Assembly (NCBI GenBank): GCA_005778115.1
Contig: SXKJ01000145.1
Coordinates: forward strand, 13,916-77,915
Source: Planctomyces sp.
GTDB taxonomy: Bacteria; Planctomycetota; Planctomycetia; Planctomycetales; Planctomycetaceae
DNA: 64,000 nucleotides
Direction of reading: 5' to 3'
Position numbers and translations under genes: made by a program. The notes under the pieces are model-generated. The model saw only the letters and a program-made list of their open reading frames with translations. It did not search any database and was not told the DNA's origin. Below, in pieces: positions 1-64,000 of the stretch (the first letter of the stretch is position 1; each line of letters opens with the position of its first letter).

Positions 1-787
<787 letters not shown>

Positions 788-796
788 TTTTTGAGC

Positions 797-862
797 GTAG
801 CCGAAGTCGTAAGACTTCGGTGCGTTTTTCCCCGATCACCGAAGTCTCACGACTTCGGCTAC
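797..862. repeat. Two tandem hairpins (CCGAAGTC-N4-GACTTCGG at 801..820 and 839..858) that together form one larger inverted repeat, GTAGCCGAAGTC...GACTTCGGCTAC
   Basis: Read directly from the sequence between the hslU stop (787) and the dgkA ATG (868). Confidence 0.8.
801..829 (+). terminator. Probable intrinsic terminator of hslU
   Basis: An 8-bp GC-rich stem, CCGAAGTC gtaa GACTTCGG, is followed by tgcgTTTTT, 14 nt after the hslU stop. Confidence 0.5.
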
Positions 863-867
863 GAAAC

Positions 868-1236
868 ATGAAAACGCGCTCGCTGTGGCACAGCTTTGAA
901 TGTGCTTTCGCCGGCCTGATCGCGGTCGTTCGTGGCGGTCGCAATGCCAAGATTCATGTCGGCGTCGCACTGGCCGTGATCGTTGTTGGATGTTGTTTGA
1001 GAATCTCTCGAACCGATTGGGCGATCCTCGTGCTGACCATCGGAGCCGTCTTCTCCGCCGAAGCCGCGAACACCGCGATTGAGAGCGTGGTCGATCTCGT
1101 CTCCCCCGAACATCACGATCTCGCGCGGCGAGCCAAAGACTGCGCGGCCGGAGCAGTCTTCGTGCTGGCGGTCGCTGCCGTTGTCGTCGGCCTCATGATC
1201 CTCGGCCCGCCACTTGCCGCCGCAATCAGGCCATGA
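868..1236 (+). CDS. dgkA: Diacylglycerol kinase family protein (DgkA-like, 122 aa)
   Basis: Internal ATG at 868 of ORF 784..1236. The translation has WHSFECAFAGL, NAKIH and SAEAANTAIESVVDLVSPEHHDLARRAKDCAAGAV, has about three TM segments, and is the typical prokaryotic DgkA size. Confidence 0.8.
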   Translation: MKTRSLWHSFECAFAGLIAVVRGGRNAKIHVGVALAVIVVGCCLRISRTDWAILVLTIGAVFSAEAANTAIESVVDLVSPEHHDLARRAKDCAAGAVFVLAVAAVVVGLMILGPPLAAAIRP

Positions 1237-1261
1237 CTCGGCTGCCAATCCTCGCTCCTTC

Positions 1262-1343
1262 CCATCCGTGCTCCGGCTTTGCCATCCATGCGAGAAAGCT
1301 ACTCGGATTTCGCGCACGGATGACAAAGCCGTGGCACGGATGG
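1262..1343. repeat. Imperfect 30-bp-arm palindrome just downstream of dgkA
   Basis: The left arm CCATCCGTGCTCCGGCTTTGCCATCCATGC (1262..1291) pairs with the right arm GCACGGATGACAAAGCCGTGGCACGGATGG (1314..1343). Confidence 0.7.
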
Positions 1344-1868
1344 AACACAGTTGTGTCCGAAACGTCATCAACTTTTCCGGCAGTTCCGATTACACAACGG
1401 TCGCACGCCGTGATCCCGTCGAAGAATCGAGAAATCTCCATTCGCAGTCCGCGAGCCACTCGGTTCGACGATACGATTTCTCGTCATTTTTATTGCTGGA
1501 ACGGTCATCATGCTCGGTGTTCCCACCTCTGCCATCTCTGCTCAAACCCGCTGCCTCGAGCATCACTTGCCGGAGGATTGTCCCAGTTCTGTCGGACTGA
1601 TTTGCCGGGAGTGCTACGCGCACTTGCAGCAAGATCCGCCACGCGGTCCCTGTCGCAGCTTCTGGGAGAGTCAGCCGGTCTTCAGCAACGGCGATTCGTG
1701 CTCGGTGTTTGCGTTGGTCTGGGACGACTTTCAGATTAGATCGTTACATCCAACCACGGCCTGGGAGGATTTGGAGCGTGACGCGCTCAATGTTTTGAGC
1801 TCTGCCAATCGACGAACAAAAAAGTGAGATAACGGCGATCGGCTCTCGGCGTTGGGCTGGATAAGGGG

Positions 1869-2663
1869 CTATCCGACCGCTAACTCTTCGTCGCGCACGT
1901 CGGTCACGAACATGCAGCCGGGGCTGTGCGTAATAACCAGCGGGGGCTTGGCGGCCATGATCGCTGCTTGGGGAGTCACGCCGCAGGCCCAAAAGACGGG
2001 AACCTCGCCGGCCTGAATTGGCACCGCATCTCCGAAATCGGGACGTGAGATGTCCGCGATGCCAATCGCTGAAGGATCGCCGATGTGGACCGGAGCGCCA
2101 TGCACCGAAGGGTAGCGCGTCGTGATCTGCACGGCTCGCACTGCATCGCTCGGAATCAGCGGCCGCATCGAAACGACCAGCGGACCATGAAACGCTCCGG
2201 CCGAGCGGCACGCGATGTTCGTTCGAAACATCGGCACGTTGACACCGAGTTCGATGTGTCGCACCGGCAGGCCGGCTCGCAGCATTGCCGACTCAAACGT
2301 GAACGAGCAGCCGATGACGAAGCTCACAAAATCGTCTTGCCAGTACGAAGGGATTTCCCTCGGCTCGTCCACCAACTTGCCGTCGCGCCAGACTCGGTAA
2401 CCTGGCAAGTCCGTTCGCAAATCTGCGTCCGGTGCGACGTGGTGAGGAACGGGATCTCCCGGCTCGGTGACATCCAGCAACGGGCACGGCTTGGGATTTC
2501 GCTGACAGAAGAGCAAGAAGTCGAACGCCAATGCTTTGGGAAGTACGACGAGATTCGCCTGAGCGAATCCGTCCGCCAGCCCGCAGGTCGGTGCGGTCCA
2601 GGCCCCGTTTCGGCAAGCGGCACGGACAGTCTTTCCCGTCACGAGTTGATTCGGATTGATCAT
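1869..2663 (-). CDS. Putative hydro-lyase, DUF1445/UPF0317 family (D-glutamate cyclase-like)
   Basis: From the internal ATG at 2663 (MINPNQL...). Motifs: [65 protein letters not shown]. Confidence 0.85.
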
Positions 2664-2789
2664 TGGTGATTGGCTATTAGCTGTTGGTGATTTGAAATCT
2701 GAGATCTGACATCTCAAAGTCCGGTTTCGATTCGACAGAGGGTTCTATCTCCAACGATCAATAGCCAATAGCCAATGACCAATCACCCA
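2662..2789. promoter_or_regulatory. Divergent intergenic region built from an inverted repeat (GGTGATTGGCTATTAGC / CAATAGCCAATGACCAATCACC) that flanks an AAATCT[CG]A heptamer-type repeat
   Basis: Read from the sequence. The right arm contains the MOSC start codon (ATGACCAATCACC). The heptamer-type motif GATTTGAAATCTGAGATCTGACATCTCAAAG (2689..2719) recurs at 45507..45540. Confidence 0.5.
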
Positions 2790-3245
2790 TCTGTTTCCGC
2801 TGCCCGCGTCGAATGGATCGGAATCAGCCCCGGCAATCGACAACCCATTAAATCGCGTGACGAAGTGGCCGTCGCTGTCGGCACGGGCGTTGACGGCGAC
2901 TATCACTCAAAGAAGAAGCCAGGGGGCAAGCGACAAGTGACGCTGATTCAAGCGGAGCACTTCGCCGTGATCGCGGCCAACGCCGGACGAGATTCTGTCA
3001 CTCCAGAGTTATTCCGCCGCAACATTGTTGTCAGTGGCATCGAACTGGCTCCGCTGATCGGCCGCCGCTTCCGCATCGGGGAAGCGCTGCTCGAAGGGAC
3101 TGGTCCCTGCACTCCCTGTTCGCGAATGGATGAAAACCTTGGCGAGGGGGGCCGACTCGCCATGTCGGGGCTGGGAGGACTGACGACAATCGTGATCGAA
3201 CCGGGACGCATCCGCCGGGGTGATCCCATCACGATTGCGGAGTGA
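2775..3245 (+). CDS. MOSC domain-containing protein
   Basis: Translation has GDYHS, RQVTLIQAEH, FRRNIVVSG, RFRIGEALLEGTGPCTPCSRMDE and GGLTTIVIEPGRIRRGDPI, including the conserved MOSC Cys motif. Confidence 0.8.
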   Translation: MTNHPSVSAARVEWIGISPGNRQPIKSRDEVAVAVGTGVDGDYHSKKKPGGKRQVTLIQAEHFAVIAANAGRDSVTPELFRRNIVVSGIELAPLIGRRFRIGEALLEGTGPCTPCSRMDENLGEGGRLAMSGLGGLTTIVIEPGRIRRGDPITIAE

Positions 3246-4806
3246 ATCGTGACCAGCCGATCGCTCGCTGCAACTGAAACTGAGCGACGTTGTAGTCGTT
3301 GACCGCTCGCAGATATTCCCGGCGGGCTTGAGCGAGTGCTTGCAGTGATTGCAGCGTCTCCAATGGCAGGCCCTGAGCGTTGCGAATGCGTTCCGAGTTT
3401 CGTTCAAACGAACTGGCCGCCGCGTGAATACCTTCCTTGGCCACGCTGATTTGCCGCTGACGGGCCGCGACTTGAGTGTGTGCCTCGACCACTTCCCGCG
3501 CGATCCGATCAAGCGTTGCGATCTCGCGCCAACGAGCTTGATTCACACGCGAGGTCGCTTCCGCTCGCGCGGCTTTCTCACCCAGGCCGAGGTTGCGGAC
3601 TTCCCAGTAGGCTACGGCATCGACATCTAATCGCTGATCAGGGCGTCGAAAGTTGTCGCCCAGGCCCCCTCCAAATCCGCCGTAGCTGACTCCTAGCAAA
3701 ACACTCGGCAACAGCGGTGCGTGTTGTTCTCGCTTCAATCGCGCGCATGCTTCGGCGACGAACTGCTGTTGCTCACAAATCTCCGCGCGGTGCGATAAGC
3801 CCTCCGCCACCAGTTCCTGGATCGAACCGCCCGGACTTTGGAGCGACATCGGGACGACGGTCGTTTCGGTCGGCAGCAGTTCCACAGTCGGGTCGATGTG
3901 CAGTAACTGCGCGAGCCGTGCCGACGCGACTTGTACCGCCTCTTCTGCTCGAACGGAGTCATTGCGTCGCACCGAGAGTTCCGCGCGAGCGCGGTCGTAG
4001 TCGGCGACGAGTCCCTGGCCGAGGTCGGCGTAGGCTTTGGTCACCTCGGCCAACTTGTTCGCATGACGTTCAATCTCACGAGCGATCGCCAACTCCTGAT
4101 TGGCTCGCAAGAGTTCCAGGTACGCGACCGCGGCGGCGAGCATCGTGTCTTGCTCGGCCACCGTGGCGGAATACTGGCGCGAGGCGGCGGCGTGCTCGGT
4201 GATGTTCGGTTGATGAATCGCATCCGCCAAATGAAACGAGGCCAGGATCCCCGGCACGGCGGGCGAACCGGCTCCGACCGCGCTGGCTCCGAGACCAGCG
4301 AAGCCCGCGTTCCGACTGGTACTGAAGATGTCCCCCTCGACGTTTTGAATTCGGCCTTCATGCTTATTCCAGTTGGCACCGGCTCTGATCGACGGCAGCC
4401 ACAATGCTTCGGCCCGCGCGTGCTGCGCGTAGGCTTCATTGATCCGCTCGCGAGCAAACGCGACGTTGGGATTCTGGCCGGCCGCAAGCTGCATCGCAGA
4501 AGCGAGGTCGATGGCGAATCCGGTTGGCGAAGTCGGCACCTCCCCATTCTTGGCATTCGCTGACTGATCTGCGCTTGGCTTGGCAGGAACCTCCAAATCC
4601 ATCGTAAACGAAGAGGGCTGAATGATGTTGGATGACTCGGAAGTGTCGGCGCTAGAAACATGAAGCTTGCCGTTCGCCGGCTGGCTGGCCACCGGATGCG
4701 GAACGATCTGACGAACCTCGGCGGTGGGCGCGGTCGCGCAGCCGCCGACAATGGCCAGCAGACCACAGCCACTCGCGAAGCCAAGTTGTCGCAGCACGGC
4801 GAACAC
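3229..4806 (-). CDS. Outer-membrane efflux protein (TolC/OEP family), lipoprotein-type signal
   Basis: GTG start. There is a lipobox-like LLAIVGGC, two OEP-like helical repeats (e.g. LPSIRAGANW, RAELSVRRND, LLPSVLLGVSYGGFGGG) and an RREYLRAVNDYNVAQFQLQRAIG end. It is the last gene of the RND operon. Confidence 0.85.
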   Translation of the reverse strand: MFAVLRQLGFASGCGLLAIVGGCATAPTAEVRQIVPHPVASQPANGKLHVSSADTSESSNIIQPSSFTMDLEVPAKPSADQSANAKNGEVPTSPTGFAIDLASAMQLAAGQNPNVAFARERINEAYAQHARAEALWLPSIRAGANWNKHEGRIQNVEGDIFSTSRNAGFAGLGASAVGAGSPAVPGILASFHLADAIHQPNITEHAAASRQYSATVAEQDTMLAAAVAYLELLRANQELAIAREIERHANKLAEVTKAYADLGQGLVADYDRARAELSVRRNDSVRAEEAVQVASARLAQLLHIDPTVELLPTETTVVPMSLQSPGGSIQELVAEGLSHRAEICEQQQFVAEACARLKREQHAPLLPSVLLGVSYGGFGGGLGDNFRRPDQRLDVDAVAYWEVRNLGLGEKAARAEATSRVNQARWREIATLDRIAREVVEAHTQVAARQRQISVAKEGIHAAASSFERNSERIRNAQGLPLETLQSLQALAQARREYLRAVNDYNVAQFQLQRAIGWSRFTPQS

Positions 4807-5088
4807 GAATCAGCGCCCTCCTTGACGCGGCGGCAACTTCTGCCGTTGCCGAGCACGGAAACAGCTCCGCAAACGACACGACGTAACGCCGCGAGTTCGG
4901 AATCGGCAAGGTGGGGCGACCTTATCCACGATTCCGACAGCTCGGAGGAATCATGTGGCAATAGTCGTGTCTGTCACGTAAGCCGGGCCGACTTGTCAGC
5001 TACCGTTGAGTTTGCGGTCTACAGCCGATTTCTTTGCCAAAAAGCTGCGGCAAAGGAATGGAGCCAGAGGAATGATCCTCAGCGGCGA

Positions 5089-6450
5089 CTACTTGGCGAC
5101 GATGACTTCGACCGCTTGACCTTCTTTGTAAGCGGTGAGATTTGCGCCGATCAGCAACTCGTCGCCGGTCAGGCCGGAGAGGATTTCGATGTCGGTGCCG
5201 GTGGACGTGACCGCAACGATGCCGGTCTTGATTGGAAGTTCCTTGATCTTGTTGTCGGAGGAGATGCTCAAACAGAACGACTTGCCATCTCGCTTGAGAA
5301 TCGCCGACTTTGGCAACGACAGCGCGTCGTCTCGGCGAGCGACTTCGATCTCAGCGGTGGCGTACATGCCGGGACGTAAGCGGCCGTTGGGATTGGGGAC
5401 GTCGATCTCGGTGCGAAGCGTGCGTGAACTCGTTTGCAACGTCCACGCAGTGCGAGCCACTTTTCCCGTGAACGACTCGGACAGCGACGGAACTTTGATC
5501 TTGGCCGGGCTGTCCACTGCGATGGCGGCGGCGTCGGACTCCGGGACGTCCAGGAAGATGCGAACGATGTCCGCTTGGACGATAACGAAGAGCGGTTTTC
5601 CAGAAGTCCCGCTGGGCTGCACGAGATGCCCCACATCGAGATTCCGCTCAGTGATGACGCCGCTAAACGGTGCTCGCAGCGTGGCATAGCTTAGCAACGC
5701 CCGCGTCTTGTCTTCCTCGGCCTGAGCCACCTTGTGTTTCGATTGAGCGGCGACGACATCGGCCTCTGCCTTCTCGATGTTGGCGTCCGATTCGCTGAGC
5801 TTGGCCTGAGCCGATTTGATCTTGGCCGCGACCTCGCGCCGCGCCGCATCGGCGGCTTTGAATTGTTGCTCGGTCTCATCGGCGACCTTCTGAGCGACCG
5901 CTTGTTTGGCGACGAGTTCGCGGACCCGTTCAAACTCGGACTTCCAGCGTTCATACATCGCGTCGGCACGATCGACCGAAGCACGAGCTTCCGCAACCAG
6001 CGCTTCGGCCGACTTCTTCGCTGACATCGCGACTTTGATCCCCGCTTCCGCTTGCGTGACCTCGGCCGCCGCCTGGGCGACGAGCGCTTGTTTCTGTTTC
6101 AACTCGGCATCGAGTTCCGGCATCTCCAATTCGGCGAGAACCTGTCCCGGCTGCTCCGGCTGATCGGTACTGATTCGCAACGGCCCCGCGACTTTGTCGC
6201 CGATATCGACATGCACCTTCTTCACGAACCCAGCCAGCTTGGCGTGGATCGCCGTCTGTTCGAACGCCTCGATCTGCCCGGGCTGCTCGGTAACGCGGAC
6301 CAACGTCTTCGGAACCGCCTTGATCGGAGTGACTCGCATCACGACGTGGGCAGATTCAGCGGCGGGCATCGTCGAAGTCGTGTCAGTTTTTCCGCAGCCG
6401 GTGCAGGCGGTCGTCGCGGTAAGCAGAGTGACTGAGAGGATCGTTCGCAT
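5089..6450 (-). CDS. Efflux RND periplasmic adaptor subunit (HlyD/MFP family)
   Basis: Internal ATG at 6450 gives MRTILSVTLLTATTACTGC (lipobox). There is a long Ala/Glu/Lys coiled-coil hairpin, followed by YATLRAPFSGVITERNLDVGHLV and a beta-barrel/MPD-like C-terminus. Confidence 0.85.
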   Translation of the reverse strand: MRTILSVTLLTATTACTGCGKTDTTSTMPAAESAHVVMRVTPIKAVPKTLVRVTEQPGQIEAFEQTAIHAKLAGFVKKVHVDIGDKVAGPLRISTDQPEQPGQVLAELEMPELDAELKQKQALVAQAAAEVTQAEAGIKVAMSAKKSAEALVAEARASVDRADAMYERWKSEFERVRELVAKQAVAQKVADETEQQFKAADAARREVAAKIKSAQAKLSESDANIEKAEADVVAAQSKHKVAQAEEDKTRALLSYATLRAPFSGVITERNLDVGHLVQPSGTSGKPLFVIVQADIVRIFLDVPESDAAAIAVDSPAKIKVPSLSESFTGKVARTAWTLQTSSRTLRTEIDVPNPNGRLRPGMYATAEIEVARRDDALSLPKSAILKRDGKSFCLSISSDNKIKELPIKTGIVAVTSTGTDIEILSGLTGDELLIGANLTAYKEGQAVEVIVAK

Positions 6451-6520
6451 GATTTTCTCTTGTGTGGCGGAGCGTTCCGCATCCAACTGACGCGAGACGC
6501 GTCGTTCACGGAATTGGCAG

Positions 6521-9500
6521 TTAGATGTCGGAATGAAAAGCGCTCTCCGGGTCTTCGGGATCGAGAGAGGCGGACTTAGTCGTGGCACGCGATTGAACGA
6601 TCGCGAAGATGGCGGGCAGGATCAGCAATGTTGCGAACGTGGCGGCCAGTAGACCACCCATCACGGCTCGGCCGAGCGGTGCGGTTTGCTGGCCGGATTC
6701 GCCGAGGCCCAAGGCCAGTGGCAACATGCCGGCGAGCATGGCGGCGCTGGTCATCGTGATCGCTCGCAAGCGGCTGGTCGCGCCGTACACAGCGGCGATG
6801 TGGGACGGGCACTCTTGCCCGTCAGTCCCATCTTCGGGTCGGGCAAGAGTGCCCGACCTACGGCGTTCCTCGGCGAACGTCACCAACAGAATCGCATTGG
6901 CCATCGCGACGCCGAGACTCATGATCGCGCCGATGAAGCTTTGGATGTTGAGCGTGCTGCCGGTCAGCAGCAGCGATAGCGCGACACCGGTGATCACGGC
7001 CGGCGCGGTTGAGACCGTGATGAACGCCAGTCGCCACGACTGAAAGTTGGCGGACAACATCAGGAAGATCACGAGCACCGCCAGCAGCAGTCCGATGCCC
7101 AGTCCATTCATGATCGAGTTCAGCGGGGGGATTTGGCCGCGTAGTTCGTGTGAAATGGTGGGGGGCTTCGGCGGGTCGGGCTTGTCAGCGGCTTTCGCGG
7201 CGGCGACCGCTTCGGCGTGAGATTTCGCTTTGGCGTCCGCGTCTTGTTTGGCGACGGCGTCCAGGGCTTGCCTGATTTGTTGCGAGACCGCGCCGATATC
7301 AGCTCCGGCGATGTTCGCGGTGAGGCTGAGTTCACGTTTCATGTTGTAACGGTCATATTCGCCGGGCGCGACCGCGTTCGTGAGCGACGCGACATCACGC
7401 AGCAACAGCGGTTGCCCCGCATGACTTCCACTGCCCCGTTGGATCGGAACTGCTCCGAGATCTTCGACACTGTCGAGCTGCCGCTGGGGAATCTCAACCT
7501 GCACTTGATAGCCGATGCCGGTCTTCGGATCGGGCCAGTAGTTCGGGACGACGAAGCGGCTCGACGATGTCGCAGTCACGACCGAGCGGGTGACGTTCGA
7601 CATCGTCGTGCCGCTCATCCCGGCTTTCTCGCGATCGACTTTGATCTCGACGGTCGGATAGTCGAGCGATTGTGCGACCTGCATGTCTCGGATCGCGGGG
7701 AGTTTCGTCAGCGCGGCTTGAACTTTGCCGATGTACTCGCGGTTCTCGTCAAGATTGCCGCCACGAGCGGCGATCTCGATCGGCGTGGCCGAGCCGAAGC
7801 TCATGACTTCGCTGATGATGTCGGCCGGCTCGAACGAGAACCGCACGTCGGGAAAACGATTGCGGAACTCGGCGCGAATTTCTTCTTTCATTGCTTCCGT
7901 GCTGATCCCGGAATCGGGTTTGAGGGCGATTCGCAGTAATCCTTCCTCCGGCCCACGCGAGAAGTGATAGACCGAATTGATTGGAAAGCTCGCCGGTACG
8001 GTGCCGATGTAGCCGAGCGTCAACCCGACGTTGTTCTCGCCGACTTTTTGTTTGACCGTGTCGAGGATCTTCAGCGCGATCTGCTCAGTCGTGTCGATAT
8101 GCGTGCCATCGGGAGCCCGGAATCGCAAACGGAATTCGCCAGCATCGACGGTGGGAAAGATCTCGATGCCGAGTTGGCCGCTCGCCCAGAAGAGGGTTGC
8201 ACCGCAGGCGACGAGGTAAGCCGGAACGATAAGCCAACGCAGGCGAACAGAGGCAACGACAAAGCGGGAGAACCAACCGTTTGCTGGCGAGCCGGAGGGC
8301 GTTAGCCCCCGGACAATCTGCAACGTCCGGGGGCTAACGCCCTCCGGCTCACCAAGTCGGCTTTCATTCGACGAGCTGCGCAATAGCCACGTCGAGACCA
8401 CCGGCACGAAGGTGCTCGACAGGATGTAGGAGGCGATCATCGAGAAACCAACCGCGAGCGACAGCGGGACGAAGAGTTCGCGAGCAGCTCCCTGCATGAA
8501 GAAGCTCGGTACAAAGACCGCCAGGATGCAAAGCATCGCCAGCAATCGCGGGATCGCGGTTTGAGCGTTGCCCATCCGCACGGCCCAGGCGATTGAGTTC
8601 ACACGCCGCATCTGCGTGTGGATGTTTTCGATTTCCACCGTCGCTTCATCGACCAAGATGCCGACCGCCAGGGCGAGTCCGCCGAGGGTCATCAGGTTGA
8701 TCGTCTGACCGCACAGCCACAGGCCCACGATCGACGCGGCGATCGCCAGCGGGATATTGAGCACGACGACCAACGCGCTCCGCCAGTCGCGCAGGAACAC
8801 CAACACCATCAGGCCAGTGAGGATCGCCCCCAGGACTCCTTCGGTCGCAAGGCTGTTGATCGCGCGTGTGACATACGGTGACTGATCGAACTCGAACGAG
8901 ACGTTGATGTCCGGCGGAACTTCGGCGCGGAACTTCGGCATCGCCCCTTTGATTTCGTCGATAACGCTCATAGTGGAAGCGTCGGCTCGCTTGGTCGCGA
9001 GGATGTAAACCGCTCGGCGGCCGTTGACGAGCGAGTAGCCAGCCGTGATGTCGGCGGCGTCTTCGATGACACCGATGTCGCGCAGATAGACGGTGCTCGC
9101 GCTGCCGATCGAGGAGGCTCCACCAGTTGGTCCGCCTCCCGTACCGACTTTGATCGGGATGTTGCCCAGCTCGCGAATGTCTTTGACCATCGCGTTGGTC
9201 GGGACCATCGGATAGCTGTCACCGATCTTCAGATTGCCCGACGGGCTGACGGCATTTCCAGCCACGAGCGCACTGACGACGTCATCCGGTGCGATGCCAT
9301 ACGCTCGCAAGCGATCTGGGTCGGTCCTCACGACGATGCTGCGTGCGCTCCCGCCGAAGGGGGGCGGAGCGCTCACACCAGGGAGCGCCGAAAACATCGG
9401 CCGCACTTTCATCAGCGCCATGTCGGAGATTTCGGCAATCGTGCGAGTCTCAGACGAAAAGACCAGATAGCCGACCGGCACGCTGCCAGTGTCGAACCGC

Positions 9501-9940
9501 ATGACGAACGGCGGAACGGTGCCGGGAGGCATCATGGCTCGCGAGCGATTGACGTAATTGATCGTCTCGGCCATCGCCTGAGCCATGTTCGTCCCCGGAT
9601 GGAACATGAGCTTCATCAACGCTGTTCCTTGAACGTTGCGGCTCTCGACGTGATGGATGCCGTTGATGTAAAGAAAATGGTACTCGTAGTAATTGGTCAG
9701 CAACCCTTCCATCTGAGCCGGGTCCATGCCGCCATACGGCTGGCAGACGTAAATCACCGGCAGGTTGAGCGCCGGGAAGATGTCGATGGGCATCCGCTTG
9801 AGCGGCAATTCGATGCCGACCTTCGCCAGCGCGGAATCAAACGCCTTCGGCCGCACGGCAACGAACGCCGTCAGCAGGACAGCAATGATCCCGACCATCA
9901 CGGTGATTGGGCGACGCAGAGCAAAAATAATCGGGTTCAT
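6521..9940 (-). CDS. Efflux RND transporter permease (AcrB/CzcA superfamily), 1139 aa, carrying two in-frame palindromic insertions
   Basis: Internal ATG at 9940 gives MNPIIFALRRPITVMVGIIAVLL. The protein has a 12-TM RND layout, DQSPYVTRAINSLATEGVLGAILTGLMVLVFLRDWRSALVV, and TMTSAAMLAGMLPLALGLGESG near the C-terminus. The ORF track extends the ORF to 10162, but that extension looks non-coding. Confidence 0.9.
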   Translation of the reverse strand: MNPIIFALRRPITVMVGIIAVLLTAFVAVRPKAFDSALAKVGIELPLKRMPIDIFPALNLPVIYVCQPYGGMDPAQMEGLLTNYYEYHFLYINGIHHVESRNVQGTALMKLMFHPGTNMAQAMAETINYVNRSRAMMPPGTVPPFVMRFDTGSVPVGYLVFSSETRTIAEISDMALMKVRPMFSALPGVSAPPPFGGSARSIVVRTDPDRLRAYGIAPDDVVSALVAGNAVSPSGNLKIGDSYPMVPTNAMVKDIRELGNIPIKVGTGGGPTGGASSIGSASTVYLRDIGVIEDAADITAGYSLVNGRRAVYILATKRADASTMSVIDEIKGAMPKFRAEVPPDINVSFEFDQSPYVTRAINSLATEGVLGAILTGLMVLVFLRDWRSALVVVLNIPLAIAASIVGLWLCGQTINLMTLGGLALAVGILVDEATVEIENIHTQMRRVNSIAWAVRMGNAQTAIPRLLAMLCILAVFVPSFFMQGAARELFVPLSLAVGFSMIASYILSSTFVPVVSTWLLRSSSNESRLGEPEGVSPRTLQIVRGLTPSGSPANGWFSRFVVASVRLRWLIVPAYLVACGATLFWASGQLGIEIFPTVDAGEFRLRFRAPDGTHIDTTEQIALKILDTVKQKVGENNVGLTLGYIGTVPASFPINSVYHFSRGPEEGLLRIALKPDSGISTEAMKEEIRAEFRNRFPDVRFSFEPADIISEVMSFGSATPIEIAARGGNLDENREYIGKVQAALTKLPAIRDMQVAQSLDYPTVEIKVDREKAGMSGTTMSNVTRSVVTATSSSRFVVPNYWPDPKTGIGYQVQVEIPQRQLDSVEDLGAVPIQRGSGSHAGQPLLLRDVASLTNAVAPGEYDRYNMKRELSLTANIAGADIGAVSQQIRQALDAVAKQDADAKAKSHAEAVAAAKAADKPDPPKPPTISHELRGQIPPLNSIMNGLGIGLLLAVLVIFLMLSANFQSWRLAFITVSTAPAVITGVALSLLLTGSTLNIQSFIGAIMSLGVAMANAILLVTFAEERRRSGTLARPEDGTDGQECPSHIAAVYGATSRLRAITMTSAAMLAGMLPLALGLGESGQQTAPLGRAVMGGLLAATFATLLILPAIFAIVQSRATTKSASLDPEDPESAFHSDI
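6801..6862. repeat. Double-hairpin palindrome (GACGGGCActctTGCCCGTC ... GTCGGGCAagagTGCCCGAC-CTAC) inside the RND pump CDS
   Basis: Read from the sequence. On the coding (minus) strand it reads GTAGGTCGGGCA..., which matches the GTAGGTC-hairpin family. It encodes ...TLARPEDGTDGQECPS... in the pump. Confidence 0.75.
8286..8353. repeat. 28-bp-arm palindrome inside the RND pump CDS; sister copy of the intergenic element at 38956..39026
   Basis: GGCGAGCCGGAGGGCGTTAGCCCCCGGA (8286..8313) pairs with TCCGGGGGCTAACGCCCTCCGGCTCACC (8326..8353). It encodes ...GEPEGVSPRTLQIVRGLTPSGSP... in frame. Confidence 0.85.
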
Positions 9941-10054
9941 GCGGCGTATCGGAATGAAACGACGGGCCAACATCAAGCTGGAAATCTTATCGGACTTGCG
10001 GTCGCGAACAGATTCGTGACCATATTGGGAACAACCCAAACCGAGGCGTCCCAC

Positions 10055-10315
10055 ATGAACCCGGCGAGCTCCAACAATCCAGCGACGGACTTCCTCACGG
10101 CCGACGCCGAGTGGGATGCGGGGGACTTGGCCTGCGGGGAACTGTTGCTGGATTTGCTCCACAAAATGCGAGCGCTACCTCCCGGTTCCGTGCTGAAGCT
10201 GATTGCCACAGATCCGGCCGCTCGGATCGATATCGGGGCTTGGTGCCGGGTCACGAAAAATCCGCTGGTGGCGAAGTCGCCCCCAGTCTTCTTCATTCAA
10301 CGAAAAGAGAACTGA
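10055..10315 (+). CDS. TusA/SirA-like small sulfur-carrier-fold protein (86 aa)
   Basis: Internal ATG at 10055 of ORF 9599..10315. DAGDLACGELLLDLLHKMRALPPGSVLKLIATDPAARIDIGAWCR matches the TusA layout, with CGEL replacing the canonical CPxP. The upstream part of the ORF is antisense to the RND gene. Confidence 0.6.
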   Translation: MNPASSNNPATDFLTADAEWDAGDLACGELLLDLLHKMRALPPGSVLKLIATDPAARIDIGAWCRVTKNPLVAKSPPVFFIQRKEN

Positions 10316-10318
10316 GTC

Positions 10319-10681
10319 ATGGCTGGTCAATTCTGTGTCAGCATCACACACGCCAAGGACAACGCGGACAAAGCGACGGTTGGGTTCGTTATCGCCAACG
10401 CCGCACTCGGAAGCGAGAAGGACACGCTCGTCTTCTTGAGCGTTGAAGCAGTCCGCCTCGCTCAACAGGGCTACGCCGACGACATCCATGAGGAGGGCTT
10501 TGCTCCGCTCAGGGATCTGATGGCCAACTTCGCGGCGAGCGGCGGGAAGATTTATGTCTGCTCCCCTTGCTTCAAACGCCGCAAGCTCGATGACCAGAAA
10601 CTGGTCGCCGGAGCGGTCATCGTCGGCGGAGCGAAGCTGGTCGAGTTTCTCTCGGATGGCGCGCCCTGCGTGTCCTATTAG
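10319..10681 (+). CDS. DsrE/DsrF-like family protein
   Basis: 120 aa, starting 4 nt after the TusA-like stop. The translation has VGFVIANAAL, TLVFLSVEAVRL, GKIYVCSPCFKRR and GGAKLVEFL, a YchN/DsrE-type pattern. Confidence 0.7.
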   Translation: MAGQFCVSITHAKDNADKATVGFVIANAALGSEKDTLVFLSVEAVRLAQQGYADDIHEEGFAPLRDLMANFAASGGKIYVCSPCFKRRKLDDQKLVAGAVIVGGAKLVEFLSDGAPCVSY

Positions 10682-10690
10682 CGGCAAGTT

Positions 10691-10790
10691 CAAAACCGAC
10701 GTAGGTCAGGCTTTCCAGGCGGACTCGATCAACGATTAACGTGATTTGGCCAATTCGAGTCAGGCTGGAAAGCCTGACCTACGGTTTTTG
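10691..10790. repeat. About 36-bp-arm palindrome of the GTAGGTCAGGC-hairpin family
   Basis: CAAAACCGACGTAGGTCAGGCTTTCCAGGCGGACTCGA (10691..10728) pairs with TCGAGTCAGGCTGGAAAGCCTGACCTACGGTTTTTG (10755..10790). It lies between the DsrE-like and MetE-like genes. Confidence 0.85.
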
Positions 10791-10812
10791 AATCAGTTCC
10801 CAGGAACGCCAC

Positions 10813-12342
10813 ATGCAATACGTCGATCGGCACGCATTGGAACCCGACGTCAGCTTTAACGGCGGTGACATGGACTGCGGCAGCGGGTTGCTGTTGCTTA
10901 TTCGTCGCCACATGGACCCGCTGCGAGCCGGCGGATTGCTCGAAATCCGATCGACCGAATCGAGTGTCGAAGAGGATCTGCCAGCGTGGTGCCGCATGAC
11001 CAAGAACGAATTGGTTTCGTGCGTACGATCAAACTCGGAATGGCGTTTTCTTGTCTGCCGAGGGTCTCTCGCGGATCGAGAGCCGACGAGTATTCCAGGT
11101 AGCCGACATCGTGAGAGTTCGGACCGAACTCTCACGGCTTTAGCTACGGCCACGCCTCTGCCCGCACCAGCGCCTCCGATCGCGCCACTGTCGGTCATGG
11201 GGATCGGGAGTTGGCCGCGGCCGCGCTGGATGTTGCAAACGATTCACGAGCACATGGAAGGGCGGCTGACGAATCAGGAGTTTCACGAGATTGGTGACGA
11301 CGCAGTGCGGTTCGCGGTTGATTCGCAGCTTAAAGCCGGTGTCGATGTCGTGACCGATGGCGAACAGCGTCGCGACAGCTACGCCAGTTTCGTTGGCGGA
11401 CTGCTCGATGGCTGCCAACTTATTCCAATCACCGACCTGCTGCCGTATGTGGACGATCCAGTAAAGTTCGAAGCCGAGTTGCGGGCGCTCGATGTACCGG
11501 CGGGAAGCGTGCGGCATCCGGCTGTGTTCGGACCGATCCGTCGCAGCCGACCGCTGGCCGTTCATGAAATTCAGTTCGCCAAAACGTTGACGGATCGACC
11601 CATCAAAGTTGCTCTGCCTGGACCGTACCTGCTGACTCGCACGATGTGGATGGACTGCATCACCGATCGCGTGTACGAGACTCGTGACAAACTCGCCGAC
11701 GATGTGGTGCGTGTGATGCGTGAAGAGTTGCAGGGATTGCTCGCTGCGGGTGCGGCACTCGTGCAGTTTGACGAACCGGTCCTCACCGAAGTGGTCTTTG
11801 GCCAATCGGCCGGCAATCGCAGTTTCATGTGCGGCGCTCTCAGCGAGAAGCTCGGCACGGTGGAGGAACTGGCGTTCGCAGGCGAATTGATCAATCGCGT
11901 CGTCGAGGGAATTCCACGCGATCGGACGGCTCTGCACATCTGCCGTGGCAATTGGACTCGCGACGAATCGGTCGCGTTAGCCGGCAGCTATGAACCGCTC
12001 GTGCCGCTGCTGAGGTCTCTCAAGGTGGGCACGTTTTTTCTGGAGCTGTGTACTCCGCGCGCCGGCGAGATCGACGTGCTGGCCGCGCTTCCGGACGACT
12101 GCCGCATCGGCGTGGGAGTCGTCAATCAAAAGCTTGATGTGATTGAATCGATAGAAGAGATCATGGCCAAGGCCGAGATTGCCATCCGTGTCTTTGGCCC
12201 ACACCGAGTCTTGATGAATCCTGACTGCGGCTTCGCCACGTTCGCCGACAACCCGGTGGCGTCCGCACATGTCGCCACAGAAAAGCTCGCGGCGATGGTG
12301 AGCGCCGCTCGGCAATTGCGAACCCGACACCACGTCGAGTAG
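10813..12342 (+). CDS. Fusion protein: N-terminal TusA-like domain plus C-terminal cobalamin-independent methionine-synthase-like (MetE C-terminal/UROD-fold) Zn-methyltransferase domain
   Basis: N-terminus: GGDMDCGSGLLLLIRRHMDPLRAGGLLEIRSTE...AWCRMTKNELV. C-terminus: GSWPRPRW, VVTDGEQRRDSY, LVQFDEP, and the MetE-type Zn ligand pattern LHICRGN (H-x-C), FLELCTPRAGE and NPDCGFATF. Confidence 0.75.
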   Translation: MQYVDRHALEPDVSFNGGDMDCGSGLLLLIRRHMDPLRAGGLLEIRSTESSVEEDLPAWCRMTKNELVSCVRSNSEWRFLVCRGSLADREPTSIPGSRHRESSDRTLTALATATPLPAPAPPIAPLSVMGIGSWPRPRWMLQTIHEHMEGRLTNQEFHEIGDDAVRFAVDSQLKAGVDVVTDGEQRRDSYASFVGGLLDGCQLIPITDLLPYVDDPVKFEAELRALDVPAGSVRHPAVFGPIRRSRPLAVHEIQFAKTLTDRPIKVALPGPYLLTRTMWMDCITDRVYETRDKLADDVVRVMREELQGLLAAGAALVQFDEPVLTEVVFGQSAGNRSFMCGALSEKLGTVEELAFAGELINRVVEGIPRDRTALHICRGNWTRDESVALAGSYEPLVPLLRSLKVGTFFLELCTPRAGEIDVLAALPDDCRIGVGVVNQKLDVIESIEEIMAKAEIAIRVFGPHRVLMNPDCGFATFADNPVASAHVATEKLAAMVSAARQLRTRHHVE

Positions 12343-12349
12343 CGGAATT

Positions 12350-12399
12350 CCGGTCGCGGAGCGACCGGACTACGTAACTCAGTCGCTCCCTGACTGAGA
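12350..12399. terminator. Two adjacent hairpins between convergent genes (possible bidirectional terminators)
   Basis: The hairpins are CCGGTCGCggaGCGACCGG (12350..12368) and CTCAGTCgctccctGACTGAG (12379..12399). They lie between the stops at 12342 (+) and 12401 (-). No strong T-run is present. Confidence 0.4.
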
Positions 12400-12400
12400 T

Positions 12401-13051
12401 TTACGGACTCGGCGTCTCAATTGGGCGATTCTTGCGATAGCGACTCAGCAATTGGCGGAGTTTCTGAATGGCATCCTGGCTGAGATCGCAATGCAATTTC
12501 GCCTTGGGGCCGTACAACTTCACTTCGCCATCCTCCAAACTGATCACGACGTGAGTGGTCTCTTTGCTGGCTTTCCACTCCAGGCAGTAGTCGGCATGAA
12601 AGCCGCCTCCTTTCTTTCCGTCGGTGTACGGTGCGAACGAAGTCCGCGCCGAGAACATCGCCGTGAATTGCTCGCCATCGGTCCCCTGCATGGCAAGCAA
12701 CTCTTCATAGAACGGATAGCCGTGCCGCTTGATCGTCTTCGCCCGAGAAAGTTCCTGCACCAGCGACTCCGGTTCCCAGAATTCACTGGGAAGACCTTCG
12801 TAAAGCAGCGCCACTCCCGTTTTCGGAATGCCCGCCAGAACCGTTTGCAGACGATTGAAGTTGGTTTCGATCGCCGGAGGTGGCGCTGCGTCAAAGGTGA
12901 CTTTGACCTCCTGCTTGCACCCGACGAGCCACACGACACACAACACGATCAACCCGCGAAGAGACACGACAGTGCTCCAGAACAAATCACCGTAGCCCGC
13001 CCCCTTGTGGGGCGGATGATTCCAACAATCTGCGCGAATCATCCGAGCCAC
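12401..13051 (-). CDS. Hypothetical lipoprotein
   Basis: The ORF has protein-like composition and a signal/lipobox, LIVLCVVWLVGC. I recognised no family. The start is GTG at 13051 or ATG at 13042. Confidence 0.55.
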   Translation of the reverse strand: MARMIRADCWNHPPHKGAGYGDLFWSTVVSLRGLIVLCVVWLVGCKQEVKVTFDAAPPPAIETNFNRLQTVLAGIPKTGVALLYEGLPSEFWEPESLVQELSRAKTIKRHGYPFYEELLAMQGTDGEQFTAMFSARTSFAPYTDGKKGGGFHADYCLEWKASKETTHVVISLEDGEVKLYGPKAKLHCDLSQDAIQKLRQLLSRYRKNRPIETPSP

Positions 13052-13112
13052 ATGAGCCTGAGCTACAAAAAATCAGAAAGGCAATCATTCGCCGCGATCG
13101 AAGCCGGCTCGA

Positions 13113-14066
13113 CTAAAACTCTCCGACGGGCTTTCCGTCGTTCCGCACCGCGAGCTTATGCAGCACGTCGATATCGGTTGTGACATTCAAATTCGCGACA
13201 TGTCCGTCCGCAAAAGCGAAGTGGCAGGCACCGGGATGATGGCTCCCGAAGCGGCAATGCCAGGGACCGCTGAGATCTTCACCATGGGCGGCGATCTTGA
13301 ACCTCGGTTGCCCCACGTTGTCACGTCCGGCAAGCCGGTTGTAGTTGCGCGGGAAGTCGCCGTTGTAGATCGCCCCATCACCCCACGAGGGACCGCTCTG
13401 GCCGAACTTGCTCTCAGGCACATGCTTCTCGCCGACGAGGAAAACGTTGCTGGTTCCATCCTTGAAGTCACGCAGTCCCGTCCGCGACTGAGTTTTCACG
13501 ATTTGGCTGCCGGTCAGTTGCGACTGAGCCTCGCACATGGCCCCGTTGCACAGCGGATTGTCCACGATCGCGTTGACGTGAGCTCCGCCGTTGGCCGCGT
13601 AGTCCCCCAACGCACCTGGGTAAGGTTGGGTATCAGGCAGGCCGGTGCTGGAGATTTCAAACTGAGTGCTCAGCATCGGAGCCCGCCGACTCGGACAATA
13701 GAACATCGGGATCGACGTGGTTCGCGCGACGGGCTTTTGCAGATAGTAGGTGTCGTTGAGATTCCACTGTTTGTAGAGCGGAGTCTGATCAATGTAGGGC
13801 AGGATTTGAACGACCCAACTCGCATGCTGTGGCCCCAGCCGGCTGGATGGCAGAGTTCCCTTCACTTCATGGAAGTTCTGGATCGCCAAGCCGATCTGCT
13901 TGAGGTTGTTCTTACATTGACTGCGGCGTGCCGCCTCACGCGCCTGTTGTACGGCGGGCAACAGCAAGGAGATCAGCACGGCGATGATGGCAATCACCAC
14001 GAGCAATTCGATCAAAGTGAATCCAGATCGCGCGCGGATCGAGTTGCGAGTACGAAGACATTTCAT
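13113..14066 (-). CDS. DUF1559 domain protein with N-terminal prepilin-type cleavage/methylation motif (H-X9-DG protein)
   Basis: Translation has GFTLIELLVVIAIIAVLISLLLPAVQQAREAARRSQCKNNLKQIGLA, and near the C-terminus HPGACHFAFADG, which is H-X9-DG. Confidence 0.9.
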   Translation of the reverse strand: MKCLRTRNSIRARSGFTLIELLVVIAIIAVLISLLLPAVQQAREAARRSQCKNNLKQIGLAIQNFHEVKGTLPSSRLGPQHASWVVQILPYIDQTPLYKQWNLNDTYYLQKPVARTTSIPMFYCPSRRAPMLSTQFEISSTGLPDTQPYPGALGDYAANGGAHVNAIVDNPLCNGAMCEAQSQLTGSQIVKTQSRTGLRDFKDGTSNVFLVGEKHVPESKFGQSGPSWGDGAIYNGDFPRNYNRLAGRDNVGQPRFKIAAHGEDLSGPWHCRFGSHHPGACHFAFADGHVANLNVTTDIDVLHKLAVRNDGKPVGEF

Positions 14067-14449
14067 GATTTGTCCTTCTCTGAAAAATGCTCAGCTGGCA
14101 GTGACCGCTGTTCGCGGCGCACAGAACGCAAAGCCGAGACTCCAAACCGCGCCGGTAACGACCACCAGCGGTCGGCGATAGCCTAGGGAACCATCATGAC
14201 AACGTGGCGATGATGAAACAGCGGAGTCGATAACGACTCAGGGTAACTGGCACGCAGCTAGAGAGAGGCGCATAGTCAGGTGAAGCCCGGCCGCGCATAG
14301 GCAGCCGGGAGATGAGACGAGGCAAATGTGAGAGCAGGTCTCTGCATGAGCACGACATCAACAGGTCGTTGAAAAGTTTTCGCGGGCGGACTCTACAAAG
14401 CAGAGCCAACGCGATCAAACAAACCGCGACAAAAAAAAACTCTGCCTAT

Positions 14450-15310
14450 TCAAGAGTCTCGAAAGTGTCGGCAGGGAGCAGGTGGCAGGCCGCGCCGAAA
14501 CGGCAGCAGCAGAAGCAGCACAAACGACAGTCGCTCGACTTGTGCGTCGCGAAATTCGGGACGGCCGATGATCATGCCGTCGTGACCAGCATTGGGTTGG
14601 GCGTCGTAGGTGCGAAACAGAAGATCCCACCACGACAGGCAAAAGCCGTAGTTGCTGTTGGTCTCGTGATTCTCAATCGAATGATGCACGCGGTGCATGT
14701 CGGGAGTGACGAGAACCAGACGCAGCACTCGGTCGAGCCACTGCGGCAGTCGAGCGTTGCTGTGATTGAACAGAGCCGTCGCATTCAGCAGGATCTCAAA
14801 GATCATCACGGCCAACGCGGACGCACCAAGCAACGCGATGACGGCAGCCTTCCAGACGAACGACAGCAACGTCTCGACCGTGTGAAAGCGAATGCCGGTG
14901 GTCACGTCGATGTCGAGATCGACGTGATGCACCAGATGCAACCGCCAGAGCCACGGGACTCGGTGAAAGACCCAGTGCTGGCCGTAAATCGCGAGGTCGA
15001 GCAACACGACCGAGGCCGCGACCTCAAACCACGCCGGCAACTCGACGGCGTTGAACAATCCCCAGCCACGAGCTTGCACGCTGATCGCCAGCCCAACCGC
15101 TCCGGCCGGCATCAGTAGTCGCCACACAAAGTTGTTCAACAGCCCCAGGCCCAAGTTGCAATACCATCGCAGCGTCTTGTTCTGCGTCAGCGGTCGCCGC
15201 GGCGCGAGTCGTTCCCACATCGTCATCACAAGCAGTGTTCCGAAGAAACACACGAAGCGATTCACAGCGTCTTGAGCCGGATGGTGCACGACGTCAATTC
15301 TTCGGAGCAA
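14450..15310 (-). CDS. Fatty acid hydroxylase / sterol desaturase family membrane protein
   Basis: Histidine boxes HWVFHRV, WRLHLVHH and HRVHHS are present, along with NYGFCLSWWDLLFRTY. The start is uncertain: the track start is TTG, and it overlaps the upstream gene by 17 nt. Confidence 0.8.
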   Translation of the reverse strand: MLRRIDVVHHPAQDAVNRFVCFFGTLLVMTMWERLAPRRPLTQNKTLRWYCNLGLGLLNNFVWRLLMPAGAVGLAISVQARGWGLFNAVELPAWFEVAASVVLLDLAIYGQHWVFHRVPWLWRLHLVHHVDLDIDVTTGIRFHTVETLLSFVWKAAVIALLGASALAVMIFEILLNATALFNHSNARLPQWLDRVLRLVLVTPDMHRVHHSIENHETNSNYGFCLSWWDLLFRTYDAQPNAGHDGMIIGRPEFRDAQVERLSFVLLLLLPFRRGLPPAPCRHFRDS

Positions 15311-15899
15311 TGAAGGGACGGCGACAGGTATCGAGCGGTTGTTTCACCGAGTCGTAGGCGGCCGCGGGCACCGGCGGCAGAGGCGGAGCACTCTTCACGC
15401 ACGCTCCTTCCATGATGGCCCCGAGTATCACCGCGACGATCAGCGTACAGGCTCGTTGCCGTGGCGACTCCTGGCGGCCACACCAAGCGCCTCCAGTGAC
15501 TGCGACGGTCAGTGCGATGAAGACAGCCAAACTTTGTGCTGGAGCCGTGCCGATCCCGAACAACGCTTGCGGACATTCCAGGACGCCGGTCAGCACGAGG
15601 TATTCGTGAAACGCGGCGACTCCCAATCCGGCCCACGTCGGCGGAACGCTCAGCAAACAGATCAAGCCAGGACGTGATCGTTCGAGAAATCGGCCGAGCG
15701 CCAGCACGACGAGCACGGCCATGACAAACGACCGTTGGTAGAAACAAAGCGGGCAGGCTTTGAGACCAAGCCCCATGCTCAAATACACGCTGCCGCCGGT
15801 CCCGACGACAGCAATCACGATCGCAGCGACCAGACACCTCGCCGCACAGTTCGTGGACGAGTCACCGGAACTCTGCTCTAACGATGCTGAGTCGGTCAT
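15294..15899 (-). CDS. DsbB-family (BdbC-like) disulfide bond formation membrane protein
   Basis: About 4 TM segments with the motif ACPLCFYQR in TM1 and a second Cys pair region (ECPQALFG). Confidence 0.65.
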   Translation of the reverse strand: MTDSASLEQSSGDSSTNCAARCLVAAIVIAVVGTGGSVYLSMGLGLKACPLCFYQRSFVMAVLVVLALGRFLERSRPGLICLLSVPPTWAGLGVAAFHEYLVLTGVLECPQALFGIGTAPAQSLAVFIALTVAVTGGAWCGRQESPRQRACTLIVAVILGAIMEGACVKSAPPLPPVPAAAYDSVKQPLDTCRRPFIAPKN

Positions 15900-15993
15900 T
15901 TCGTGTCTCTCCTTAGACGACCAGTAGGACTTTTCACCGTCGCCACATTCGCCAGAACGAGGGGGACCCGCACTCTGACGGTTACAGCTATGT

Positions 15994-17178
15994 TCAATTC
16001 ACGGGCACGTGATGCCAAGCATTAAAGAGGTAGCCCTTGGCATTCCAACGGACGGTCTCCGGCTGAACGTCTCCGCGCGAGTCGATCGCTCGGACGATCA
16101 ATTCCTTCGTCGTTGAGTTCACCGCGATTTCGGCGGTCCACAGTTGCCAGCAGAACTCGGACGCCATTGAAGTCAGCTTGGCCTCCGCCCACGAGCGACC
16201 TTGGTCGGCGGAGACTTCGACTTTGCGGATCGAAACTCCCGGCACGCCCGAAGGCAGTGCATAGCCGGCGACTTCGATTCTGCCTGGTTTCAAAGCGGCT
16301 CCGGCCATCGGCGAACAGATCGCGGAGTTGAGCGGCATCCGATAGATGGGAGCATTCTCGGCGACCTCCAGTAGAGTTCCCTCATCGACCAGTTTGTAGA
16401 CATCGGCCACGAAATGATTCGGCGACGGACGGTCGCTGACGACGATTTTGCTCAGCCACTTCACGCTGCGAGCACCGATGTAACCGGGAACGACCGTCCG
16501 CACGGGAAAACCATGATCGGCCGTCAGCGGCTTGTCGTTCATCATCGTGGCGAGCAACGCCCCCGGCGCGACATCGCGGTCCAGCAACGCTTTCTCCAAC
16601 GGGATTGAACCGCCAAATGCAAACGTCTTGCCACCGTCCTCGACCGAATCGAGTCCTTCAAACCAGACATGCTTGGCCGATTCTCGCACGCCGGCCTTTT
16701 TCAACAGATCCGATAATCGAGCGCCGCGCCACTTCGCGTTGCCGATCGCACCCTCACGCCATTGAACGCCTTTGACCGGCTTGAGGCGACTGTGCTCGGA
16801 ACGGCGATTCCCGGCACAGGTCAGCGTGGCCGTGACCGCGTGTTGCTCAAAGCGGCCGAGTTCCGCCAGCGACAACGCCTGCGGCGTTTCAACCAAGCCC
16901 TCGACCGTCAGGCGAAACGAGTCGGCGTTGATCTCCGGCGTGTTGCCGTGACTGCGGATAAAGAACGACTCGACCGGCGTGATCCACGACCGCACGAGAT
17001 CCGGCAACGGCGGCTCGGCATTCATTGGGGCTTTCGAATGAACGAGCAGGCGACTCTCATCGGCGGCGAGAATCGACGGCAGTTTCCCACCGATCAACAT
17101 TAAACCAATGGCACCCGCCGACCAGTTTTTCAACAGCGTTCGGCGGCTGATCAGCGAAGCAATGGAAGCTTGATTCAC
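15994..17178 (-). CDS. Molybdopterin-dependent oxidoreductase of the sulfite-oxidase family (SorA-like), Tat signal
   Basis: GTG start. Twin-arginine-like SRRTLLKNW is present. FFIRSHG, TLTCAGNRR, HGFPVRTVVPGYIGARSVKWL and a C-terminal Mo-co dimerisation-like beta domain fit the family. Confidence 0.85.
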   Translation of the reverse strand: MNQASIASLISRRTLLKNWSAGAIGLMLIGGKLPSILAADESRLLVHSKAPMNAEPPLPDLVRSWITPVESFFIRSHGNTPEINADSFRLTVEGLVETPQALSLAELGRFEQHAVTATLTCAGNRRSEHSRLKPVKGVQWREGAIGNAKWRGARLSDLLKKAGVRESAKHVWFEGLDSVEDGGKTFAFGGSIPLEKALLDRDVAPGALLATMMNDKPLTADHGFPVRTVVPGYIGARSVKWLSKIVVSDRPSPNHFVADVYKLVDEGTLLEVAENAPIYRMPLNSAICSPMAGAALKPGRIEVAGYALPSGVPGVSIRKVEVSADQGRSWAEAKLTSMASEFCWQLWTAEIAVNSTTKELIVRAIDSRGDVQPETVRWNAKGYLFNAWHHVPVN

Positions 17179-17391
17179 GGCAGCACGTCTCCTGATTCAA
17201 AGCGGGAAAGTCACCCTCAGACGGAAATCGTAATGGCCGGATTCTGGTCTGTCGTGCCTTCTCGAAGCGGCGACGAATGAGCGGCCTTGTCGAGTCCATG
17301 AACTCGTGGACGTGCCAACGTCCGCCGAGTCGATAGAATCTCGCCGCGTTTCTCGTTCGAGGTCATCCCGGTTTCTCGGAACAATCTCCAC

Positions 17392-18582
17392 ATGCCCCCC
17401 CAAGCTGATTCCCCATCACCGGGCACGCCCGAGAATGATGACCTGCCACTTCTCGAGACCGCTCCGGCGATCGTCGACAATGCGGAAGTGCTCGAAGTTT
17501 TGGAATTGGATGCCTCGCCGAGCGACGAGGGGCGGCCGCACCATGACAACACGCTCACGGTCGGAGACTTTCGGCTGCCACGTTGGGGCTATGCGGTCCT
17601 GTGGACGCTGCTGCTATTCGGGTCGCAATTGATTGTCGGATTGATTGTGGGTGTCGTCGTCGCCGTGGTCCTCATCCCGACAGGCCGAATGAGCAACCTT
17701 GATCCGCAAGCTCAAGCGGCCGAATTAGAAGTCATCGGCAATCGCTATATCGTCCCGATCGCGACACTGGCCACGCTGGCAACCTCGGTGGGGGTTGTTG
17801 TCGGAGCGTTTCGGAAACAGGCGGCTCGATGCATAGGGCTGCGCGGGATGACCGTGACACAAACAGGCTTGGTATTGCTCAGTGCTCTGCCGCTGGCTTT
17901 GCTGGCTAGCGAAGTCACGAACTGTGCGTCACATCTTTTTCCACACATCTCGATGGATTTGTTTGGCGTCTTTTCTCAGCAGCCCTGGCCGCTGGTGTTC
18001 GTCGCGGCCTGTTTCTTTCCGGGATTGGGAGAAGAACTCTTTTTTCGCGGGTTTTTGAGCCGCGGACTGGTCGCTCATCACGGTGTGCGGCACGGGACAT
18101 TGATGGCGTCATTCTTGTTCGGAGCCATCCATCTGCATCCCGTCCAGGCGTGCGGAGCGTTCGCGTTGGGAATCGCCTTGCAGTTCGTCTTTCTGGAAAC
18201 AGGATCGTTATGGGGAGCCGTGTTGCTCCACACGGCAAACAACACGCTGGCGTTCGTGGCGATGAAGTACGGACAGCAATTCCCGATTTCTGGTTTCACG
18301 TCTACAGCACCGGCTGGCACGATCGCTCACACACCTTTGCCGCTTGTCATCGCGGCGGCAGCGACGGTCGCCACATTGTTCGTTGCCTTACATCGCACTC
18401 GCACTCGTTGGCTGTTGCCCAACGGCACCGAGTGGTCTCGCGGATTCGTCTCGGCAGAAGGCCCTCGTCCGGAAGTTGCGGTGCGAAAAGTCTCAGACTC
18501 GCTGGACCTCCGCATTGCCGGATTCGTGCTGCTGACCTATGTCGGGTTCTTGGCGGCGCTATGGCGGTTCGTCGAAGTTTGA
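17392..18582 (+). CDS. CPBP family intramembrane glutamic endopeptidase (CAAX protease/Abi)
   Basis: The family motifs GLGEELFFRGFL, FGAIHLHP and LLHTANN are present in a polytopic protein. Confidence 0.8.
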   Translation: MPPQADSPSPGTPENDDLPLLETAPAIVDNAEVLEVLELDASPSDEGRPHHDNTLTVGDFRLPRWGYAVLWTLLLFGSQLIVGLIVGVVVAVVLIPTGRMSNLDPQAQAAELEVIGNRYIVPIATLATLATSVGVVVGAFRKQAARCIGLRGMTVTQTGLVLLSALPLALLASEVTNCASHLFPHISMDLFGVFSQQPWPLVFVAACFFPGLGEELFFRGFLSRGLVAHHGVRHGTLMASFLFGAIHLHPVQACGAFALGIALQFVFLETGSLWGAVLLHTANNTLAFVAMKYGQQFPISGFTSTAPAGTIAHTPLPLVIAAAATVATLFVALHRTRTRWLLPNGTEWSRGFVSAEGPRPEVAVRKVSDSLDLRIAGFVLLTYVGFLAALWRFVEV

Positions 18583-18654
18583 GTCGGTCCCTCTCGAAGA
18601 TGAATTTCCCACGAACACTTTCCCACCTCTCTGGCAACTGTTGAAAGCAAACTC

Positions 18655-20319
18655 ATGGCTTCACGCCTCCTCTGTCTCTGCCTGCTGGCGGTCACTCCGA
18701 CTGTCTTTGCCGAGGATTACCTGCGCGATCTGCAAACTGCGGCGATCGAAAGCGGCTATTCACCCGTCGCTCATTGGGGCGTCAATCCCAAGAACTACAA
18801 AGAGTGGGCCACGCACAGCAATCGACTGATCCCGATCTACACCTTCGGAACGCACGGAGCGGGCGAAGGGGTCGATCTCAATAGCTACCTCGGCAAGAAC
18901 AGTGCCTACCGCAGCGAAGCGAAGCTGAAGGCGATCTATGGCCGCGTGCCGACGAACACGCTCAATTCCAATGCCGAGTACTGCGATCAAACCGACCTCG
19001 CCACGCTGCAACGAGCCGCGTTCAAGGCGGGAAAAAAGCATGTCATCCTGATGATCTTCGACGGCATGGACTGGCAAACGACTCGTAACGCAGCCATCTA
19101 CAACGAACGGCGAGTTAGCTACTCGGAAGGTCGTGGCACTGGAACTGACTTTCAAAACTACTCGGCCAATGGGACCACTCAGTTCGGCTTCATGTGCGTC
19201 GCTCCCCACAACGACGGCACAGATTCGGATGTGGACACGCAAACGATCGCCAATCCTGGAGGCAAGATCTTCGGCGGCTACAACTTCGCCAAGGGAGGAG
19301 CATTCCCGTGGTCGCCCCCCAGAGCCGACATCTATTACCTCACCGGCCGAGCCCTCGACGGCAAGAGCAAAGGGGAGCACCCTTATCCCGACTCGGCCAA
19401 TACCGCGCAAGCCATGACCTCAGGCGTGAAGAGCTATAACAACTCGATCAACGTCGATTACGCCGGAAAGCAGGTGAGTCCCATCGCTCACGAAGTTCAG
19501 GCGGCAGGATTCGCGGTCGGAGCAGTGACCAGCGTGCCAATCAGTCATGCAACTCCGGCATGCTCGTACGCACAAAACGTGGACCGCGACGACTATCAAG
19601 ATTTGACCCGCGACCTGCTCGGCCTGCCGTCGATCTCACATCCTCGAAAGCCGCTGCCAGGACTCGACGTGCTGATCGGCGGAGGGTTCGGAGACTCCGC
19701 AAAGACAACGGGAGATCCTGAGAAAAAGACGCAAGGACAGGGAAAGAACTTCGTCCCCGGCAACATCTGGCTCACCGACTCCGACCGCAAAACGATTGAT
19801 GCCGCCAACGGAGGCAAGTACGTGGTAGCCGAACGCAGGGCCGGGACTATTGGACGCGACGTCTTATTCGCCGCCGCCACCAGCGCGGTTTCTTCAAAGC
19901 ACCGGCTGCTCGGATTCTTCGGAAACGGCAAGGCGAAGGGACACCTGCCGTTCGCGACCGCCGACGGAGACTTCCATCCCACCATCGGTCGCACCAACAA
20001 GGCCGAGTCGTACACCGCCGCCGATCTCTCTGAGAACCCGACTCTCGCCGACATGACCGCTGCCGCCCTGACCGTGCTCGGCAAGAATCCAAAGGGATTC
20101 TGGTTGATGGTCGAGGCTGGCGATGTCGATTGGGCCAATCACGACAACAATCTCGACAATTCGATCGGAGCGGTGAACTCCGGCGACCGAGCCTTCCAGG
20201 TCATCACCGCTTGGGTCGAGAAACACAGCAACTGGCAAGAGACCGTAGTGATCGTCACTGCCGATCACGGCCATTATCTATGGTTGGACCAGCCGGAAGG
20301 ATTGATTCCACTGAAGTGA
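18655..20319 (+). CDS. Alkaline phosphatase family protein, signal peptide
   Basis: Translation has ILMIFDGMDWQT, SHATPA, VEAGDVDWANHDNN and IVTADHGH (metal-ligand motifs), with the signal MASRLLCLCLLAVTPTVFA. Confidence 0.85.
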   Translation: MASRLLCLCLLAVTPTVFAEDYLRDLQTAAIESGYSPVAHWGVNPKNYKEWATHSNRLIPIYTFGTHGAGEGVDLNSYLGKNSAYRSEAKLKAIYGRVPTNTLNSNAEYCDQTDLATLQRAAFKAGKKHVILMIFDGMDWQTTRNAAIYNERRVSYSEGRGTGTDFQNYSANGTTQFGFMCVAPHNDGTDSDVDTQTIANPGGKIFGGYNFAKGGAFPWSPPRADIYYLTGRALDGKSKGEHPYPDSANTAQAMTSGVKSYNNSINVDYAGKQVSPIAHEVQAAGFAVGAVTSVPISHATPACSYAQNVDRDDYQDLTRDLLGLPSISHPRKPLPGLDVLIGGGFGDSAKTTGDPEKKTQGQGKNFVPGNIWLTDSDRKTIDAANGGKYVVAERRAGTIGRDVLFAAATSAVSSKHRLLGFFGNGKAKGHLPFATADGDFHPTIGRTNKAESYTAADLSENPTLADMTAAALTVLGKNPKGFWLMVEAGDVDWANHDNNLDNSIGAVNSGDRAFQVITAWVEKHSNWQETVVIVTADHGHYLWLDQPEGLIPLK

Positions 20320-20346
20320 CCCGCCCCCCAACGTAAGGCTGCTCCC

Positions 20347-20388
20347 GTCGATGAAAAGGCAGCGATCTCGTCGATGAAAAGGCAGCGA
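20347..20388 (+). promoter_or_regulatory. Perfect 20-bp direct repeat, two copies, 22-bp period (CGTCGATGAAAAGGCAGCGA)
   Basis: Copies at 20347..20366 and 20369..20388, in the 172-bp gap upstream of the DUF1549/1553 gene. The repeat itself is certain. The regulatory role is only a guess. Confidence 0.35.
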
Positions 20389-20491
20389 ACAAAAGATCTT
20401 TCCCTATTCGTCTCGTGATTTCAGCGAACTTTTATAGATTGCGCTGGGTTTCGGACGGGAATTTCAATTCGTTTCACCAGAGGAGTTACCC

Positions 20492-22732
20492 GTGAAGCGT
20501 TGGCCATTCGTCGTCGTTGCTATCTGCTTGTCGTTGGGAGTCTTGGGGTTGAGCGTTTCGGACGCGAAGCCGCCGGTGGCTCAAAAGAAGGTCGAGAAGG
20601 CTCCAGTCGACCCGAAAGCCGAAGCCGCTTTCCGGGAGGCCGCCAAGAAACTGGCGGGGGGTACGGAACTCGACAAGGTGCTTGCCCTCGAAAATAACGA
20701 GCGTGGCGTCAAACTCGATCCGATGCCGGTCATCGACGACCTAACGTTCCTCCGACGTATTTTTTGTGATCTCGTCAGCCGTATTCCAACGACCGACGAG
20801 ATCGCTTCATTTGAAGCAGATAAGAATCCGGCCAAACGCGCCGAATTGGTCGATCAACTGATCGCCGACGAACGCTTCATCGACCGCTGGACCGTGTTCT
20901 ATTCCGACATGTTCCGCCTGCGTGCTCAGGCTGACGGAGGTCGGGCCGCGATTGCGTGGATTCATGAAGCGATCTCTGAGGCGATGCCCCATGATGAGAT
21001 TTGTCGGCGACTCATCACGACCAACGGCAAGGCGGGAGCTGCTCCTGAAGTCGCGTTCGTGCTTGGTGATAACGCCGATCCGATGATTCTCGCAGGCGTG
21101 ACCTCGCAGGTCTTCATGGGTGTGCGGATTCAATGTGCTCAGTGCCATGACCACCCGTTCGACGTCTGGACCCAAGAAAACTTCTACGGCTTTGCAGCAT
21201 ACTTTGGCAAAACTCAGCGGATCGAGAATCAATTCACCCGAACGATCTACGCCAAGGAAAACGAAGCCTCGACGGTCCTCTGGCCCCCAGAAGGCAAAGC
21301 GAAACCGAGCGAACGCAAACCGGCCAAACCGACCTTTCCGTTCGACATGACTTCAGCCGACGAGAAACCGGAATACCTCGTTCGACTGACCTCGCTGCGA
21401 GCCAAGCAAAAGGCTGAGAAAGACGCTTTGCTCGCCAAGACGAACTCAAAGGACGCAGACGTCGACGCCCTGCTCAGCGGTGCGGAGGAGAACGAAGCCA
21501 AAGCGAAGGGCAAGAAGCAGGACGACGACGTTACTCGTGGCGCCAAGACCGATGCCAAGAACCTCAACATCAAGGCCGGGCTCTACACCACCAGTGACTG
21601 GCGGAACGAGTTGGCCAATCTTGTGACGAGCCCCCGCAACCGTTTCTTCGCAAAGAATCTGGTCAACCGCGTCTGGGCAGACTTGGTGGGGCGAGGCATC
21701 GTCGATCCGATCGACGACTTCAGTGACAACAACCCGGCCAGCCATCCAAAGATGCTCGACTACCTCGCCGATGAATTCGTGGCGAACGGTTACGACCTGC
21801 GGTCGCTGGTGCGACTGATCGTCAACACCCAGGTCTATCAACGCGGCCACATTTACGGGGCAGAAGAACAACAAGTCACGGAGATGGAGAAATCGTTTCT
21901 CGCCACGCCAATGCGACGCATGCTCAGCGAGACGCTCTACGACAGCATCATCACTGCCGGACACATCTTCGACGTGAAGCACACGCCCGGCAAGAACATG
22001 AAGACGACCTGGAAGCTCTCGCAAGTCGCAAAGCCGAACTCCGGCCGCCAAGGCTTGGCTCTGACCGCAATGAAGTTTCAGCAGAAGGTGGAAATGACCG
22101 CCGCAATGGCGAAAGACGACGAAGAAGCCGCCCCTGGCGTCGATCTGGAAAAAGGGATCGAAATCGACTTCGGCAAAGTCCTGGCTAAGGCCAAAGCAGA
22201 TGGCCAAAAAGTTGAAGTCGAAGAGATGCGAGTCATGTCGAAAGAAGAGATCGAAGCCGAGCGGATGCGCGCTCAGATGCAGACACAACGCCGTGGCGTC
22301 GATTACATCGACCGCTACGTGAAGGCGACCTTCGACGACAACCCGAAGTTCGGCTCATCACTCCGCATGTCTTCACCCGCCGCGCCGGAGCACTTCCTTC
22401 GGGTCTTCGGTCAAACCGACCGCGAAGTGCTCGGTGAGACTCGTGACCACGCTCCGAACATGCGGCAAGCTCTGATGATGCTCAACGGCTCGTTGACTCA
22501 TGAAGCGGCCCGCGTCGGCGAATTCGAGCCGATGTATGCTCTTCTGATCGAACAGAAGAATCTTGATGGTGCTGTGAAACTCGCCTACCGCGAGATCCTG
22601 ACTCGCGAACCGAGTGCCGACGAAATCAAAGAGGCCAAGTCGATCATCGCGACGCACAAAGACGTCCTTGATGGCATGGCCGACTTTCGCTGGATTCTTC
22701 TGAACTGCAATGAATTCCGTTTCCTGCCGTAA
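20492..22732 (+). CDS. DUF1549/DUF1553 domain-containing protein
   Basis: GTG start preceded by AGGAG. Translation has FLRRIFCDLVSRIPTTDEIASF, DRWTVFYSDMFRL, CAQCHDHPFDVWTQENFY and a C-terminal ILLNCNEFRFLP. Confidence 0.85.
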   Translation: MKRWPFVVVAICLSLGVLGLSVSDAKPPVAQKKVEKAPVDPKAEAAFREAAKKLAGGTELDKVLALENNERGVKLDPMPVIDDLTFLRRIFCDLVSRIPTTDEIASFEADKNPAKRAELVDQLIADERFIDRWTVFYSDMFRLRAQADGGRAAIAWIHEAISEAMPHDEICRRLITTNGKAGAAPEVAFVLGDNADPMILAGVTSQVFMGVRIQCAQCHDHPFDVWTQENFYGFAAYFGKTQRIENQFTRTIYAKENEASTVLWPPEGKAKPSERKPAKPTFPFDMTSADEKPEYLVRLTSLRAKQKAEKDALLAKTNSKDADVDALLSGAEENEAKAKGKKQDDDVTRGAKTDAKNLNIKAGLYTTSDWRNELANLVTSPRNRFFAKNLVNRVWADLVGRGIVDPIDDFSDNNPASHPKMLDYLADEFVANGYDLRSLVRLIVNTQVYQRGHIYGAEEQQVTEMEKSFLATPMRRMLSETLYDSIITAGHIFDVKHTPGKNMKTTWKLSQVAKPNSGRQGLALTAMKFQQKVEMTAAMAKDDEEAAPGVDLEKGIEIDFGKVLAKAKADGQKVEVEEMRVMSKEEIEAERMRAQMQTQRRGVDYIDRYVKATFDDNPKFGSSLRMSSPAAPEHFLRVFGQTDREVLGETRDHAPNMRQALMMLNGSLTHEAARVGEFEPMYALLIEQKNLDGAVKLAYREILTREPSADEIKEAKSIIATHKDVLDGMADFRWILLNCNEFRFLP

Positions 22733-22735
22733 CCT

Positions 22736-22800
22736 CGTGGGGCAGGTTTTCAACCTGCCCGTCTTTCCTTTGTTGATGCAGGTCGAAAGCCTGCCCCACG
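22736..22800. repeat. Palindromic element CGTGGGGCAGG...CCTGCCCCACG with an internal hairpin
   Basis: CGTGGGGCAGGTTTTCAACCTGCCC (22736..22760) pairs with GCAGGTCGAAAGCCTGCCCCACG (22778..22800). It lies between the DUF1553 and DUF1501 genes. Confidence 0.8.
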
Positions 22801-22828
22801 ATTAACCCGTTTCAGAAAGGAACTCGAC

Positions 22829-24082
22829 ATGGGCTGCCTGGATTACCGAACGAATCGCCGAGCTGTGTTGCAGGCGTCACTGGCCTCGATCCTCGGATAC
22901 TCGATGCGCGACTTGATCGCCTTCGGCGGAACCGATCATGCGCCGACCGCCGAGCACGTCATTTTCTTCTGGAATGGCGGAGGAATGTCGCATATCGACA
23001 CATTTGATCCAAAACCAGGTCGGCCGACCGGCGGTGAGTTCGATCCCATCGACACCTCGGTCGAAGGGGTGAAGATTTCGCAAATCTTCCCAGAAGTGGC
23101 CAAGGTTATGCATCATTGTGCTCTTGTCCGCTCGATCGCCGGAACCAACGGAGATCACGGTCGTGGCACGTATCAATTGCAGACCAGCTATCAGGCTTCT
23201 GCCAACTTGATTCATCCGGGTTTCGGCTCAGTGGTGACTCACGAGAAAAAGCAACTCGGCGACTTGCCGGCCTACGTCACGATCAGTGGTCGTGCTCCTA
23301 AGGCCAGCTACCTCGGCCAGAAGTGCGAAGCGTACTTCATTGGCGCTCCCGGCGAGAAAGACCCGTACCTGTCGTTCCCGGAAGGAATCGCCTCGGCACG
23401 TGGCAATCAACGCTTGGAAGTGCTCGAAAAGTTCAACGGCCGCTTCGCCGAGAAGAGCAGCAACAAAGAGTTGAAGTCGACTCAGACCTCGATCGACGAA
23501 GCGCTGACACTGATGCGGAGCCCCGCCTTGGCCGCGTTCGAACTCGACAAAGTTCCGACGTCGCAGTTGAACCGTTACGGCGACACTCCGTTCGGCCGCG
23601 GCTGCCTCACGGCCAAGCAACTGGTTGAGACTGGTGTGCGGTTCGTCCAAGTGAACCGCGGCGGTTTCGATACGCACATGAACAACTTCCCCGCGATGGA
23701 GGCTCATGGCGAGATCATGGACCCGGCGATCGCGTCGCTGATCGCCGATCTCGCTGAATCGGGACTGCTCAAGAAGACCCTGATCGTCATGCTCAGCGAA
23801 TTCGGCCGCACACCGAAGATCAACAAAGACGCGGGCCGCGATCACTGGGCTAACGTCTTCACCTGCTTCATGGCCGGTGGCGGCATCAAGGGTGGCACGG
23901 TTATCGGCTCGTCCGACGAAGACGGCTACGAACCGAAGAACAACCCGGTGAAGGTTTCGAACCTGCACGCCACCTTCTGCCACGCGTTGGGAATCGACCC
24001 GGACAAGAAGGTCATGACGCCGCTTCAACGTCCATTCAAGCTGGTTGAAGACGGCACCCCGATCAAGGAACTGTTCGCATAA
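22829..24082 (+). CDS. DUF1501 domain-containing protein (sulfatase-like fold)
   Basis: Translation has HVIFFWNGGGMSHIDTFDPKP, SEFGRTPKINKDAGRDHWANVF and GGGIKGGTVIGSSD. Confidence 0.9.
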   Translation: MGCLDYRTNRRAVLQASLASILGYSMRDLIAFGGTDHAPTAEHVIFFWNGGGMSHIDTFDPKPGRPTGGEFDPIDTSVEGVKISQIFPEVAKVMHHCALVRSIAGTNGDHGRGTYQLQTSYQASANLIHPGFGSVVTHEKKQLGDLPAYVTISGRAPKASYLGQKCEAYFIGAPGEKDPYLSFPEGIASARGNQRLEVLEKFNGRFAEKSSNKELKSTQTSIDEALTLMRSPALAAFELDKVPTSQLNRYGDTPFGRGCLTAKQLVETGVRFVQVNRGGFDTHMNNFPAMEAHGEIMDPAIASLIADLAESGLLKKTLIVMLSEFGRTPKINKDAGRDHWANVFTCFMAGGGIKGGTVIGSSDEDGYEPKNNPVKVSNLHATFCHALGIDPDKKVMTPLQRPFKLVEDGTPIKELFA

Positions 24083-24123
24083 GCGGGGCAACACCCACGA
24101 ACGAACGTGATTCGATGAGTTTT

Positions 24124-24153
24124 GCGTGAGGCAGGTGTAAGCCTGCCTCACGC
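24124..24153 (+). terminator. 12-bp-stem hairpin GCGTGAGGCAGGtgtaagCCTGCCTCACGC, terminator-like
   Basis: It lies 42 nt after the DUF1501 stop and is followed by a weak T tract (cgTTTcT). It has the same CAGGC/GCCTG core as the other hairpin repeats. Confidence 0.45.
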
Positions 24154-24402
24154 CGTTTCTGCCAAGTGTGGCCAAACGGCGACAAACCGATACGACAAGT
24201 GCGCGCTCTGCAATCGACGACATGGTGATTGCAAGCACCTTACTAATCTGTGGGATCGAAGCCGGCCAACTTGGACTGGTTTCTTCGACAGACTTTTGCC
24301 AACCTGTTTTGAGGCTGCGGATGCGGCCTCCTCCAATTGCACACGGACGTGCGCGATCGTCTTGGAACGGTCCCTTCCATCTTCAACTGGATTGAGCACG
24401 TC

Positions 24403-26820
24403 ATGCGAGCATCAAGCATTGCTTTGGGGGTCGTTTGTGGGGCGTTGTATTTGGGCAGCACCGCGTTAGCGCAGCCAGCCGCTAAGCCCAGCGAAACCCC
24501 TTCGCTAAAAGGCTCGATCGTCGAGGATCGAGCGGCCAAAAAGTTGGTCGAAGCGGGGGACGCTCGATACGAGGCGGATGAAGTCTCAAAGGCCGTTGAG
24601 GTTTGGCAGTCCGTGATCGAGCGGTATCCCAAAAGCAAGGTGCGGTACGAAGCCTACATGCGGCTGGGGAAATTCTTCCTACAGCGGGATCGGCAATACG
24701 ACAAAGCTCGCGCGCAGTTTGAGGCTGTCGCTGCGGAAGAAAACAAAGACGAAGAAATGCGGGCGGAGGCGACGCTCAAAGCAGGCATCTGCTTTTATGA
24801 GGCTCGCAACTTTGGCAAGTGCTTTCAGGTCATGCGAGAAGTCATCGAGAAGTTCCCGGTTAGCAAGCAGGTCAACGAAGCGTACTACTACATTGGACTC
24901 GGCCACTTCCAACTCGGCCATTACAGCCGAGCGATCTCGGCGCTGGAAAAAGTCGGCACGACGCTGGCCAGCGAAGAGGGCAAGGTCGAGAAACTGGAAG
25001 CCGGTAAGCGACTGTTTGTGAAAATCGAAGACGCGGACTTGTCGGCGCTCGAACCTGGTCAATCCATCAAGGTCGAGTGCATCGCGACCAGCGGCGACAA
25101 AGAGGTCGTCGAGTGCTTCTCAGTTGGCCGCAATGTGCGGATCGCACTGGGTAGCTTGCTGACGAAGCTCGGCAAGCCACAGTCCGGCAACGGGACGCTG
25201 GAATTGAAGGGAGACGACACTGTCGAAGTCTCGTACATCGACGAGCAAACGGCCGACAAGCAATTCAACCGCAAGCTTCTGCACAAGGTCACGGTCGTCG
25301 GCAACGGGCTCCTTTCGATCACCGACGGAGCCTTTAAGGAAACACTGCGCGGCGTGGTGCTCGGTAAGACGATCAATCTGCAAATCATCGATGCAGATCG
25401 CGACTTAACCGACGCCGCAGATACGATCAAAGCGTCCGTCGAGGTCGTTCGGCCGAAGACTGATGAGGAGATTGAGAACGAATTGCTCGAACTCAAGAAG
25501 TCCGGCAAGGCGGTCGCAACCGACGATGATGGGGAGCCGAAGATCGAGAAGTTCAAGAAGGTGGATCGCGTCGAAGTCACGATGACAGAGGTCAAAGTCG
25601 AGAATCAGTTCGAGAAGAAGCCGGCTGCTGATGACGCAACTGAGGCACCCAAAACAACGGCAGCGATCACGACCGGTCAACCCAACACAACGGACGGCGC
25701 TCCGCCCACGAAAGGCGAAACGAAACCGGCCGACTCGACGGCCCAACCCGCAGCGAAGCCAGTCGAGGACAATTCAATCCACTCCGGCGTCTTTCGAGTG
25801 ACGGTTGCGTTGGTTAAGGCTGAGGAGGTCGTTTCGACGGACGATGTCCTGCAAGCGTTGCCGGGAGACTTCGTCAGGCTGACCTATGCCGACGCGAAGA
25901 ACACAACGCCGGAAGCTCGCACCGTTACGTTCGACGCGAAGGCGATTGAAGGAAACCTTGGCGGCGTGCGAGTCACCAAGGCTTTGATCTCCGACCGCGA
26001 ATTGCGAGTGCAGACGCAGCTCAAGACGGCTCACGCGCTGACCAACATCGGGAATCGTTACAAGGAATTCGGTCTGAAGAAGAACGCCGACGCCAAGTAT
26101 GAGCAGGCGCTCGACCTGTGCGACGAAATCATGACAGAGGCCACAAAGCTGGGCGGCAAGTTGCTCGAAGAGACTTACGTGCAGCTTTGGAAGATCTACT
26201 ACGAGATGGACAAGCTGGAACTCGCCGCCGCGATGGCTGAGCGGTTGCAGCGGCAGTTTCCCGACAGCGGTTTTGTGGATGACGCACTGTTGCAACTCGC
26301 GGACGTCGCACTCAAGCAAAACAATTTCAACCGCGCGATCGGGGTCTATCAGCGTCTGGTCAACATGCCGACGAGCCAACTCCGCGGCGAGGCTCAATTC
26401 GGCATCGCTCAGTGCTACGACAAGATGGCGGAGCAGCAGCCCAACGAAGCGGCGAAGGCGCAGCTCTTCGACCGGTCGTTCCAGGAATACAAAAAGGTCT
26501 TCGACAACTTCCCCGAAAGCGGTCGAGTCGGCGAAGCAGTCGCTCAGATGGCCAACTACTACTACCGCCAGAAGGATTACGCTCGCGCCGTGGATATCTT
26601 TGAGACCGTGCTGGAGAACCATCCGGACGCGAAGTTCTTGGACGTGATCCTGTTCAATTACGGCCGCTGCCTGTATCGCATGGACCGCAAGGCGGAAGCT
26701 CGCAAACGATTCGATCAACTCATCGGCGACTACCCCGAAAGCCCGCTCGCCGGTGATGCGAAGAAGATCTCGGAAGCGTTGAACAAGGCGGAACGCACGG
26801 CGGCACCGAAGGGAAACTGA
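24403..26820 (+). CDS. Secreted TPR-repeat protein (805 aa) with central beta-module region and a Thr/Pro/Ala-rich linker
   Basis: Internal ATG at 24403 gives the signal peptide MRASSIALGVVCGALYLGSTALAQP. YbgF-like TPRs occur at both ends (e.g. YPKSKVRYEAYMRLGKFF, YPESPLAGDAKK). The central region carries D-x-D-x-D...GVF modules. Confidence 0.8.
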   Translation: MRASSIALGVVCGALYLGSTALAQPAAKPSETPSLKGSIVEDRAAKKLVEAGDARYEADEVSKAVEVWQSVIERYPKSKVRYEAYMRLGKFFLQRDRQYDKARAQFEAVAAEENKDEEMRAEATLKAGICFYEARNFGKCFQVMREVIEKFPVSKQVNEAYYYIGLGHFQLGHYSRAISALEKVGTTLASEEGKVEKLEAGKRLFVKIEDADLSALEPGQSIKVECIATSGDKEVVECFSVGRNVRIALGSLLTKLGKPQSGNGTLELKGDDTVEVSYIDEQTADKQFNRKLLHKVTVVGNGLLSITDGAFKETLRGVVLGKTINLQIIDADRDLTDAADTIKASVEVVRPKTDEEIENELLELKKSGKAVATDDDGEPKIEKFKKVDRVEVTMTEVKVENQFEKKPAADDATEAPKTTAAITTGQPNTTDGAPPTKGETKPADSTAQPAAKPVEDNSIHSGVFRVTVALVKAEEVVSTDDVLQALPGDFVRLTYADAKNTTPEARTVTFDAKAIEGNLGGVRVTKALISDRELRVQTQLKTAHALTNIGNRYKEFGLKKNADAKYEQALDLCDEIMTEATKLGGKLLEETYVQLWKIYYEMDKLELAAAMAERLQRQFPDSGFVDDALLQLADVALKQNNFNRAIGVYQRLVNMPTSQLRGEAQFGIAQCYDKMAEQQPNEAAKAQLFDRSFQEYKKVFDNFPESGRVGEAVAQMANYYYRQKDYARAVDIFETVLENHPDAKFLDVILFNYGRCLYRMDRKAEARKRFDQLIGDYPESPLAGDAKKISEALNKAERTAAPKGN

Positions 26821-26821
26821 C

Positions 26822-27055
26822 ATGAAGGCGGTGGACGAACTGACGAACGTGAGCGAAGCAGAACGCAGTGAGTGGATCGCGGAGTTTGACGCGATGGCTC
26901 GTCGGCCATTGCCGATTCGGGTGCGATACGGATTCATTCACACCGTCAAGCCGGTGCTAGATGATGCACCGTCGCGCGTATTCGACACAATGCAGCAATA
27001 CCGGGACTGGTGCGAGCAACAACTTCCGGCATGGTTGGGTTATGGCCGCGTTTGA
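26822..27055 (+). CDS. Small hypothetical protein (77 aa), first gene of a small-ORF/nucleotidyltransferase cassette
   Basis: The ATG lies 1 nt after the TPR gene stop (TGAcATG). There is a 14-nt overlap with the next ORF. I recognised no family. Confidence 0.4.
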   Translation: MKAVDELTNVSEAERSEWIAEFDAMARRPLPIRVRYGFIHTVKPVLDDAPSRVFDTMQQYRDWCEQQLPAWLGYGRV

Positions 27056-27521
27056 ATATCGACAAGCGGAGGAAATTCGAGAGACATTCGCGCGGTGGAA
27101 CGTGCGGTATTTGTTCTTGGGAAAGTCCGCCGCAATCTTAATGGGGTTTCCCGACACAACTCAGGACGTAGATCTTTATCCGCAACGATCCGCCGACAAC
27201 GGTGACAAGTAGGTTCAGGCTTTGATGGAACTGGGGTTTCAACTGACGGATCGGGACAAGGATGGCATTCGGGCGGGAAAGGATTTCGTGCAACTGAAGA
27301 ATGGGCCGTTTGACGTGGACTTGATCTTCGCGCCGGACGGCATTGAGCAATTCGAGGACGCTTGGAAGCGTCACCTGGAGATTGAAGGATTTCCGCTCTG
27401 CCATCTGGACGACATCATCGCCAGCAAGCGAGCGGCAAATCGGCGAAAGGACATTGAATCGCTGCCAAGGCTGGTCGCGTTTCGAGACTACTGGAAGCAG
27501 AAGCAAGCGTTGCTCGATTGA
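27042..27521 (+). pseudogene. Minimal nucleotidyltransferase-fold protein interrupted by one in-frame TAG (27210..27212)
   Basis: ORFs 26961..27212 and 27222..27521 are in the same frame and are separated only by the TAG. The joined product has FLGKSAAILMGFPDTTQDVDLYP (a G-S...D-x-D NTase motif) and resembles the intact paralogue at 35931..36359. Confidence 0.6.
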
Positions 27522-27567
27522 GCCGCGCCGGGAATTCACGAAGAACTTGAAGACAGGACTGATTCCG

Positions 27568-30500
27568 ATGCAACGAATTGCTTTGTTCGGTCTGTTGCTC
27601 GCCTTGGGCGGCCTTCCCACATCGACAACATTCGCTCAGCAGGCGAATGCGCCGGCTCAGGCAACAGCGGAAGATTCCAAGCAGCTTGATGCCGTTTCGC
27701 AAGAAGCGGCGAAGCTGGAGGCGGACCTGAATAAGTTCAAGGACACGTCGCCGGAGGCTGCGGAGTTGTTGGTCAAGTTGACCGACCTCTATCACCTGCA
27801 TGGGCGAGTGTTCGGCCTGATCCGCGCGGGGCAGCGGTTTTCGGCGGCCCATCCTGGCGATCCGCGAAATCAGGCGGTGATGTTGAAGCTGATCGACGGG
27901 CTGGAGGCGATGTCTCGGCACAAAGAGCTCACGGTTTCGATTCGGCAGTTCATTCAGAAGTACCCGACAGCTCCGCAGAACTTGGAATTGGAAGAGCGAT
28001 TGGCGAAGGCGCTCGACAAGTTGGGTGATCGTGCAAAGGCGGCGGAAACGTATAGAGCGATGTGGCAGCGACAGCCGAATGTGAACGGACGGAAGTTTGG
28101 TGAGGCAGCAGTCGCGCGATTCAATAACGGCACACAGAACGAAATCTTTGAAGGCAACGTGCTCGCCGAGGACATGCTCGACAAGTTGCCGGCCGGTGAG
28201 TTCACGAAGTTGCTGGCGGCGAACGCTCATTACCGTTGGCGACAGTACGGACAGTGGGCGAAGGCCAATACGCTCGGAGCCAAGATGTTGGCCAAGGGGC
28301 TGCCGTACACGCCGGAGGAAACTCGCGAGTTGCAGCGAATGCAGGGTGATCAGTTCAACTATCTCGGCCAATACGCGAACGCGGCGAATCATTATCGACA
28401 GGTGCGGGCTATCCGCGACGACTGGTCGGCGCTGAATCAACTCATCTACTCGATGTACTACTCACAAGCGAAGGGGGCCGAGTTCGAACCGCTTGTGAAT
28501 GAGTTCGACGCGAAGTACCCGGATCGCGAGGAGCGGTTCGAGAAGCGAGCTCTGTTGGCGACGGCGTTGATTCGGGACGGCGACAAAGCTCGCGGGCTGG
28601 AGATGATCAAGCCGATTCTGGCGATCAACCCGTATCACCACAGTATCGCGTCCCTGTTCGTTCAGAACGCCGGAACCGAACCGGCTCAGTTTCAGACGGC
28701 TGAGGCGGTGCTCAAGGACGCTCTGGCCAAGAATCCGAAGTACAACGCCTACTATTTGCGACATTCGCTGGCATTGGAAATCTATCGCGACCGTATGAAG
28801 GACGACGCCAAGTGCAAGGCGATGTGCCGCGAGTTCCTCGATCAAGTCCCCGGCAACGATGGGCATTCGTGGAACATTCTTTCGCACCTGCTGTTCCAGG
28901 CGACGAACGACGCCGAGTTTCAGCAGGACGTGCAGCGTTATCTGGCCGCTCGGCGGAAGAACTTGCACATGGCCACCTTCGCCTCCTACTTGCAGTCCTA
29001 CATTGACCAGGCGAAGCCGAACAAGGAACTGAAGGACCGCGTCGCTTATGCGGTGGCGGAACTCAAGAAGCAAAATGACGATCCAGTCGTCGCGTTGTGG
29101 CTGAAGTGGACTCACAACATTTATTCCGGTCCAGACGCTCAGATTCGGGCAAACTTGCGAGCGAACCACCTCGCCACGTTGCCGGAGCCAATGTGGGAAC
29201 AGCTCATGGCCGAGGATGCGTACTACTTCCGGCATGTGCCTCCGCAAGCAAAGCAGCGTGAGGATTCCGCTCGGACATACCTGCTACTCGCGCAGCGGTT
29301 CCCCAAGAATCGCAGCTACATCGACGAAGCGTTGAGCTCGGTCAGCGATTACGGGCCGATCGACATCAGCAAGCAGATCTTCGACTTATTCGTCGCTCAG
29401 GAACCGTTGCTGAACAACTCGGATCAGTGGCGGCGGTTGTTCATGATTGCCGATCAGCACAAGGACCAATCTCTGGCGAAGCGGACGCTGGAATACATCC
29501 AGAAGTCGCACGCAAAATTCGGCAAGGACAGCGGCTATGCATCGGGCATTGGTGACGCACTAACGCGGCATCAATTACTTGCCGAAGCGACGGCCTACTG
29601 GCAGTTCGGCCGCATGCACGACCGGCAGTCGTACGAGTCCTCCGAATGTGCGGCGCGTCTTTTTGCCCCGCTGAAGACCCCCGATGAACGGATTGCGTTC
29701 GCCAACGAGATGCTGCAAACCAATACGAACTCCAACACGCGATTCGCGCAGTGGGCGGCGAACGCCTACATGGAGAAGGGCGACCTCGCCAGCGTCGAGC
29801 GAGTCACTCGTGATGCGCTGACCAAGCAGCAAGAGAAGTGCTTCCTGGCCGCCAATTGGGACGCGACGCAGTGGTACAACATGGTCTACGGCGTGCGCAC
29901 TCAGCCGGACAAGATGAAGGAGTTGCCGCCCGCCTCGAAGCAGCAGATTTACGCTCTGGTCCGCGACATCAATTTCGATTGGGGTTCGTCGCAGGCTCAG
30001 ATTTATCACCTGGAAGGGCTGACGCCAGCCGAACTCGCTCAAGTGCCGCCGACCAAGCGGCTGCTGATCATCGCCGACGCGACTCGCAAGCTTTACGCGG
30101 ACTCGTATCGCTGGGACCAGATGATGGCCGTCGCGCAGCAAAAGGTGGCGGCCAAGGACTACATCAGCGGGGCGACTCTGCTGACTGGATTGCTGACGAA
30201 CATTCCGCAGGTCGATGAGCCGCGCAAGGCTGTGGCCCGTAACCTCGTCAGTCAGTGTTACACGCGGATTGGCGCAGTCGGCCTGACCATCGACGAGAAG
30301 TCGCCCATCGCGCCACTGTTGCAGGCGGCGATGTATTTGCGGCTGGGTGACGAGCGGCTCGCCATCGAGTCTTACACGGCCAACAAGAAACTGTTCGATG
30401 ACCACCGTGACGAAGTCCCGGTCGATCTCGTGATGTTCGTCTGCCAGAACCTGATGGCGGCGGGGGGCAATGACAACTTGGAGAAGGTCGAAGATACGTT

Positions 30501-33500
30501 GCGCTCCTGGCTGATCAAGAATGAGATGAGCACGACGTATGACGCTGCGACCAAGGCCGGCGTGCAATTGCTGCTGGCGAAGAATTTCTTCACAGCCCAG
30601 CGATACGACGTCGCACGATCCGAATACACGACGGTCATCAATCGTTTCCCGAATACGCCGTATTCGACCGAGGCGGAGTTCGGCATCGGCGAGACGTTCA
30701 TGGCTCAGAAGGTCTACGACCAGGCGGAAGCGGTCTTTGAAAAGCTGGCGACCAGCCGCGAGGCCGACGTCGTCGTGCGAGCGGAATTCCTGCGCGGGGT
30801 GCTCGCGCATCGCCGTGGCGATCAGGATGAGGCGCGGCTCATCTTCCGCAATGTGCTCGACCGAGTACCGAACATCGAACTCGCCAACCAGGCGCTGTTT
30901 AATCTTGCCGAAGTTTATGGCTCGGAAGAGCGATTCATGGATCAGCTCAACCTGCTCCGCACGGTCGGACGGCTGGGGCGATCCAGCAAGCGGTTCCACT
31001 CGCCGGGACAGGCGTTATCGATCGTCGTGCAGGACAGCGACCTGGGCATCAGCCGCGGACACAACAAGATTCCGGTGATCGTCAGGACGATTCCCGGCGG
31101 CGATGAAGAGATCGTTTATCTGACCAGCGGCGGCGCGGGCAAAGGCTTGTTCCGCACCGATCTTGAAACGGCGCTCGGATCCGTCAAGAAGCGTGACAAG
31201 GTGCTGCAACTCACTGGCAAGGATCAGATCAAGTGCGACTATCCGGACGAGTTCAAGAAAGAGTTCAAGAGCGTCCCGCTGTCCGACGTCGAGATCAAGA
31301 TCGCGTCGAACGCGCGGTTTGAAATCGCCAGCCAGAAGATCGTCGATGAAAAGGAAGAAACGTTCTCACAAAAGCTGGCTCGCGAGGAACAGGAGCAGGA
31401 CAACGAACGTAATCGTCGGACTCAAGTGCGGCCGAAGAATCAGGTCAAGCCGGGCAATCAGGTCTTCCTCAAAGTGACCGATCAGGATCGTGATCTGACC
31501 GACGAGCCAGACACCGTCATGGTCAAGCTGACCGCCGACAGCGGCGATCAAGTGCAGGTGGCGGTCAAGGAAACTGGCCCGCACACCGGCGTCTTCGAGG
31601 GGATCGCTCAGACCGGCGAGCTACCGGCCGGGGCGCTCGCCAGCGATACGTCGATCGATCACAGCCCGCTGATGGCGATCGACAAGAAGAAGGAGTCGTA
31701 CTGGCTCAGTGAACCAGACGGAGCCGTCCCCAAGTTTTTGACCATCGACATGAAGGATCTCAATCCGGTCGATCGCGTGAAGATTTGGTCGCCGAAACCG
31801 GACACGCAAATTCCGATTCGCGGAGAATTGCTGGGCAGTAACGACGGCGAATTCTGGTTCCGCCTCGCGTCGCATCCAGAACCGCTGAAGGCCGACAAAT
31901 TGTTCGACGAGTACGCCGCAATGCGCCGCCGCGTCTATGCCGGCATCTTCACGAACTACACAACCTGGGATCAGGTCAAGCAGCTTGCGAAGAGCAACAA
32001 GCCGTCCGAAGAAGAGGACGTCGTCAACGGCCTGACATGGTCGCGAGCCGAAGATGCCGAGGACTCGAAGAAGCCCTATGGAGTCATCTGGTACGGCAAG
32101 CTCGTGCAACCAAGAGCCGGAGCGGCTCGCCTGCAAATTCAAGGGGTGACCACCGCACTGGCGATCGACGGTGTGCTGGAAATGCCGCTTGGCCCGGGCA
32201 ATCGCACGGTCGATGTGTGGCTCGAAAAAGGCTTGCACGACGTGACGATCTTCGCCGCCGTGAATCAGGCGACGCAGATCTCGCAGGCGATCTGGGCGCG
32301 AGCTGACATCAATCGGCAACAAGTTCAACTCGGACCGTTCCTGAAGTCCGATTTCGATCTCGCCCTGGCCGAAGCCCGCGAGGTTGTGCAGACCGCGAAG
32401 CCGGTGGCTACGGAGATCGTGCTCGGCATCGACACGATCAAGCTCACCAAGAAGACCGAGGCTTTTGGCGTCATCAAAGAGCGGAATCCGGCACAGATTG
32501 GTTCTTGGGTCGCGCTGGAAGATTCGGCCGTGTGGGAATTCGACGGTGCTCAGCAGGGCGTCTACGACGTGTATCTGGAATGTGCTCACGGCGGAGGTGG
32601 CGGTTCAACCTTTGATCTCGAATGCGCCGGCACAAAGCTGAAGGGGACTGTCCCGAATACTGGCAATTGGACCGTCGCCCAACTCACACGCTTCGGCACG
32701 ATCATCATCGATAAGCCGGGCAAGCAAACGCTGTCGATCAAGCCGACCGCGATTGCAGGTGGCGGTCTGATGGAACTGCGCTCCGCGAAACTCGTCCCCG
32801 CGATCGACGCTCGCATCGTGCAAACGCCGGGTGCTTGGGAGTTCCGATTCCCGTCAAATGACCTCCGCTACACGCGGTTCAAGATCAACGAATACCTCGG
32901 CGACGCGGTCGCCGTGAATCATGTCGAGATCGGCGGCCGAGGTATCGCCCACTCGAAGGTCGAGGCCGGTAAAGCGGCGGATGACACCGAGCGGCTTTAT
33001 ATCCCGACCGATTCGGACGTGCTCGAACTCTCGAACAACAACACGCTGGAGATCGCCGGCGGCGACATGGTCTCGGCGGGCTACACTGATGAGTTCACGC
33101 AGAACGAGAACTCGAATTCGGTGTTGCTCAGCGAGAAGCTATTCGCGACGTACTTCAACGCGACGGTGGGAGCCATCAACTACGACTTCGTTCGTCTCGA
33201 CAACGGCCAAGTGCAGAACATCACGAAGACCGTCGTGCGGGCCGACCCCGGCGAACGCTTCGTCGTCGAGATCAACGACTACGATCTCGACACGACCATC
33301 GGCCAGGACACGCTCGAATTCGAGGTCTCCGTCAACGACGGCGAGCCGGTCAAGTTGTCGGCTGTCGAACGGGAACTGAACCTGAGCGGCACATTCACGA
33401 AAGAGATCGACACGGTTCTGGCTGGTTCTTCCGCCGCCGAGGCGGACAACACCGAAGGCAAGCTGAAGGTCAAACCGGGCGATCGCATCGTCATCCGGTA

Positions 33501-35583
33501 TCTCGACGCGCAGAACACGTTCCCCGGCCACTCGGTCAAGCGGGAATCGGTCGTGTACATCAACAAGCCGACCACCGCGCAGATTCGGATCGTCGAAACG
33601 CGAGTCCTCCCCGGCAACCCAAAACAGAACACCGCCCCGCAGGCTGTGTATCTCAAGGAAGCGGACGCAAAAGATCGCAAGGAAGTCGCACATGTCGCGT
33701 TCGAGGCTCCGTTGACGATCGAGGTCATCGACCCGGACATGGCCAAGGACAGCAAATCGGAAGTACTCGTCACGCTGACAACGACGGATGGAGCCAAGAT
33801 CGAAGCCCGCTGCGTCGTGAGCGGCCAGCACGCTCACTTCGGCAATTTTCAAGCGGTTGATGCGGAACGCTGGGCTCTCGAAGAGGGCCGTTTCCTCGGT
33901 CAGGTAATTTTGCAACTCGGCAGCAAAGGAAGTGCGGATGTGATTCCGCTCACTTCCGAGATGCCTCGTAACCTGATCGGAGGAGGCAAGCTGGAAGATT
34001 CGCAAACCAACTCTGGCAAGGACCGTAGTTTGGTCACTCGAGTTTTGAACCTCACAGGCAAAGACAAGATCATCGCAACCTATGCTGACGAACGGCGTCC
34101 CGACGCGAAGCCGCGAACGAAAGCCGCCGTGGCTGTGCCAAACGGCGCTGGCACGTCCCCCGCAACAAACGGTGCGACCAAGACGGCTGCTGTGACTCCC
34201 ACAACAAAGCCGGCGATGACAAAAACGGACACCACGAAGTCCACGACCGGAGCAGCGAAGACGGGAACTGGGACCGCGAAGACAACGGCTCCCGCTCAAC
34301 CTGTCGCGCCACCGAAGCCGGAGATTCCGACCGTCACGGCGCAAGCTCGGCTGATCAGCAATGGTGTGCTGGGTGTCGTCGATCGCGACTACGACAATGC
34401 GATCTCTCAACTCCATGTCGGTGAGAAGTTGTACCTGCAAGTCACCGACGCCGATCAAGACTCGTCCGACGAACGCGATCGCGTCGCGGTCGAAATCACC
34501 ACCGAGTTCGGCGAGAAAGAAACGGTCCAATTGGAAGAGACGCTGGCTCACAGCGGCGTCTTCACCGGCTCGCTGCAACTGAAGGCGAACGATAAGCCGA
34601 CGCCCGGCAACTTGAACGCCGATGTGCCGGTCATTGAGTGCTACTTCGGCGACACGCTGAAAGTGAAATACGTCGATCTCGCCGCTAGCACCGAAGATGG
34701 CAAGCTCGAATCGGAGAAGACCATCCCAGTCGTGATCGGCACCGATGGACTCGTGGCTGCGTTCTCAAAGGCGTTCAACGACGAACGGCTCGCGGTCGAA
34801 ACCAAGTTCCACATCGCCGAGAGCTTCTTCGAGTTGTTCAAGTCGCATAAAGCACTCGCCCGCAAGGACGAGGAGTTGGCGGACCTGGAAGCCGGTCGCC
34901 GCATCCTGCAAGAAGTGATGGAAGACTATCCCGATCCGAGGTACGTCCCCCGCATCCAATATCTGCTCGGCCAGTTCGCACAGGAGTTGGGTCAGTGGGA
35001 CGACGCGGTCGATGCCTACGAGCAGATCATCAACCACTACGCCGACCACTTGCTGGCCCCGGATGCGCAGTACAAGCTGGCTCAGTGCTATGAAGAGAAG
35101 GGAGACTTCGACGCGGCGTTGGAGGCTTATGTCACACTCGCCGCGACGTACCCGAAGAGCCCGCTGATCTCCAGCGTGATGATCCGCATCAGCGATCACT
35201 TCTACAAAGCCGAGGAGTATACGATCGCAGCACAAGTCGGTGAGAAGTTCATCGAGAAGTTTGAAGGCCACCAACACGCTCCGAAGATGGCGTTCCGCAT
35301 CGGCCAGTGCTTCTACAAAGCGAAGAAGTACACCGACGCGGGCAAGTCGTTCGACCGCTTCGGCAAGGCATTCCCAGACGACGCTCTCTCCCCGGACGCC
35401 TTGTTCTGGTCCGGCGAGAGCTACCGTATGGGTGGAGCAACCTCCGAAGCCTTCCGTCGCTATAACAACTGCCGCTGGAATCATCCTTCGAGCGAAGCCG
35501 CCAAATTCGCTCGCGGCCGACTCGCGCTGCCAGAGATGTTGCAGCAGTTCGAATCGGAGGCGAACGCGATCGAGAACCAGTAA
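27568..35583 (+). CDS. Giant secreted protein (2671 aa): N-terminal helical/TPR-like region, repeated beta modules, discoidin/PA14/CBM-like domains, Thr/Ala/Pro-rich linker, C-terminal TPR block
   Basis: Internal ATG at 27568 gives the signal peptide MQRIALFGLLLALGGLPTSTTFAQQ. A single uninterrupted frame runs to 35583. The C-terminus has YbgF-like TPRs (YPDPRYVPRIQYLLGQF, YPKSPLISSVMIRISDHFY). The central-region motifs are listed in the findings. Confidence 0.85.
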   Translation: MQRIALFGLLLALGGLPTSTTFAQQANAPAQATAEDSKQLDAVSQEAAKLEADLNKFKDTSPEAAELLVKLTDLYHLHGRVFGLIRAGQRFSAAHPGDPRNQAVMLKLIDGLEAMSRHKELTVSIRQFIQKYPTAPQNLELEERLAKALDKLGDRAKAAETYRAMWQRQPNVNGRKFGEAAVARFNNGTQNEIFEGNVLAEDMLDKLPAGEFTKLLAANAHYRWRQYGQWAKANTLGAKMLAKGLPYTPEETRELQRMQGDQFNYLGQYANAANHYRQVRAIRDDWSALNQLIYSMYYSQAKGAEFEPLVNEFDAKYPDREERFEKRALLATALIRDGDKARGLEMIKPILAINPYHHSIASLFVQNAGTEPAQFQTAEAVLKDALAKNPKYNAYYLRHSLALEIYRDRMKDDAKCKAMCREFLDQVPGNDGHSWNILSHLLFQATNDAEFQQDVQRYLAARRKNLHMATFASYLQSYIDQAKPNKELKDRVAYAVAELKKQNDDPVVALWLKWTHNIYSGPDAQIRANLRANHLATLPEPMWEQLMAEDAYYFRHVPPQAKQREDSARTYLLLAQRFPKNRSYIDEALSSVSDYGPIDISKQIFDLFVAQEPLLNNSDQWRRLFMIADQHKDQSLAKRTLEYIQKSHAKFGKDSGYASGIGDALTRHQLLAEATAYWQFGRMHDRQSYESSECAARLFAPLKTPDERIAFANEMLQTNTNSNTRFAQWAANAYMEKGDLASVERVTRDALTKQQEKCFLAANWDATQWYNMVYGVRTQPDKMKELPPASKQQIYALVRDINFDWGSSQAQIYHLEGLTPAELAQVPPTKRLLIIADATRKLYADSYRWDQMMAVAQQKVAAKDYISGATLLTGLLTNIPQVDEPRKAVARNLVSQCYTRIGAVGLTIDEKSPIAPLLQAAMYLRLGDERLAIESYTANKKLFDDHRDEVPVDLVMFVCQNLMAAGGNDNLEKVEDTLRSWLIKNEMSTTYDAATKAGVQLLLAKNFFTAQRYDVARSEYTTVINRFPNTPYSTEAEFGIGETFMAQKVYDQAEAVFEKLATSREADVVVRAEFLRGVLAHRRGDQDEARLIFRNVLDRVPNIELANQALFNLAEVYGSEERFMDQLNLLRTVGRLGRSSKRFHSPGQALSIVVQDSDLGISRGHNKIPVIVRTIPGGDEEIVYLTSGGAGKGLFRTDLETALGSVKKRDKVLQLTGKDQIKCDYPDEFKKEFKSVPLSDVEIKIASNARFEIASQKIVDEKEETFSQKLAREEQEQDNERNRRTQVRPKNQVKPGNQVFLKVTDQDRDLTDEPDTVMVKLTADSGDQVQVAVKETGPHTGVFEGIAQTGELPAGALASDTSIDHSPLMAIDKKKESYWLSEPDGAVPKFLTIDMKDLNPVDRVKIWSPKPDTQIPIRGELLGSNDGEFWFRLASHPEPLKADKLFDEYAAMRRRVYAGIFTNYTTWDQVKQLAKSNKPSEEEDVVNGLTWSRAEDAEDSKKPYGVIWYGKLVQPRAGAARLQIQGVTTALAIDGVLEMPLGPGNRTVDVWLEKGLHDVTIFAAVNQATQISQAIWARADINRQQVQLGPFLKSDFDLALAEAREVVQTAKPVATEIVLGIDTIKLTKKTEAFGVIKERNPAQIGSWVALEDSAVWEFDGAQQGVYDVYLECAHGGGGGSTFDLECAGTKLKGTVPNTGNWTVAQLTRFGTIIIDKPGKQTLSIKPTAIAGGGLMELRSAKLVPAIDARIVQTPGAWEFRFPSNDLRYTRFKINEYLGDAVAVNHVEIGGRGIAHSKVEAGKAADDTERLYIPTDSDVLELSNNNTLEIAGGDMVSAGYTDEFTQNENSNSVLLSEKLFATYFNATVGAINYDFVRLDNGQVQNITKTVVRADPGERFVVEINDYDLDTTIGQDTLEFEVSVNDGEPVKLSAVERELNLSGTFTKEIDTVLAGSSAAEADNTEGKLKVKPGDRIVIRYLDAQNTFPGHSVKRESVVYINKPTTAQIRIVETRVLPGNPKQNTAPQAVYLKEADAKDRKEVAHVAFEAPLTIEVIDPDMAKDSKSEVLVTLTTTDGAKIEARCVVSGQHAHFGNFQAVDAERWALEEGRFLGQVILQLGSKGSADVIPLTSEMPRNLIGGGKLEDSQTNSGKDRSLVTRVLNLTGKDKIIATYADERRPDAKPRTKAAVAVPNGAGTSPATNGATKTAAVTPTTKPAMTKTDTTKSTTGAAKTGTGTAKTTAPAQPVAPPKPEIPTVTAQARLISNGVLGVVDRDYDNAISQLHVGEKLYLQVTDADQDSSDERDRVAVEITTEFGEKETVQLEETLAHSGVFTGSLQLKANDKPTPGNLNADVPVIECYFGDTLKVKYVDLAASTEDGKLESEKTIPVVIGTDGLVAAFSKAFNDERLAVETKFHIAESFFELFKSHKALARKDEELADLEAGRRILQEVMEDYPDPRYVPRIQYLLGQFAQELGQWDDAVDAYEQIINHYADHLLAPDAQYKLAQCYEEKGDFDAALEAYVTLAATYPKSPLISSVMIRISDHFYKAEEYTIAAQVGEKFIEKFEGHQHAPKMAFRIGQCFYKAKKYTDAGKSFDRFGKAFPDDALSPDALFWSGESYRMGGATSEAFRRYNNCRWNHPSSEAAKFARGRLALPEMLQQFESEANAIENQ

Positions 35584-35632
35584 CGATTCAGTGCTGTCAG
35601 TCGCCACACCAGAACAACGCGAGGACATTGCC

Positions 35633-35977
35633 ATGTCAGCCGTCAAGGAAACCGCTGGAGAACTCCTTGAGCCTCTTTCGGATGAATCGTCTCAGAAAGA
35701 AGCTCAGTATCGACTGTATGTGCGACAGACTATCGAGCAGGGGCTAGCTGACGTGGAAGCAGGAAGAGTTATCTCTCACGGCGAAGCCAAGCGTCAAATC
35801 GTTCCCGTTTTTGTCGAACGCGATCTCAGTGATCCGAATGACGATGCTTCCTACTGGCGTTCGCGTCCTGCGGAAGAACGAATCGCTGCGTTGGAAGAGA
35901 TCCGCGCGGAATACCACCATTTGTTAGGCGATGCTGAATCAAGACTTCAAAGAGTTTTTACAGTCGTTGAACACTAA
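35633..35977 (+). CDS. Small antitoxin-like protein (114 aa), partner of the downstream nucleotidyltransferase-fold gene
   Basis: Internal ATG at 35633. QTIEQGLADVEAGRVISHGEAKRQI resembles addiction-module antitoxin tails. The C-terminus is RPAEERIAALEEIRAEY...RLQRVFTVVEH. It overlaps the next gene by 47 nt. Confidence 0.5.
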   Translation: MSAVKETAGELLEPLSDESSQKEAQYRLYVRQTIEQGLADVEAGRVISHGEAKRQIVPVFVERDLSDPNDDASYWRSRPAEERIAALEEIRAEYHHLLGDAESRLQRVFTVVEH

Positions 35978-36359
35978 CGGCGTCAGGTACTTGGTGATTG
36001 GCGGTTACGCGGTGGCGTTTCACGGGCACCCGCGCTACACGAAGGATATTGACGTCTGGATTGATCGGTCGGAGGAAAATGCCGCACGCTTGGTGAAGGC
36101 CCTGGATGATTTTGGGTTCGGCTCGTTGAATCTGGCGGCCGAAAGATTTCTGAAACCTCACAAGGTTTTTCAATTGGGAATCCCTCCCCGACGGATCGAC
36201 ATTTTGACTTCTCCCATCGGAGTCGAGTTTGACGGTTGCCATTCACGCCGGGTTGAGCAGACTATCAACGGAGTACTCGTTCCGTTTATCGGCCTGGAAG
36301 ACCTGAAGATGGCCAAACAATCCGCCGGAAGACATCAAGACCTCGACAACTTGTCGTAA
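35931..36359 (+). CDS. Minimal nucleotidyltransferase-fold protein (142 aa)
   Basis: LVIGGYAVAFHGHPRYTKDIDVWI is a G-G...D-I-D motif. The C-terminus is GLEDLKMAKQSAGRHQDLDNL. Confidence 0.6.
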   Translation: MLNQDFKEFLQSLNTNGVRYLVIGGYAVAFHGHPRYTKDIDVWIDRSEENAARLVKALDDFGFGSLNLAAERFLKPHKVFQLGIPPRRIDILTSPIGVEFDGCHSRRVEQTINGVLVPFIGLEDLKMAKQSAGRHQDLDNLS

Positions 36360-36403
36360 TTGTTTTCACCCGCAAACTAATCCCGCCTTCGAATGATTGC
36401 ACG

Positions 36404-37387
36404 ATGACACATCTGATCCTTGCTCTCGCGTTGTTGACCCAAGACCCGCTGGACGCGCTCGATGCCAAGCAAGGTATCAAGAAAGCCGCGCCGCCGGCTG
36501 CAACGGCTCCAGCCCAGCCGACTCCACCGGATGCGAAGAGCGCGAAGCCCAGCATTCCGGGCTTTTCCGATACGGCGGGACAGCCGGCTCAGGAAGTCGC
36601 GCCGCCCAATGAAGCCAAATCGGACGAGAAGCCGGCCGAGGAGTCGGTCAGTGATTCCGGGATCGGTTTCTGGGACTGGGTCGACAAGATGATGCACACC
36701 GGTGCGATGGGCTTAATGATTCGCGGTGGGATTTTCATGTGGCCGATTCTGGCCTGCGGAATTCTCATGACGGGGGTCATCATCGAGCGGTATCGCACTT
36801 TGAAGATGCTGACGACGGACGCTAGCGGGCTTCGACAGCAAGTGACTGAATTACTTCACGACGACAATGTTGAGGACGCGCTCGCGAGGTGTGACTCCGA
36901 ACAAGGTCCGGTGGCAGCAATCCTCTCTGCCGGACTGCGGAAATTCGTTGTGCTCAGGCGGCTGGGTTACGACTCCGGCAAGGTTGAGGAGCAGGTCATC
37001 AAGGCGATGGACGATTATGGAGTCCACATCGTGGCGGCGCTCGAAAAGCACCTGTCGATTTTGGCGACCGTGTCGAGCGTGGCTCCGATGCTCGGCTTTT
37101 TGGGAACAGTCAGCGGCATGGTCAACGGCTTTGATCACATCGTGGCGACGCTCGGCGAGCAGAACATCGTGAAGGCAGCCGCCGACGGTATCGCGGAAGC
37201 GTTGCTGACGACCGCCCTCGGACTGATCGTCGGCATTCCCGCGTTCACGGCTTACAACTATTTCACAGGGGTCATCAACCAATTCGTGCTGGATGTCGAA
37301 GAGACCGCGACGGAGCTGATTGAGACCGTGACATTGCAGTTGGCGATCGAAAGACGTGAAACCGAAACAGAAGCGGCCAACGCCTGA
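36404..37387 (+). CDS. exbB: MotA/TolQ/ExbB proton-channel family protein with a ~100-aa Pro/Ala/Lys-rich N-terminal extension
   Basis: The C-terminal two thirds carry FMWPILACGILMTGVIIERY, LSILATVSSVAPMLGFLGTVSGMV and IAEALLTTALGLIVGIPAFTAYNYF, the ExbB TM2/TM3 signature. Confidence 0.85.
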   Translation: MTHLILALALLTQDPLDALDAKQGIKKAAPPAATAPAQPTPPDAKSAKPSIPGFSDTAGQPAQEVAPPNEAKSDEKPAEESVSDSGIGFWDWVDKMMHTGAMGLMIRGGIFMWPILACGILMTGVIIERYRTLKMLTTDASGLRQQVTELLHDDNVEDALARCDSEQGPVAAILSAGLRKFVVLRRLGYDSGKVEEQVIKAMDDYGVHIVAALEKHLSILATVSSVAPMLGFLGTVSGMVNGFDHIVATLGEQNIVKAAADGIAEALLTTALGLIVGIPAFTAYNYFTGVINQFVLDVEETATELIETVTLQLAIERRETETEAANA

Positions 37388-37396
37388 TCTCCACTA

Positions 37397-37468
37397 ACCG
37401 TACCGCGACCGCTGGGAAGGGGTTGGGGGCCGGTGTCCCAGCAGGCCGCTCCCTAACGGTCGCGGTAC
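37397..37468. repeat. Palindromic element (GTACCGCGACCG ... CGGTCGCGGTAC with an inner CTGGGA...TCCCAG pair)
   Basis: Read from the sequence between exbB and the first exbD. Confidence 0.65.
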
Positions 37469-37489
37469 AGTCCCGAGAATTGATCCGAA

Positions 37490-37921
37490 ATGAAAGTCCG
37501 TCGTTCCACCAAAGTGCTTGTCGATGTTCCGGCTGTGGCCAGCGGGGACATCGCGTTTAATTTGATCGTGTTCTTTCTGGTGTGTGCCTCGACCCAGCCG
37601 GACACCGGACGGTCGCAGATTCTTCCGAAGAGCGAACAGACTCAACAGCAGCAGGAACAACAGGACGAGCATCTGACTGTCGAACTCAAACGCAATGCGC
37701 TGCTCATCAATGGCGATCCGGTGAAAGTGTCTGAGATCAAAGCTCGTGTGAAGGCGAAATTGTCCGGAAAGTCGCGTCCGGAAGACCGCGTCGTGATCGT
37801 GAAGAGCGCCGATGACGTGCCGTATCACGCCTGGATCGACGTCACCTCGCAAATCGAGGATGCGGGTGGGATCATCACTTTGCAACTTGAGGAAGAACGA
37901 ACCGTCGATGTGCCGCAGTAA
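37490..37921 (+). CDS. exbD: ExbD/TolR family biopolymer transport protein
   Basis: A single N-terminal TM with the conserved Asp (VASGDIAFNLIVFFLV) and a periplasmic domain (LLINGDPV...VVIVKSADDVPYHAWIDV). Confidence 0.85.
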   Translation: MKVRRSTKVLVDVPAVASGDIAFNLIVFFLVCASTQPDTGRSQILPKSEQTQQQQEQQDEHLTVELKRNALLINGDPVKVSEIKARVKAKLSGKSRPEDRVVIVKSADDVPYHAWIDVTSQIEDAGGIITLQLEEERTVDVPQ

Positions 37922-37978
37922 CGTAGGTTGGGGCTCTGCCCCGACCGCTCGGCACAGAGAGCCAAGCTACAAAACACC

Positions 37979-38386
37979 ATGAAGATGAAACGCGGAAAAC
38001 CGAAGGTCGATATCCCCAGCGTGGCGATGGGGGATATCGCTTTCAATTTGCTGATCTTTTTCGTGATCCTGGCTCAGTCGCAGGATGACAGCCACATTCA
38101 GTGGACTCCGGCCAAGGCGGACAATCTGAAAGGGGCGGGTTACACGCGAGTCACCGTCACCATCGACAAAGATCAGAAGGTCTATCTCAACGGCCAGGAG
38201 CTTTCCGAAGGTCAGCTTGCCTCGCGAATCGAAAGCCATTTAGGTGACGCTCCAGCCGGCCAGCGAAAAGTCATGTTGAAGGCTCATAGCGATTGCACGG
38301 CGGCAAAGTTCGAGCCGGTGATCGAGGCCATCAGTCAGGCGGGTGGCGAGTTGGTGCATATTTTGGAAGACAAGAAGCAGAATTGA
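37979..38386 (+). CDS. exbD: ExbD/TolR family biopolymer transport protein (second paralogue)
   Basis: Internal ATG at 37979. Translation has VAMGDIAFNLLIFFVILA and VYLNGQEL...KVMLKAHSDCTAAKFEPVIEAI. Confidence 0.85.
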   Translation: MKMKRGKPKVDIPSVAMGDIAFNLLIFFVILAQSQDDSHIQWTPAKADNLKGAGYTRVTVTIDKDQKVYLNGQELSEGQLASRIESHLGDAPAGQRKVMLKAHSDCTAAKFEPVIEAISQAGGELVHILEDKKQN

Positions 38387-38388
38387 CC

Positions 38389-38447
38389 CGTCGCTTGACT
38401 CTCTTAGTCGAGTCTTCGGGCTGCTCGACTCAGAGAGTTGAGCGACG
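38389..38447. repeat. 24-bp-arm imperfect palindrome directly after the second exbD stop
   Basis: CGTCGCTTGACTCTCTTAGTCGAG (38389..38412) pairs with CTCGACTCAGAGAGTTGAGCGACG (38424..38447), with 2 mismatches. Confidence 0.8.
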
Positions 38448-38468
38448 ACAAACAAACCGAGGTGTGCC

Positions 38469-38948
38469 GTGGACAAACTGCGTGAAAAATTGACCGAGGA
38501 TATTCCGCCGAAGACCGGCATGATGAGTGGCGCAAAGCGACTCTCGACAGACGCGGCGGCGACGACATCCGAGTTGCGTGACTTCGTGCGCAGCTTGAAA
38601 GGCCGCAGTCCGCAGGAAGTGATGGGAATCGTCGCGTCGAATGCGCTGACTCAGGCGATGATCGGCTCGACGATTGCGACGGTCGTGTTGCTGGCGGTGC
38701 TGACCGTGCCATTCGCCTTTGGCAACTCGGCGAAAGCCAAGCCCACCAAGCCGGGGGCAGCTGCCGCCAATGTCGAACCGGCCAAGACCGACGCCGCATC
38801 CTCGAAGGCTGCAAATTCTGGCGACACTCCTTCGGAAGAGGACATCAAAAAGGCCAGCAAGGCGATGGGCTTGGACGAGACAAAAACGGCTGACCCGAAA
38901 AAGAATCCGCTCGACAGCTTCGACAACCTGCTGGACAAGGTGAAGTAG
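38469..38948 (+). CDS. Hypothetical single-TM protein with a Lys/Ala/Pro-rich tail (159 aa)
   Basis: GTG start. One TM segment, AMIGSTIATVVLLAVLTVPFAF, is followed by AKAKPTKPGAAAANVEPAKTDAASSKAA.... I saw no TonB C-terminal domain motif. Confidence 0.5.
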   Translation: MDKLREKLTEDIPPKTGMMSGAKRLSTDAAATTSELRDFVRSLKGRSPQEVMGIVASNALTQAMIGSTIATVVLLAVLTVPFAFGNSAKAKPTKPGAAAANVEPAKTDAASSKAANSGDTPSEEDIKKASKAMGLDETKTADPKKNPLDSFDNLLDKVK

Positions 38949-38955
38949 AAGTTTT

Positions 38956-39026
38956 GGCGAGCCGGGTGGCGTCAGCCCCCGGATGTCGTGGAGATGAGTC
39001 CGGGGGCTGACGCCACCCGGCTCGCC
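38956..39026. repeat. Perfect 28-bp inverted repeat with 15-nt spacer; sister of the copy inside the RND pump gene
   Basis: GGCGAGCCGGGTGGCGTCAGCCCCCGGA (38956..38983) pairs with TCCGGGGGCTGACGCCACCCGGCTCGCC (38999..39026). Confidence 0.9.
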
Positions 39027-39063
39027 TGATTCTCGCTCGATGCAACTCACAGGCTCTTAAGAA

Positions 39064-40662
39064 ATGTTTCCACATCTGACATTCCCCCCGAAGCTCGTCA
39101 AACAGACGGCCATTTATCTGGCGGTCTGGGTGTTGTGCTTGGCGGACTGGATGTGGGGACGCTCGATCGAAACCTGGTGGCGAGCGTGGCCGGAGGGAAT
39201 CTGGTTTGCGCTGGGCGTGCCACTGTCGACGTATTGGATTGCGTGGACGGGTTGGCTGTGCCGGTTGGAGGACGGAGACAACGCGAATCTCATCGCCTTG
39301 CGGCGAATCGCGGGAGACCTTGGCTCCGCGACTCTGGATGAACGCTCGGACGAAACGGCGTTACTAGTTCGTCGAAATTTGGTGTGGAGCGTCTCGGCGA
39401 TTTTACTCTGGCAGGTGAGCGTCTTCTTCGCGGATGCGCTCGACCTGCCGCACATGCGAGTTGGCTTGGCGACGTGGGGAACCTGGAGCCTGTTCTTTCT
39501 CGGCATGGTGTGGGTGGTGTGGTTGGTTGAACGGGCATCGCGGTTCTATGAAGAGCGGCGTTACGAACGTCGGCGACGCGAGCAATCAGCGGCCATCGAG
39601 TTCGCGCGGTCCGCTCACCGAGCGACGCACGACGATGATGCGGACGACGAGCGAGTCCACAATCCGCTCGATCCGCACGCTTGGTATTACGGACGACGGG
39701 CGCGGAAGCTGAATCAATCGCTGACTTGGATGTCGGTCTATTCGTTGTGCTTTTCGATCGCGTTTCTGGTTTTCACACAAATCGGCGGTTGCAGTGACAT
39801 CTACGAAATGCCGGCCGGCGGCGGACAGCAGGCTCAGATCGCTCAGGCCGTGAAGATCCAGAAGATCATCAAGAAGAAGTTCGTGGTGAATCCGTTTTCG
39901 GCGATTAGCTTCAAAGTGCCGCCGATCGACGAGATCAAGCTGCAGCTTCAAGAAATCACACAGCACGCCTACACGGTCGGCTACGGCGAAGGAACGGGAG
40001 CGGGCTTCGCGGGCGGGACAAGCTCAGGCAAAGTTCGATTCCTGCGGCTGGAGTATTCCGGCGGCGACTGGGATCAGGACATGAGTGTGTACTCCGGCGA
40101 CAACTTGCTCCGCGAGTACGGTCTGCGCACGAAGCAGAAAGTGAACGACAAGGAAGAGACGCGGACCATCTCCGCGCTCAAGGCATTTCCGGCCGAGAAG
40201 TCTCCGCCGTTCGTGTACATGACCGGCGAGAAAAACATTTCGATCTCAGCCAACGAAGCGAAGACGTTGCGAGATTATCTGGTCGACAAGCACGGAATGT
40301 TGTTCATCGACAACGGTGGCAGCGGGCACTTTCACAACCAGGTTTTGTCGATAATGCGGCAAGTCCTCCCCAACGTTCGTCCGTCCCATGTGCCGCTCGA
40401 TGACACGATCCATCGCATCCCCTATCCGATTCCGTTCCTGCCGTATGTCGCCCCGCACGGCGGCAAAGAGGCGCTCGGCTGGCGAGTCGATGGCCGCTTG
40501 GTCGCGTATTACCACCCCGGCGACATCGGCGACGCCTGGGCCGACGGCCACGCCGGTGTAAAGCCGGAGATCACAGAGTTCTGCTATCAACTCGGCGTCA
40601 ACGTGGTCTTCTACGCTCACGCTGAGTACTCGAAGTGGCTGTTGTCGCGGATGAAAAAGTAA
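39064..40662 (+). CDS. Polytopic membrane protein with C-terminal DUF4159-like domain
   Basis: The N-terminus has about 5 TM segments. The C-terminus has LRLEYSGGDWDQD, PPFVYMTGEKNISISANEAKTLRDYLVDKHGMLFIDNGG, YYHPGDIGDAW and GVNVVFYA, which fits my recollection of the DUF4159 pattern. Confidence 0.7.
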   Translation: MFPHLTFPPKLVKQTAIYLAVWVLCLADWMWGRSIETWWRAWPEGIWFALGVPLSTYWIAWTGWLCRLEDGDNANLIALRRIAGDLGSATLDERSDETALLVRRNLVWSVSAILLWQVSVFFADALDLPHMRVGLATWGTWSLFFLGMVWVVWLVERASRFYEERRYERRRREQSAAIEFARSAHRATHDDDADDERVHNPLDPHAWYYGRRARKLNQSLTWMSVYSLCFSIAFLVFTQIGGCSDIYEMPAGGGQQAQIAQAVKIQKIIKKKFVVNPFSAISFKVPPIDEIKLQLQEITQHAYTVGYGEGTGAGFAGGTSSGKVRFLRLEYSGGDWDQDMSVYSGDNLLREYGLRTKQKVNDKEETRTISALKAFPAEKSPPFVYMTGEKNISISANEAKTLRDYLVDKHGMLFIDNGGSGHFHNQVLSIMRQVLPNVRPSHVPLDDTIHRIPYPIPFLPYVAPHGGKEALGWRVDGRLVAYYHPGDIGDAWADGHAGVKPEITEFCYQLGVNVVFYAHAEYSKWLLSRMKK

Positions 40663-40841
40663 ACCTTCACCTGGCAGATTGCGGCGTCCCTTCGGTGTGG
40701 CGCGACGTATTAGATCAGCGGCCATTATCGCAAGACCCATCGGGCTTCTCGCATGTTTTCACCCCCGCGACGTTACACTGCTCGCCACTTCGCCCGCGCT
40801 GTGCGAGCCTCTTTCCGTGGTCTGGGATTCGGAGGTTAATC

Positions 40842-42404
40842 ATGCGTCGTTCTCGTCGTGAATTCTTGGCGGATGTCGGCAGCGGGATGTTGGTCGCTGG
40901 AGTCGGATACAGCACAGCCCTCGACCTGGGATTATCCACGGTCAGAGCGGCGGAAGGTTCCGAGGCGAATGGGTTGACGTTCGGTGGTCTCGAACCGCTT
41001 GTCGGTTTGATGCAGGACACGCCGGTCAACAAGCTGCTCTCGACGCTGGTCGAGAAGATGCACGATGGCACGGACTTGAAGACCCTCGTGGCTGCCGCGG
41101 CACTCGCAAACGCTCGAACCTTCGGCGGCGAGGACTACATCGGCTTCCACACGATGATGGCCATGATGCCGGCCTATCAGATGTCTCAGGAACTGCCGAC
41201 CGAGAAGAAGGCTCTGCCCGTCTTGAAAGTGCTCTATCGAAACACGAATCGGATTCACGATTTCGGTGGACGCAAGAAAGAGGTTCTGCATCCCATCACA
41301 GCGGGCACGCTGCCAACGAGTGTCGTGCCGGGCGATGCGGTGCGGGCCGCCGTTCACAGCAAAGACATCGACAATGCAGAGAAGACATTCGCGGCGGCGG
41401 CGATCTCTCCGGAAGAAGCCTTCAATGCTGTGATGTATGCCGTCGATGACAACACCGAAGTGCATCGCGTCGTGCTGCCGTACCGAGCTTATGCGTTGCT
41501 CGATCTCGTCGGACCGGAGCAAGCGGTGACGATGTTGAGGCAATCGGTTCGTTACTGCGTGAAGAGCGAGCGAAACGTCAACCGCAACGCCGAATTCGAT
41601 CGGCCGCGCACGCTGTTGCCGAAGGTGTTCGATCAACACAAGCTCGCAGGCAAGACGCCAGGGACGCGGGTGCCGGATGATGCTTGGGTGGAATCCTTCT
41701 GTCAGACGCTCTTCAAGGCGACGCCCGATCAAGCCGCTGACTTCGCGGGGGCCGCTTTGGCCGAAGGGATCGCTCCCGATGCGATCTGCGAAGCGATCTG
41801 CCTGGCTGCGAACCAATTGGTCTTGCGCGACGTCGGACGTCGCGAGAAGGAAGTTCAACCGGGCAAGCCTCTGGGAAGCGTGCATGGCGATTCGATCGGC
41901 GTGCATGCGTCCGACTCGGCGAATGCGTGGCGGAACATGGTTAAGTTCAGCAATGCTCGCAATCAGTTCGCTTGCACGATTCTGGGGGCGTTCCAAGTTG
42001 CCTACGACCGCATCAATCGCGGTGGCGACTTCCTCAACTGGCAGCCTCGCCCGCACGCAGAGCATCTCGAAAAGATCACGACCCGCGATCCCAATAAGTT
42101 GTTGGCCGAAGCCGAAGCCGCGATCCGAGCAAACGAGCAAGCTCAGGCCGCCGCGATCGTGCATCTGATCGGAGAGTTGCGTCATTCGCCGCGACCGGTG
42201 CTCGATCTGTTGTTGAAGTATGCGATCACCGAAGACGGTGCTCTGCACGCCGAGAAGTACTACCGCACCGCCAGCGAAGAGTTCGCCAACATGCGGCAAC
42301 CGTTCCGCTGGCGACAACTCACGGCGCTGGCCCGCGTCACCGCCAGCGAATTTGGTTCGCCCGCTGCCGGTTGTGATGAGGCAATGGAGTTATTGAAGGT
42401 GTGA
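40842..42404 (+). CDS. Hypothetical protein with twin-arginine-type signal (520 aa), family not recognised
   Basis: Internal ATG at 40842 gives MRRSRREFLADVGSGMLVAGVG. The protein looks all-helical. Its stop overlaps the start region of the next gene (GTGAgcATG). Confidence 0.6.
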   Translation: MRRSRREFLADVGSGMLVAGVGYSTALDLGLSTVRAAEGSEANGLTFGGLEPLVGLMQDTPVNKLLSTLVEKMHDGTDLKTLVAAAALANARTFGGEDYIGFHTMMAMMPAYQMSQELPTEKKALPVLKVLYRNTNRIHDFGGRKKEVLHPITAGTLPTSVVPGDAVRAAVHSKDIDNAEKTFAAAAISPEEAFNAVMYAVDDNTEVHRVVLPYRAYALLDLVGPEQAVTMLRQSVRYCVKSERNVNRNAEFDRPRTLLPKVFDQHKLAGKTPGTRVPDDAWVESFCQTLFKATPDQAADFAGAALAEGIAPDAICEAICLAANQLVLRDVGRREKEVQPGKPLGSVHGDSIGVHASDSANAWRNMVKFSNARNQFACTILGAFQVAYDRINRGGDFLNWQPRPHAEHLEKITTRDPNKLLAEAEAAIRANEQAQAAAIVHLIGELRHSPRPVLDLLLKYAITEDGALHAEKYYRTASEEFANMRQPFRWRQLTALARVTASEFGSPAAGCDEAMELLKV

Positions 42405-42406
42405 GC

Positions 42407-44887
42407 ATGAAACGCTGGTTGATCGCATTCGCCGTCCTCGTTTTGGGGGCGGCGAATTTTTTCGTTCTGGGACAGGACGCTTCGCCGAAAGGCGAAACGG
42501 CCGCGGCCGATCTCGATTTCTTCGAGAGGCGGGTCCGACCGCTGTTGGTGCAGCGCTGCTTTGAGTGTCACTCGGCGAAGGCGGAGAAGTTGAAGGGTGG
42601 ATTGCTGCTCGACAGCCGCGAGGCGATTCTCACGGGAGGTGATACCGGACCGGCGGCGGTGGTCGGCGATGTCGAGAAGAGCCTGATCGTGCAGGCGATT
42701 CGATTCGACAACGAGAACGTACAGATGCCTCCGGCGGGAAAATTGCCGGAGGCGGAGATCGCCGTCCTGACCGAATGGGTGCGTCGCGGACTTCCGTTCC
42801 CGGCGGTCAATGCGGCAAAGGCAAACCGACGAGCCATCGACATCGCTGAAGGGAAGAAGCATTGGGCGTTTCAAAAGTTCGTAGTTCCGCCTTTAGGCGG
42901 TTCTCCCACGGACCGCCTCCAGGCGGAACTACGAACTCGGATCGACGACTTCATCCACACGGCACAGCGCAAGCACGGATTATCGCCGTCGCCAGAGGCA
43001 TCCAAGGGAACTCTGATTCGGCGATTGACGTTTGATTTGCTCGGCTTGCCGCCGTCACCGGAGGACGTTCAAGAGTTTCTCGCGGATGAATCTCCCGATG
43101 CTTACGAGCGACTCGTCGAGCGATTGCTGGCTGATCCCCGATTCGGCGAGCGTTGGGCACGGATGTGGCTCGATCTGGCGCGGTATTGTGACATCGGTGA
43201 GTCGTGGCGAACCGGCGAAGGGCAGCCGTGGCTGTTTCGCGATTGGGTCGTGAGGACGATGAACGAAGACCTGCCGTATGACGAGTTTGTTCGCAAGCAA
43301 TTGGCGGCCGATCTGCTGCCCGACTTCCAGCCGACCGACGCGGCGGCGCTGGGATTCCTTGGGCTCAGCCCTTCGTATTGGAAGGAATTGAAGCTCGACC
43401 ACAATGTCATCAAGCAGGTTGTCTCGGAGGAGTGGGAAGAAAGGATTGAGGCGATCGGCGGGACGTTTCTGGGACTGACTCTGGCGTGTGCACGATGTCA
43501 CGACCACAAGTTTGACCCGATCACACAGCAGGATTACTACGGGCTGGCGGGAGTGCTGGCGAGCATCAAGATCGACGACAGGCCGATCATCGCCAAGCCG
43601 CTCGCGGATCAGGCGGCGGCAGCGCGAGCGCAATTGAAAGACTCGCAGGCTCAGTTGGACAAACTGCTCAAGGAGCCGAAGCTGTCTGACACCGCGACCG
43701 ACGAAGAGAAAGCGAAGGCTGCGGACGTCGCGAAGCAGGTCGAGTCGCTGCGAAACAGGATCTCGGCGTTGCAGCAGACGCCGCAGCTCAACACGCCGGT
43801 GGCATTTGGTGTCACCGAGGCGGCGATGATCGTGCTACCCGATGGGCCGAATCGGACGAAGATCGAATACAAGTCGAGTGAACCGCAAAACGTGGCGATG
43901 CAAATTCGCGGGAATGCGGCGAATCCCGGAGCGGTGGTGTCACGTCGGTTCGTGACGGTGCTTTCGCCCAATGAGCCAGCTCCATTCAAGAACGGCAGCG
44001 GGCGATTGGAATTGGCAAACGCGGTCGTCACTGATGCGGCTCCGCTGGCGGCGCGGGTCATCGTCAATCGGATTTGGGCACATCACTTCGGACGCGGTCT
44101 CGTGGCGACGCCAAGCAACTTCGGCACGCAAGGAGAGAAACCGACTCATCCGGAATTGCTGGATGACCTTGCCGCGCGATTCATCGAGCATGGCTGGTCG
44201 CTGAAGTGGCTGCATCGCGAAATCGTGTTATCGGGGACTTATCGGCAAAGTTCGGCCGACCGCCGAGAGCCGACAGCCGAAAGCCGTTATCACACTTCTC
44301 CCGACGAAGGCAAAGTGGATCGACGGCTGTCGGCTGTCGGCTCTCGGCATTCGGCCGATCCGGAGAATGTTTGGCTGGCGCGAATGCCGGTGCGGAAGTT
44401 GGACGTTGAGGCTTGGCGGGACTCAATGCTCATGGCAACGGAAGAATTGGATCGCCGCGTTGGTGGTGTTCCGCAGGAGTTGAGCGAGACGGGGAATGTT
44501 CGGCGGACGGTTTATGGTCTCATCCGGCGACGTGAGTTGTCGGACTTGTTGCGGCTACATGATTTTCCTGATCCGGTTGCTCACAGCGGATCGCGGACGC
44601 CGACGACGACTCCGTTGCAGCAGCTCTTTGTGTTGAACAGCTCGTTTCTGCAAGCTCGCGCGGCGGCGTTGGCCGGTCGGGTGTTGCGTGAGTACCCGCA
44701 AGACACGGCGGCTCAGATTCGAACGGTGCATCGTTGGCTCTTTGCTCGTGAAGCGACGGACGAAGACATTCAATTCGGGACTGAGTTCCTGGCAACGTCG
44801 CAAGCCGAGGGGGTAATTGCCGACCAGGCGTGGCGTCACTACGCTCAGGCTCTGCTGGCGACCAACGAGTTGCAGTTCGTCGAGTGA
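42407..44887 (+). CDS. PSCyt1 (planctomycete cytochrome c) + DUF1549 + DUF1553 + PSD1 domain protein, carrying two in-frame palindromic insertions
   Basis: Translation has FFERRVRPLLVQRCFECHS (CxxCH), LIRRLTFDLLGLPPSPEDVQEF, CARCHDHKFDPITQQDYY and a C-terminal LLATNELQFVE. Confidence 0.9.
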   Translation: MKRWLIAFAVLVLGAANFFVLGQDASPKGETAAADLDFFERRVRPLLVQRCFECHSAKAEKLKGGLLLDSREAILTGGDTGPAAVVGDVEKSLIVQAIRFDNENVQMPPAGKLPEAEIAVLTEWVRRGLPFPAVNAAKANRRAIDIAEGKKHWAFQKFVVPPLGGSPTDRLQAELRTRIDDFIHTAQRKHGLSPSPEASKGTLIRRLTFDLLGLPPSPEDVQEFLADESPDAYERLVERLLADPRFGERWARMWLDLARYCDIGESWRTGEGQPWLFRDWVVRTMNEDLPYDEFVRKQLAADLLPDFQPTDAAALGFLGLSPSYWKELKLDHNVIKQVVSEEWEERIEAIGGTFLGLTLACARCHDHKFDPITQQDYYGLAGVLASIKIDDRPIIAKPLADQAAAARAQLKDSQAQLDKLLKEPKLSDTATDEEKAKAADVAKQVESLRNRISALQQTPQLNTPVAFGVTEAAMIVLPDGPNRTKIEYKSSEPQNVAMQIRGNAANPGAVVSRRFVTVLSPNEPAPFKNGSGRLELANAVVTDAAPLAARVIVNRIWAHHFGRGLVATPSNFGTQGEKPTHPELLDDLAARFIEHGWSLKWLHREIVLSGTYRQSSADRREPTAESRYHTSPDEGKVDRRLSAVGSRHSADPENVWLARMPVRKLDVEAWRDSMLMATEELDRRVGGVPQELSETGNVRRTVYGLIRRRELSDLLRLHDFPDPVAHSGSRTPTTTPLQQLFVLNSSFLQARAAALAGRVLREYPQDTAAQIRTVHRWLFAREATDEDIQFGTEFLATSQAEGVIADQAWRHYAQALLATNELQFVE
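42878..42936. repeat. Palindrome GTTCGTAGTTCCGCC...GGCGGAACTACGAAC inside the PSCyt/DUF1553 CDS
   Basis: Arms at 42878..42900 and 42913..42936. It encodes ...KFVVPPLGGSPTDRLQAELRT.... A sister copy is at 46389..46455. Confidence 0.85.
44253..44356. repeat. About 104-nt palindrome (GCCGAGAGCCGACAGCCGAAAGCCGTTATCACACTT ...) inside the PSCyt/DUF1553 CDS
   Basis: Arms at 44253..44296 and 44313..44356. It encodes ...SADRREPTAESRYHTSPDEGKVDRRLSAVGSRHSA.... An intergenic sister copy is at 55812..55916. Confidence 0.8.
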
Positions 44888-44917
44888 CCGCCGGCGATCG
44901 GAGTTGAGGCACTCGCG

Positions 44918-45502
44918 ATGCTGGAGACATCTCACAGTTTGCTCGACCGTTTGCGAGCGTCGCCCGACGATGCGGATTGGTCGCGATTGGTTGAACTCTA
45001 CACGCCGCTGCTGCGAGCCTGGTTGACACGATCAGAGGTGCAGGCGGCCGATGTGGATGATCTGATCCAAGAGGTTTTGTTGGTCGTGCATCGCGAGCTG
45101 CCGGCGTTTCAGCACAATCAGCGGCAGGGCGCATTTCGGTGTTGGCTGCGGCAGATTGTGGTGTATCGATTGCGAAACTTCTGGCGTTCGCGCGGGCGAT
45201 TGATCGCGGCTGGGAATGACAGCCAGCTCGAAGAGCAACTGCGGCAGTTGGAGGACGATGGCAGTCATCTCAGCCAGATGTGGGATCGCGAGCACAATTT
45301 GGCGATCGCTCGCAAGCTGCTGGAGATGATCGAGTCGCGATTCACGGAGTCGACTCGGTTGGTATTCCGTCGGCTGGTGCTGGATGGGGCGGACGCGGAC
45401 ACGGTCGCGAGCGAGACTGGCCTGTCGCTGAATGCGATCTTCACGGCGAAGTCGCGAGTGTTGCGAGAACTGCGGCGGTTGGGGCAACGGCTGCTGGATT
45501 GA
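44918..45502 (+). CDS. ECF-type RNA polymerase sigma factor (sigma-70 family)
   Basis: The sigma-2 region is WSRLVELYTPLLRAWL...DDLIQEVLLVVHRELPAFQ and FRCWLRQIVVYRLRNFWR. The sigma-4 region is VFRRLVLDGADADTVASETGLSLNAIFTAKSRVLRELR. Confidence 0.85.
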   Translation: MLETSHSLLDRLRASPDDADWSRLVELYTPLLRAWLTRSEVQAADVDDLIQEVLLVVHRELPAFQHNQRQGAFRCWLRQIVVYRLRNFWRSRGRLIAAGNDSQLEEQLRQLEDDGSHLSQMWDREHNLAIARKLLEMIESRFTESTRLVFRRLVLDGADADTVASETGLSLNAIFTAKSRVLRELRRLGQRLLD

Positions 45503-45506
45503 AGGA

Positions 45507-45540
45507 GATTTCAAATCTCAAATCTGAAATCTCAAATTTC
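45507..45540. repeat. AAATCT[CG]A heptamer-type repeat (GATTTCAAATCTCAAATCTGAAATCTCAAATTTC); second copy of the motif at 2689..2719
   Basis: Read from the sequence, 5 nt after the sigma-factor stop. Confidence 0.75.
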
Positions 45541-45651
45541 GGGAGAATCGCTGCAAGAATTCGCTGCCGGCTGCACTTCAGGTTGTTAGCGTGTGACCGC
45601 CCTTCGTAGGTCGGCATTCGCCCCGCAACTTGAGATCCTCCCTGGTGCCGC

Positions 45652-45870
45652 ATGGCGGACGGATTGTTGATACATCCGACGCACGAACAGCTCGCCGCGT
45701 TTGAGACCGGCCGGTTGAGCGATGACGACTCGGCCGTCGTCGAGCAGCACTTGTCGGCGTGTGCGGATTGTTGTCAGTGGCTCAAGCAGTCGCCGGAACA
45801 CGACAGTTACGTTGCGTTGCTGCGCGAGGCCGCCTCGTCCGGCGTGGCAGAAGAGACTCCCGCGAATTAA
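45652..45870 (+). CDS. Small zinc-finger-like (anti-sigma N-terminal-like) protein, 72 aa; possibly the detached N-terminus of the downstream kinase
   Basis: HEQLAAFETGRLSDDDSAVVEQHLSACADCCQWL is an H-x3-C-x2-C pattern. It is in the same frame as the kinase ORF and is separated from it by TAA plus 15 nt. Confidence 0.5.
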   Translation: MADGLLIHPTHEQLAAFETGRLSDDDSAVVEQHLSACADCCQWLKQSPEHDSYVALLREAASSGVAEETPAN

Positions 45871-45885
45871 CCGACAGACATCGCG

Positions 45886-47259
45886 ATGAGCGGCGAGACT
45901 CCCCTCCCGCGCGAATCGAGTTTGCCAGTCTTGTCCGAGGATGTCGTCCCACCGATCGCCGGATTGCCGAGCGAGCTGGTGAACCATCCGCGTTACCGAG
46001 TGATCCGCTCGTTGGGTTGCGGTGGAATGGGTGCCGTCTTCGAGGCGGAGCATCGGTTGATGCAGCGGCGTGTGGCGTTGAAGATCATCAAGCCGCAATG
46101 GCTGAGCAATTCGGAAGCGGTCGCTCGATTCCGACGTGAGATGCAGGCGGCGAAGCTGGTGCATCCGCACGTCGTCACCGCATTCGATGCCGAGCAAGCG
46201 GGGGATGTGCATTTCCTGGCGATGGAGTTTGTCGACGGAGTGAATCTCGCCGAGTTGGTTTCGCAGCGCGGGCCGTTGTCGGTCGAGATGGCGTGCGAGT
46301 GCATTCGGCAGGCGGCGTTGGGACTGCAACATGCGTACGAGCATGGGATGGTGCATCGCGATATCAAGCCAGGGAATTTGATGGTGACGTTCGTAGTTCC
46401 ACCTTCAGGCGGTTCTGGTTCTCAACGAAGACCACCTGAAGGCGGAACTACGAACGTCAAGATCCTCGACTTCGGGCTGGCTCGGTTTGCCAGCGAAGGG
46501 ATCGAAGGGGGCGACACATCGGCGGGGACGCTGCTGGGCACGCCGGACTTCATGGCTCCGGAGCAAGCACGGAATTCGCATGAAGCAGATATTCGGAGCG
46601 ATCTCTATAGCGTGGGATGCACGTTGTATTTTTTGCTGACTGGCGAGGTGCCCTATCCGGGTGGGAAGACCGCATTGGAGCGGGCGCTCGCACATGCCGA
46701 GCGTGCTCCGCAGTTGTTGGCGACTTTTCGTGGCGATGTGCCGCCGGCGCTGCAAGCGGTGCTCGATCGCTTGTTGGCGAAGCGGCCGGAGGATCGGTTT
46801 CAGACGCCGGCGGAACTTGCGGTGGCATTGGAGCCGTTCGTTTCTTCGTCGCAGTTTATCCGTCATCTGGCGGCTGGGTTGATTTCGAACGCTCCTGTTT
46901 CGCATCGGCCCATGGCGGCGGGATTGAAGCGAGTGTTGATGGCGTTCGGATGCGTCGGGTTCGTGTTGGTGATGGCGATCGTCGTGCAGGTGGCCACCGA
47001 TAAAGGGGACTTGCGAATTCGATCCGACGTTGACGGCGTGGTCCTGCTGCTCAGCCAAGAAGGCCAGGCGGTGTGGCGAATCGAGGCCGAGGCGGGGGAT
47101 TCGGTCAAGCGGTTGCCATCGGGGCAGTATGCGTTGGAGTTAAAAGATTCTCCGAACGACTTGCGATTGAGCACGACTCGCGTTGTGCTTCGCCGTGGTT
47201 GCTCGGCGGAGGTGGTTGTTTCACGCGAGCATCGGAATTCAATCAATCCTCCCCACTGA
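45886..47259 (+). CDS. Serine/threonine protein kinase with a C-terminal TM anchor and an in-frame palindromic insertion in the catalytic core
   Basis: Kinase motifs LGCGGMGAVFEA, VALKIIK, HRDIKPGNLMV, KILDFGLA and GTPDFMAPEQ are present, with a TM segment VLMAFGCVGFVLVMAIVVQV. Confidence 0.9.
   Translation: MSGETPLPRESSLPVLSEDVVPPIAGLPSELVNHPRYRVIRSLGCGGMGAVFEAEHRLMQRRVALKIIKPQWLSNSEAVARFRREMQAAKLVHPHVVTAFDAEQAGDVHFLAMEFVDGVNLAELVSQRGPLSVEMACECIRQAALGLQHAYEHGMVHRDIKPGNLMVTFVVPPSGGSGSQRRPPEGGTTNVKILDFGLARFASEGIEGGDTSAGTLLGTPDFMAPEQARNSHEADIRSDLYSVGCTLYFLLTGEVPYPGGKTALERALAHAERAPQLLATFRGDVPPALQAVLDRLLAKRPEDRFQTPAELAVALEPFVSSSQFIRHLAAGLISNAPVSHRPMAAGLKRVLMAFGCVGFVLVMAIVVQVATDKGDLRIRSDVDGVVLLLSQEGQAVWRIEAEAGDSVKRLPSGQYALELKDSPNDLRLSTTRVVLRRGCSAEVVVSREHRNSINPPH
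46389..46455. repeat. Palindrome GTTCGTAGTTCCACC...GGCGGAACTACGAAC inside the kinase CDS
   Basis: Arms at 46389..46412 and 46432..46455. It encodes FVVPPSGGSGSQRRPPEGGTTN, between the HRDIKPGN catalytic loop and the DFG motif. Confidence 0.9.
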
Positions 47260-47353
47260 GCTTGCCTCAGTGGTTCACGGGTTTCTGCGCTACTGACGTG
47301 TATGCGAGCGTAGTGCAGAGGCCCGCGAGCCACTGAGGCAAGCTCAGTGGGGG
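47251..47353. repeat. About 103-bp palindromic element with perfect 23-bp terminal arms; the kinase stop codon lies in the left arm
   Basis: CCCCACTGAGCTTGCCTCAGTGG (47251..47273) pairs with CCACTGAGGCAAGCTCAGTGGGG (47330..47352). Each arm is itself a hairpin, and there is an inner pair CTGCGCTAC/GTAGTGCAG. Confidence 0.9.
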
Positions 47354-47454
47354 AAATTTCAATTGAGAAAACATTCGTAGCCGCGTTCGCCAGAACGCGG
47401 GAGTTCATTGAGGCAGGCCCGCACTCTGGCGAGTGCGGCTGCGAGGAGCGTTTT

Positions 47455-50400
47455 ATGTCGTCGGAACCAACAGCGATGTCGGTCGCGTGGGAAAATGTCG
47501 TCTCGACCTTTGAGCGTGCCGAAGAGTGGTTCACGCGCTGGGCGACCGAAGGGCAGATCTTGGAGGCGCAGCGCGACGTGATCTTGGGGTTGCTGCGCGA
47601 ACGGTTGCAGTACGTTCGCACTCTCGCGGCAGACAACGTGGATTGCCCGGCGATACCGGGTGTGCTGCCGCCTCAAGAAAACGAAGCACCGGCCGTCCGA
47701 GCGTTGCGGTTGTGGCGATTCTTGGGAAACGAAGTCGCGCAGCACAAACAGGCCGGTCGACTCACGCTCTCGCAGGCGCATGCTCTGGCGGAAGAGTGCC
47801 GCGAACGGATTACCTCGTTGAAGCGGCGGCTGGCTGATGACGGCATCACGATCGTGACTGCGGCGGCGCAGCCTCCCAGTTCGGCACAGAAGCCGGCGTC
47901 GGAATCCGGCGTGAAAGACATCCTCAACGAATGGTCGCAGCCAGCAGAACCGCAGATCGCATGGCAACCGCCGGTGGCCTCGAACGAGGAAGTGATGCCG
48001 ACGTTGGAGGCGGTGAAGCCGCGACGCAACATTCTCGAAATGCTGCTCGATCCGCGCAGCATTCAGTGGTTGATGGGGATTGGCGGCGCGTTGATGGCCG
48101 TCGGCCTGGTGATCCTGTTGTGGGTCAAGAACTATTTCACGCCGCCGGTGATGGCGACGGTCATGGGTGGAACCAACGTCGCCGTGATGGTCGGCGGTTG
48201 GATGATGATCTTGAAGTCACGCTACCAGACGGCCGGCAAAGGGCTGACGCTGCTGGCGTGCCTCTTAATGCCGCTCAATCTTTGGTACTACCACTCACAT
48301 GGGTTGGTGACGCTCGACGGGCATCTGTGGGTCGTGGCGGCCATCATGTGTGCCCTGTATGGGGCGTCGGCGTGGACTCTCAAGGATGAGATGTTCGTGT
48401 ATGTCTTCAATGCCGGCGTGGCGATGACTGGGTTGCTGTTGCTGGCCGACATGCACAAGTTCGTGGAGATCGCGGCTCCGGCGACGCTGCTGGTGATTCT
48501 CGGCATGGCAGGGATTCATGCCGAGCGAGCGTTCGCCAACAACGACGGGCCGTTCAGCCGGAAACGATTCGGCTTGGCATTCTTCGCAAGCGGGCATGTG
48601 CTGCTCGGTTCCGGGTTGCTGATGGTCTTCATCGCTCAGTTGGCGGGCGATTGGCTGTACGACGCCTGGTTTCAGTCGGTGTATCTGTCGTTTCAAGCGG
48701 TGCCGTCACCGATCTGTGGGCCGCAGCGGTGGCTCGCGTTGGTGTTGGTGCTGGCTGGGATCTATGCCTACATCTACTCGGACATCGTGGTGCGGAAGCA
48801 TGGAGCCTACATCCACTTCGCGGCGGCGCTGTTGCTGTGGGCGGAAGTGCTGGTCGTGCAGTTGCTGCACCTGACGCTGGGATTGGACGCCGTCATCGCC
48901 GTGCTGGCGGTGACGTCGCTGGCGGTGAATTTGATTCAGGCGACGATGACTCGCGACCAGAAGATGACGCGAGCGTTTCCGGTGTTCGGTTTGTTGCTGT
49001 CGCTGTTGCCGGTACTGCTGGGGGTTTTCGAGTACCTGCGATTTCTCGGCTTCCGCGCCGCGTTTGAGAAGCATCCGCCGGAATGGAGCTACGTCGGTGC
49101 GATGGTGCTGACAGCGATCGCTTCTCGGCTGGGAGCGTTCATTTATCGGAATGCCGGCAAGTGGTTGCCGACGGCATATCACTTCGCGACCGCCGCGGCC
49201 ACGATGGTTGCCGCCGTCGCCTTGTTGGCCACGCCGACGTTTGGATTGGAGCGTTGGCAGGAACACGCTCCGATCATGATGCTGATTCCGATCGCGTACC
49301 TCGTCGCCGCGAGGCTGTATGGCAATCGCGGTCCTTCTGAGCCGCTGACGGCGGTCGCTCACACGGCGACTGTGGTGATGCTGGCCTCGTCGCTGGCGTC
49401 AGCGTTCCTCGGATTCACGAAGCTGGACCCGGATAAGAATCTGAACCTCGCTTTGGCTGCGTTCTTCGCGGAAGCGGCGGTGTTCTACGGACTGGCGACG
49501 TCGTTCCAGCGCAAGCCGTTCTGCGTGCATCTGGCGACGCTGATGGCCAGCGGTTCGCTGTGGCAAATGCTGATGTACTTCGGCGTCACGAGTGCCAACG
49601 CCTATTTGCTGACCTTCGCGTTCCTCGGCTTGGGGTTGTTGCTGGTCTACCGATTCTCGGTGTTGGAACAGACGGCCGCCGCGCCACTGACGGAAGCGGC
49701 GTTCCAAGCGGCGAACTCGCTGCTGAGCCTCGCGTTCGTCGCCTCGGTCTGCAAAGGGCTGGCAAGTCTGGCCTCGGATGCGTTCAGCTCGTCAACCAAA
49801 GTCGAATGGGGCTTCGTTGGGTTCAGCATCACAATGCTGGTCATCACGGGATTGTCCGTCGCCATCGTGAGAGTCGCGGGCTGGCGGCGCTGGTACATCG
49901 TCAACGTGGTGGCTCAAGGAGCGTTGACGCTGCTCGGTCTGCATCAGTTGATCAGTCTCAACGGCTGGCAACAGGTGGAGTTGTTCTCCGTCATCGTCGG
50001 GCTGCTGCTACTGGCGGTCGGACATCTCGGCTGGTATCGCGAGCAAGGCCGCGAGACCGACAGCGATCTCGTCAGCACGAGCCTGTTCTTCGGCAGTCTG
50101 CTGACCGCCGTGCCGCTGGGGATCGCGACGTGCTATCACCGCTGGAATCCGCCGATCCTCATGGTGGACGAGGCCGGCTTCCTGTTCGTGAGTGTGCTGT
50201 TGCTTGGTACGGGCCTCGTCTTCCGGCTGAAATCGACGACGCTGGTCGGCAGCCTTTCGACCGTGTTGTACTTCGTCACGTTGCTGCTGTTCATTCCGTG
50301 GAGCCGCCTGGACACGATCGCGATCCTGATCATCGTCGGCGGCAGCACGCTGTTCGGGACAGGATTAGTCTTGGCGTTCTTCCGCGATCGGCTGCTCACG

Positions 50401-50457
50401 CTGCCAGAGCGGATCAAGAACCGGGAAGGGATCTTCAAAGTGCTGAATTGGCGGTAA
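47455..50457 (+). CDS. Large polytopic membrane protein (1000 aa), family not recognised
   Basis: Internal ATG at 47455. A soluble N-terminal region of about 200 aa is followed by more than 20 hydrophobic segments to the C-terminus. The track start at 47347 is a GTG inside the palindrome and is unlikely. Confidence 0.7.
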   Translation: MSSEPTAMSVAWENVVSTFERAEEWFTRWATEGQILEAQRDVILGLLRERLQYVRTLAADNVDCPAIPGVLPPQENEAPAVRALRLWRFLGNEVAQHKQAGRLTLSQAHALAEECRERITSLKRRLADDGITIVTAAAQPPSSAQKPASESGVKDILNEWSQPAEPQIAWQPPVASNEEVMPTLEAVKPRRNILEMLLDPRSIQWLMGIGGALMAVGLVILLWVKNYFTPPVMATVMGGTNVAVMVGGWMMILKSRYQTAGKGLTLLACLLMPLNLWYYHSHGLVTLDGHLWVVAAIMCALYGASAWTLKDEMFVYVFNAGVAMTGLLLLADMHKFVEIAAPATLLVILGMAGIHAERAFANNDGPFSRKRFGLAFFASGHVLLGSGLLMVFIAQLAGDWLYDAWFQSVYLSFQAVPSPICGPQRWLALVLVLAGIYAYIYSDIVVRKHGAYIHFAAALLLWAEVLVVQLLHLTLGLDAVIAVLAVTSLAVNLIQATMTRDQKMTRAFPVFGLLLSLLPVLLGVFEYLRFLGFRAAFEKHPPEWSYVGAMVLTAIASRLGAFIYRNAGKWLPTAYHFATAAATMVAAVALLATPTFGLERWQEHAPIMMLIPIAYLVAARLYGNRGPSEPLTAVAHTATVVMLASSLASAFLGFTKLDPDKNLNLALAAFFAEAAVFYGLATSFQRKPFCVHLATLMASGSLWQMLMYFGVTSANAYLLTFAFLGLGLLLVYRFSVLEQTAAAPLTEAAFQAANSLLSLAFVASVCKGLASLASDAFSSSTKVEWGFVGFSITMLVITGLSVAIVRVAGWRRWYIVNVVAQGALTLLGLHQLISLNGWQQVELFSVIVGLLLLAVGHLGWYREQGRETDSDLVSTSLFFGSLLTAVPLGIATCYHRWNPPILMVDEAGFLFVSVLLLGTGLVFRLKSTTLVGSLSTVLYFVTLLLFIPWSRLDTIAILIIVGGSTLFGTGLVLAFFRDRLLTLPERIKNREGIFKVLNWR

Positions 50458-50551
50458 TTCCTGGTTCGACTGTCTGATTTCTGTGTTGAAGACCCCACCC
50501 GGCTTGCCCGGATGGTGAATACGATGGTGAGCTAACGGGCAAGGGATCACT

Positions 50552-50607
50552 CCCCCTACCTCTCCTTTTCCTCCGCCGCAGGCAGAGGAAAAGGAGAGGT
50601 GGGGGGA
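50552..50607. repeat. 22-bp-stem hairpin (CCCCCTACCTCTCCTTTTCCTC ... GAGGAAAAGGAGAGGTGGGGGG)
   Basis: Read from the sequence, with one mismatch and an 12-nt loop, about 95 nt after the membrane-protein stop. Confidence 0.8.
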
Positions 50608-50713
50608 CGACAATCGACTAGCCCACCATCGGCTTCACCAACGGCACAAGGCCGTTGGGGTCGAAACTCCAAATGAATTGAGGGCAGCGTCGAGCCGCAG
50701 CACTCCGAGGGAG

Positions 50714-51514
50714 ATGACGATGACGTCAGACGCAGTGACGAGTAGACGATGGTTTGTCGCGGGGGGAGTGCTGAGCGTTGTCTCGGCACTGGCGTTGGCG
50801 TGGTCGGGCACGGTATGTGTTGACGTGTTGAAGATCTTGCTGGCTCGCAATCTTGCTGAGCTGACGACTCTGGGCCAGCAACTCGGCCGAGTCAGTTGGT
50901 GTCCGCTGGGACTCGCCGTGGGGACGACACTCATCGCATCGGGGTTTCGGAGAACGGCGCTGCGCGGACGGCTTTCTCAGCGGTGTCTGTTGTTGGTTGG
51001 GTTGTACGGAGTGCTGGCCGCGTGCGGTGCGTTTTTACTCTTCCAGGGAACGAGCAGCGCGCGGTTCACCATGTCGGTCATTACGACGTCCGATCAAGCC
51101 ATCAAGCCGGAGGAAGTCCTGACAGCGGTTTCACAATCGGCCACGGCGGCTTCGGCCGGTTGGGTGCTGCTCGCGGTGGCACAAGTCCTGTTGTCGATCG
51201 GCGGCTTCGTGCTGCACACCGACCAAGCGAAATCGCTCGGCGAACCGCGTGCGTGGCCCAAGAGCGGCAATATGGCCTTGAGCCTCTTGTGGGTCTTCGG
51301 AGCGGTCGCGACCTCCGCTTGGTCACGCCGCAGTTGGGAGATTCTCCAATTGCGAGTCAACGAGCCGATCAAAGCCGCGCTCATCGTGGAGATTCTTAAT
51401 GGCGTGATCTCGATGTGTTGGTTCGCGAGTTTATTTCTGCTCGGCCACGCGATCCTCACGACAATTGTCGTAGTGGCAACCTATCGAACGCTGGGCCGGT
51501 CCCGCGCAACGTGA
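50714..51514 (+). CDS. Hypothetical membrane protein (about 6 TM, 266 aa)
   Basis: ATG at 50714 preceded by GAGGGAG. The profile is hydrophobic and I recognised no family. Confidence 0.5.
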   Translation: MTMTSDAVTSRRWFVAGGVLSVVSALALAWSGTVCVDVLKILLARNLAELTTLGQQLGRVSWCPLGLAVGTTLIASGFRRTALRGRLSQRCLLLVGLYGVLAACGAFLLFQGTSSARFTMSVITTSDQAIKPEEVLTAVSQSATAASAGWVLLAVAQVLLSIGGFVLHTDQAKSLGEPRAWPKSGNMALSLLWVFGAVATSAWSRRSWEILQLRVNEPIKAALIVEILNGVISMCWFASLFLLGHAILTTIVVVATYRTLGRSRAT

Positions 51515-51563
51515 TGTTCAGAGAATGGTCTGTGTTGAATTCCAAATTCAAAAGGCATTCTCC

Positions 51564-53438
51564 ATGTTACGACCATCGACACGATTGAGCTGTGCGACCG
51601 TCGCGGGAGCGATCCTGGTGATGGCCGGTTGGAGTTGCGTTTGTCTTGCCGATACGCCCGTAAAGCCGGCATCGTTCGCGCCGGACATGAGAAGCCGCAT
51701 CGACGACAACTCACTCTGGGGCCCGCGTGAGCGAGTCAACAAGGCGGGGTTCGAGGCGACCGGAAGCCTGATGCAATGGTTGGTGGACCATGCCGCGCTG
51801 CCGGCCTAGGAGGAGCGGCGGCGTGCGGATGATGATCTCAAACAGGCTCTGGAAAAGTTCAAGCCAACAGATGCGCCGGCTGCGGCTCAGAAGCTTTATG
51901 AAGAATTGATCGCCGCGCTGCCGGCGCGGATGGAGCTGGCCAAGCGGCAGACGGGAATCGCGGTCGTTGAAAACGCCGAACGTCCTGCGTGGCTGGTTGG
52001 GTTGGGACGAGTCTACTTCGACCGAGCTTGGCTCGACGCGGTGCTGGCCGACGAACGAACGGGGCGCGATCAACTGGCGTTCGTGATCGCTCACGAGTTG
52101 AGCCATGTCTGTCTGGGACACGCGCGGCGGCGATATCAGCTTCGTTGGCTGGAGCCTCAACTTGTCAAAGAGGTCGAACGGAAGGCTCTATCGCTCGATG
52201 ACAGAAAGTCCGCGGCGTTCTCGCTGGACCTGCTCAAAGCGTTTGAAGCAATCTCCGAGAATGTTTACACGCGAGAGGAGGCGTATCAGTCGGACTTGTT
52301 CGCGATCCACCTGTGCCGTAACGCTGGGTTTGATGTCGAGAACGGCCTCGACGTGCTGCGAGCCGAAGCCGTGCTGAGTAACAAAACGTTGCTCGACGAG
52401 CCTCTCCCGCGCGAGGGAACACCCCCCGTCGAACCGGAAATCCAACCGAAAACGACCGGCGAGTCATGCTCGTTGGCGAACCCACCGTCGGCCGAGCAAC
52501 GGCTGCGGCGGATGCGGCTGGAACTCGATGGCCTGGTGTTCGGCGACTTTGGATTGTTTGAGTTTGATCGCGAGAAGAAGTCGTTCCAGCGTGCGGCCGA
52601 TGCGAGCCTCCCGGCCAGTGAGCGGGCGGTTGTCTGCATTCACGGCATGGAATCTAGCCGCGAGGTTTGGCAGCCGATGCTCGGCCGATTGGCCGAGGAA
52701 ACCTCGACCGAGAAGTCGCCGCGAAGACTCTTCGCGTTTCAATATCCGGCCGACGACAGTCTGGCTCGCAGCGGAAAGTTTCTGCGCCGCGAACTGCTAC
52801 GAGTCTGTGGCTCGGCCAAGCAGATCGACTTCGTGGTTCACAGCGCCGGCGGGTTGGTCTTCCGCTGGTACGCGGAAGTGGAACGAGGCGAATTCCGCCG
52901 AGCGGTCTTTCTCGGCACACCGCATCAGGGATCGGATCTGGCTCGCTTGCGCGGACTGCTCGAAGTGGTGCAGTTCGTAGGAGACATTTCGCTGGGCTTC
53001 GACACGGCGTTGCAGAAGGCGATCCTCGACGGCCGAGGCCAGATGACGTTCGATCTGGCTCCGAACAGTTTGTTTCTCAGCCATCTCAACCGCGAGCGTC
53101 CCGATTTGCATCGCGACCAATACGCCATCCATCGTGGAAAAGCCTTGTCATCCACTCGTGCGCTGGTGCTGAAGGCGTCGGTGGATGCCGCACGAACCGC
53201 TCTGAATCGAAAGTTGAAGAAGGAACAAGAGACGCTGCTGGCCGCGTTCGGAGCAACCGCACTGGAAGCTCTCACGGTCCCACAAGAGATCTACGACGGC
53301 GACCTGTGCGTGACCTCCGACAGCGCGTTACTGGAGGGGGTGAAGTCGGTCGAAACGCACTCGCTGAGCCACACCGCGCTGCCACGCGATGCCGGAGTGA
53401 TTTCGCTGGTGATCAAGCGGTTGATGGCAGAACCGTGA
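51564..53438 (+). pseudogene. M48-like metallopeptidase / alpha-beta hydrolase (PGAP1/lipase-like) fusion with signal peptide, interrupted by one in-frame TAG (51807..51809)
   Basis: ORFs 51525..51809 and 51906..53438 share a frame. The 96 nt between them translate without stops (EERRRADDDLKQALEKFKPTDAPAAAQKLYEEL). Motifs: signal MLRPSTRLSCATVAGAILVMAGWSCVCLA, FVIAHELSHVCLGH (HExxH), VVCIHGMESS, VVHSAGG and FLGTPHQGSDLA. Confidence 0.6.
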
Positions 53439-53613
53439 GTTGATGTGGCGATGCGACGGTTACTGCGATTCGGGTCCGAAGTCCCTCGCTTCCTCGCCCA
53501 TCAAAAACGAGGCCAAGTCTCAAACACAATCCGCAGGTTGTCTTGGCATTCTCCCCCGTGCGGTTCATGATGTCGCTGAAACGTGGGACGCCACACAGTC
53601 CAAGGATCGACAG

Positions 53614-53853
53614 ATGGCAAAATTCACCAGCACCGGCTTTCGGCTCGATGACGGGCAGATCGAAGTGGTCGATCAAGCGATCGCGGACGTCATGCGTCAA
53701 AAGAGTCCGGCTGAGAAGATTGCTCTGGTCGGAATTGCTCATCGAACTGCGAAGCGACTACTGGCTGCCGGAATTCGTCACACTCATCCCGATTGGTCCG
53801 ATGACGCAATCCAGGAAGAAGTTTGCCGGAGATTGCTTCATGGAACAAACTGA
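53614..53853 (+). CDS. Small hypothetical protein (79 aa), partner of the downstream nucleotidyltransferase-fold gene
   Basis: Internal ATG at 53614, with a 14-nt overlap with the next gene. SPAEKIALVGIAHRTAKRLLAAGIRHTHPDWSDDAIQEEVCRRLLHG resembles partners I have seen upstream of such NTases. Confidence 0.45.
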   Translation: MAKFTSTGFRLDDGQIEVVDQAIADVMRQKSPAEKIALVGIAHRTAKRLLAAGIRHTHPDWSDDAIQEEVCRRLLHGTN

Positions 53854-54412
53854 CCTGTTGAGATTCGCGGTCGCGGTGTTGGAGCAAATGCAGATTCCGT
53901 ACGGCCTTGTCGGCTCCTACGCGAGCTCCATTTGGGGCGTCGCACGCTTTACCGAAGACATTGATATCGTGGTCGATTTGAAGCTTGGACAAGTCTCCGA
54001 TCTCTGCGCGGCGTTTCCGCAACCGGACTATTACGTCAGCAAAGACGCCGCCAAAGACGCCGTGCGATTGGGGACTCAATTCAACGTCCTAAATCCGGCA
54101 TCGGGAAGCAAACTCGACTTCATGATGTCTCGTGATGATGTCTGGTCGCGATTGCAGTTTCAGCGACGTCAGCGAGTCGATTTTGACTCCGATTTCTCGG
54201 CGTATGCAGTCAGTCCCGAAGATGTGATTCTCAGCAAACTGCGTTATTACAAAGAAGGTGGGTCCGAGAAACATCCGCGAGACATCAGCGGCATCTTGCG
54301 GACACAAAAGGATCGGATCGATCGAGATTACATCGCCCATTGGGCCGAGCAGATGAAGATCATCGATGTCTGGCAAGCCGTCTTACGACGTGATGAGCAA
54401 GGTGGAAACTGA
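53840..54412 (+). CDS. Nucleotidyltransferase-fold protein (190 aa)
   Basis: Internal ATG at 53840. LVGSYASSIWGVARFTEDIDIVV is a G-S...D-I-D motif. The C-terminus has SKLRYYKEGGSEKHPRDISGIL. Confidence 0.6.
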   Translation: MEQTDLLRFAVAVLEQMQIPYGLVGSYASSIWGVARFTEDIDIVVDLKLGQVSDLCAAFPQPDYYVSKDAAKDAVRLGTQFNVLNPASGSKLDFMMSRDDVWSRLQFQRRQRVDFDSDFSAYAVSPEDVILSKLRYYKEGGSEKHPRDISGILRTQKDRIDRDYIAHWAEQMKIIDVWQAVLRRDEQGGN

Positions 54413-54415
54413 GTC

Positions 54416-55807
54416 ATGGCCGAGCAATTTCATTCCAGACGCGAACTCTTACACCGACTCGGTGGCGGTGCGGGGACCATCGCACTCGCGTCGTTACTGT
54501 CGAATCCCGTATCGCAGGGGGCAGAGTCGTCCGCTGAGCGTCGTTTCCACACGCATCATGCTCCGCGGACCAAGCGGGGCATTCAGCTCTTTATGAATGG
54601 TGGTCCGTTTCAAGGGGACTTCTTCGATCCAAAGCCGGCGATCAATCAGTATGCGGGGCAGCGGCCGAAGGAAGTCGAGTTTCGCACCGAGAACAAGACC
54701 GGTGGGCTAATGCCGGTGCCATACGGATATCGGCCGCGCGGCGAGTCGGGATTGCCGGTTAGCGATCTGTTGCCGCAGATTGGCTCGTGCATCGACGACA
54801 TCTGCGTGATTCGCTCGCTGCACTGCGACAATCCGAATCATGGACCGGCTCTGTTTCAGATGAACAACGGCACGATCACGCCGACTCGGCCAAGCATGGG
54901 GTCGTGGATGCTGTATGGCCTCGGCAGCGAGAACGCCGATCTGCCGGGCTACGTTGTGCTCTGCCCCGGCCGGCCGGTGCGGTTTGCAGAGTTGTGGTCC
55001 AGCGCGTTTCTGCCGGGCGAGTTTCAAGGAACGTACATCAATCACACCGATCTCGATCCGGCGAAGCTGTTGCCGAACCTGCGCAGTTCCGACACGAGCC
55101 TCACGCTGTCTCAGCAGCGACGGCAGTTGGAGTTGCTGCGGCGGATCAACGCGAAGCATCTCGAACAGCATCCCGATGAACCGGCACTGGAGGCTCGCAT
55201 CCGTTCGATGGAGACCGCGTTTCGGATGCAGTTCGCGGCGTCGGAGGCGTTTGACATCCGGCTCGAACCGGAGCCGATCCGCGAGGAGTATGGCAAATCG
55301 CATTACGCTCACGGCTGCTTGATGGCTCGGCGCTTGATCGAGCGTGGTGTGCGGTTCGTTCAGGTCTATTACGGTAACGGCCAACCGTGGGACACTCACA
55401 GCAATCACGACGAACAAGTCAAACGCCTGGCTCGCGACATCGACCAGCCGACCGCCGCGCTGCTGCGAGACCTCAAGCGGCGCGGGCTGCTCGAAGACAC
55501 GCTGGTGATCTGGGGTGGCGAGTTCGGCCGCACCTCAACCACCGAGGGAAGCAACGGCCGCGACCACAATCATCTCGGCTTCACGACGTGGCTGGCCGGC
55601 GGCGGCGTCCGCGGCGGCATGACCTACGGAGCCACCGACGACTTCGCTTTCCGAGCCGTCCAAGACAAAGTCCACGTTCGCGACCTGCACGCCACGATTC
55701 TGCACCTGCTCGGCTTCGATCACGAACATCTCACCTACCGCCACGCGGGCCGCGATTACCGGCTGACTGATGTGTCTGGGCGAGTCGTGAGCGAAGTCCT
55801 CGCCTAA
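54416..55807 (+). CDS. DUF1501 domain-containing protein
   Basis: Translation has RRELLHRLGGGAGTIALASLL, GIQLFMNGGPFQGDFFDPKP, WGGEFGRTSTTEGSNGRDHNHLGFTTWLAGGGVRGG. Confidence 0.9.
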   Translation: MAEQFHSRRELLHRLGGGAGTIALASLLSNPVSQGAESSAERRFHTHHAPRTKRGIQLFMNGGPFQGDFFDPKPAINQYAGQRPKEVEFRTENKTGGLMPVPYGYRPRGESGLPVSDLLPQIGSCIDDICVIRSLHCDNPNHGPALFQMNNGTITPTRPSMGSWMLYGLGSENADLPGYVVLCPGRPVRFAELWSSAFLPGEFQGTYINHTDLDPAKLLPNLRSSDTSLTLSQQRRQLELLRRINAKHLEQHPDEPALEARIRSMETAFRMQFAASEAFDIRLEPEPIREEYGKSHYAHGCLMARRLIERGVRFVQVYYGNGQPWDTHSNHDEQVKRLARDIDQPTAALLRDLKRRGLLEDTLVIWGGEFGRTSTTEGSNGRDHNHLGFTTWLAGGGVRGGMTYGATDDFAFRAVQDKVHVRDLHATILHLLGFDHEHLTYRHAGRDYRLTDVSGRVVSEVLA

Positions 55808-55811
55808 CTGT

Positions 55812-55916
55812 CCGGCCGAAAGCTGAGGGCCGAAAGCCGAAAGCCGTTATCACACTTTCCAGCAATCAAAAAGTGTGATAACGGCTTTCGGCGATCGGCT
55901 CACGGCTTTCGGCCGG
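55812..55916. repeat. About 105-bp palindrome (CCGGCCGAAAGC...GCCGAAAGCCGTTATCACACTT / AAGTGTGATAACGGCTTTCGGC...GGCTTTCGGCCGG)
   Basis: Arms at 55812..55857 and 55871..55916. It fills almost the whole gap between the DUF1501 gene and mnmE. Confidence 0.9.
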
Positions 55917-55929
55917 GCTTGAAATACCT

Positions 55930-57348
55930 ATGACTTTGTTGCTTGATGACACGATTGTGGCATTGGCGTCGGCCCCAGGAGTGGGAGGTCGCGGGATCGT
56001 GCGCGTGAGTGGCAGCGATGTGCGGCGGGTGCTCGAACAGCACTTCACGCCAGGCGATGCCGAGCGTTGGACGAAGGCGACTCGTGCGGAGCGGCATGTG
56101 GGTGAGTGGCGATTGGCCGCGGATGTGCCGTGGAACGACGCTCCGTTTCAGAACGGATTGCGCCTGCCGGTTGACGTAGCCTTGTGGCCGACAAAGCGGA
56201 GTTACACAGGACAGCCATTGGCCGAGCTGCACTTGGTCGGTTCGCCAACATTGCTCGAAGCGATGCTGACGCAGCTGTGTCGCAGCGGTTGCCGAGCAGC
56301 TCGGCCGGGTGAATTCACGTTGCGAGCGTTCTTGGCGGGGCGGCTCGATTTGTTGCAGGCGGAGGCAGTACTGGGGGTCATCGACGCGGCGGATCATGTG
56401 GAGTTGGAGCAGGCGTTGCAGCAGTTGGCGGGTGGTATCTCGCAACAGATGGGAACGCTGCGAGCCGAGTTGCTCGATCTGCTGGCGGATTTGGAAGCGG
56501 GGCTGGACTTCGTAGACGAAGACATTGAGTTCGTTTCGCGCGAGCAATTGCTGTCGCGAGTCACGATGGCTCAACAAACGATCTCGGAGTTGTGCGATCA
56601 AGCGTCGCGGCGATTGCAGAGTTCGTCGCGACCAAGTGTCGTTCTGGCGGGATTGCCGAATGCTGGAAAGAGCACGTTGCTCAACGCTCTGACCGGACGA
56701 TCGACGGCGCTCGTTTCCGAAGTCAGCGGGACGACGCGCGACTATCTCCGTGTGCCATTGGATCGAGACGACTTGCACGTCGATCTAATCGACACGGCCG
56801 GTTGGGATTCGAAGACGAGCGGGATCGAAGCAGTGGCTCAACAGCGGCGGCATGAGCAGTGGCAGCAAGCGGACTTGATCGCGTGGTGCAGCGATTTATC
56901 TGCCGGTTCGGCGCGGGACGAGCAGTTGTTTGCAGAGTTACGCGACGAGGAGCGGCCGGTCGTTTGGGTGGGAACAAAAGCGGATCGAGTCCCCGTAGCT
57001 TGGACGCCCTCGTTTGAGTGCCCGGAGGTAGGCGTCCGAGCTACGGTCAGTGCGCGTGATGGTCGCGGGCTCGACGAATTGTGTGCTCTGTTGGCCATAA
57101 GGCTGTCGGCAGAATCGCATGGACGGCGACAGTGGATCGGCATGACCGCGGCTCGATGTCAGAACAGCCTGCTCGCAGCGCGGGACGCGCTCGGCCAAAC
57201 ACTTGAAGCGGCAAGCCTGGGGTTGAGTGATGACTTGGTGATCGTTGAATTGCGCGACGTGCTTGAACATCTCGGCCACATTGTCGGCGCGGTTTACACC
57301 GACGACGTGCTCGATCGCGTCTTCAGCAGGTTCTGCATTGGAAAGTAG
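55930..57348 (+). CDS. mnmE: tRNA modification GTPase MnmE (TrmE)
   Basis: Translation has DTIVALASAPGVGGRGIVRVSG, GEFTLRAFLAGRLDLLQAEAV, the G-domain motifs GLPNAGKSTLLNAL and DTAG, and the canonical C-terminal FCIGK. Confidence 0.92.
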   Translation: MTLLLDDTIVALASAPGVGGRGIVRVSGSDVRRVLEQHFTPGDAERWTKATRAERHVGEWRLAADVPWNDAPFQNGLRLPVDVALWPTKRSYTGQPLAELHLVGSPTLLEAMLTQLCRSGCRAARPGEFTLRAFLAGRLDLLQAEAVLGVIDAADHVELEQALQQLAGGISQQMGTLRAELLDLLADLEAGLDFVDEDIEFVSREQLLSRVTMAQQTISELCDQASRRLQSSSRPSVVLAGLPNAGKSTLLNALTGRSTALVSEVSGTTRDYLRVPLDRDDLHVDLIDTAGWDSKTSGIEAVAQQRRHEQWQQADLIAWCSDLSAGSARDEQLFAELRDEERPVVWVGTKADRVPVAWTPSFECPEVGVRATVSARDGRGLDELCALLAIRLSAESHGRRQWIGMTAARCQNSLLAARDALGQTLEAASLGLSDDLVIVELRDVLEHLGHIVGAVYTDDVLDRVFSRFCIGK

Positions 57349-57369
57349 GTCAGCCTTTCCAGGCTGACT
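57346..57369. repeat. GTAGGTCAGCCtttccAGGCTGAC hairpin; its TAG is the mnmE stop codon
   Basis: Read from the sequence. It belongs to the same family as 10701..10727 and 10755..10782. Confidence 0.8.
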
Positions 57370-57606
57370 GAAGCGGCAGAATCGATTGCTGGTGAAGCAG
57401 GTCGGATTATCGAGGGGGAATCAGAAACAGCAAACCGCAGCGCCGGCGACGTTTGGTTGCAGGCGAGTAACGCAGGCGGATAGAGCGAGTCTACCGGTCT
57501 TCGCCCAAATTGTTTCCGTGCCCTCGGAGTTCAGCGATGTCCACTCCACCGTTTGACGAAGTGCGAGGCAGTCTCGTACCGCCACTTCGGCTGGGCAGTG
57601 TGGAGA

Positions 57607-58743
57607 ATGGCTGAAAAACCAAATGAGCTGCAGGCGTCGTCGTCGGAATACCGAGAGGTACGGTTTGAGTATTCAACCGACTTTCCGATCGTGCTGTCGC
57701 AGTTGAAGATTTCGCTGCTGGTGTCCACCTACCAGGCGGGCAAGCTGGCCGTGATCGGCACGCATGACGGCAAAGTGACGTTTGACTTTCACCAATTGGA
57801 CCGAGCGATGGGCATCGCCGTCGGCCCACGCCGGATCGCTCTGGGGGCACGGCGGCAGATTTACTTCCTGCACGCCAACCACGAATTGGCTCCGAACCTG
57901 GAACCGCGTGGAACGCGCGACGCCTGTTGGGTGACTCGGAGTTCATTCTTCACGGGCAACATTCACGGACATGAGCTGGCATGGGGATCCGACGGTTTGT
58001 GGGTCGTCAACACGCTGTTCTCGACGCTGTGTACGCTGCATGAAGACTACAGCTTTGTGCCGCGCTGGCGTCCGCCGTTCATTCGGGAACTGGCGGCCGA
58101 AGATCGTTGCCACCTCAACGGTCTGGCAATGCAGAATGGGCAGCCAAAGTTTGTCACGGCCATGTCCGAGACCAACACGGCGGGAGGCTGGCGTCCGACG
58201 AAGGCCAGCACCGGTTGCGTGATTGACGTTCCGAGTGGCGAGGTCGTCGCGCGCGGCTTCGCGATGCCGCATTCGCCACGGCTGCACGAAGGCCGACTGT
58301 GGGTGCTCGATTCAGGGCGAGGTCATCTGGCCTTGGTCGATCCGGCGACGGGACGCAGCGAGAGCGTCGAAAGCGTGCCGGGTTACACGCGCGGGATGAG
58401 CCTCGTGGGGCCGTTCGCGTTCGTGGGCCTCTCGCGTATTCGAGAGACATCGGTGTTCGGCGGGCTGACGATCGAAGAACGCCGCGACGAACTGCGATGT
58501 GGCATTGCGGTCATTGACCTGCGGATTGGCCGGACGGTCGCGGTTCTGAATTTTCTGTCGGGCGTCGAAGAAATCTTCGCGGTCGAGGTGCTGCCGAATT
58601 GTCGCGCCCCCACGCTCTTCGGCCCGCTGGTGGATGACAGCGGCCCGGAAGCCGCCGGCCGGCCGAAGGATGTCTGGATCGTGCCGCCCGAAGGACAAGT
58701 TCCACCTCCGACGTCTCACACGTTCGGCACATCAACCAAGTGA
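57607..58743 (+). CDS. TIGR03032-like conserved hypothetical protein
   Basis: Internal ATG at 57607. FPIVLSQLKISLLVSTYQAGKLAVIG...LDRAMGIAV...RQIYFL...CHLNGLAM...PHSPRLHEGRLWVLDSGRG...PGYTRGMSLVGPFAFVGLS matches my recollection of that family. Confidence 0.65.
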   Translation: MAEKPNELQASSSEYREVRFEYSTDFPIVLSQLKISLLVSTYQAGKLAVIGTHDGKVTFDFHQLDRAMGIAVGPRRIALGARRQIYFLHANHELAPNLEPRGTRDACWVTRSSFFTGNIHGHELAWGSDGLWVVNTLFSTLCTLHEDYSFVPRWRPPFIRELAAEDRCHLNGLAMQNGQPKFVTAMSETNTAGGWRPTKASTGCVIDVPSGEVVARGFAMPHSPRLHEGRLWVLDSGRGHLALVDPATGRSESVESVPGYTRGMSLVGPFAFVGLSRIRETSVFGGLTIEERRDELRCGIAVIDLRIGRTVAVLNFLSGVEEIFAVEVLPNCRAPTLFGPLVDDSGPEAAGRPKDVWIVPPEGQVPPPTSHTFGTSTK

Positions 58744-58788
58744 TTCATGGTCAACACGGAAAGTTCATGGAGAGGCGACAGATCCATT

Positions 58789-58883
58789 AGCCGGAACGCG
58801 CTAGCGTCCGGTTCGTGTGTCTGTTGCACCTCTGATTCAGGTGTCTGATGCACCTCCGAATCGGACGCTAGCGCGTTCCGGCT
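58789..58883. repeat. About 95-bp palindromic element with perfect 22-bp arms and an internal 19-nt direct repeat
   Basis: AGCCGGAACGCGCTAGCGTCCG (58789..58810) pairs with CGGACGCTAGCGCGTTCCGGCT (58862..58883). The inner direct repeats are GTGTCTGTTGCACCTCTGA and GTGTCTGATGCACCTCCGA. Confidence 0.9.
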
Positions 58884-58928
58884 GATTTGTCTCGAACCCA
58901 ACAACGCCTTTCAGGGAGTCCGCTCAAC

Positions 58929-61900
58929 ATGGTCCTTCGCAATTGGCTGAATAGCGTCCAACGGTTTCTGCCCGCTCTGAGTTCTCAACGCCGGACGCGG
59001 CGGCGTGGGCTTGACCGATGTGGTGATCGTGGATCGCGGAACGTGCGTCATGCGGTGGAGTGCCTGGAAGGTCGTGCGTTGCTGAGCGGGGCGAACCTCG
59101 TCGTGGACATCAACGAGGAGTTGATTGATCTGTCGGTGGGGGATGGATCGAGTTCTGGTCCGAGTTACCTGGTCGAAATCAATGGCACGCTGTTCTTTGC
59201 TGCGGGCAACAACGAGACCGGGCGCGAGCTGTGGAAATCAGACGGGACTACTGCCGGGACCGTGCGCGTGAGGGACATCTTTGTGGGGAGCGGCGGTTCG
59301 TATCCCAGTGAGCTGACGAATGTCGGAGGGACTCTGTTGTTTACGGCAGACGATGGAATTCGAGGTCGGGCGTTGTGGAAGTCGGACGGCACGACGGCGG
59401 GCACCGTGCTGGTGAAGGATTTCTTTTTTGGTCTCGGACTTTCTGGTGCGAACTTTTTGGTGAACGTCGAAGGGACGCTGTTCTTCAGAACCGACAATCG
59501 GTTCGACGGCGAACTGTGGAAGTCGGACGGCACCGAGTCGGGGACCGTCCAAGTGAAAGACATCAACCCGGGCGGGAGCAGCTCGAATCCGTATCCACTG
59601 GCGAGCATCGGGGGAACGCTGTTCTTCAGCGCCAACGACGTCACTCATGGAGCTGAGTTGTGGAAGACCGACGGCACGGAGGCGGGCACGGTGCTGGTCA
59701 AAGACATTAATGAGGGAGCCGGTAGCGGAGTTTTCGGCTTTACGGATTCGGCTGTCGTGGGGAGCACGCTGTTCTTTCAAGCGAATGACGGAATCAACGG
59801 CCCCGAACTCTGGAAAACGGATGGGACCGAAGCGGGCACCGTCTTGGTCAAGGACATCCGGGAGGGAGACGGCCCTACCTATCTGTCTTATTTCACCAAC
59901 GTAGGCGGCACGCTGTTCTTTTCCGCGTATGATCGTGTCAACGGCCGCGAGTTGTGGAAGTCGGACGGTTCGGAAGCGGGGACCGTGCTCGTCAAAGACA
60001 TTGATGCCGAGAATCCGGTTTTCCTAGGCTCGAATCCCCAAGACTTGTTCAACTTTGGAGGCACGTTGTTCTTTTCGGCCAGCGACGGCTTCGTTGGCGA
60101 AGAGCTGTGGAAATCGGACGGCACGGAAGCGGGCACGGTCCTCGTCAAAGACATCCGACCTCAGATCTTTGGCGGTGAGGGGTCGGCTCCAAGAGGATTC
60201 ACCATCCATGACGGCGCGCTGTTCTTCAGTGCCGGCGACGGGAGCAACGGCGTTGAGCTTTGGAAAACGGACGGCACGGAGTCGGGCACGGTGCTGGTCG
60301 ATGACATCGCCCCGGACGGATCGGCATTTCCCTCGGAGTTGACCAGCGTAGGTGGGACGCTGCTGTTTCGAGCCACGGACGGAAGCAACGGAACCGAGCT
60401 TTGGAAATCCAACGGCACCTCGAACAATGAATTGGTCAAGGACATCAACTCGTCCAACTTCGACTCGCAATCCCCCTTCAACCTCGGTTCGGTGGCGAGT
60501 CTGGGAGACACGTTGATCTTCAGCGCGGCGGATGGCGTGACCTTCGGCGGGACGTTGCGGAGATCGGATGGAACCAGCGGCGACACGCGGCGAGTTCGAG
60601 ATGCGGTCGACTTTCCGGACGCCCCCAACCCATTTGAAGAGCGTGATCTGACCACCGTCGGGAACCTGGTTTACTTCAGCGCCTCAAGCTCCATTGACGG
60701 GATCGGCACCGGGCGCGAACTGTGGGTGACGGATGGCACGGAACTGGGCACCGTGCTCGTCATGAATATCGCCGAGGAGGTCGAATCGGGCGGCGTCATT
60801 CTCGTCTTCAGCTCCGACCCCCGCTCGTTCACAGACGTCGGTGGGACGGCGTTCTTCAGCGCCAGTGACGGGATTCACGGCCGCGAATTGTGGAAGGCCA
60901 GCGGTTCGAGCGGTGCCCTGCTGGTCAAAGACATCAACACGGAGAATGGCACCAACGCTTACGCCAGTTCGTCGCCAGACTATCTGGCGAACGTCGGAGG
61001 CATTCTGTTCTTTGCCGCGAATGATGGGATCAACGGAACCGAATTGTGGAAGTCGGACGGCACGGAAGCCGGCACGGTGCTCGTCAAGGATATCATTGAA
61101 GGAGTCAACGGTTCCGCGCCGCGTGAATTGACCAACGTGAACGGCACGCTGTTCTTTGTCGCCGACGACGGCATCAATGGAGAGCAACTCTGGAAGTCCG
61201 ATGGCACCACAGCGGGCACGGTGCTCGTCAAGGAAAATCGCGTCGAAGGTTTCGATTATTTGTTTTTGCGATTGTCCGAGTTGACGGCCGTGGGGGATAC
61301 GTTGTTCTTCAACGCCGATGACGGGATCAACGGATACGAACTGTGGAAGTCGGACGGCACGGAAGCGGGCACGGTGCTCGTCAGAGACATCAACACGGGC
61401 GAAGGTTTCTATGGCGACTCCCGCCCGTCCCTGCTGACGGCCGTGGGAGACACGCTGTACTTCGTCGCCGACGACGGAATCCACGGGTTCGAGCTGTGGA
61501 AATCGAACGGCACGGAAGCGGGCACCCTGCTGGTCGAAGACATCCGCGTGGGAGAAGATCCCTCGTTGATCCAGTCTTTGACGAATGTGGGGGGCACGCT
61601 GTACTTCCGAGCGAATGACGGCATCACCGGAGATGAAGTCTGGAAATCCGACGGCACTGCCGGGGGCACGATCATCGTCGCGGACATTGGTGAGGAAGGC
61701 GGCTCGAACCCGCAGAATTTCATCAACGTCAACGGACGCTTGTTCTTCACGGCGACCGACAACGAGTTCGGCAACGAATTGCGACTTTTTGAACCCCCGG
61801 AAGAGGAACCAATTCCATCCGTCACTCTGAGTGTCGCGCCCGAGACGCTCGCGGAAGCCGCGGGGACGACGACCGTCACAGCCACATTGTCCGCGGCATC

Positions 61901-64000
61901 AAGCCAGGACGTCACCGTCGTTCTCGGCTTCGGCGGCACGGCAACGAACGTCACGGATTACACGCGGTCAGGTTCTCAAATCGTGATCACCGCTGGCAAC
62001 ACCTCTGGTTCGATCACGCTAACCGCCGTTCAAGACACACGCGATCAAGCCAACGAGACGATCGTGGTAGACATCACGGAAGTGACCAACGGCACGGAAT
62101 CAGGCTCGCAACAAGTGACCGCCACCATCACGGACGACGACGCGCAGCCGACCGTCGCGCTGGACATCTCGGCGGCTATGCTGGCCGAAGCCGGCGGAAC
62201 ATCCACCGTCACGGCGACCTTGTCGGCCGCTTCCAGTTTTGACGTCACGGTCGAACTGGGCTTCGGCGGCTCGGCGACGATCGACTCGGACTACATACGC
62301 TCGAACACACAAATCGTCATCGCGGCCGGCAACACGACAGGTTCGATCACGTTGACGGCGGTGCAAGACACGTTTGGCGAAGAGAACGAGACCATTGCGG
62401 TCGAGATTCTCAGCGTGACGAACGGCACGGAGTCTGGCACGCAGGCGGTCACGGGCACGATTGTTTCCGACGATACCGAAGTTTCAGTCGAGGTCTCGCC
62501 GAGCAGTGTGATCGAGGACGGCGCTACGAACCTCGTTTACACCTTTACGCGATCTGGAATCACGACTGGCACGACGACCGTGAACCTCACACTTGGCGGA
62601 ACCGCCACGTTGACCACTGACTACGCTCAGACAGGAGCGACCACGTTCTCGACCAAGTCCAAGACGCTGGTGTTCACGGCCGGGCAGACGATCAAGTCGA
62701 TCACCATCAATCCCGTCACCGACACGACGATTGAAGCAGACGAGACCGTGATCCTTACCGTGAATCCGTCAGCCAGCTATTCGGTCGGCGCGTCGACTTC
62801 GGCCACCGGCACCATCACCAACGATGATTTTCCGAGCATCACCTTGGCCGCCTCGCCCGCCAGCGTAATGGAGAACGGCACCGCGAACATCGTTTACACA
62901 TTCACTCGCCCCGGTCCCACGACCAGTCCGTTGACGGTCAACTTCACCGTTGGCGGAACGGCGACGTTCGACACCGATTACTCGGCCAGCGGCGCGGCCT
63001 CCTTTTCCGCGACGACCGCCAGCGTGACCTTTGGCGTCGGACAGGCGTCCAAGACCGTCACGCTCGACCCCACTGGCGATACGACCGTCGAACCGAACGA
63101 AACGATCCTCCTCAACTTAGTGGCCGGAACCGGGTATATCGTGGGTACGCTGACTCCGGTCACGACGACCATCACCAACGATGACGCCGAAGTTTCGGTC
63201 GCAGTCGCTCCGGCCAGCGTAACCGAGGACGGCACTCCGAACTTGGTCTACACGTTCACTCGCGTCGGAGCGACGGCCAGCGCGTTGACGGTGAACTATA
63301 CGGTCAGTGGCAGCGCGACACTCACGACAGACTACGCTCAAACCGGCGCGGCGACATTCACCGCTTCCGCCGGAACCGTGTCAATCGCTGCGGGTCAGAC
63401 CACAAAGACGATCATCATCAATCCCGTCGCGGACACGCTGATCGAATCGGATGAGACCGTGATTCTGACGCTTGCGGCTGCGCCGACCTACTCGATCGGG
63501 ACCGCGAACGCCGCCACGGGAACAATCGCGAATGACGATCCGCGCGTGTCGCTCGCCGTCACACCCGCCAGCCTCTTGGAAAACGGAACGGGGAATGCCA
63601 CTTACACGTTCACGCGAACGGGACCAACAACCAATCTATTGACCGTGAGCTTCGACGTCGGCGGAACTGCCACGTTCAATTCCGACTATGCGACGAGCGG
63701 CGCAGCGTCGTTCTCGGAAACCACGGGCACCGTCACTTTCGCGGCGGGACAAGCCTCCAAAACCGTCATCGTCGATCCGACGAGTGACACGCAGGTCGAA
63801 GCGAATGAGACCGTCGTTTTGACTCTGGCAGCCGGAATGGATTATGTGATTGGTTCGCCTCTCGCGGCGATGGCCACGATTGCCAACGACGATGCGGAAG
63901 TCACGGTCTCCGTCTCACCCAGCAGCGTCGAGGAAGACGGAACAACGAATTTGATCTACACGTTCTCACGCGTCGGTCTGACAACGAGCGCGTTGACGGT
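58929..64000 (+). CDS. Giant secreted repeat protein, 5' part only: about 17-18 ELWxxDG repeats followed by at least 7 Calx-beta-like domains; runs off the window
   Basis: This ORF is not in the ORF track because it has no stop in the window. From the ATG at 58929, I read the frame as open to base 64000. The N-terminus is MVLRNWLNSVQRFL...VECLEGRALLSG. Repeats have the form G.ELWKSDGT.AGTVLVKDI. From about 61815, modules have the form TV.A.LS...DVTV.LGFGGTAT...DY.......I.AG.TSGSITLTAVQD......ETI.V....V.........TI.DDD. Confidence 0.85.
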   Translation, partial: MVLRNWLNSVQRFLPALSSQRRTRRRGLDRCGDRGSRNVRHAVECLEGRALLSGANLVVDINEELIDLSVGDGSSSGPSYLVEINGTLFFAAGNNETGRELWKSDGTTAGTVRVRDIFVGSGGSYPSELTNVGGTLLFTADDGIRGRALWKSDGTTAGTVLVKDFFFGLGLSGANFLVNVEGTLFFRTDNRFDGELWKSDGTESGTVQVKDINPGGSSSNPYPLASIGGTLFFSANDVTHGAELWKTDGTEAGTVLVKDINEGAGSGVFGFTDSAVVGSTLFFQANDGINGPELWKTDGTEAGTVLVKDIREGDGPTYLSYFTNVGGTLFFSAYDRVNGRELWKSDGSEAGTVLVKDIDAENPVFLGSNPQDLFNFGGTLFFSASDGFVGEELWKSDGTEAGTVLVKDIRPQIFGGEGSAPRGFTIHDGALFFSAGDGSNGVELWKTDGTESGTVLVDDIAPDGSAFPSELTSVGGTLLFRATDGSNGTELWKSNGTSNNELVKDINSSNFDSQSPFNLGSVASLGDTLIFSAADGVTFGGTLRRSDGTSGDTRRVRDAVDFPDAPNPFEERDLTTVGNLVYFSASSSIDGIGTGRELWVTDGTELGTVLVMNIAEEVESGGVILVFSSDPRSFTDVGGTAFFSASDGIHGRELWKASGSSGALLVKDINTENGTNAYASSSPDYLANVGGILFFAANDGINGTELWKSDGTEAGTVLVKDIIEGVNGSAPRELTNVNGTLFFVADDGINGEQLWKSDGTTAGTVLVKENRVEGFDYLFLRLSELTAVGDTLFFNADDGINGYELWKSDGTEAGTVLVRDINTGEGFYGDSRPSLLTAVGDTLYFVADDGIHGFELWKSNGTEAGTLLVEDIRVGEDPSLIQSLTNVGGTLYFRANDGITGDEVWKSDGTAGGTIIVADIGEEGGSNPQNFINVNGRLFFTATDNEFGNELRLFEPPEEEPIPSVTLSVAPETLAEAAGTTTVTATLSAASSQDVTVVLGFGGTATNVTDYTRSGSQIVITAGNTSGSITLTAVQDTRDQANETIVVDITEVTNGTESGSQQVTATITDDDAQPTVALDISAAMLAEAGGTSTVTATLSAASSFDVTVELGFGGSATIDSDYIRSNTQIVIAAGNTTGSITLTAVQDTFGEENETIAVEILSVTNGTESGTQAVTGTIVSDDTEVSVEVSPSSVIEDGATNLVYTFTRSGITTGTTTVNLTLGGTATLTTDYAQTGATTFSTKSKTLVFTAGQTIKSITINPVTDTTIEADETVILTVNPSASYSVGASTSATGTITNDDFPSITLAASPASVMENGTANIVYTFTRPGPTTSPLTVNFTVGGTATFDTDYSASGAASFSATTASVTFGVGQASKTVTLDPTGDTTVEPNETILLNLVAGTGYIVGTLTPVTTTITNDDAEVSVAVAPASVTEDGTPNLVYTFTRVGATASALTVNYTVSGSATLTTDYAQTGAATFTASAGTVSIAAGQTTKTIIINPVADTLIESDETVILTLAAAPTYSIGTANAATGTIANDDPRVSLAVTPASLLENGTGNATYTFTRTGPTTNLLTVSFDVGGTATFNSDYATSGAASFSETTGTVTFAAGQASKTVIVDPTSDTQVEANETVVLTLAAGMDYVIGSPLAAMATIANDDAEVTVSVSPSSVEEDGTTNLIYTFSRVGLTTSALT

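Follow-up and report, generated by a model that had tools for sequence, protein, structure and literature searches.

REPs tagged by the tetranucleotide GTAG, and the REPINs found with RAYT (TnpAREP), are reported on in work by Nunvar in 2010, Bertels and Rainey in 2011 and Ton-Hoang and Messing in 2012. As a rule, a REP is regarded as specific to one species or genus, and the partner enzyme, the REP-associated tyrosine transposase (RAYT), belongs to the HUH/Y1 class of single-strand DNA nucleases/ligases; we know of no system in which transposition of REPINs by RAYT has been demonstrated directly. In enterobacteria, species-specific REP/BIME sequences at the same extragenic sites are said to have been found by Bachellier, Gilson, Hofnung and co-workers. 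Palindromic repeats lying in frame in protein genes, where they are thought to be tolerated as surface loops, characterize Rickettsia, with RPE-1 being about 100-150 bp long and restricted to this genus. Features of these Rickettsia palindromic elements (RPE), including the CGTC tag, are also treated by Di Nocera et al. (2013; PMC3733652), who describe GTAG REPs in Planctomycetes (R. baltica) and the PVC group, along with intragenic REP dimers encoding 20-30 aa. Among the in-ORF copies named in that paper, those of O. terrae include one in a Ser/Thr kinase, placed outside the catalytic core, and those of R. baltica belong to hypothetical proteins.

The present analysis concerns a palindrome carried in frame by a kinase gene within a stretch of 64 kb, which as a whole is called the window. 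In the first-pass annotation of this DNA, the palindrome had been proposed to be a REP-style element and, by implication, a novelty for Planctomycetota. However, intragenic GTAG REP dimers, the PVC group included, are already published (PMC3733652), and novelty of the phenomenon itself is therefore not upheld. The element family resembles the GTAG REP/REPIN-RAYT systems in having the tag beside a short covarying hairpin, inverted doublets folding into a long hairpin, many dispersed and, in genomes other than that of the window, mostly extragenic copies, a single HUH/Y1 gene flanked by the same REP, and occasional in-ORF copies encoding 20-30 aa. In contrast to the described GTAG REPs, a 24-nt unit is common to at least five phyla though two RAYTs of the family are only 49% identical, one element resides inside the catalytic core of an enzyme, and an orthologous site is occupied by different elements in close relatives. 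The parallel to RPE drawn in the first-pass annotation holds for behaviour but not for membership, as the present element is 60-67 nt long, GTAG- instead of CGTC-tagged, RAYT-associated and distributed over many phyla. As in enterobacterial REP/BIME, differing palindromic units at orthologous positions point to turnover or concerted evolution at fixed sites, whereas here these sites are intragenic and in frame instead of intergenic, and their occupants come from unrelated palindrome families.

A GTAG-tagged REP doublet in the catalytic core of a kinase gene

Element A (Table 1) is a near-perfect hairpin with the arms GTTCGTAGTTCCACCTTCAGGCGG (46389-46412) and CCACCTGAAGGCGGAACTACGAAC (46432-46455), both found as first described. 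Within each arm, a small hairpin of its own, CCGCCT-NN-AGGCGG, is situated 3' of the GTAG tag, a feature which the first-pass annotation had missed, and all four window arms carry the tag GTTCGTAGTT. The outer 12-mer GTTCGTAGTTCC shows exactly four perfect matches in the 64 kb, corresponding to the four arms of elements A and B, which bears out the identical ends claimed for both. Allowing up to six mismatches in 24 nt, no further degenerate copies were detected in the window besides these arms; hence, it holds only two family copies, both intragenic. The whole window gave no match when compared with all Rfam families at gathering thresholds. As single-stranded DNA, element A folds with -29.5 kcal/mol on the plus strand (z = -8.4) and with -33.3 kcal/mol on the minus strand (z = -10.7), the native fold not being reached by any of 200 shuffles, and base pairing extends 3 nt beyond each end (GAC...GTC, 46386-46458). 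For element B, the corresponding value is -28.7 kcal/mol (z = -9.3).

Table 1. Features at the kinase and PSCyt/PSD1 loci (window coordinates).
Feature	Position	Strand	Remarks
Doublet A, REPIN-type	46389..46455	.	two inverted GTAG-tagged REP units, 19-nt spacer; in frame in kinase gene; encodes F169-N190
A, left REP unit	46389..46412	+	GTTCGTAGTT + CCACCT-TC-AGGCGG; one base off family consensus, synonymous CCG -> CCA
A, right REP unit (inverted)	46432..46455	-	one base off consensus, synonymous CCG -> CCA read on + strand
Hanks-type Ser/Thr kinase ORF, 457 aa	45886..47259	+	hosts A; catalytic motifs all conserved
zf-HC2 (anti-sigma-like) segment	45652..45870	+	upstream of kinase, fused to it in orthologues; severed here by in-frame TAA 45868-45870
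Doublet B, REPIN-type, family of A	42877..42936	.	units 42877-42900 (+) and 42913-42936 (-), 12-nt spacer; encodes F160-T179
PSCyt1/PSCyt2/PSD1 gene, 828 aa	42401..44887	+	intact; carries B and a second, unrelated palindrome
Palindrome of other family	44252..44358	.	GCCGAnAGCCG-type arms; in frame within PSD1 domain

As had been stated, element A is placed in frame between the catalytic loop (HRDIKPGNLMV) and the DFG motif (KILDFGLA). The first G of the palindrome serves as third base of the Thr168 codon, and the following 66 nt (46390-46455) encode FVVPPSGGSGSQRRPPEGGTTN. The host protein matches Pkinase (PF00069, E = 1e-43), carries the VAxK, HRDxKxxN, DFG and APE motifs and has retained all residues invariant across 26 homologues (H157, R158, D159, K161, N164, D195, F196, G197, P225, and E226). 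In the AlphaFold2 model of the kinase (pLDDT 80.5 overall), strands are formed by residues 165-170 and 188-193, and the insert is modelled as coil, with pLDDT values below 50 at positions 173-180. The insert is thus predicted to be a protruding low-confidence loop lengthening the beta7-beta8 hairpin strand pair, in line with the loop location suggested earlier. At this position, outgroup kinases possess a turn of only 5-6 aa, whose native residues are absent from the window kinase. Hence, the claim of an insertion into the ORF stands as regards the in-frame element and the short outgroup turn, but the event in the kinase was a replacement and not a clean insertion; the two palindrome lengths of 67 and 60 nt likewise do not define a consistent insertion unit. 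An assembly artefact was ruled out for the kinase with element A, as the identical protein is encoded on nine contigs, independent Logan assemblies included.

The second copy had been located at 42878..42936 in an unrelated gene. It is indeed found in the PSCyt/PSD1 gene, albeit starting one position earlier. Element B keeps the reading frame as well and occupies the linker that joins PSCyt1 (aa 53-113) to PSCyt2 (aa 180-389), where it encodes FVVPPLGGSPTDRLQAELRT.

Family distribution and RAYT linkage

Scanning one genome per species for the 24-nt unit resulted in at least 119 pattern matches, at least 108 of them with both full 12-nt ends, at no fewer than 115 loci, so that the motif occurs well beyond the two sites of the window. 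It was found in at least five phyla (Planctomycetota, Verrucomicrobiota, Kiritimatiellota, Acidobacteriota, and Desulfobacterota) as well as in other groups, and among the carriers is the complete chromosome of Desulfonema magnum. Single metagenome-derived genomes (MAGs) can be rich in copies, with at least 22 loci in one Planctomycetia MAG, at least 12 and at least 8 in two Gemmataceae MAGs, and at least 8 each in an Acidobacteria MAG and one further MAG. The family unit consists of GTTYGTAGTT followed by a 6-bp mini-hairpin, and its single-stranded form, a putative RAYT substrate, would read GTTCGTAGTTCCGCCTTYAGGCGG. In 56 distinct units, which had been selected for carrying the tag, tag columns 1-3, 5-6, and 8-10 are invariant. 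A GTCG variant matched by CGAC occurs at loci L116 and L022, and similarly degenerate GTAG tags have been reported before (PMC3733652). Besides CCGCCT/AGGCGG, the stem exists as CCGGCT/AGCCGG, CAGCCT/AGGCTG, CAAGCT/AGCTTG, CCCACT/AGTGGG, and CCACGT/ACGTGG. Across the 56 units, 81.8% of the stem cells are paired and all six stem pairs have changed on both sides, giving a covariation score of 0.36 versus 0.14 for shuffles (none of 500 reaching 0.36) and not more than 0.14 for slid controls. In doublets outside the window, the 24-nt units are separated by an inner spacer of about 0-28 nt. When the REP sequence and its encoded peptides were searched in full-text literature, only unrelated primer matches were retrieved, or none.

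Most family copies are intergenic and they occupy both strands; an ORF of at least 300 aa spans 31% of the elements compared with 66% of random controls. Moreover, 41% of the element frames are free of stops versus 68% when 60-mers are drawn at random from these loci, and the idea of an element built for ORF compatibility was dropped accordingly. Nevertheless, in-frame copies are also encountered elsewhere, with Pfam domains on both sides or around in an alpha-2-macroglobulin (L098), in HsdM, inside the N6_Mtase domain (L033), and between DUF4954 and DUF6819 (L102). In an FtsX permease (L081) and a TIR-NACHT protein (L076), Pfam domains are found only upstream of the element, which is followed by 458 and 189 open codons, respectively. 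Across genes, the left arm is read as VRSSAFRR or FVVPP and the right arm as PPKGGTTN or RLKAELRT.

The REP sequence is linked to RAYT genes in several genomes, whereas the 64-kb window itself does not contain a RAYT gene. At L062, copies of the element (3033-3093 and 3717-3778) enclose a RAYT gene (3105-3721), and at L067 REP units (5011-5034 and 4258-4376) accompany an intact one (4396-4995, minus strand). The RAYT gene of the isolate Pontiella sulfatireligans (L128, 1501-2100) has a tandem REP array on one side and a doublet on the other, and one at L209 is flanked by a stem-variant REP. RAYT homologues number roughly 1,300 in all. Among PDB entries, E. coli TnpAREP (4ER8) matches best (E = 2.5e-7), its HUH motif and catalytic Tyr being aligned, and comparison with the NCBIfam model for REP-associated tyrosine transposases (NF047646) yielded E = 3.5e-21 and 75.6 bits, slightly below the curated cut-off of 80. 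Pfam returned no family at E <= 0.01 for the frameshift-repaired RAYT of L062, whose assignment came from the 4ER8 and NF047646 matches. With the GTAG tag, the covarying mini-hairpin, the inverted doublet and the same REP beside RAYT, the proposed REP-style nature of the element is corroborated.

Other classes of element were considered as well. An integron attC site was rejected since the ends do not match the GTTRRRY/RYYYAAC cores, and a CRISPR repeat since copies are dispersed and do not form an array. An IS-derived MITE was dropped too: a target-site duplication would be expected, but the flanks, GGTGAC and GTCAAG at one copy and TCAAAA and TCGGAT at the other, contain no direct repeat, and the associated enzyme is of the HUH/Y1 and not of the DDE type.

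Origin and turnover of the in-frame copies

Taken together, the analysis shows the 67-nt palindrome to be a REPIN of a GTAG-tagged REP family that is linked to RAYT genes in other genomes; the explanation as a whole, with a copy mobilized by RAYT and tolerated in frame as a loop, is very probable. REPINs are believed to move in the form of single-stranded hairpins on which RAYT acts in trans, and such RAYT-driven mobilization is what we infer for the copies described here. One of these probably landed in the DNA for the turn between the catalytic loop and the DFG strand, or replaced an earlier palindrome there, and a second one in the inter-domain linker of the neighboring PSD1 gene. Both would encode peptides rich in Pro, Gly, Ser, and Thr, located where a protruding loop, if translated, is presumably neutral. 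Copies of this kind probably survive because they are stop-free by chance in the frame used; since the element is not designed for coding, in-frame copies would be leftovers of selection.

A refinement of this explanation, which does not exclude it, takes the history of the site into account. It assumes that an older palindrome was acquired once in the ancestor of the orthologue group and that later elements, the REPIN included, replaced each other, because insertion or repair would be directed at existing hairpins. The orthologous sites, sampled in 22 proteins and 10 DNA loci, leave this scenario with roughly even chances. In 17 of the 22 kinase orthologues, segments of 14-48 aa unrelated to each other are found at the exact insert point, and the other five, close orthologues of the window kinase, show an 8-aa short form, which is still longer than the outgroup turn. 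Unrelated hairpins with folding energies between -15 and -40 kcal/mol occupy the kinase site in L120, L121, L123, L124, L125, and L126, and even two kinases sharing 94% identity (P0006 and P0007) are unlike at this point, an insert of 29 aa being present in only one of them and the short form in the other. Orthologue P0008 (locus L116), with an identity of 72% outside the site, has a related peptide at the position of the insert. Its DNA is still palindromic with paired arm changes (GTAG to GTCG and CTAC to CGAC), the opposite of the 22-aa segment on non-palindromic DNA that the first-pass annotation had named as refuting its claim. Only two true orthologues were obtained when scanning metagenomes for the kinase; the remaining hits, 27 paralogous kinases serving as turn-length control, have turns of 8-16 aa when counted in this way and are devoid of a palindromic insert.

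The same pattern is seen at two sites in the PSD1 gene. At the first, L122 and L121 carry a different GTAG doublet and, behind it, GGAACGAAGAAC, apparently a remnant of the right arm GGAACTACGAAC, and at the second, L116 has a copy of the GTTCGTAG family in place of the palindrome with GCCGAnAGCCG-type arms. Hence, the kinase site and both PSD1 sites are occupied by different hairpin elements among orthologues that are 80-94% identical, which suggests that elements turned over in situ. In addition, some REPINs form the middle part of larger palindromes to which they are unrelated (L085, L003, and L063), and flank cross-pairing of at least 12 pairs was observed for 29.5% of the copies versus 16% of the controls (p = 0.046), with the flanks of 106 copies tending to be complementary and not duplicated. 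However, these nesting statistics are weak, the element common to the window and L116 could be explained either by descent or by independent hits, and REPIN insertion targeted to hairpins is a hypothetical mechanism. To regard the in-frame sites of this locus in general as 'palindrome nests', at which palindromes of different families replace each other at one codon position, is a more tentative proposal, and the odds are somewhat against it.

Regarding the REPIN reading as a whole, the state of the kinase gene has to be considered. The TAA codon parting zf-HC2 from the kinase lies where the orthologues read NQPT, and an independent Logan assembly likewise has the gene split in this manner. 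Because of this upstream in-frame stop, tolerance of the element in the window genome could reflect relaxed selection alone, and the kinase might be a pseudogene in which the element is kept as neutral junk. The pseudogene reading is improbable, as the kinase ORF is intact with its invariant residues retained, the two base changes in element A leave the encoded amino acids unaltered, the L116 gene is full-length (543 aa) with an element of the same family at the same site, and element B resides in an intact gene of 828 aa.

Similarly unlikely is a selected function, either of the hairpin as RNA or DNA structure (translation pausing, mRNA stability, gyrase/IHF site) or of the peptide as variable loop. 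Admittedly, element A forms a very stable sense-RNA hairpin (-53.4 kcal/mol), pairing is preserved by the co-changing arms in L116 and L022, some hairpin is retained at the kinase site in most orthologues, and activity of REPs in mRNA stability and gyrase binding has been reported (PMC3733652 and abstracts of other work). On the other hand, five orthologues do without the long insert, and the inserts are mutually unrelated, so that conservation does not extend to any particular peptide or RNA. On the sense strand of the window copy, the two synonymous changes introduce A.C mismatches and weaken the hairpin, and an element subfamily or intra-hairpin correction would account for the paired arm changes just as well.

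That FVVPP...GGTTN is a motif shared at the protein level, with palindromy being incidental, has practically no probability left and is refuted by frame and location: the copies of both window genes begin with FVVPP and are Gly-rich, as had been noted, but their right arms are read in different frames (PPEGGTTN versus RLQAELRT), the left arm becomes VRSSAFRR in other genomes, and the same unit, mostly intergenic and on either strand, flanks RAYT genes, confirming the initial argument that constraint on the protein cannot account for the shared palindrome.

Implications

Under the REPIN explanation, the kinase illustrates cleanly how an enzyme can take up a mobile DNA hairpin in its catalytic core and stay unbroken. 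The almost unchanged recognition unit across five phyla bears on the concept of REP and RAYT as strictly vertical, host-specific partners, and the different hairpins at the same in-frame sites of near-identical orthologues could make the target choice of REPINs testable by comparative genomics. If the successive-replacement scenario holds true, the turn in the kinase together with both PSD1 sites would represent a natural record of this choice, and such sites would supply proteins that are otherwise conserved with surface loops changing rapidly; connected with this is a 24-nt unit nearly frozen across several phyla while the transposase diverges. For annotation, the peptides VRSSAFRR, FVVPP.GG, PPKGGTTN, and RLKAELRT are useful because they mark REP-derived sequence in proteins and spurious ORFs across phyla. 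In the case of the kinase insert, the tryptic peptides to be expected are ...NLMVTFVVPPSGGSGSQR and RPPEGGTTNVK.

Palindromic Elements in Two Unrelated Genes

The first-pass annotation had described palindromic arms inside a kinase gene, between catalytic loop and DFG motif, and a like element in an unrelated gene. This observation is confirmed: the arms have the expected sequence and lie between HRDIKPGNLMV and KILDFGLA, the element coding for F169-N190, and the 12-mer GTTCGTAGTTCC matches perfectly at exactly four places of the whole window, namely both arms of the kinase element (46389-46455) and both of a second one (42877-42936), the latter occupying the linker that joins PSCyt1 and PSCyt2, the first and second domains of its host protein. 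As DNA, the hairpins of both elements fold at -28.7 to -33.3 kcal/mol (z -8.4 to -10.7; 0/200 shuffles fold as well as either), and the sense-RNA fold of the kinase element reaches -53.4 kcal/mol. Compared to the family consensus, the kinase element shows two differences, both synonymous (CCG to CCA).

Features of the window discussed in the text
Feature	Position	Strand	Description
Kinase element, left arm	46389-46412		reads GTTCGTAGTTCCACCTTCAGGCGG
Kinase element, right arm	46432-46455		reads CCACCTGAAGGCGGAACTACGAAC
Host ORF of kinase element	45886..47259		Pfam protein kinase, E = 1e-43
Host ORF of second element	42401..44887		PSCyt1/PSCyt2/PSD1 protein
Palindrome, GCCGAnAGCCG-like arms	44252-44358		in frame inside PSD1 domain; encodes SADRREPTAESRYH...RRLSAVGSRHSAD
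Palindrome, GCCGAnAGCCG-like arms	55812-55916		intergenic
AcrB/RND transporter ORF	6524-10174	-	Pfam ACR_tran, E = 5e-159

Each arm is more than half a palindrome and consists of GTTC-GTAG-TT followed by its own small hairpin, CCGCCT-NN-AGGCGG. REP units are built in this way, with a short stem-loop next to a GTAG tag, and the two inverted units are a REPIN-type doublet. In a set of 56 distinct units, selected for carrying the tag, the tag itself shows no further variation. The stem covaries (CCGCCT/AGGCGG, CCGGCT/AGCCGG, CAGCCT/AGGCTG, CAAGCT/AGCTTG, CCCACT/AGTGGG, CCACGT/ACGTGG). In a formal covariation count, 81.8% of the stem cells pair, with changes on both sides in 6/6 stem pairs and a score of 0.36 versus 0.14 in shuffles (0/500 reach it) and at most 0.14 in slid controls.

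The GTAG- and CGTC-tagged REP superfamilies were defined by Di Nocera et al. 2013 (PMC3733652), who report families with the GTAG tag from PVC bacteria, among them R. baltica and O. terrae, and list REPs inside ORFs, often dimers coding for 20-30 aa. The concept is therefore already published and the novelty for Planctomycetota implied earlier does not hold; what is new here is the family member and the gene that hosts it, the value of the case deriving mostly from site turnover and the multi-phylum spread of one REP/RAYT family. The interpretation as a REP-style element is nevertheless supported by tag, covarying stem, inverted doublet and, in other genomes, a REP-flanked REP-associated tyrosine transposase (RAYT). 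From the proposed analogy to Rickettsia palindromic elements (RPE), the like behavior remains, whereas tag, size, hosts and associated enzyme all differ, so that the element is not an RPE.

Probable Turnover of Elements at the Kinase and PSD1 Sites

The kinase was aligned with 21 orthologues (56-85% identical) and four outgroups; relatives of the window are labeled as Planctomycetaceae or Planctomycetia. All catalytic residues are conserved, and in place of the long segment the outgroups show an unremarkable turn of 5-6 aa, e.g., TRRGRV or TPDGRV. The kinase fold is modeled confidently by AlphaFold2 (mean pLDDT 80.5), with the insert as coil (pLDDT <50 at 173-180) between strands 165-170 and 188-193, agreeing with the loop location suggested before, presumably the beta7-beta8 turn of standard kinase nomenclature.

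At exactly this site, 17/22 orthologues carry segments of 14-48 aa which are mutually unrelated, and 5/22 an 8-aa short form. The DNA of L120, L121, L123, L124, L125, and L126 shows differing hairpins here, and among the orthologous loci compared only L116 has the GTTCGTAG family. Proteins P0002 to P0004, nearest to the window protein, are 88-90% identical outside the site, yet have other elements there; P0006 and P0007 are 94% identical, with an insert in one only. The PSD1 gene presents a like pattern at two sites. At the place of the second element, L121 and L122 have a different GTAG doublet followed by GGAACGAAGAAC, apparently a relic of the right arm of the GTTCGTAG family; at the place of palindrome 44252-44358, L116 has the GTTCGTAG family and the window the GCCGA-type palindrome. 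Paralogous kinases, 27 in number, have a short turn without palindromes, and the hotspot therefore belongs to this kinase gene lineage, which favors a single old insertion with later turnover at the spot.

At the L116 kinase site both arms are altered together, GTAG to GTCG and CTAC to CGAC. GTCG replaces GTAG in both arms of the copies L116 1311-1370, L116 4753-4828, and L022 3120-3178, reflecting either a subfamily or correction within the hairpin; at the first PSD1 site of L116, the change in the right arm alters the protein, replacing L by R. Besides, L124 has a long perfect palindrome at the kinase site (1642-1746) with arms of repeated GAGTCGAGAG-like units. Similar to these units are the native codons AGT CGA GAG in the short form of L122 (4715-4753). 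This likeness hints that some inserts grow in place from native sequence and do not arrive by transposition.

Upstream, an in-frame TAA (45868-45870; ...AEETPAN*PTDIAMSGETP) cuts the kinase ORF off from an anti-sigma-like zf-HC2 N-terminus (45652-45870). Orthologues read NQPT at this position and are undivided, with 500-545 aa in one protein; the split is also called in an independent Logan assembly. Both the kinase stop codon (47257-47259) and the position where the following ORF is predicted to start (47347) fall within palindrome 47251-47352, whose 43-nt arms are 88% complementary.

Family Spread and Coding Status

Scanning one genome per species with the pattern TTCGTAGTTCC-N22-52-GGAACTACGAA returned at least 115 loci, hence the motif is not limited to two sites. 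Among the matches listed, elements differ strikingly little (GTTCGTAGTTCCGCCTTYAGGCGG ... CCGCCTRAAGGCGGAACTACGAAC) apart from their spacers, which vary, and hosts comprise Planctomycetota (Gemmataceae, Thermoguttaceae, Planctomycetaceae), Verrucomicrobiota, Kiritimatiellales, Acidobacteriota, Desulfobacterales and a few others. Single MAGs hold at least 22, 12, 8, 8, and 8 loci. As the complete chromosome of Desulfonema magnum 4be13 also carries the family, this breadth is not a binning artefact.

ORFs of at least 300 aa span 31% of 108 listed elements versus 66% of 60-nt controls placed at random in the loci of these elements, so the family is mostly extragenic. Genuine in-frame intragenic copies exist, with Pfam domains on both sides or around in alpha-2-macroglobulin (L098), HsdM (L033, inside the methylase domain) and between DUF4954 and DUF6819 (L102). 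In an FtsX permease (L081) and a TIR-NACHT protein (L076), Pfam domains are only upstream, the element lying deep in the ORF with 458 and 189 open codons after it, respectively. Both open frames are used (left arm VRSSAFRR or FVVPP.GG, right arm PPKGGTTN or RLKAELRT), while stop codons block the third, TAG in the left arm and TAA or TGA in the right. Of the element frames, only 41% lack a stop, versus 68% of random local 60-mers; the element is therefore not made to code, and the copies seen in frame are those that survived selection.

Flank complementarity around REPINs is raised, on modest evidence (p = 0.046). Some copies sit exactly in the center of longer unrelated palindromes (L085 5584-5639, L003 3014-3070, L063 5908-5962), for example GGGCGAGTCTTCGAGCC...[REPIN]...GGCTCGAAGACTCGCCC.

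Associated RAYT Enzyme

In L062, a Planctomycetota MAG locus, the element stands on both sides of a frameshifted RAYT gene (3105-3721). The frameshift falls between HUH motif and catalytic tyrosine and could mean that the gene is decaying or that the assembly is wrong here. L067 has an intact homologue (4396-4995, minus strand), which is 49% identical and flanked by REP units. The closest solved structure is E. coli TnpAREP (4ER8, E = 2.5e-7), HUH motif and catalytic tyrosine being aligned, and NCBIfam NF047646 (REP-associated tyrosine transposase) matches at E = 3.5e-21 with 75.6 bits, just below the cut-off of 80. A protein search gave 1,292 homologues of about 200 aa, among them one from Pontiella sulfatireligans bearing the RAYT name in UniRef. 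In this isolate (L128), the gene lies between about 10 tandem REP units and one doublet. The tandem units (944-1484; GTTTGTAGTTCAGCCTTCAGGCTG, same orientation, period about 43 nt) are directly upstream; the downstream doublet has the CCGCCT stem, so two stem variants adjoin one RAYT gene. A stem-variant REP sharing the tag flanks the homologue found in a KSB1 MAG. Within the 64-kb window there is no RAYT gene. We infer mobilization of the element by a RAYT.

Other Palindromes in the Window

In this genome, hairpin DNA that lies in frame seems common. Palindromes 44252-44358 and 55812-55916 belong to a family other than that of the kinase element. The AcrB/RND ORF contains two in-frame palindromes, 8285-8354, which is similar to palindrome 38956-39026, and 6800-6861. 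The latter, like 796-863, 10700-10783, 11099-11147, and 12992-13066, starts with (C)GTAG and ends with CTAC(G), so these palindromes probably represent further GTAG-tagged REP families. Palindrome 11099-11147 lies inside ORF 10792-12339, which encodes TusA and Meth_synt_2 domains.
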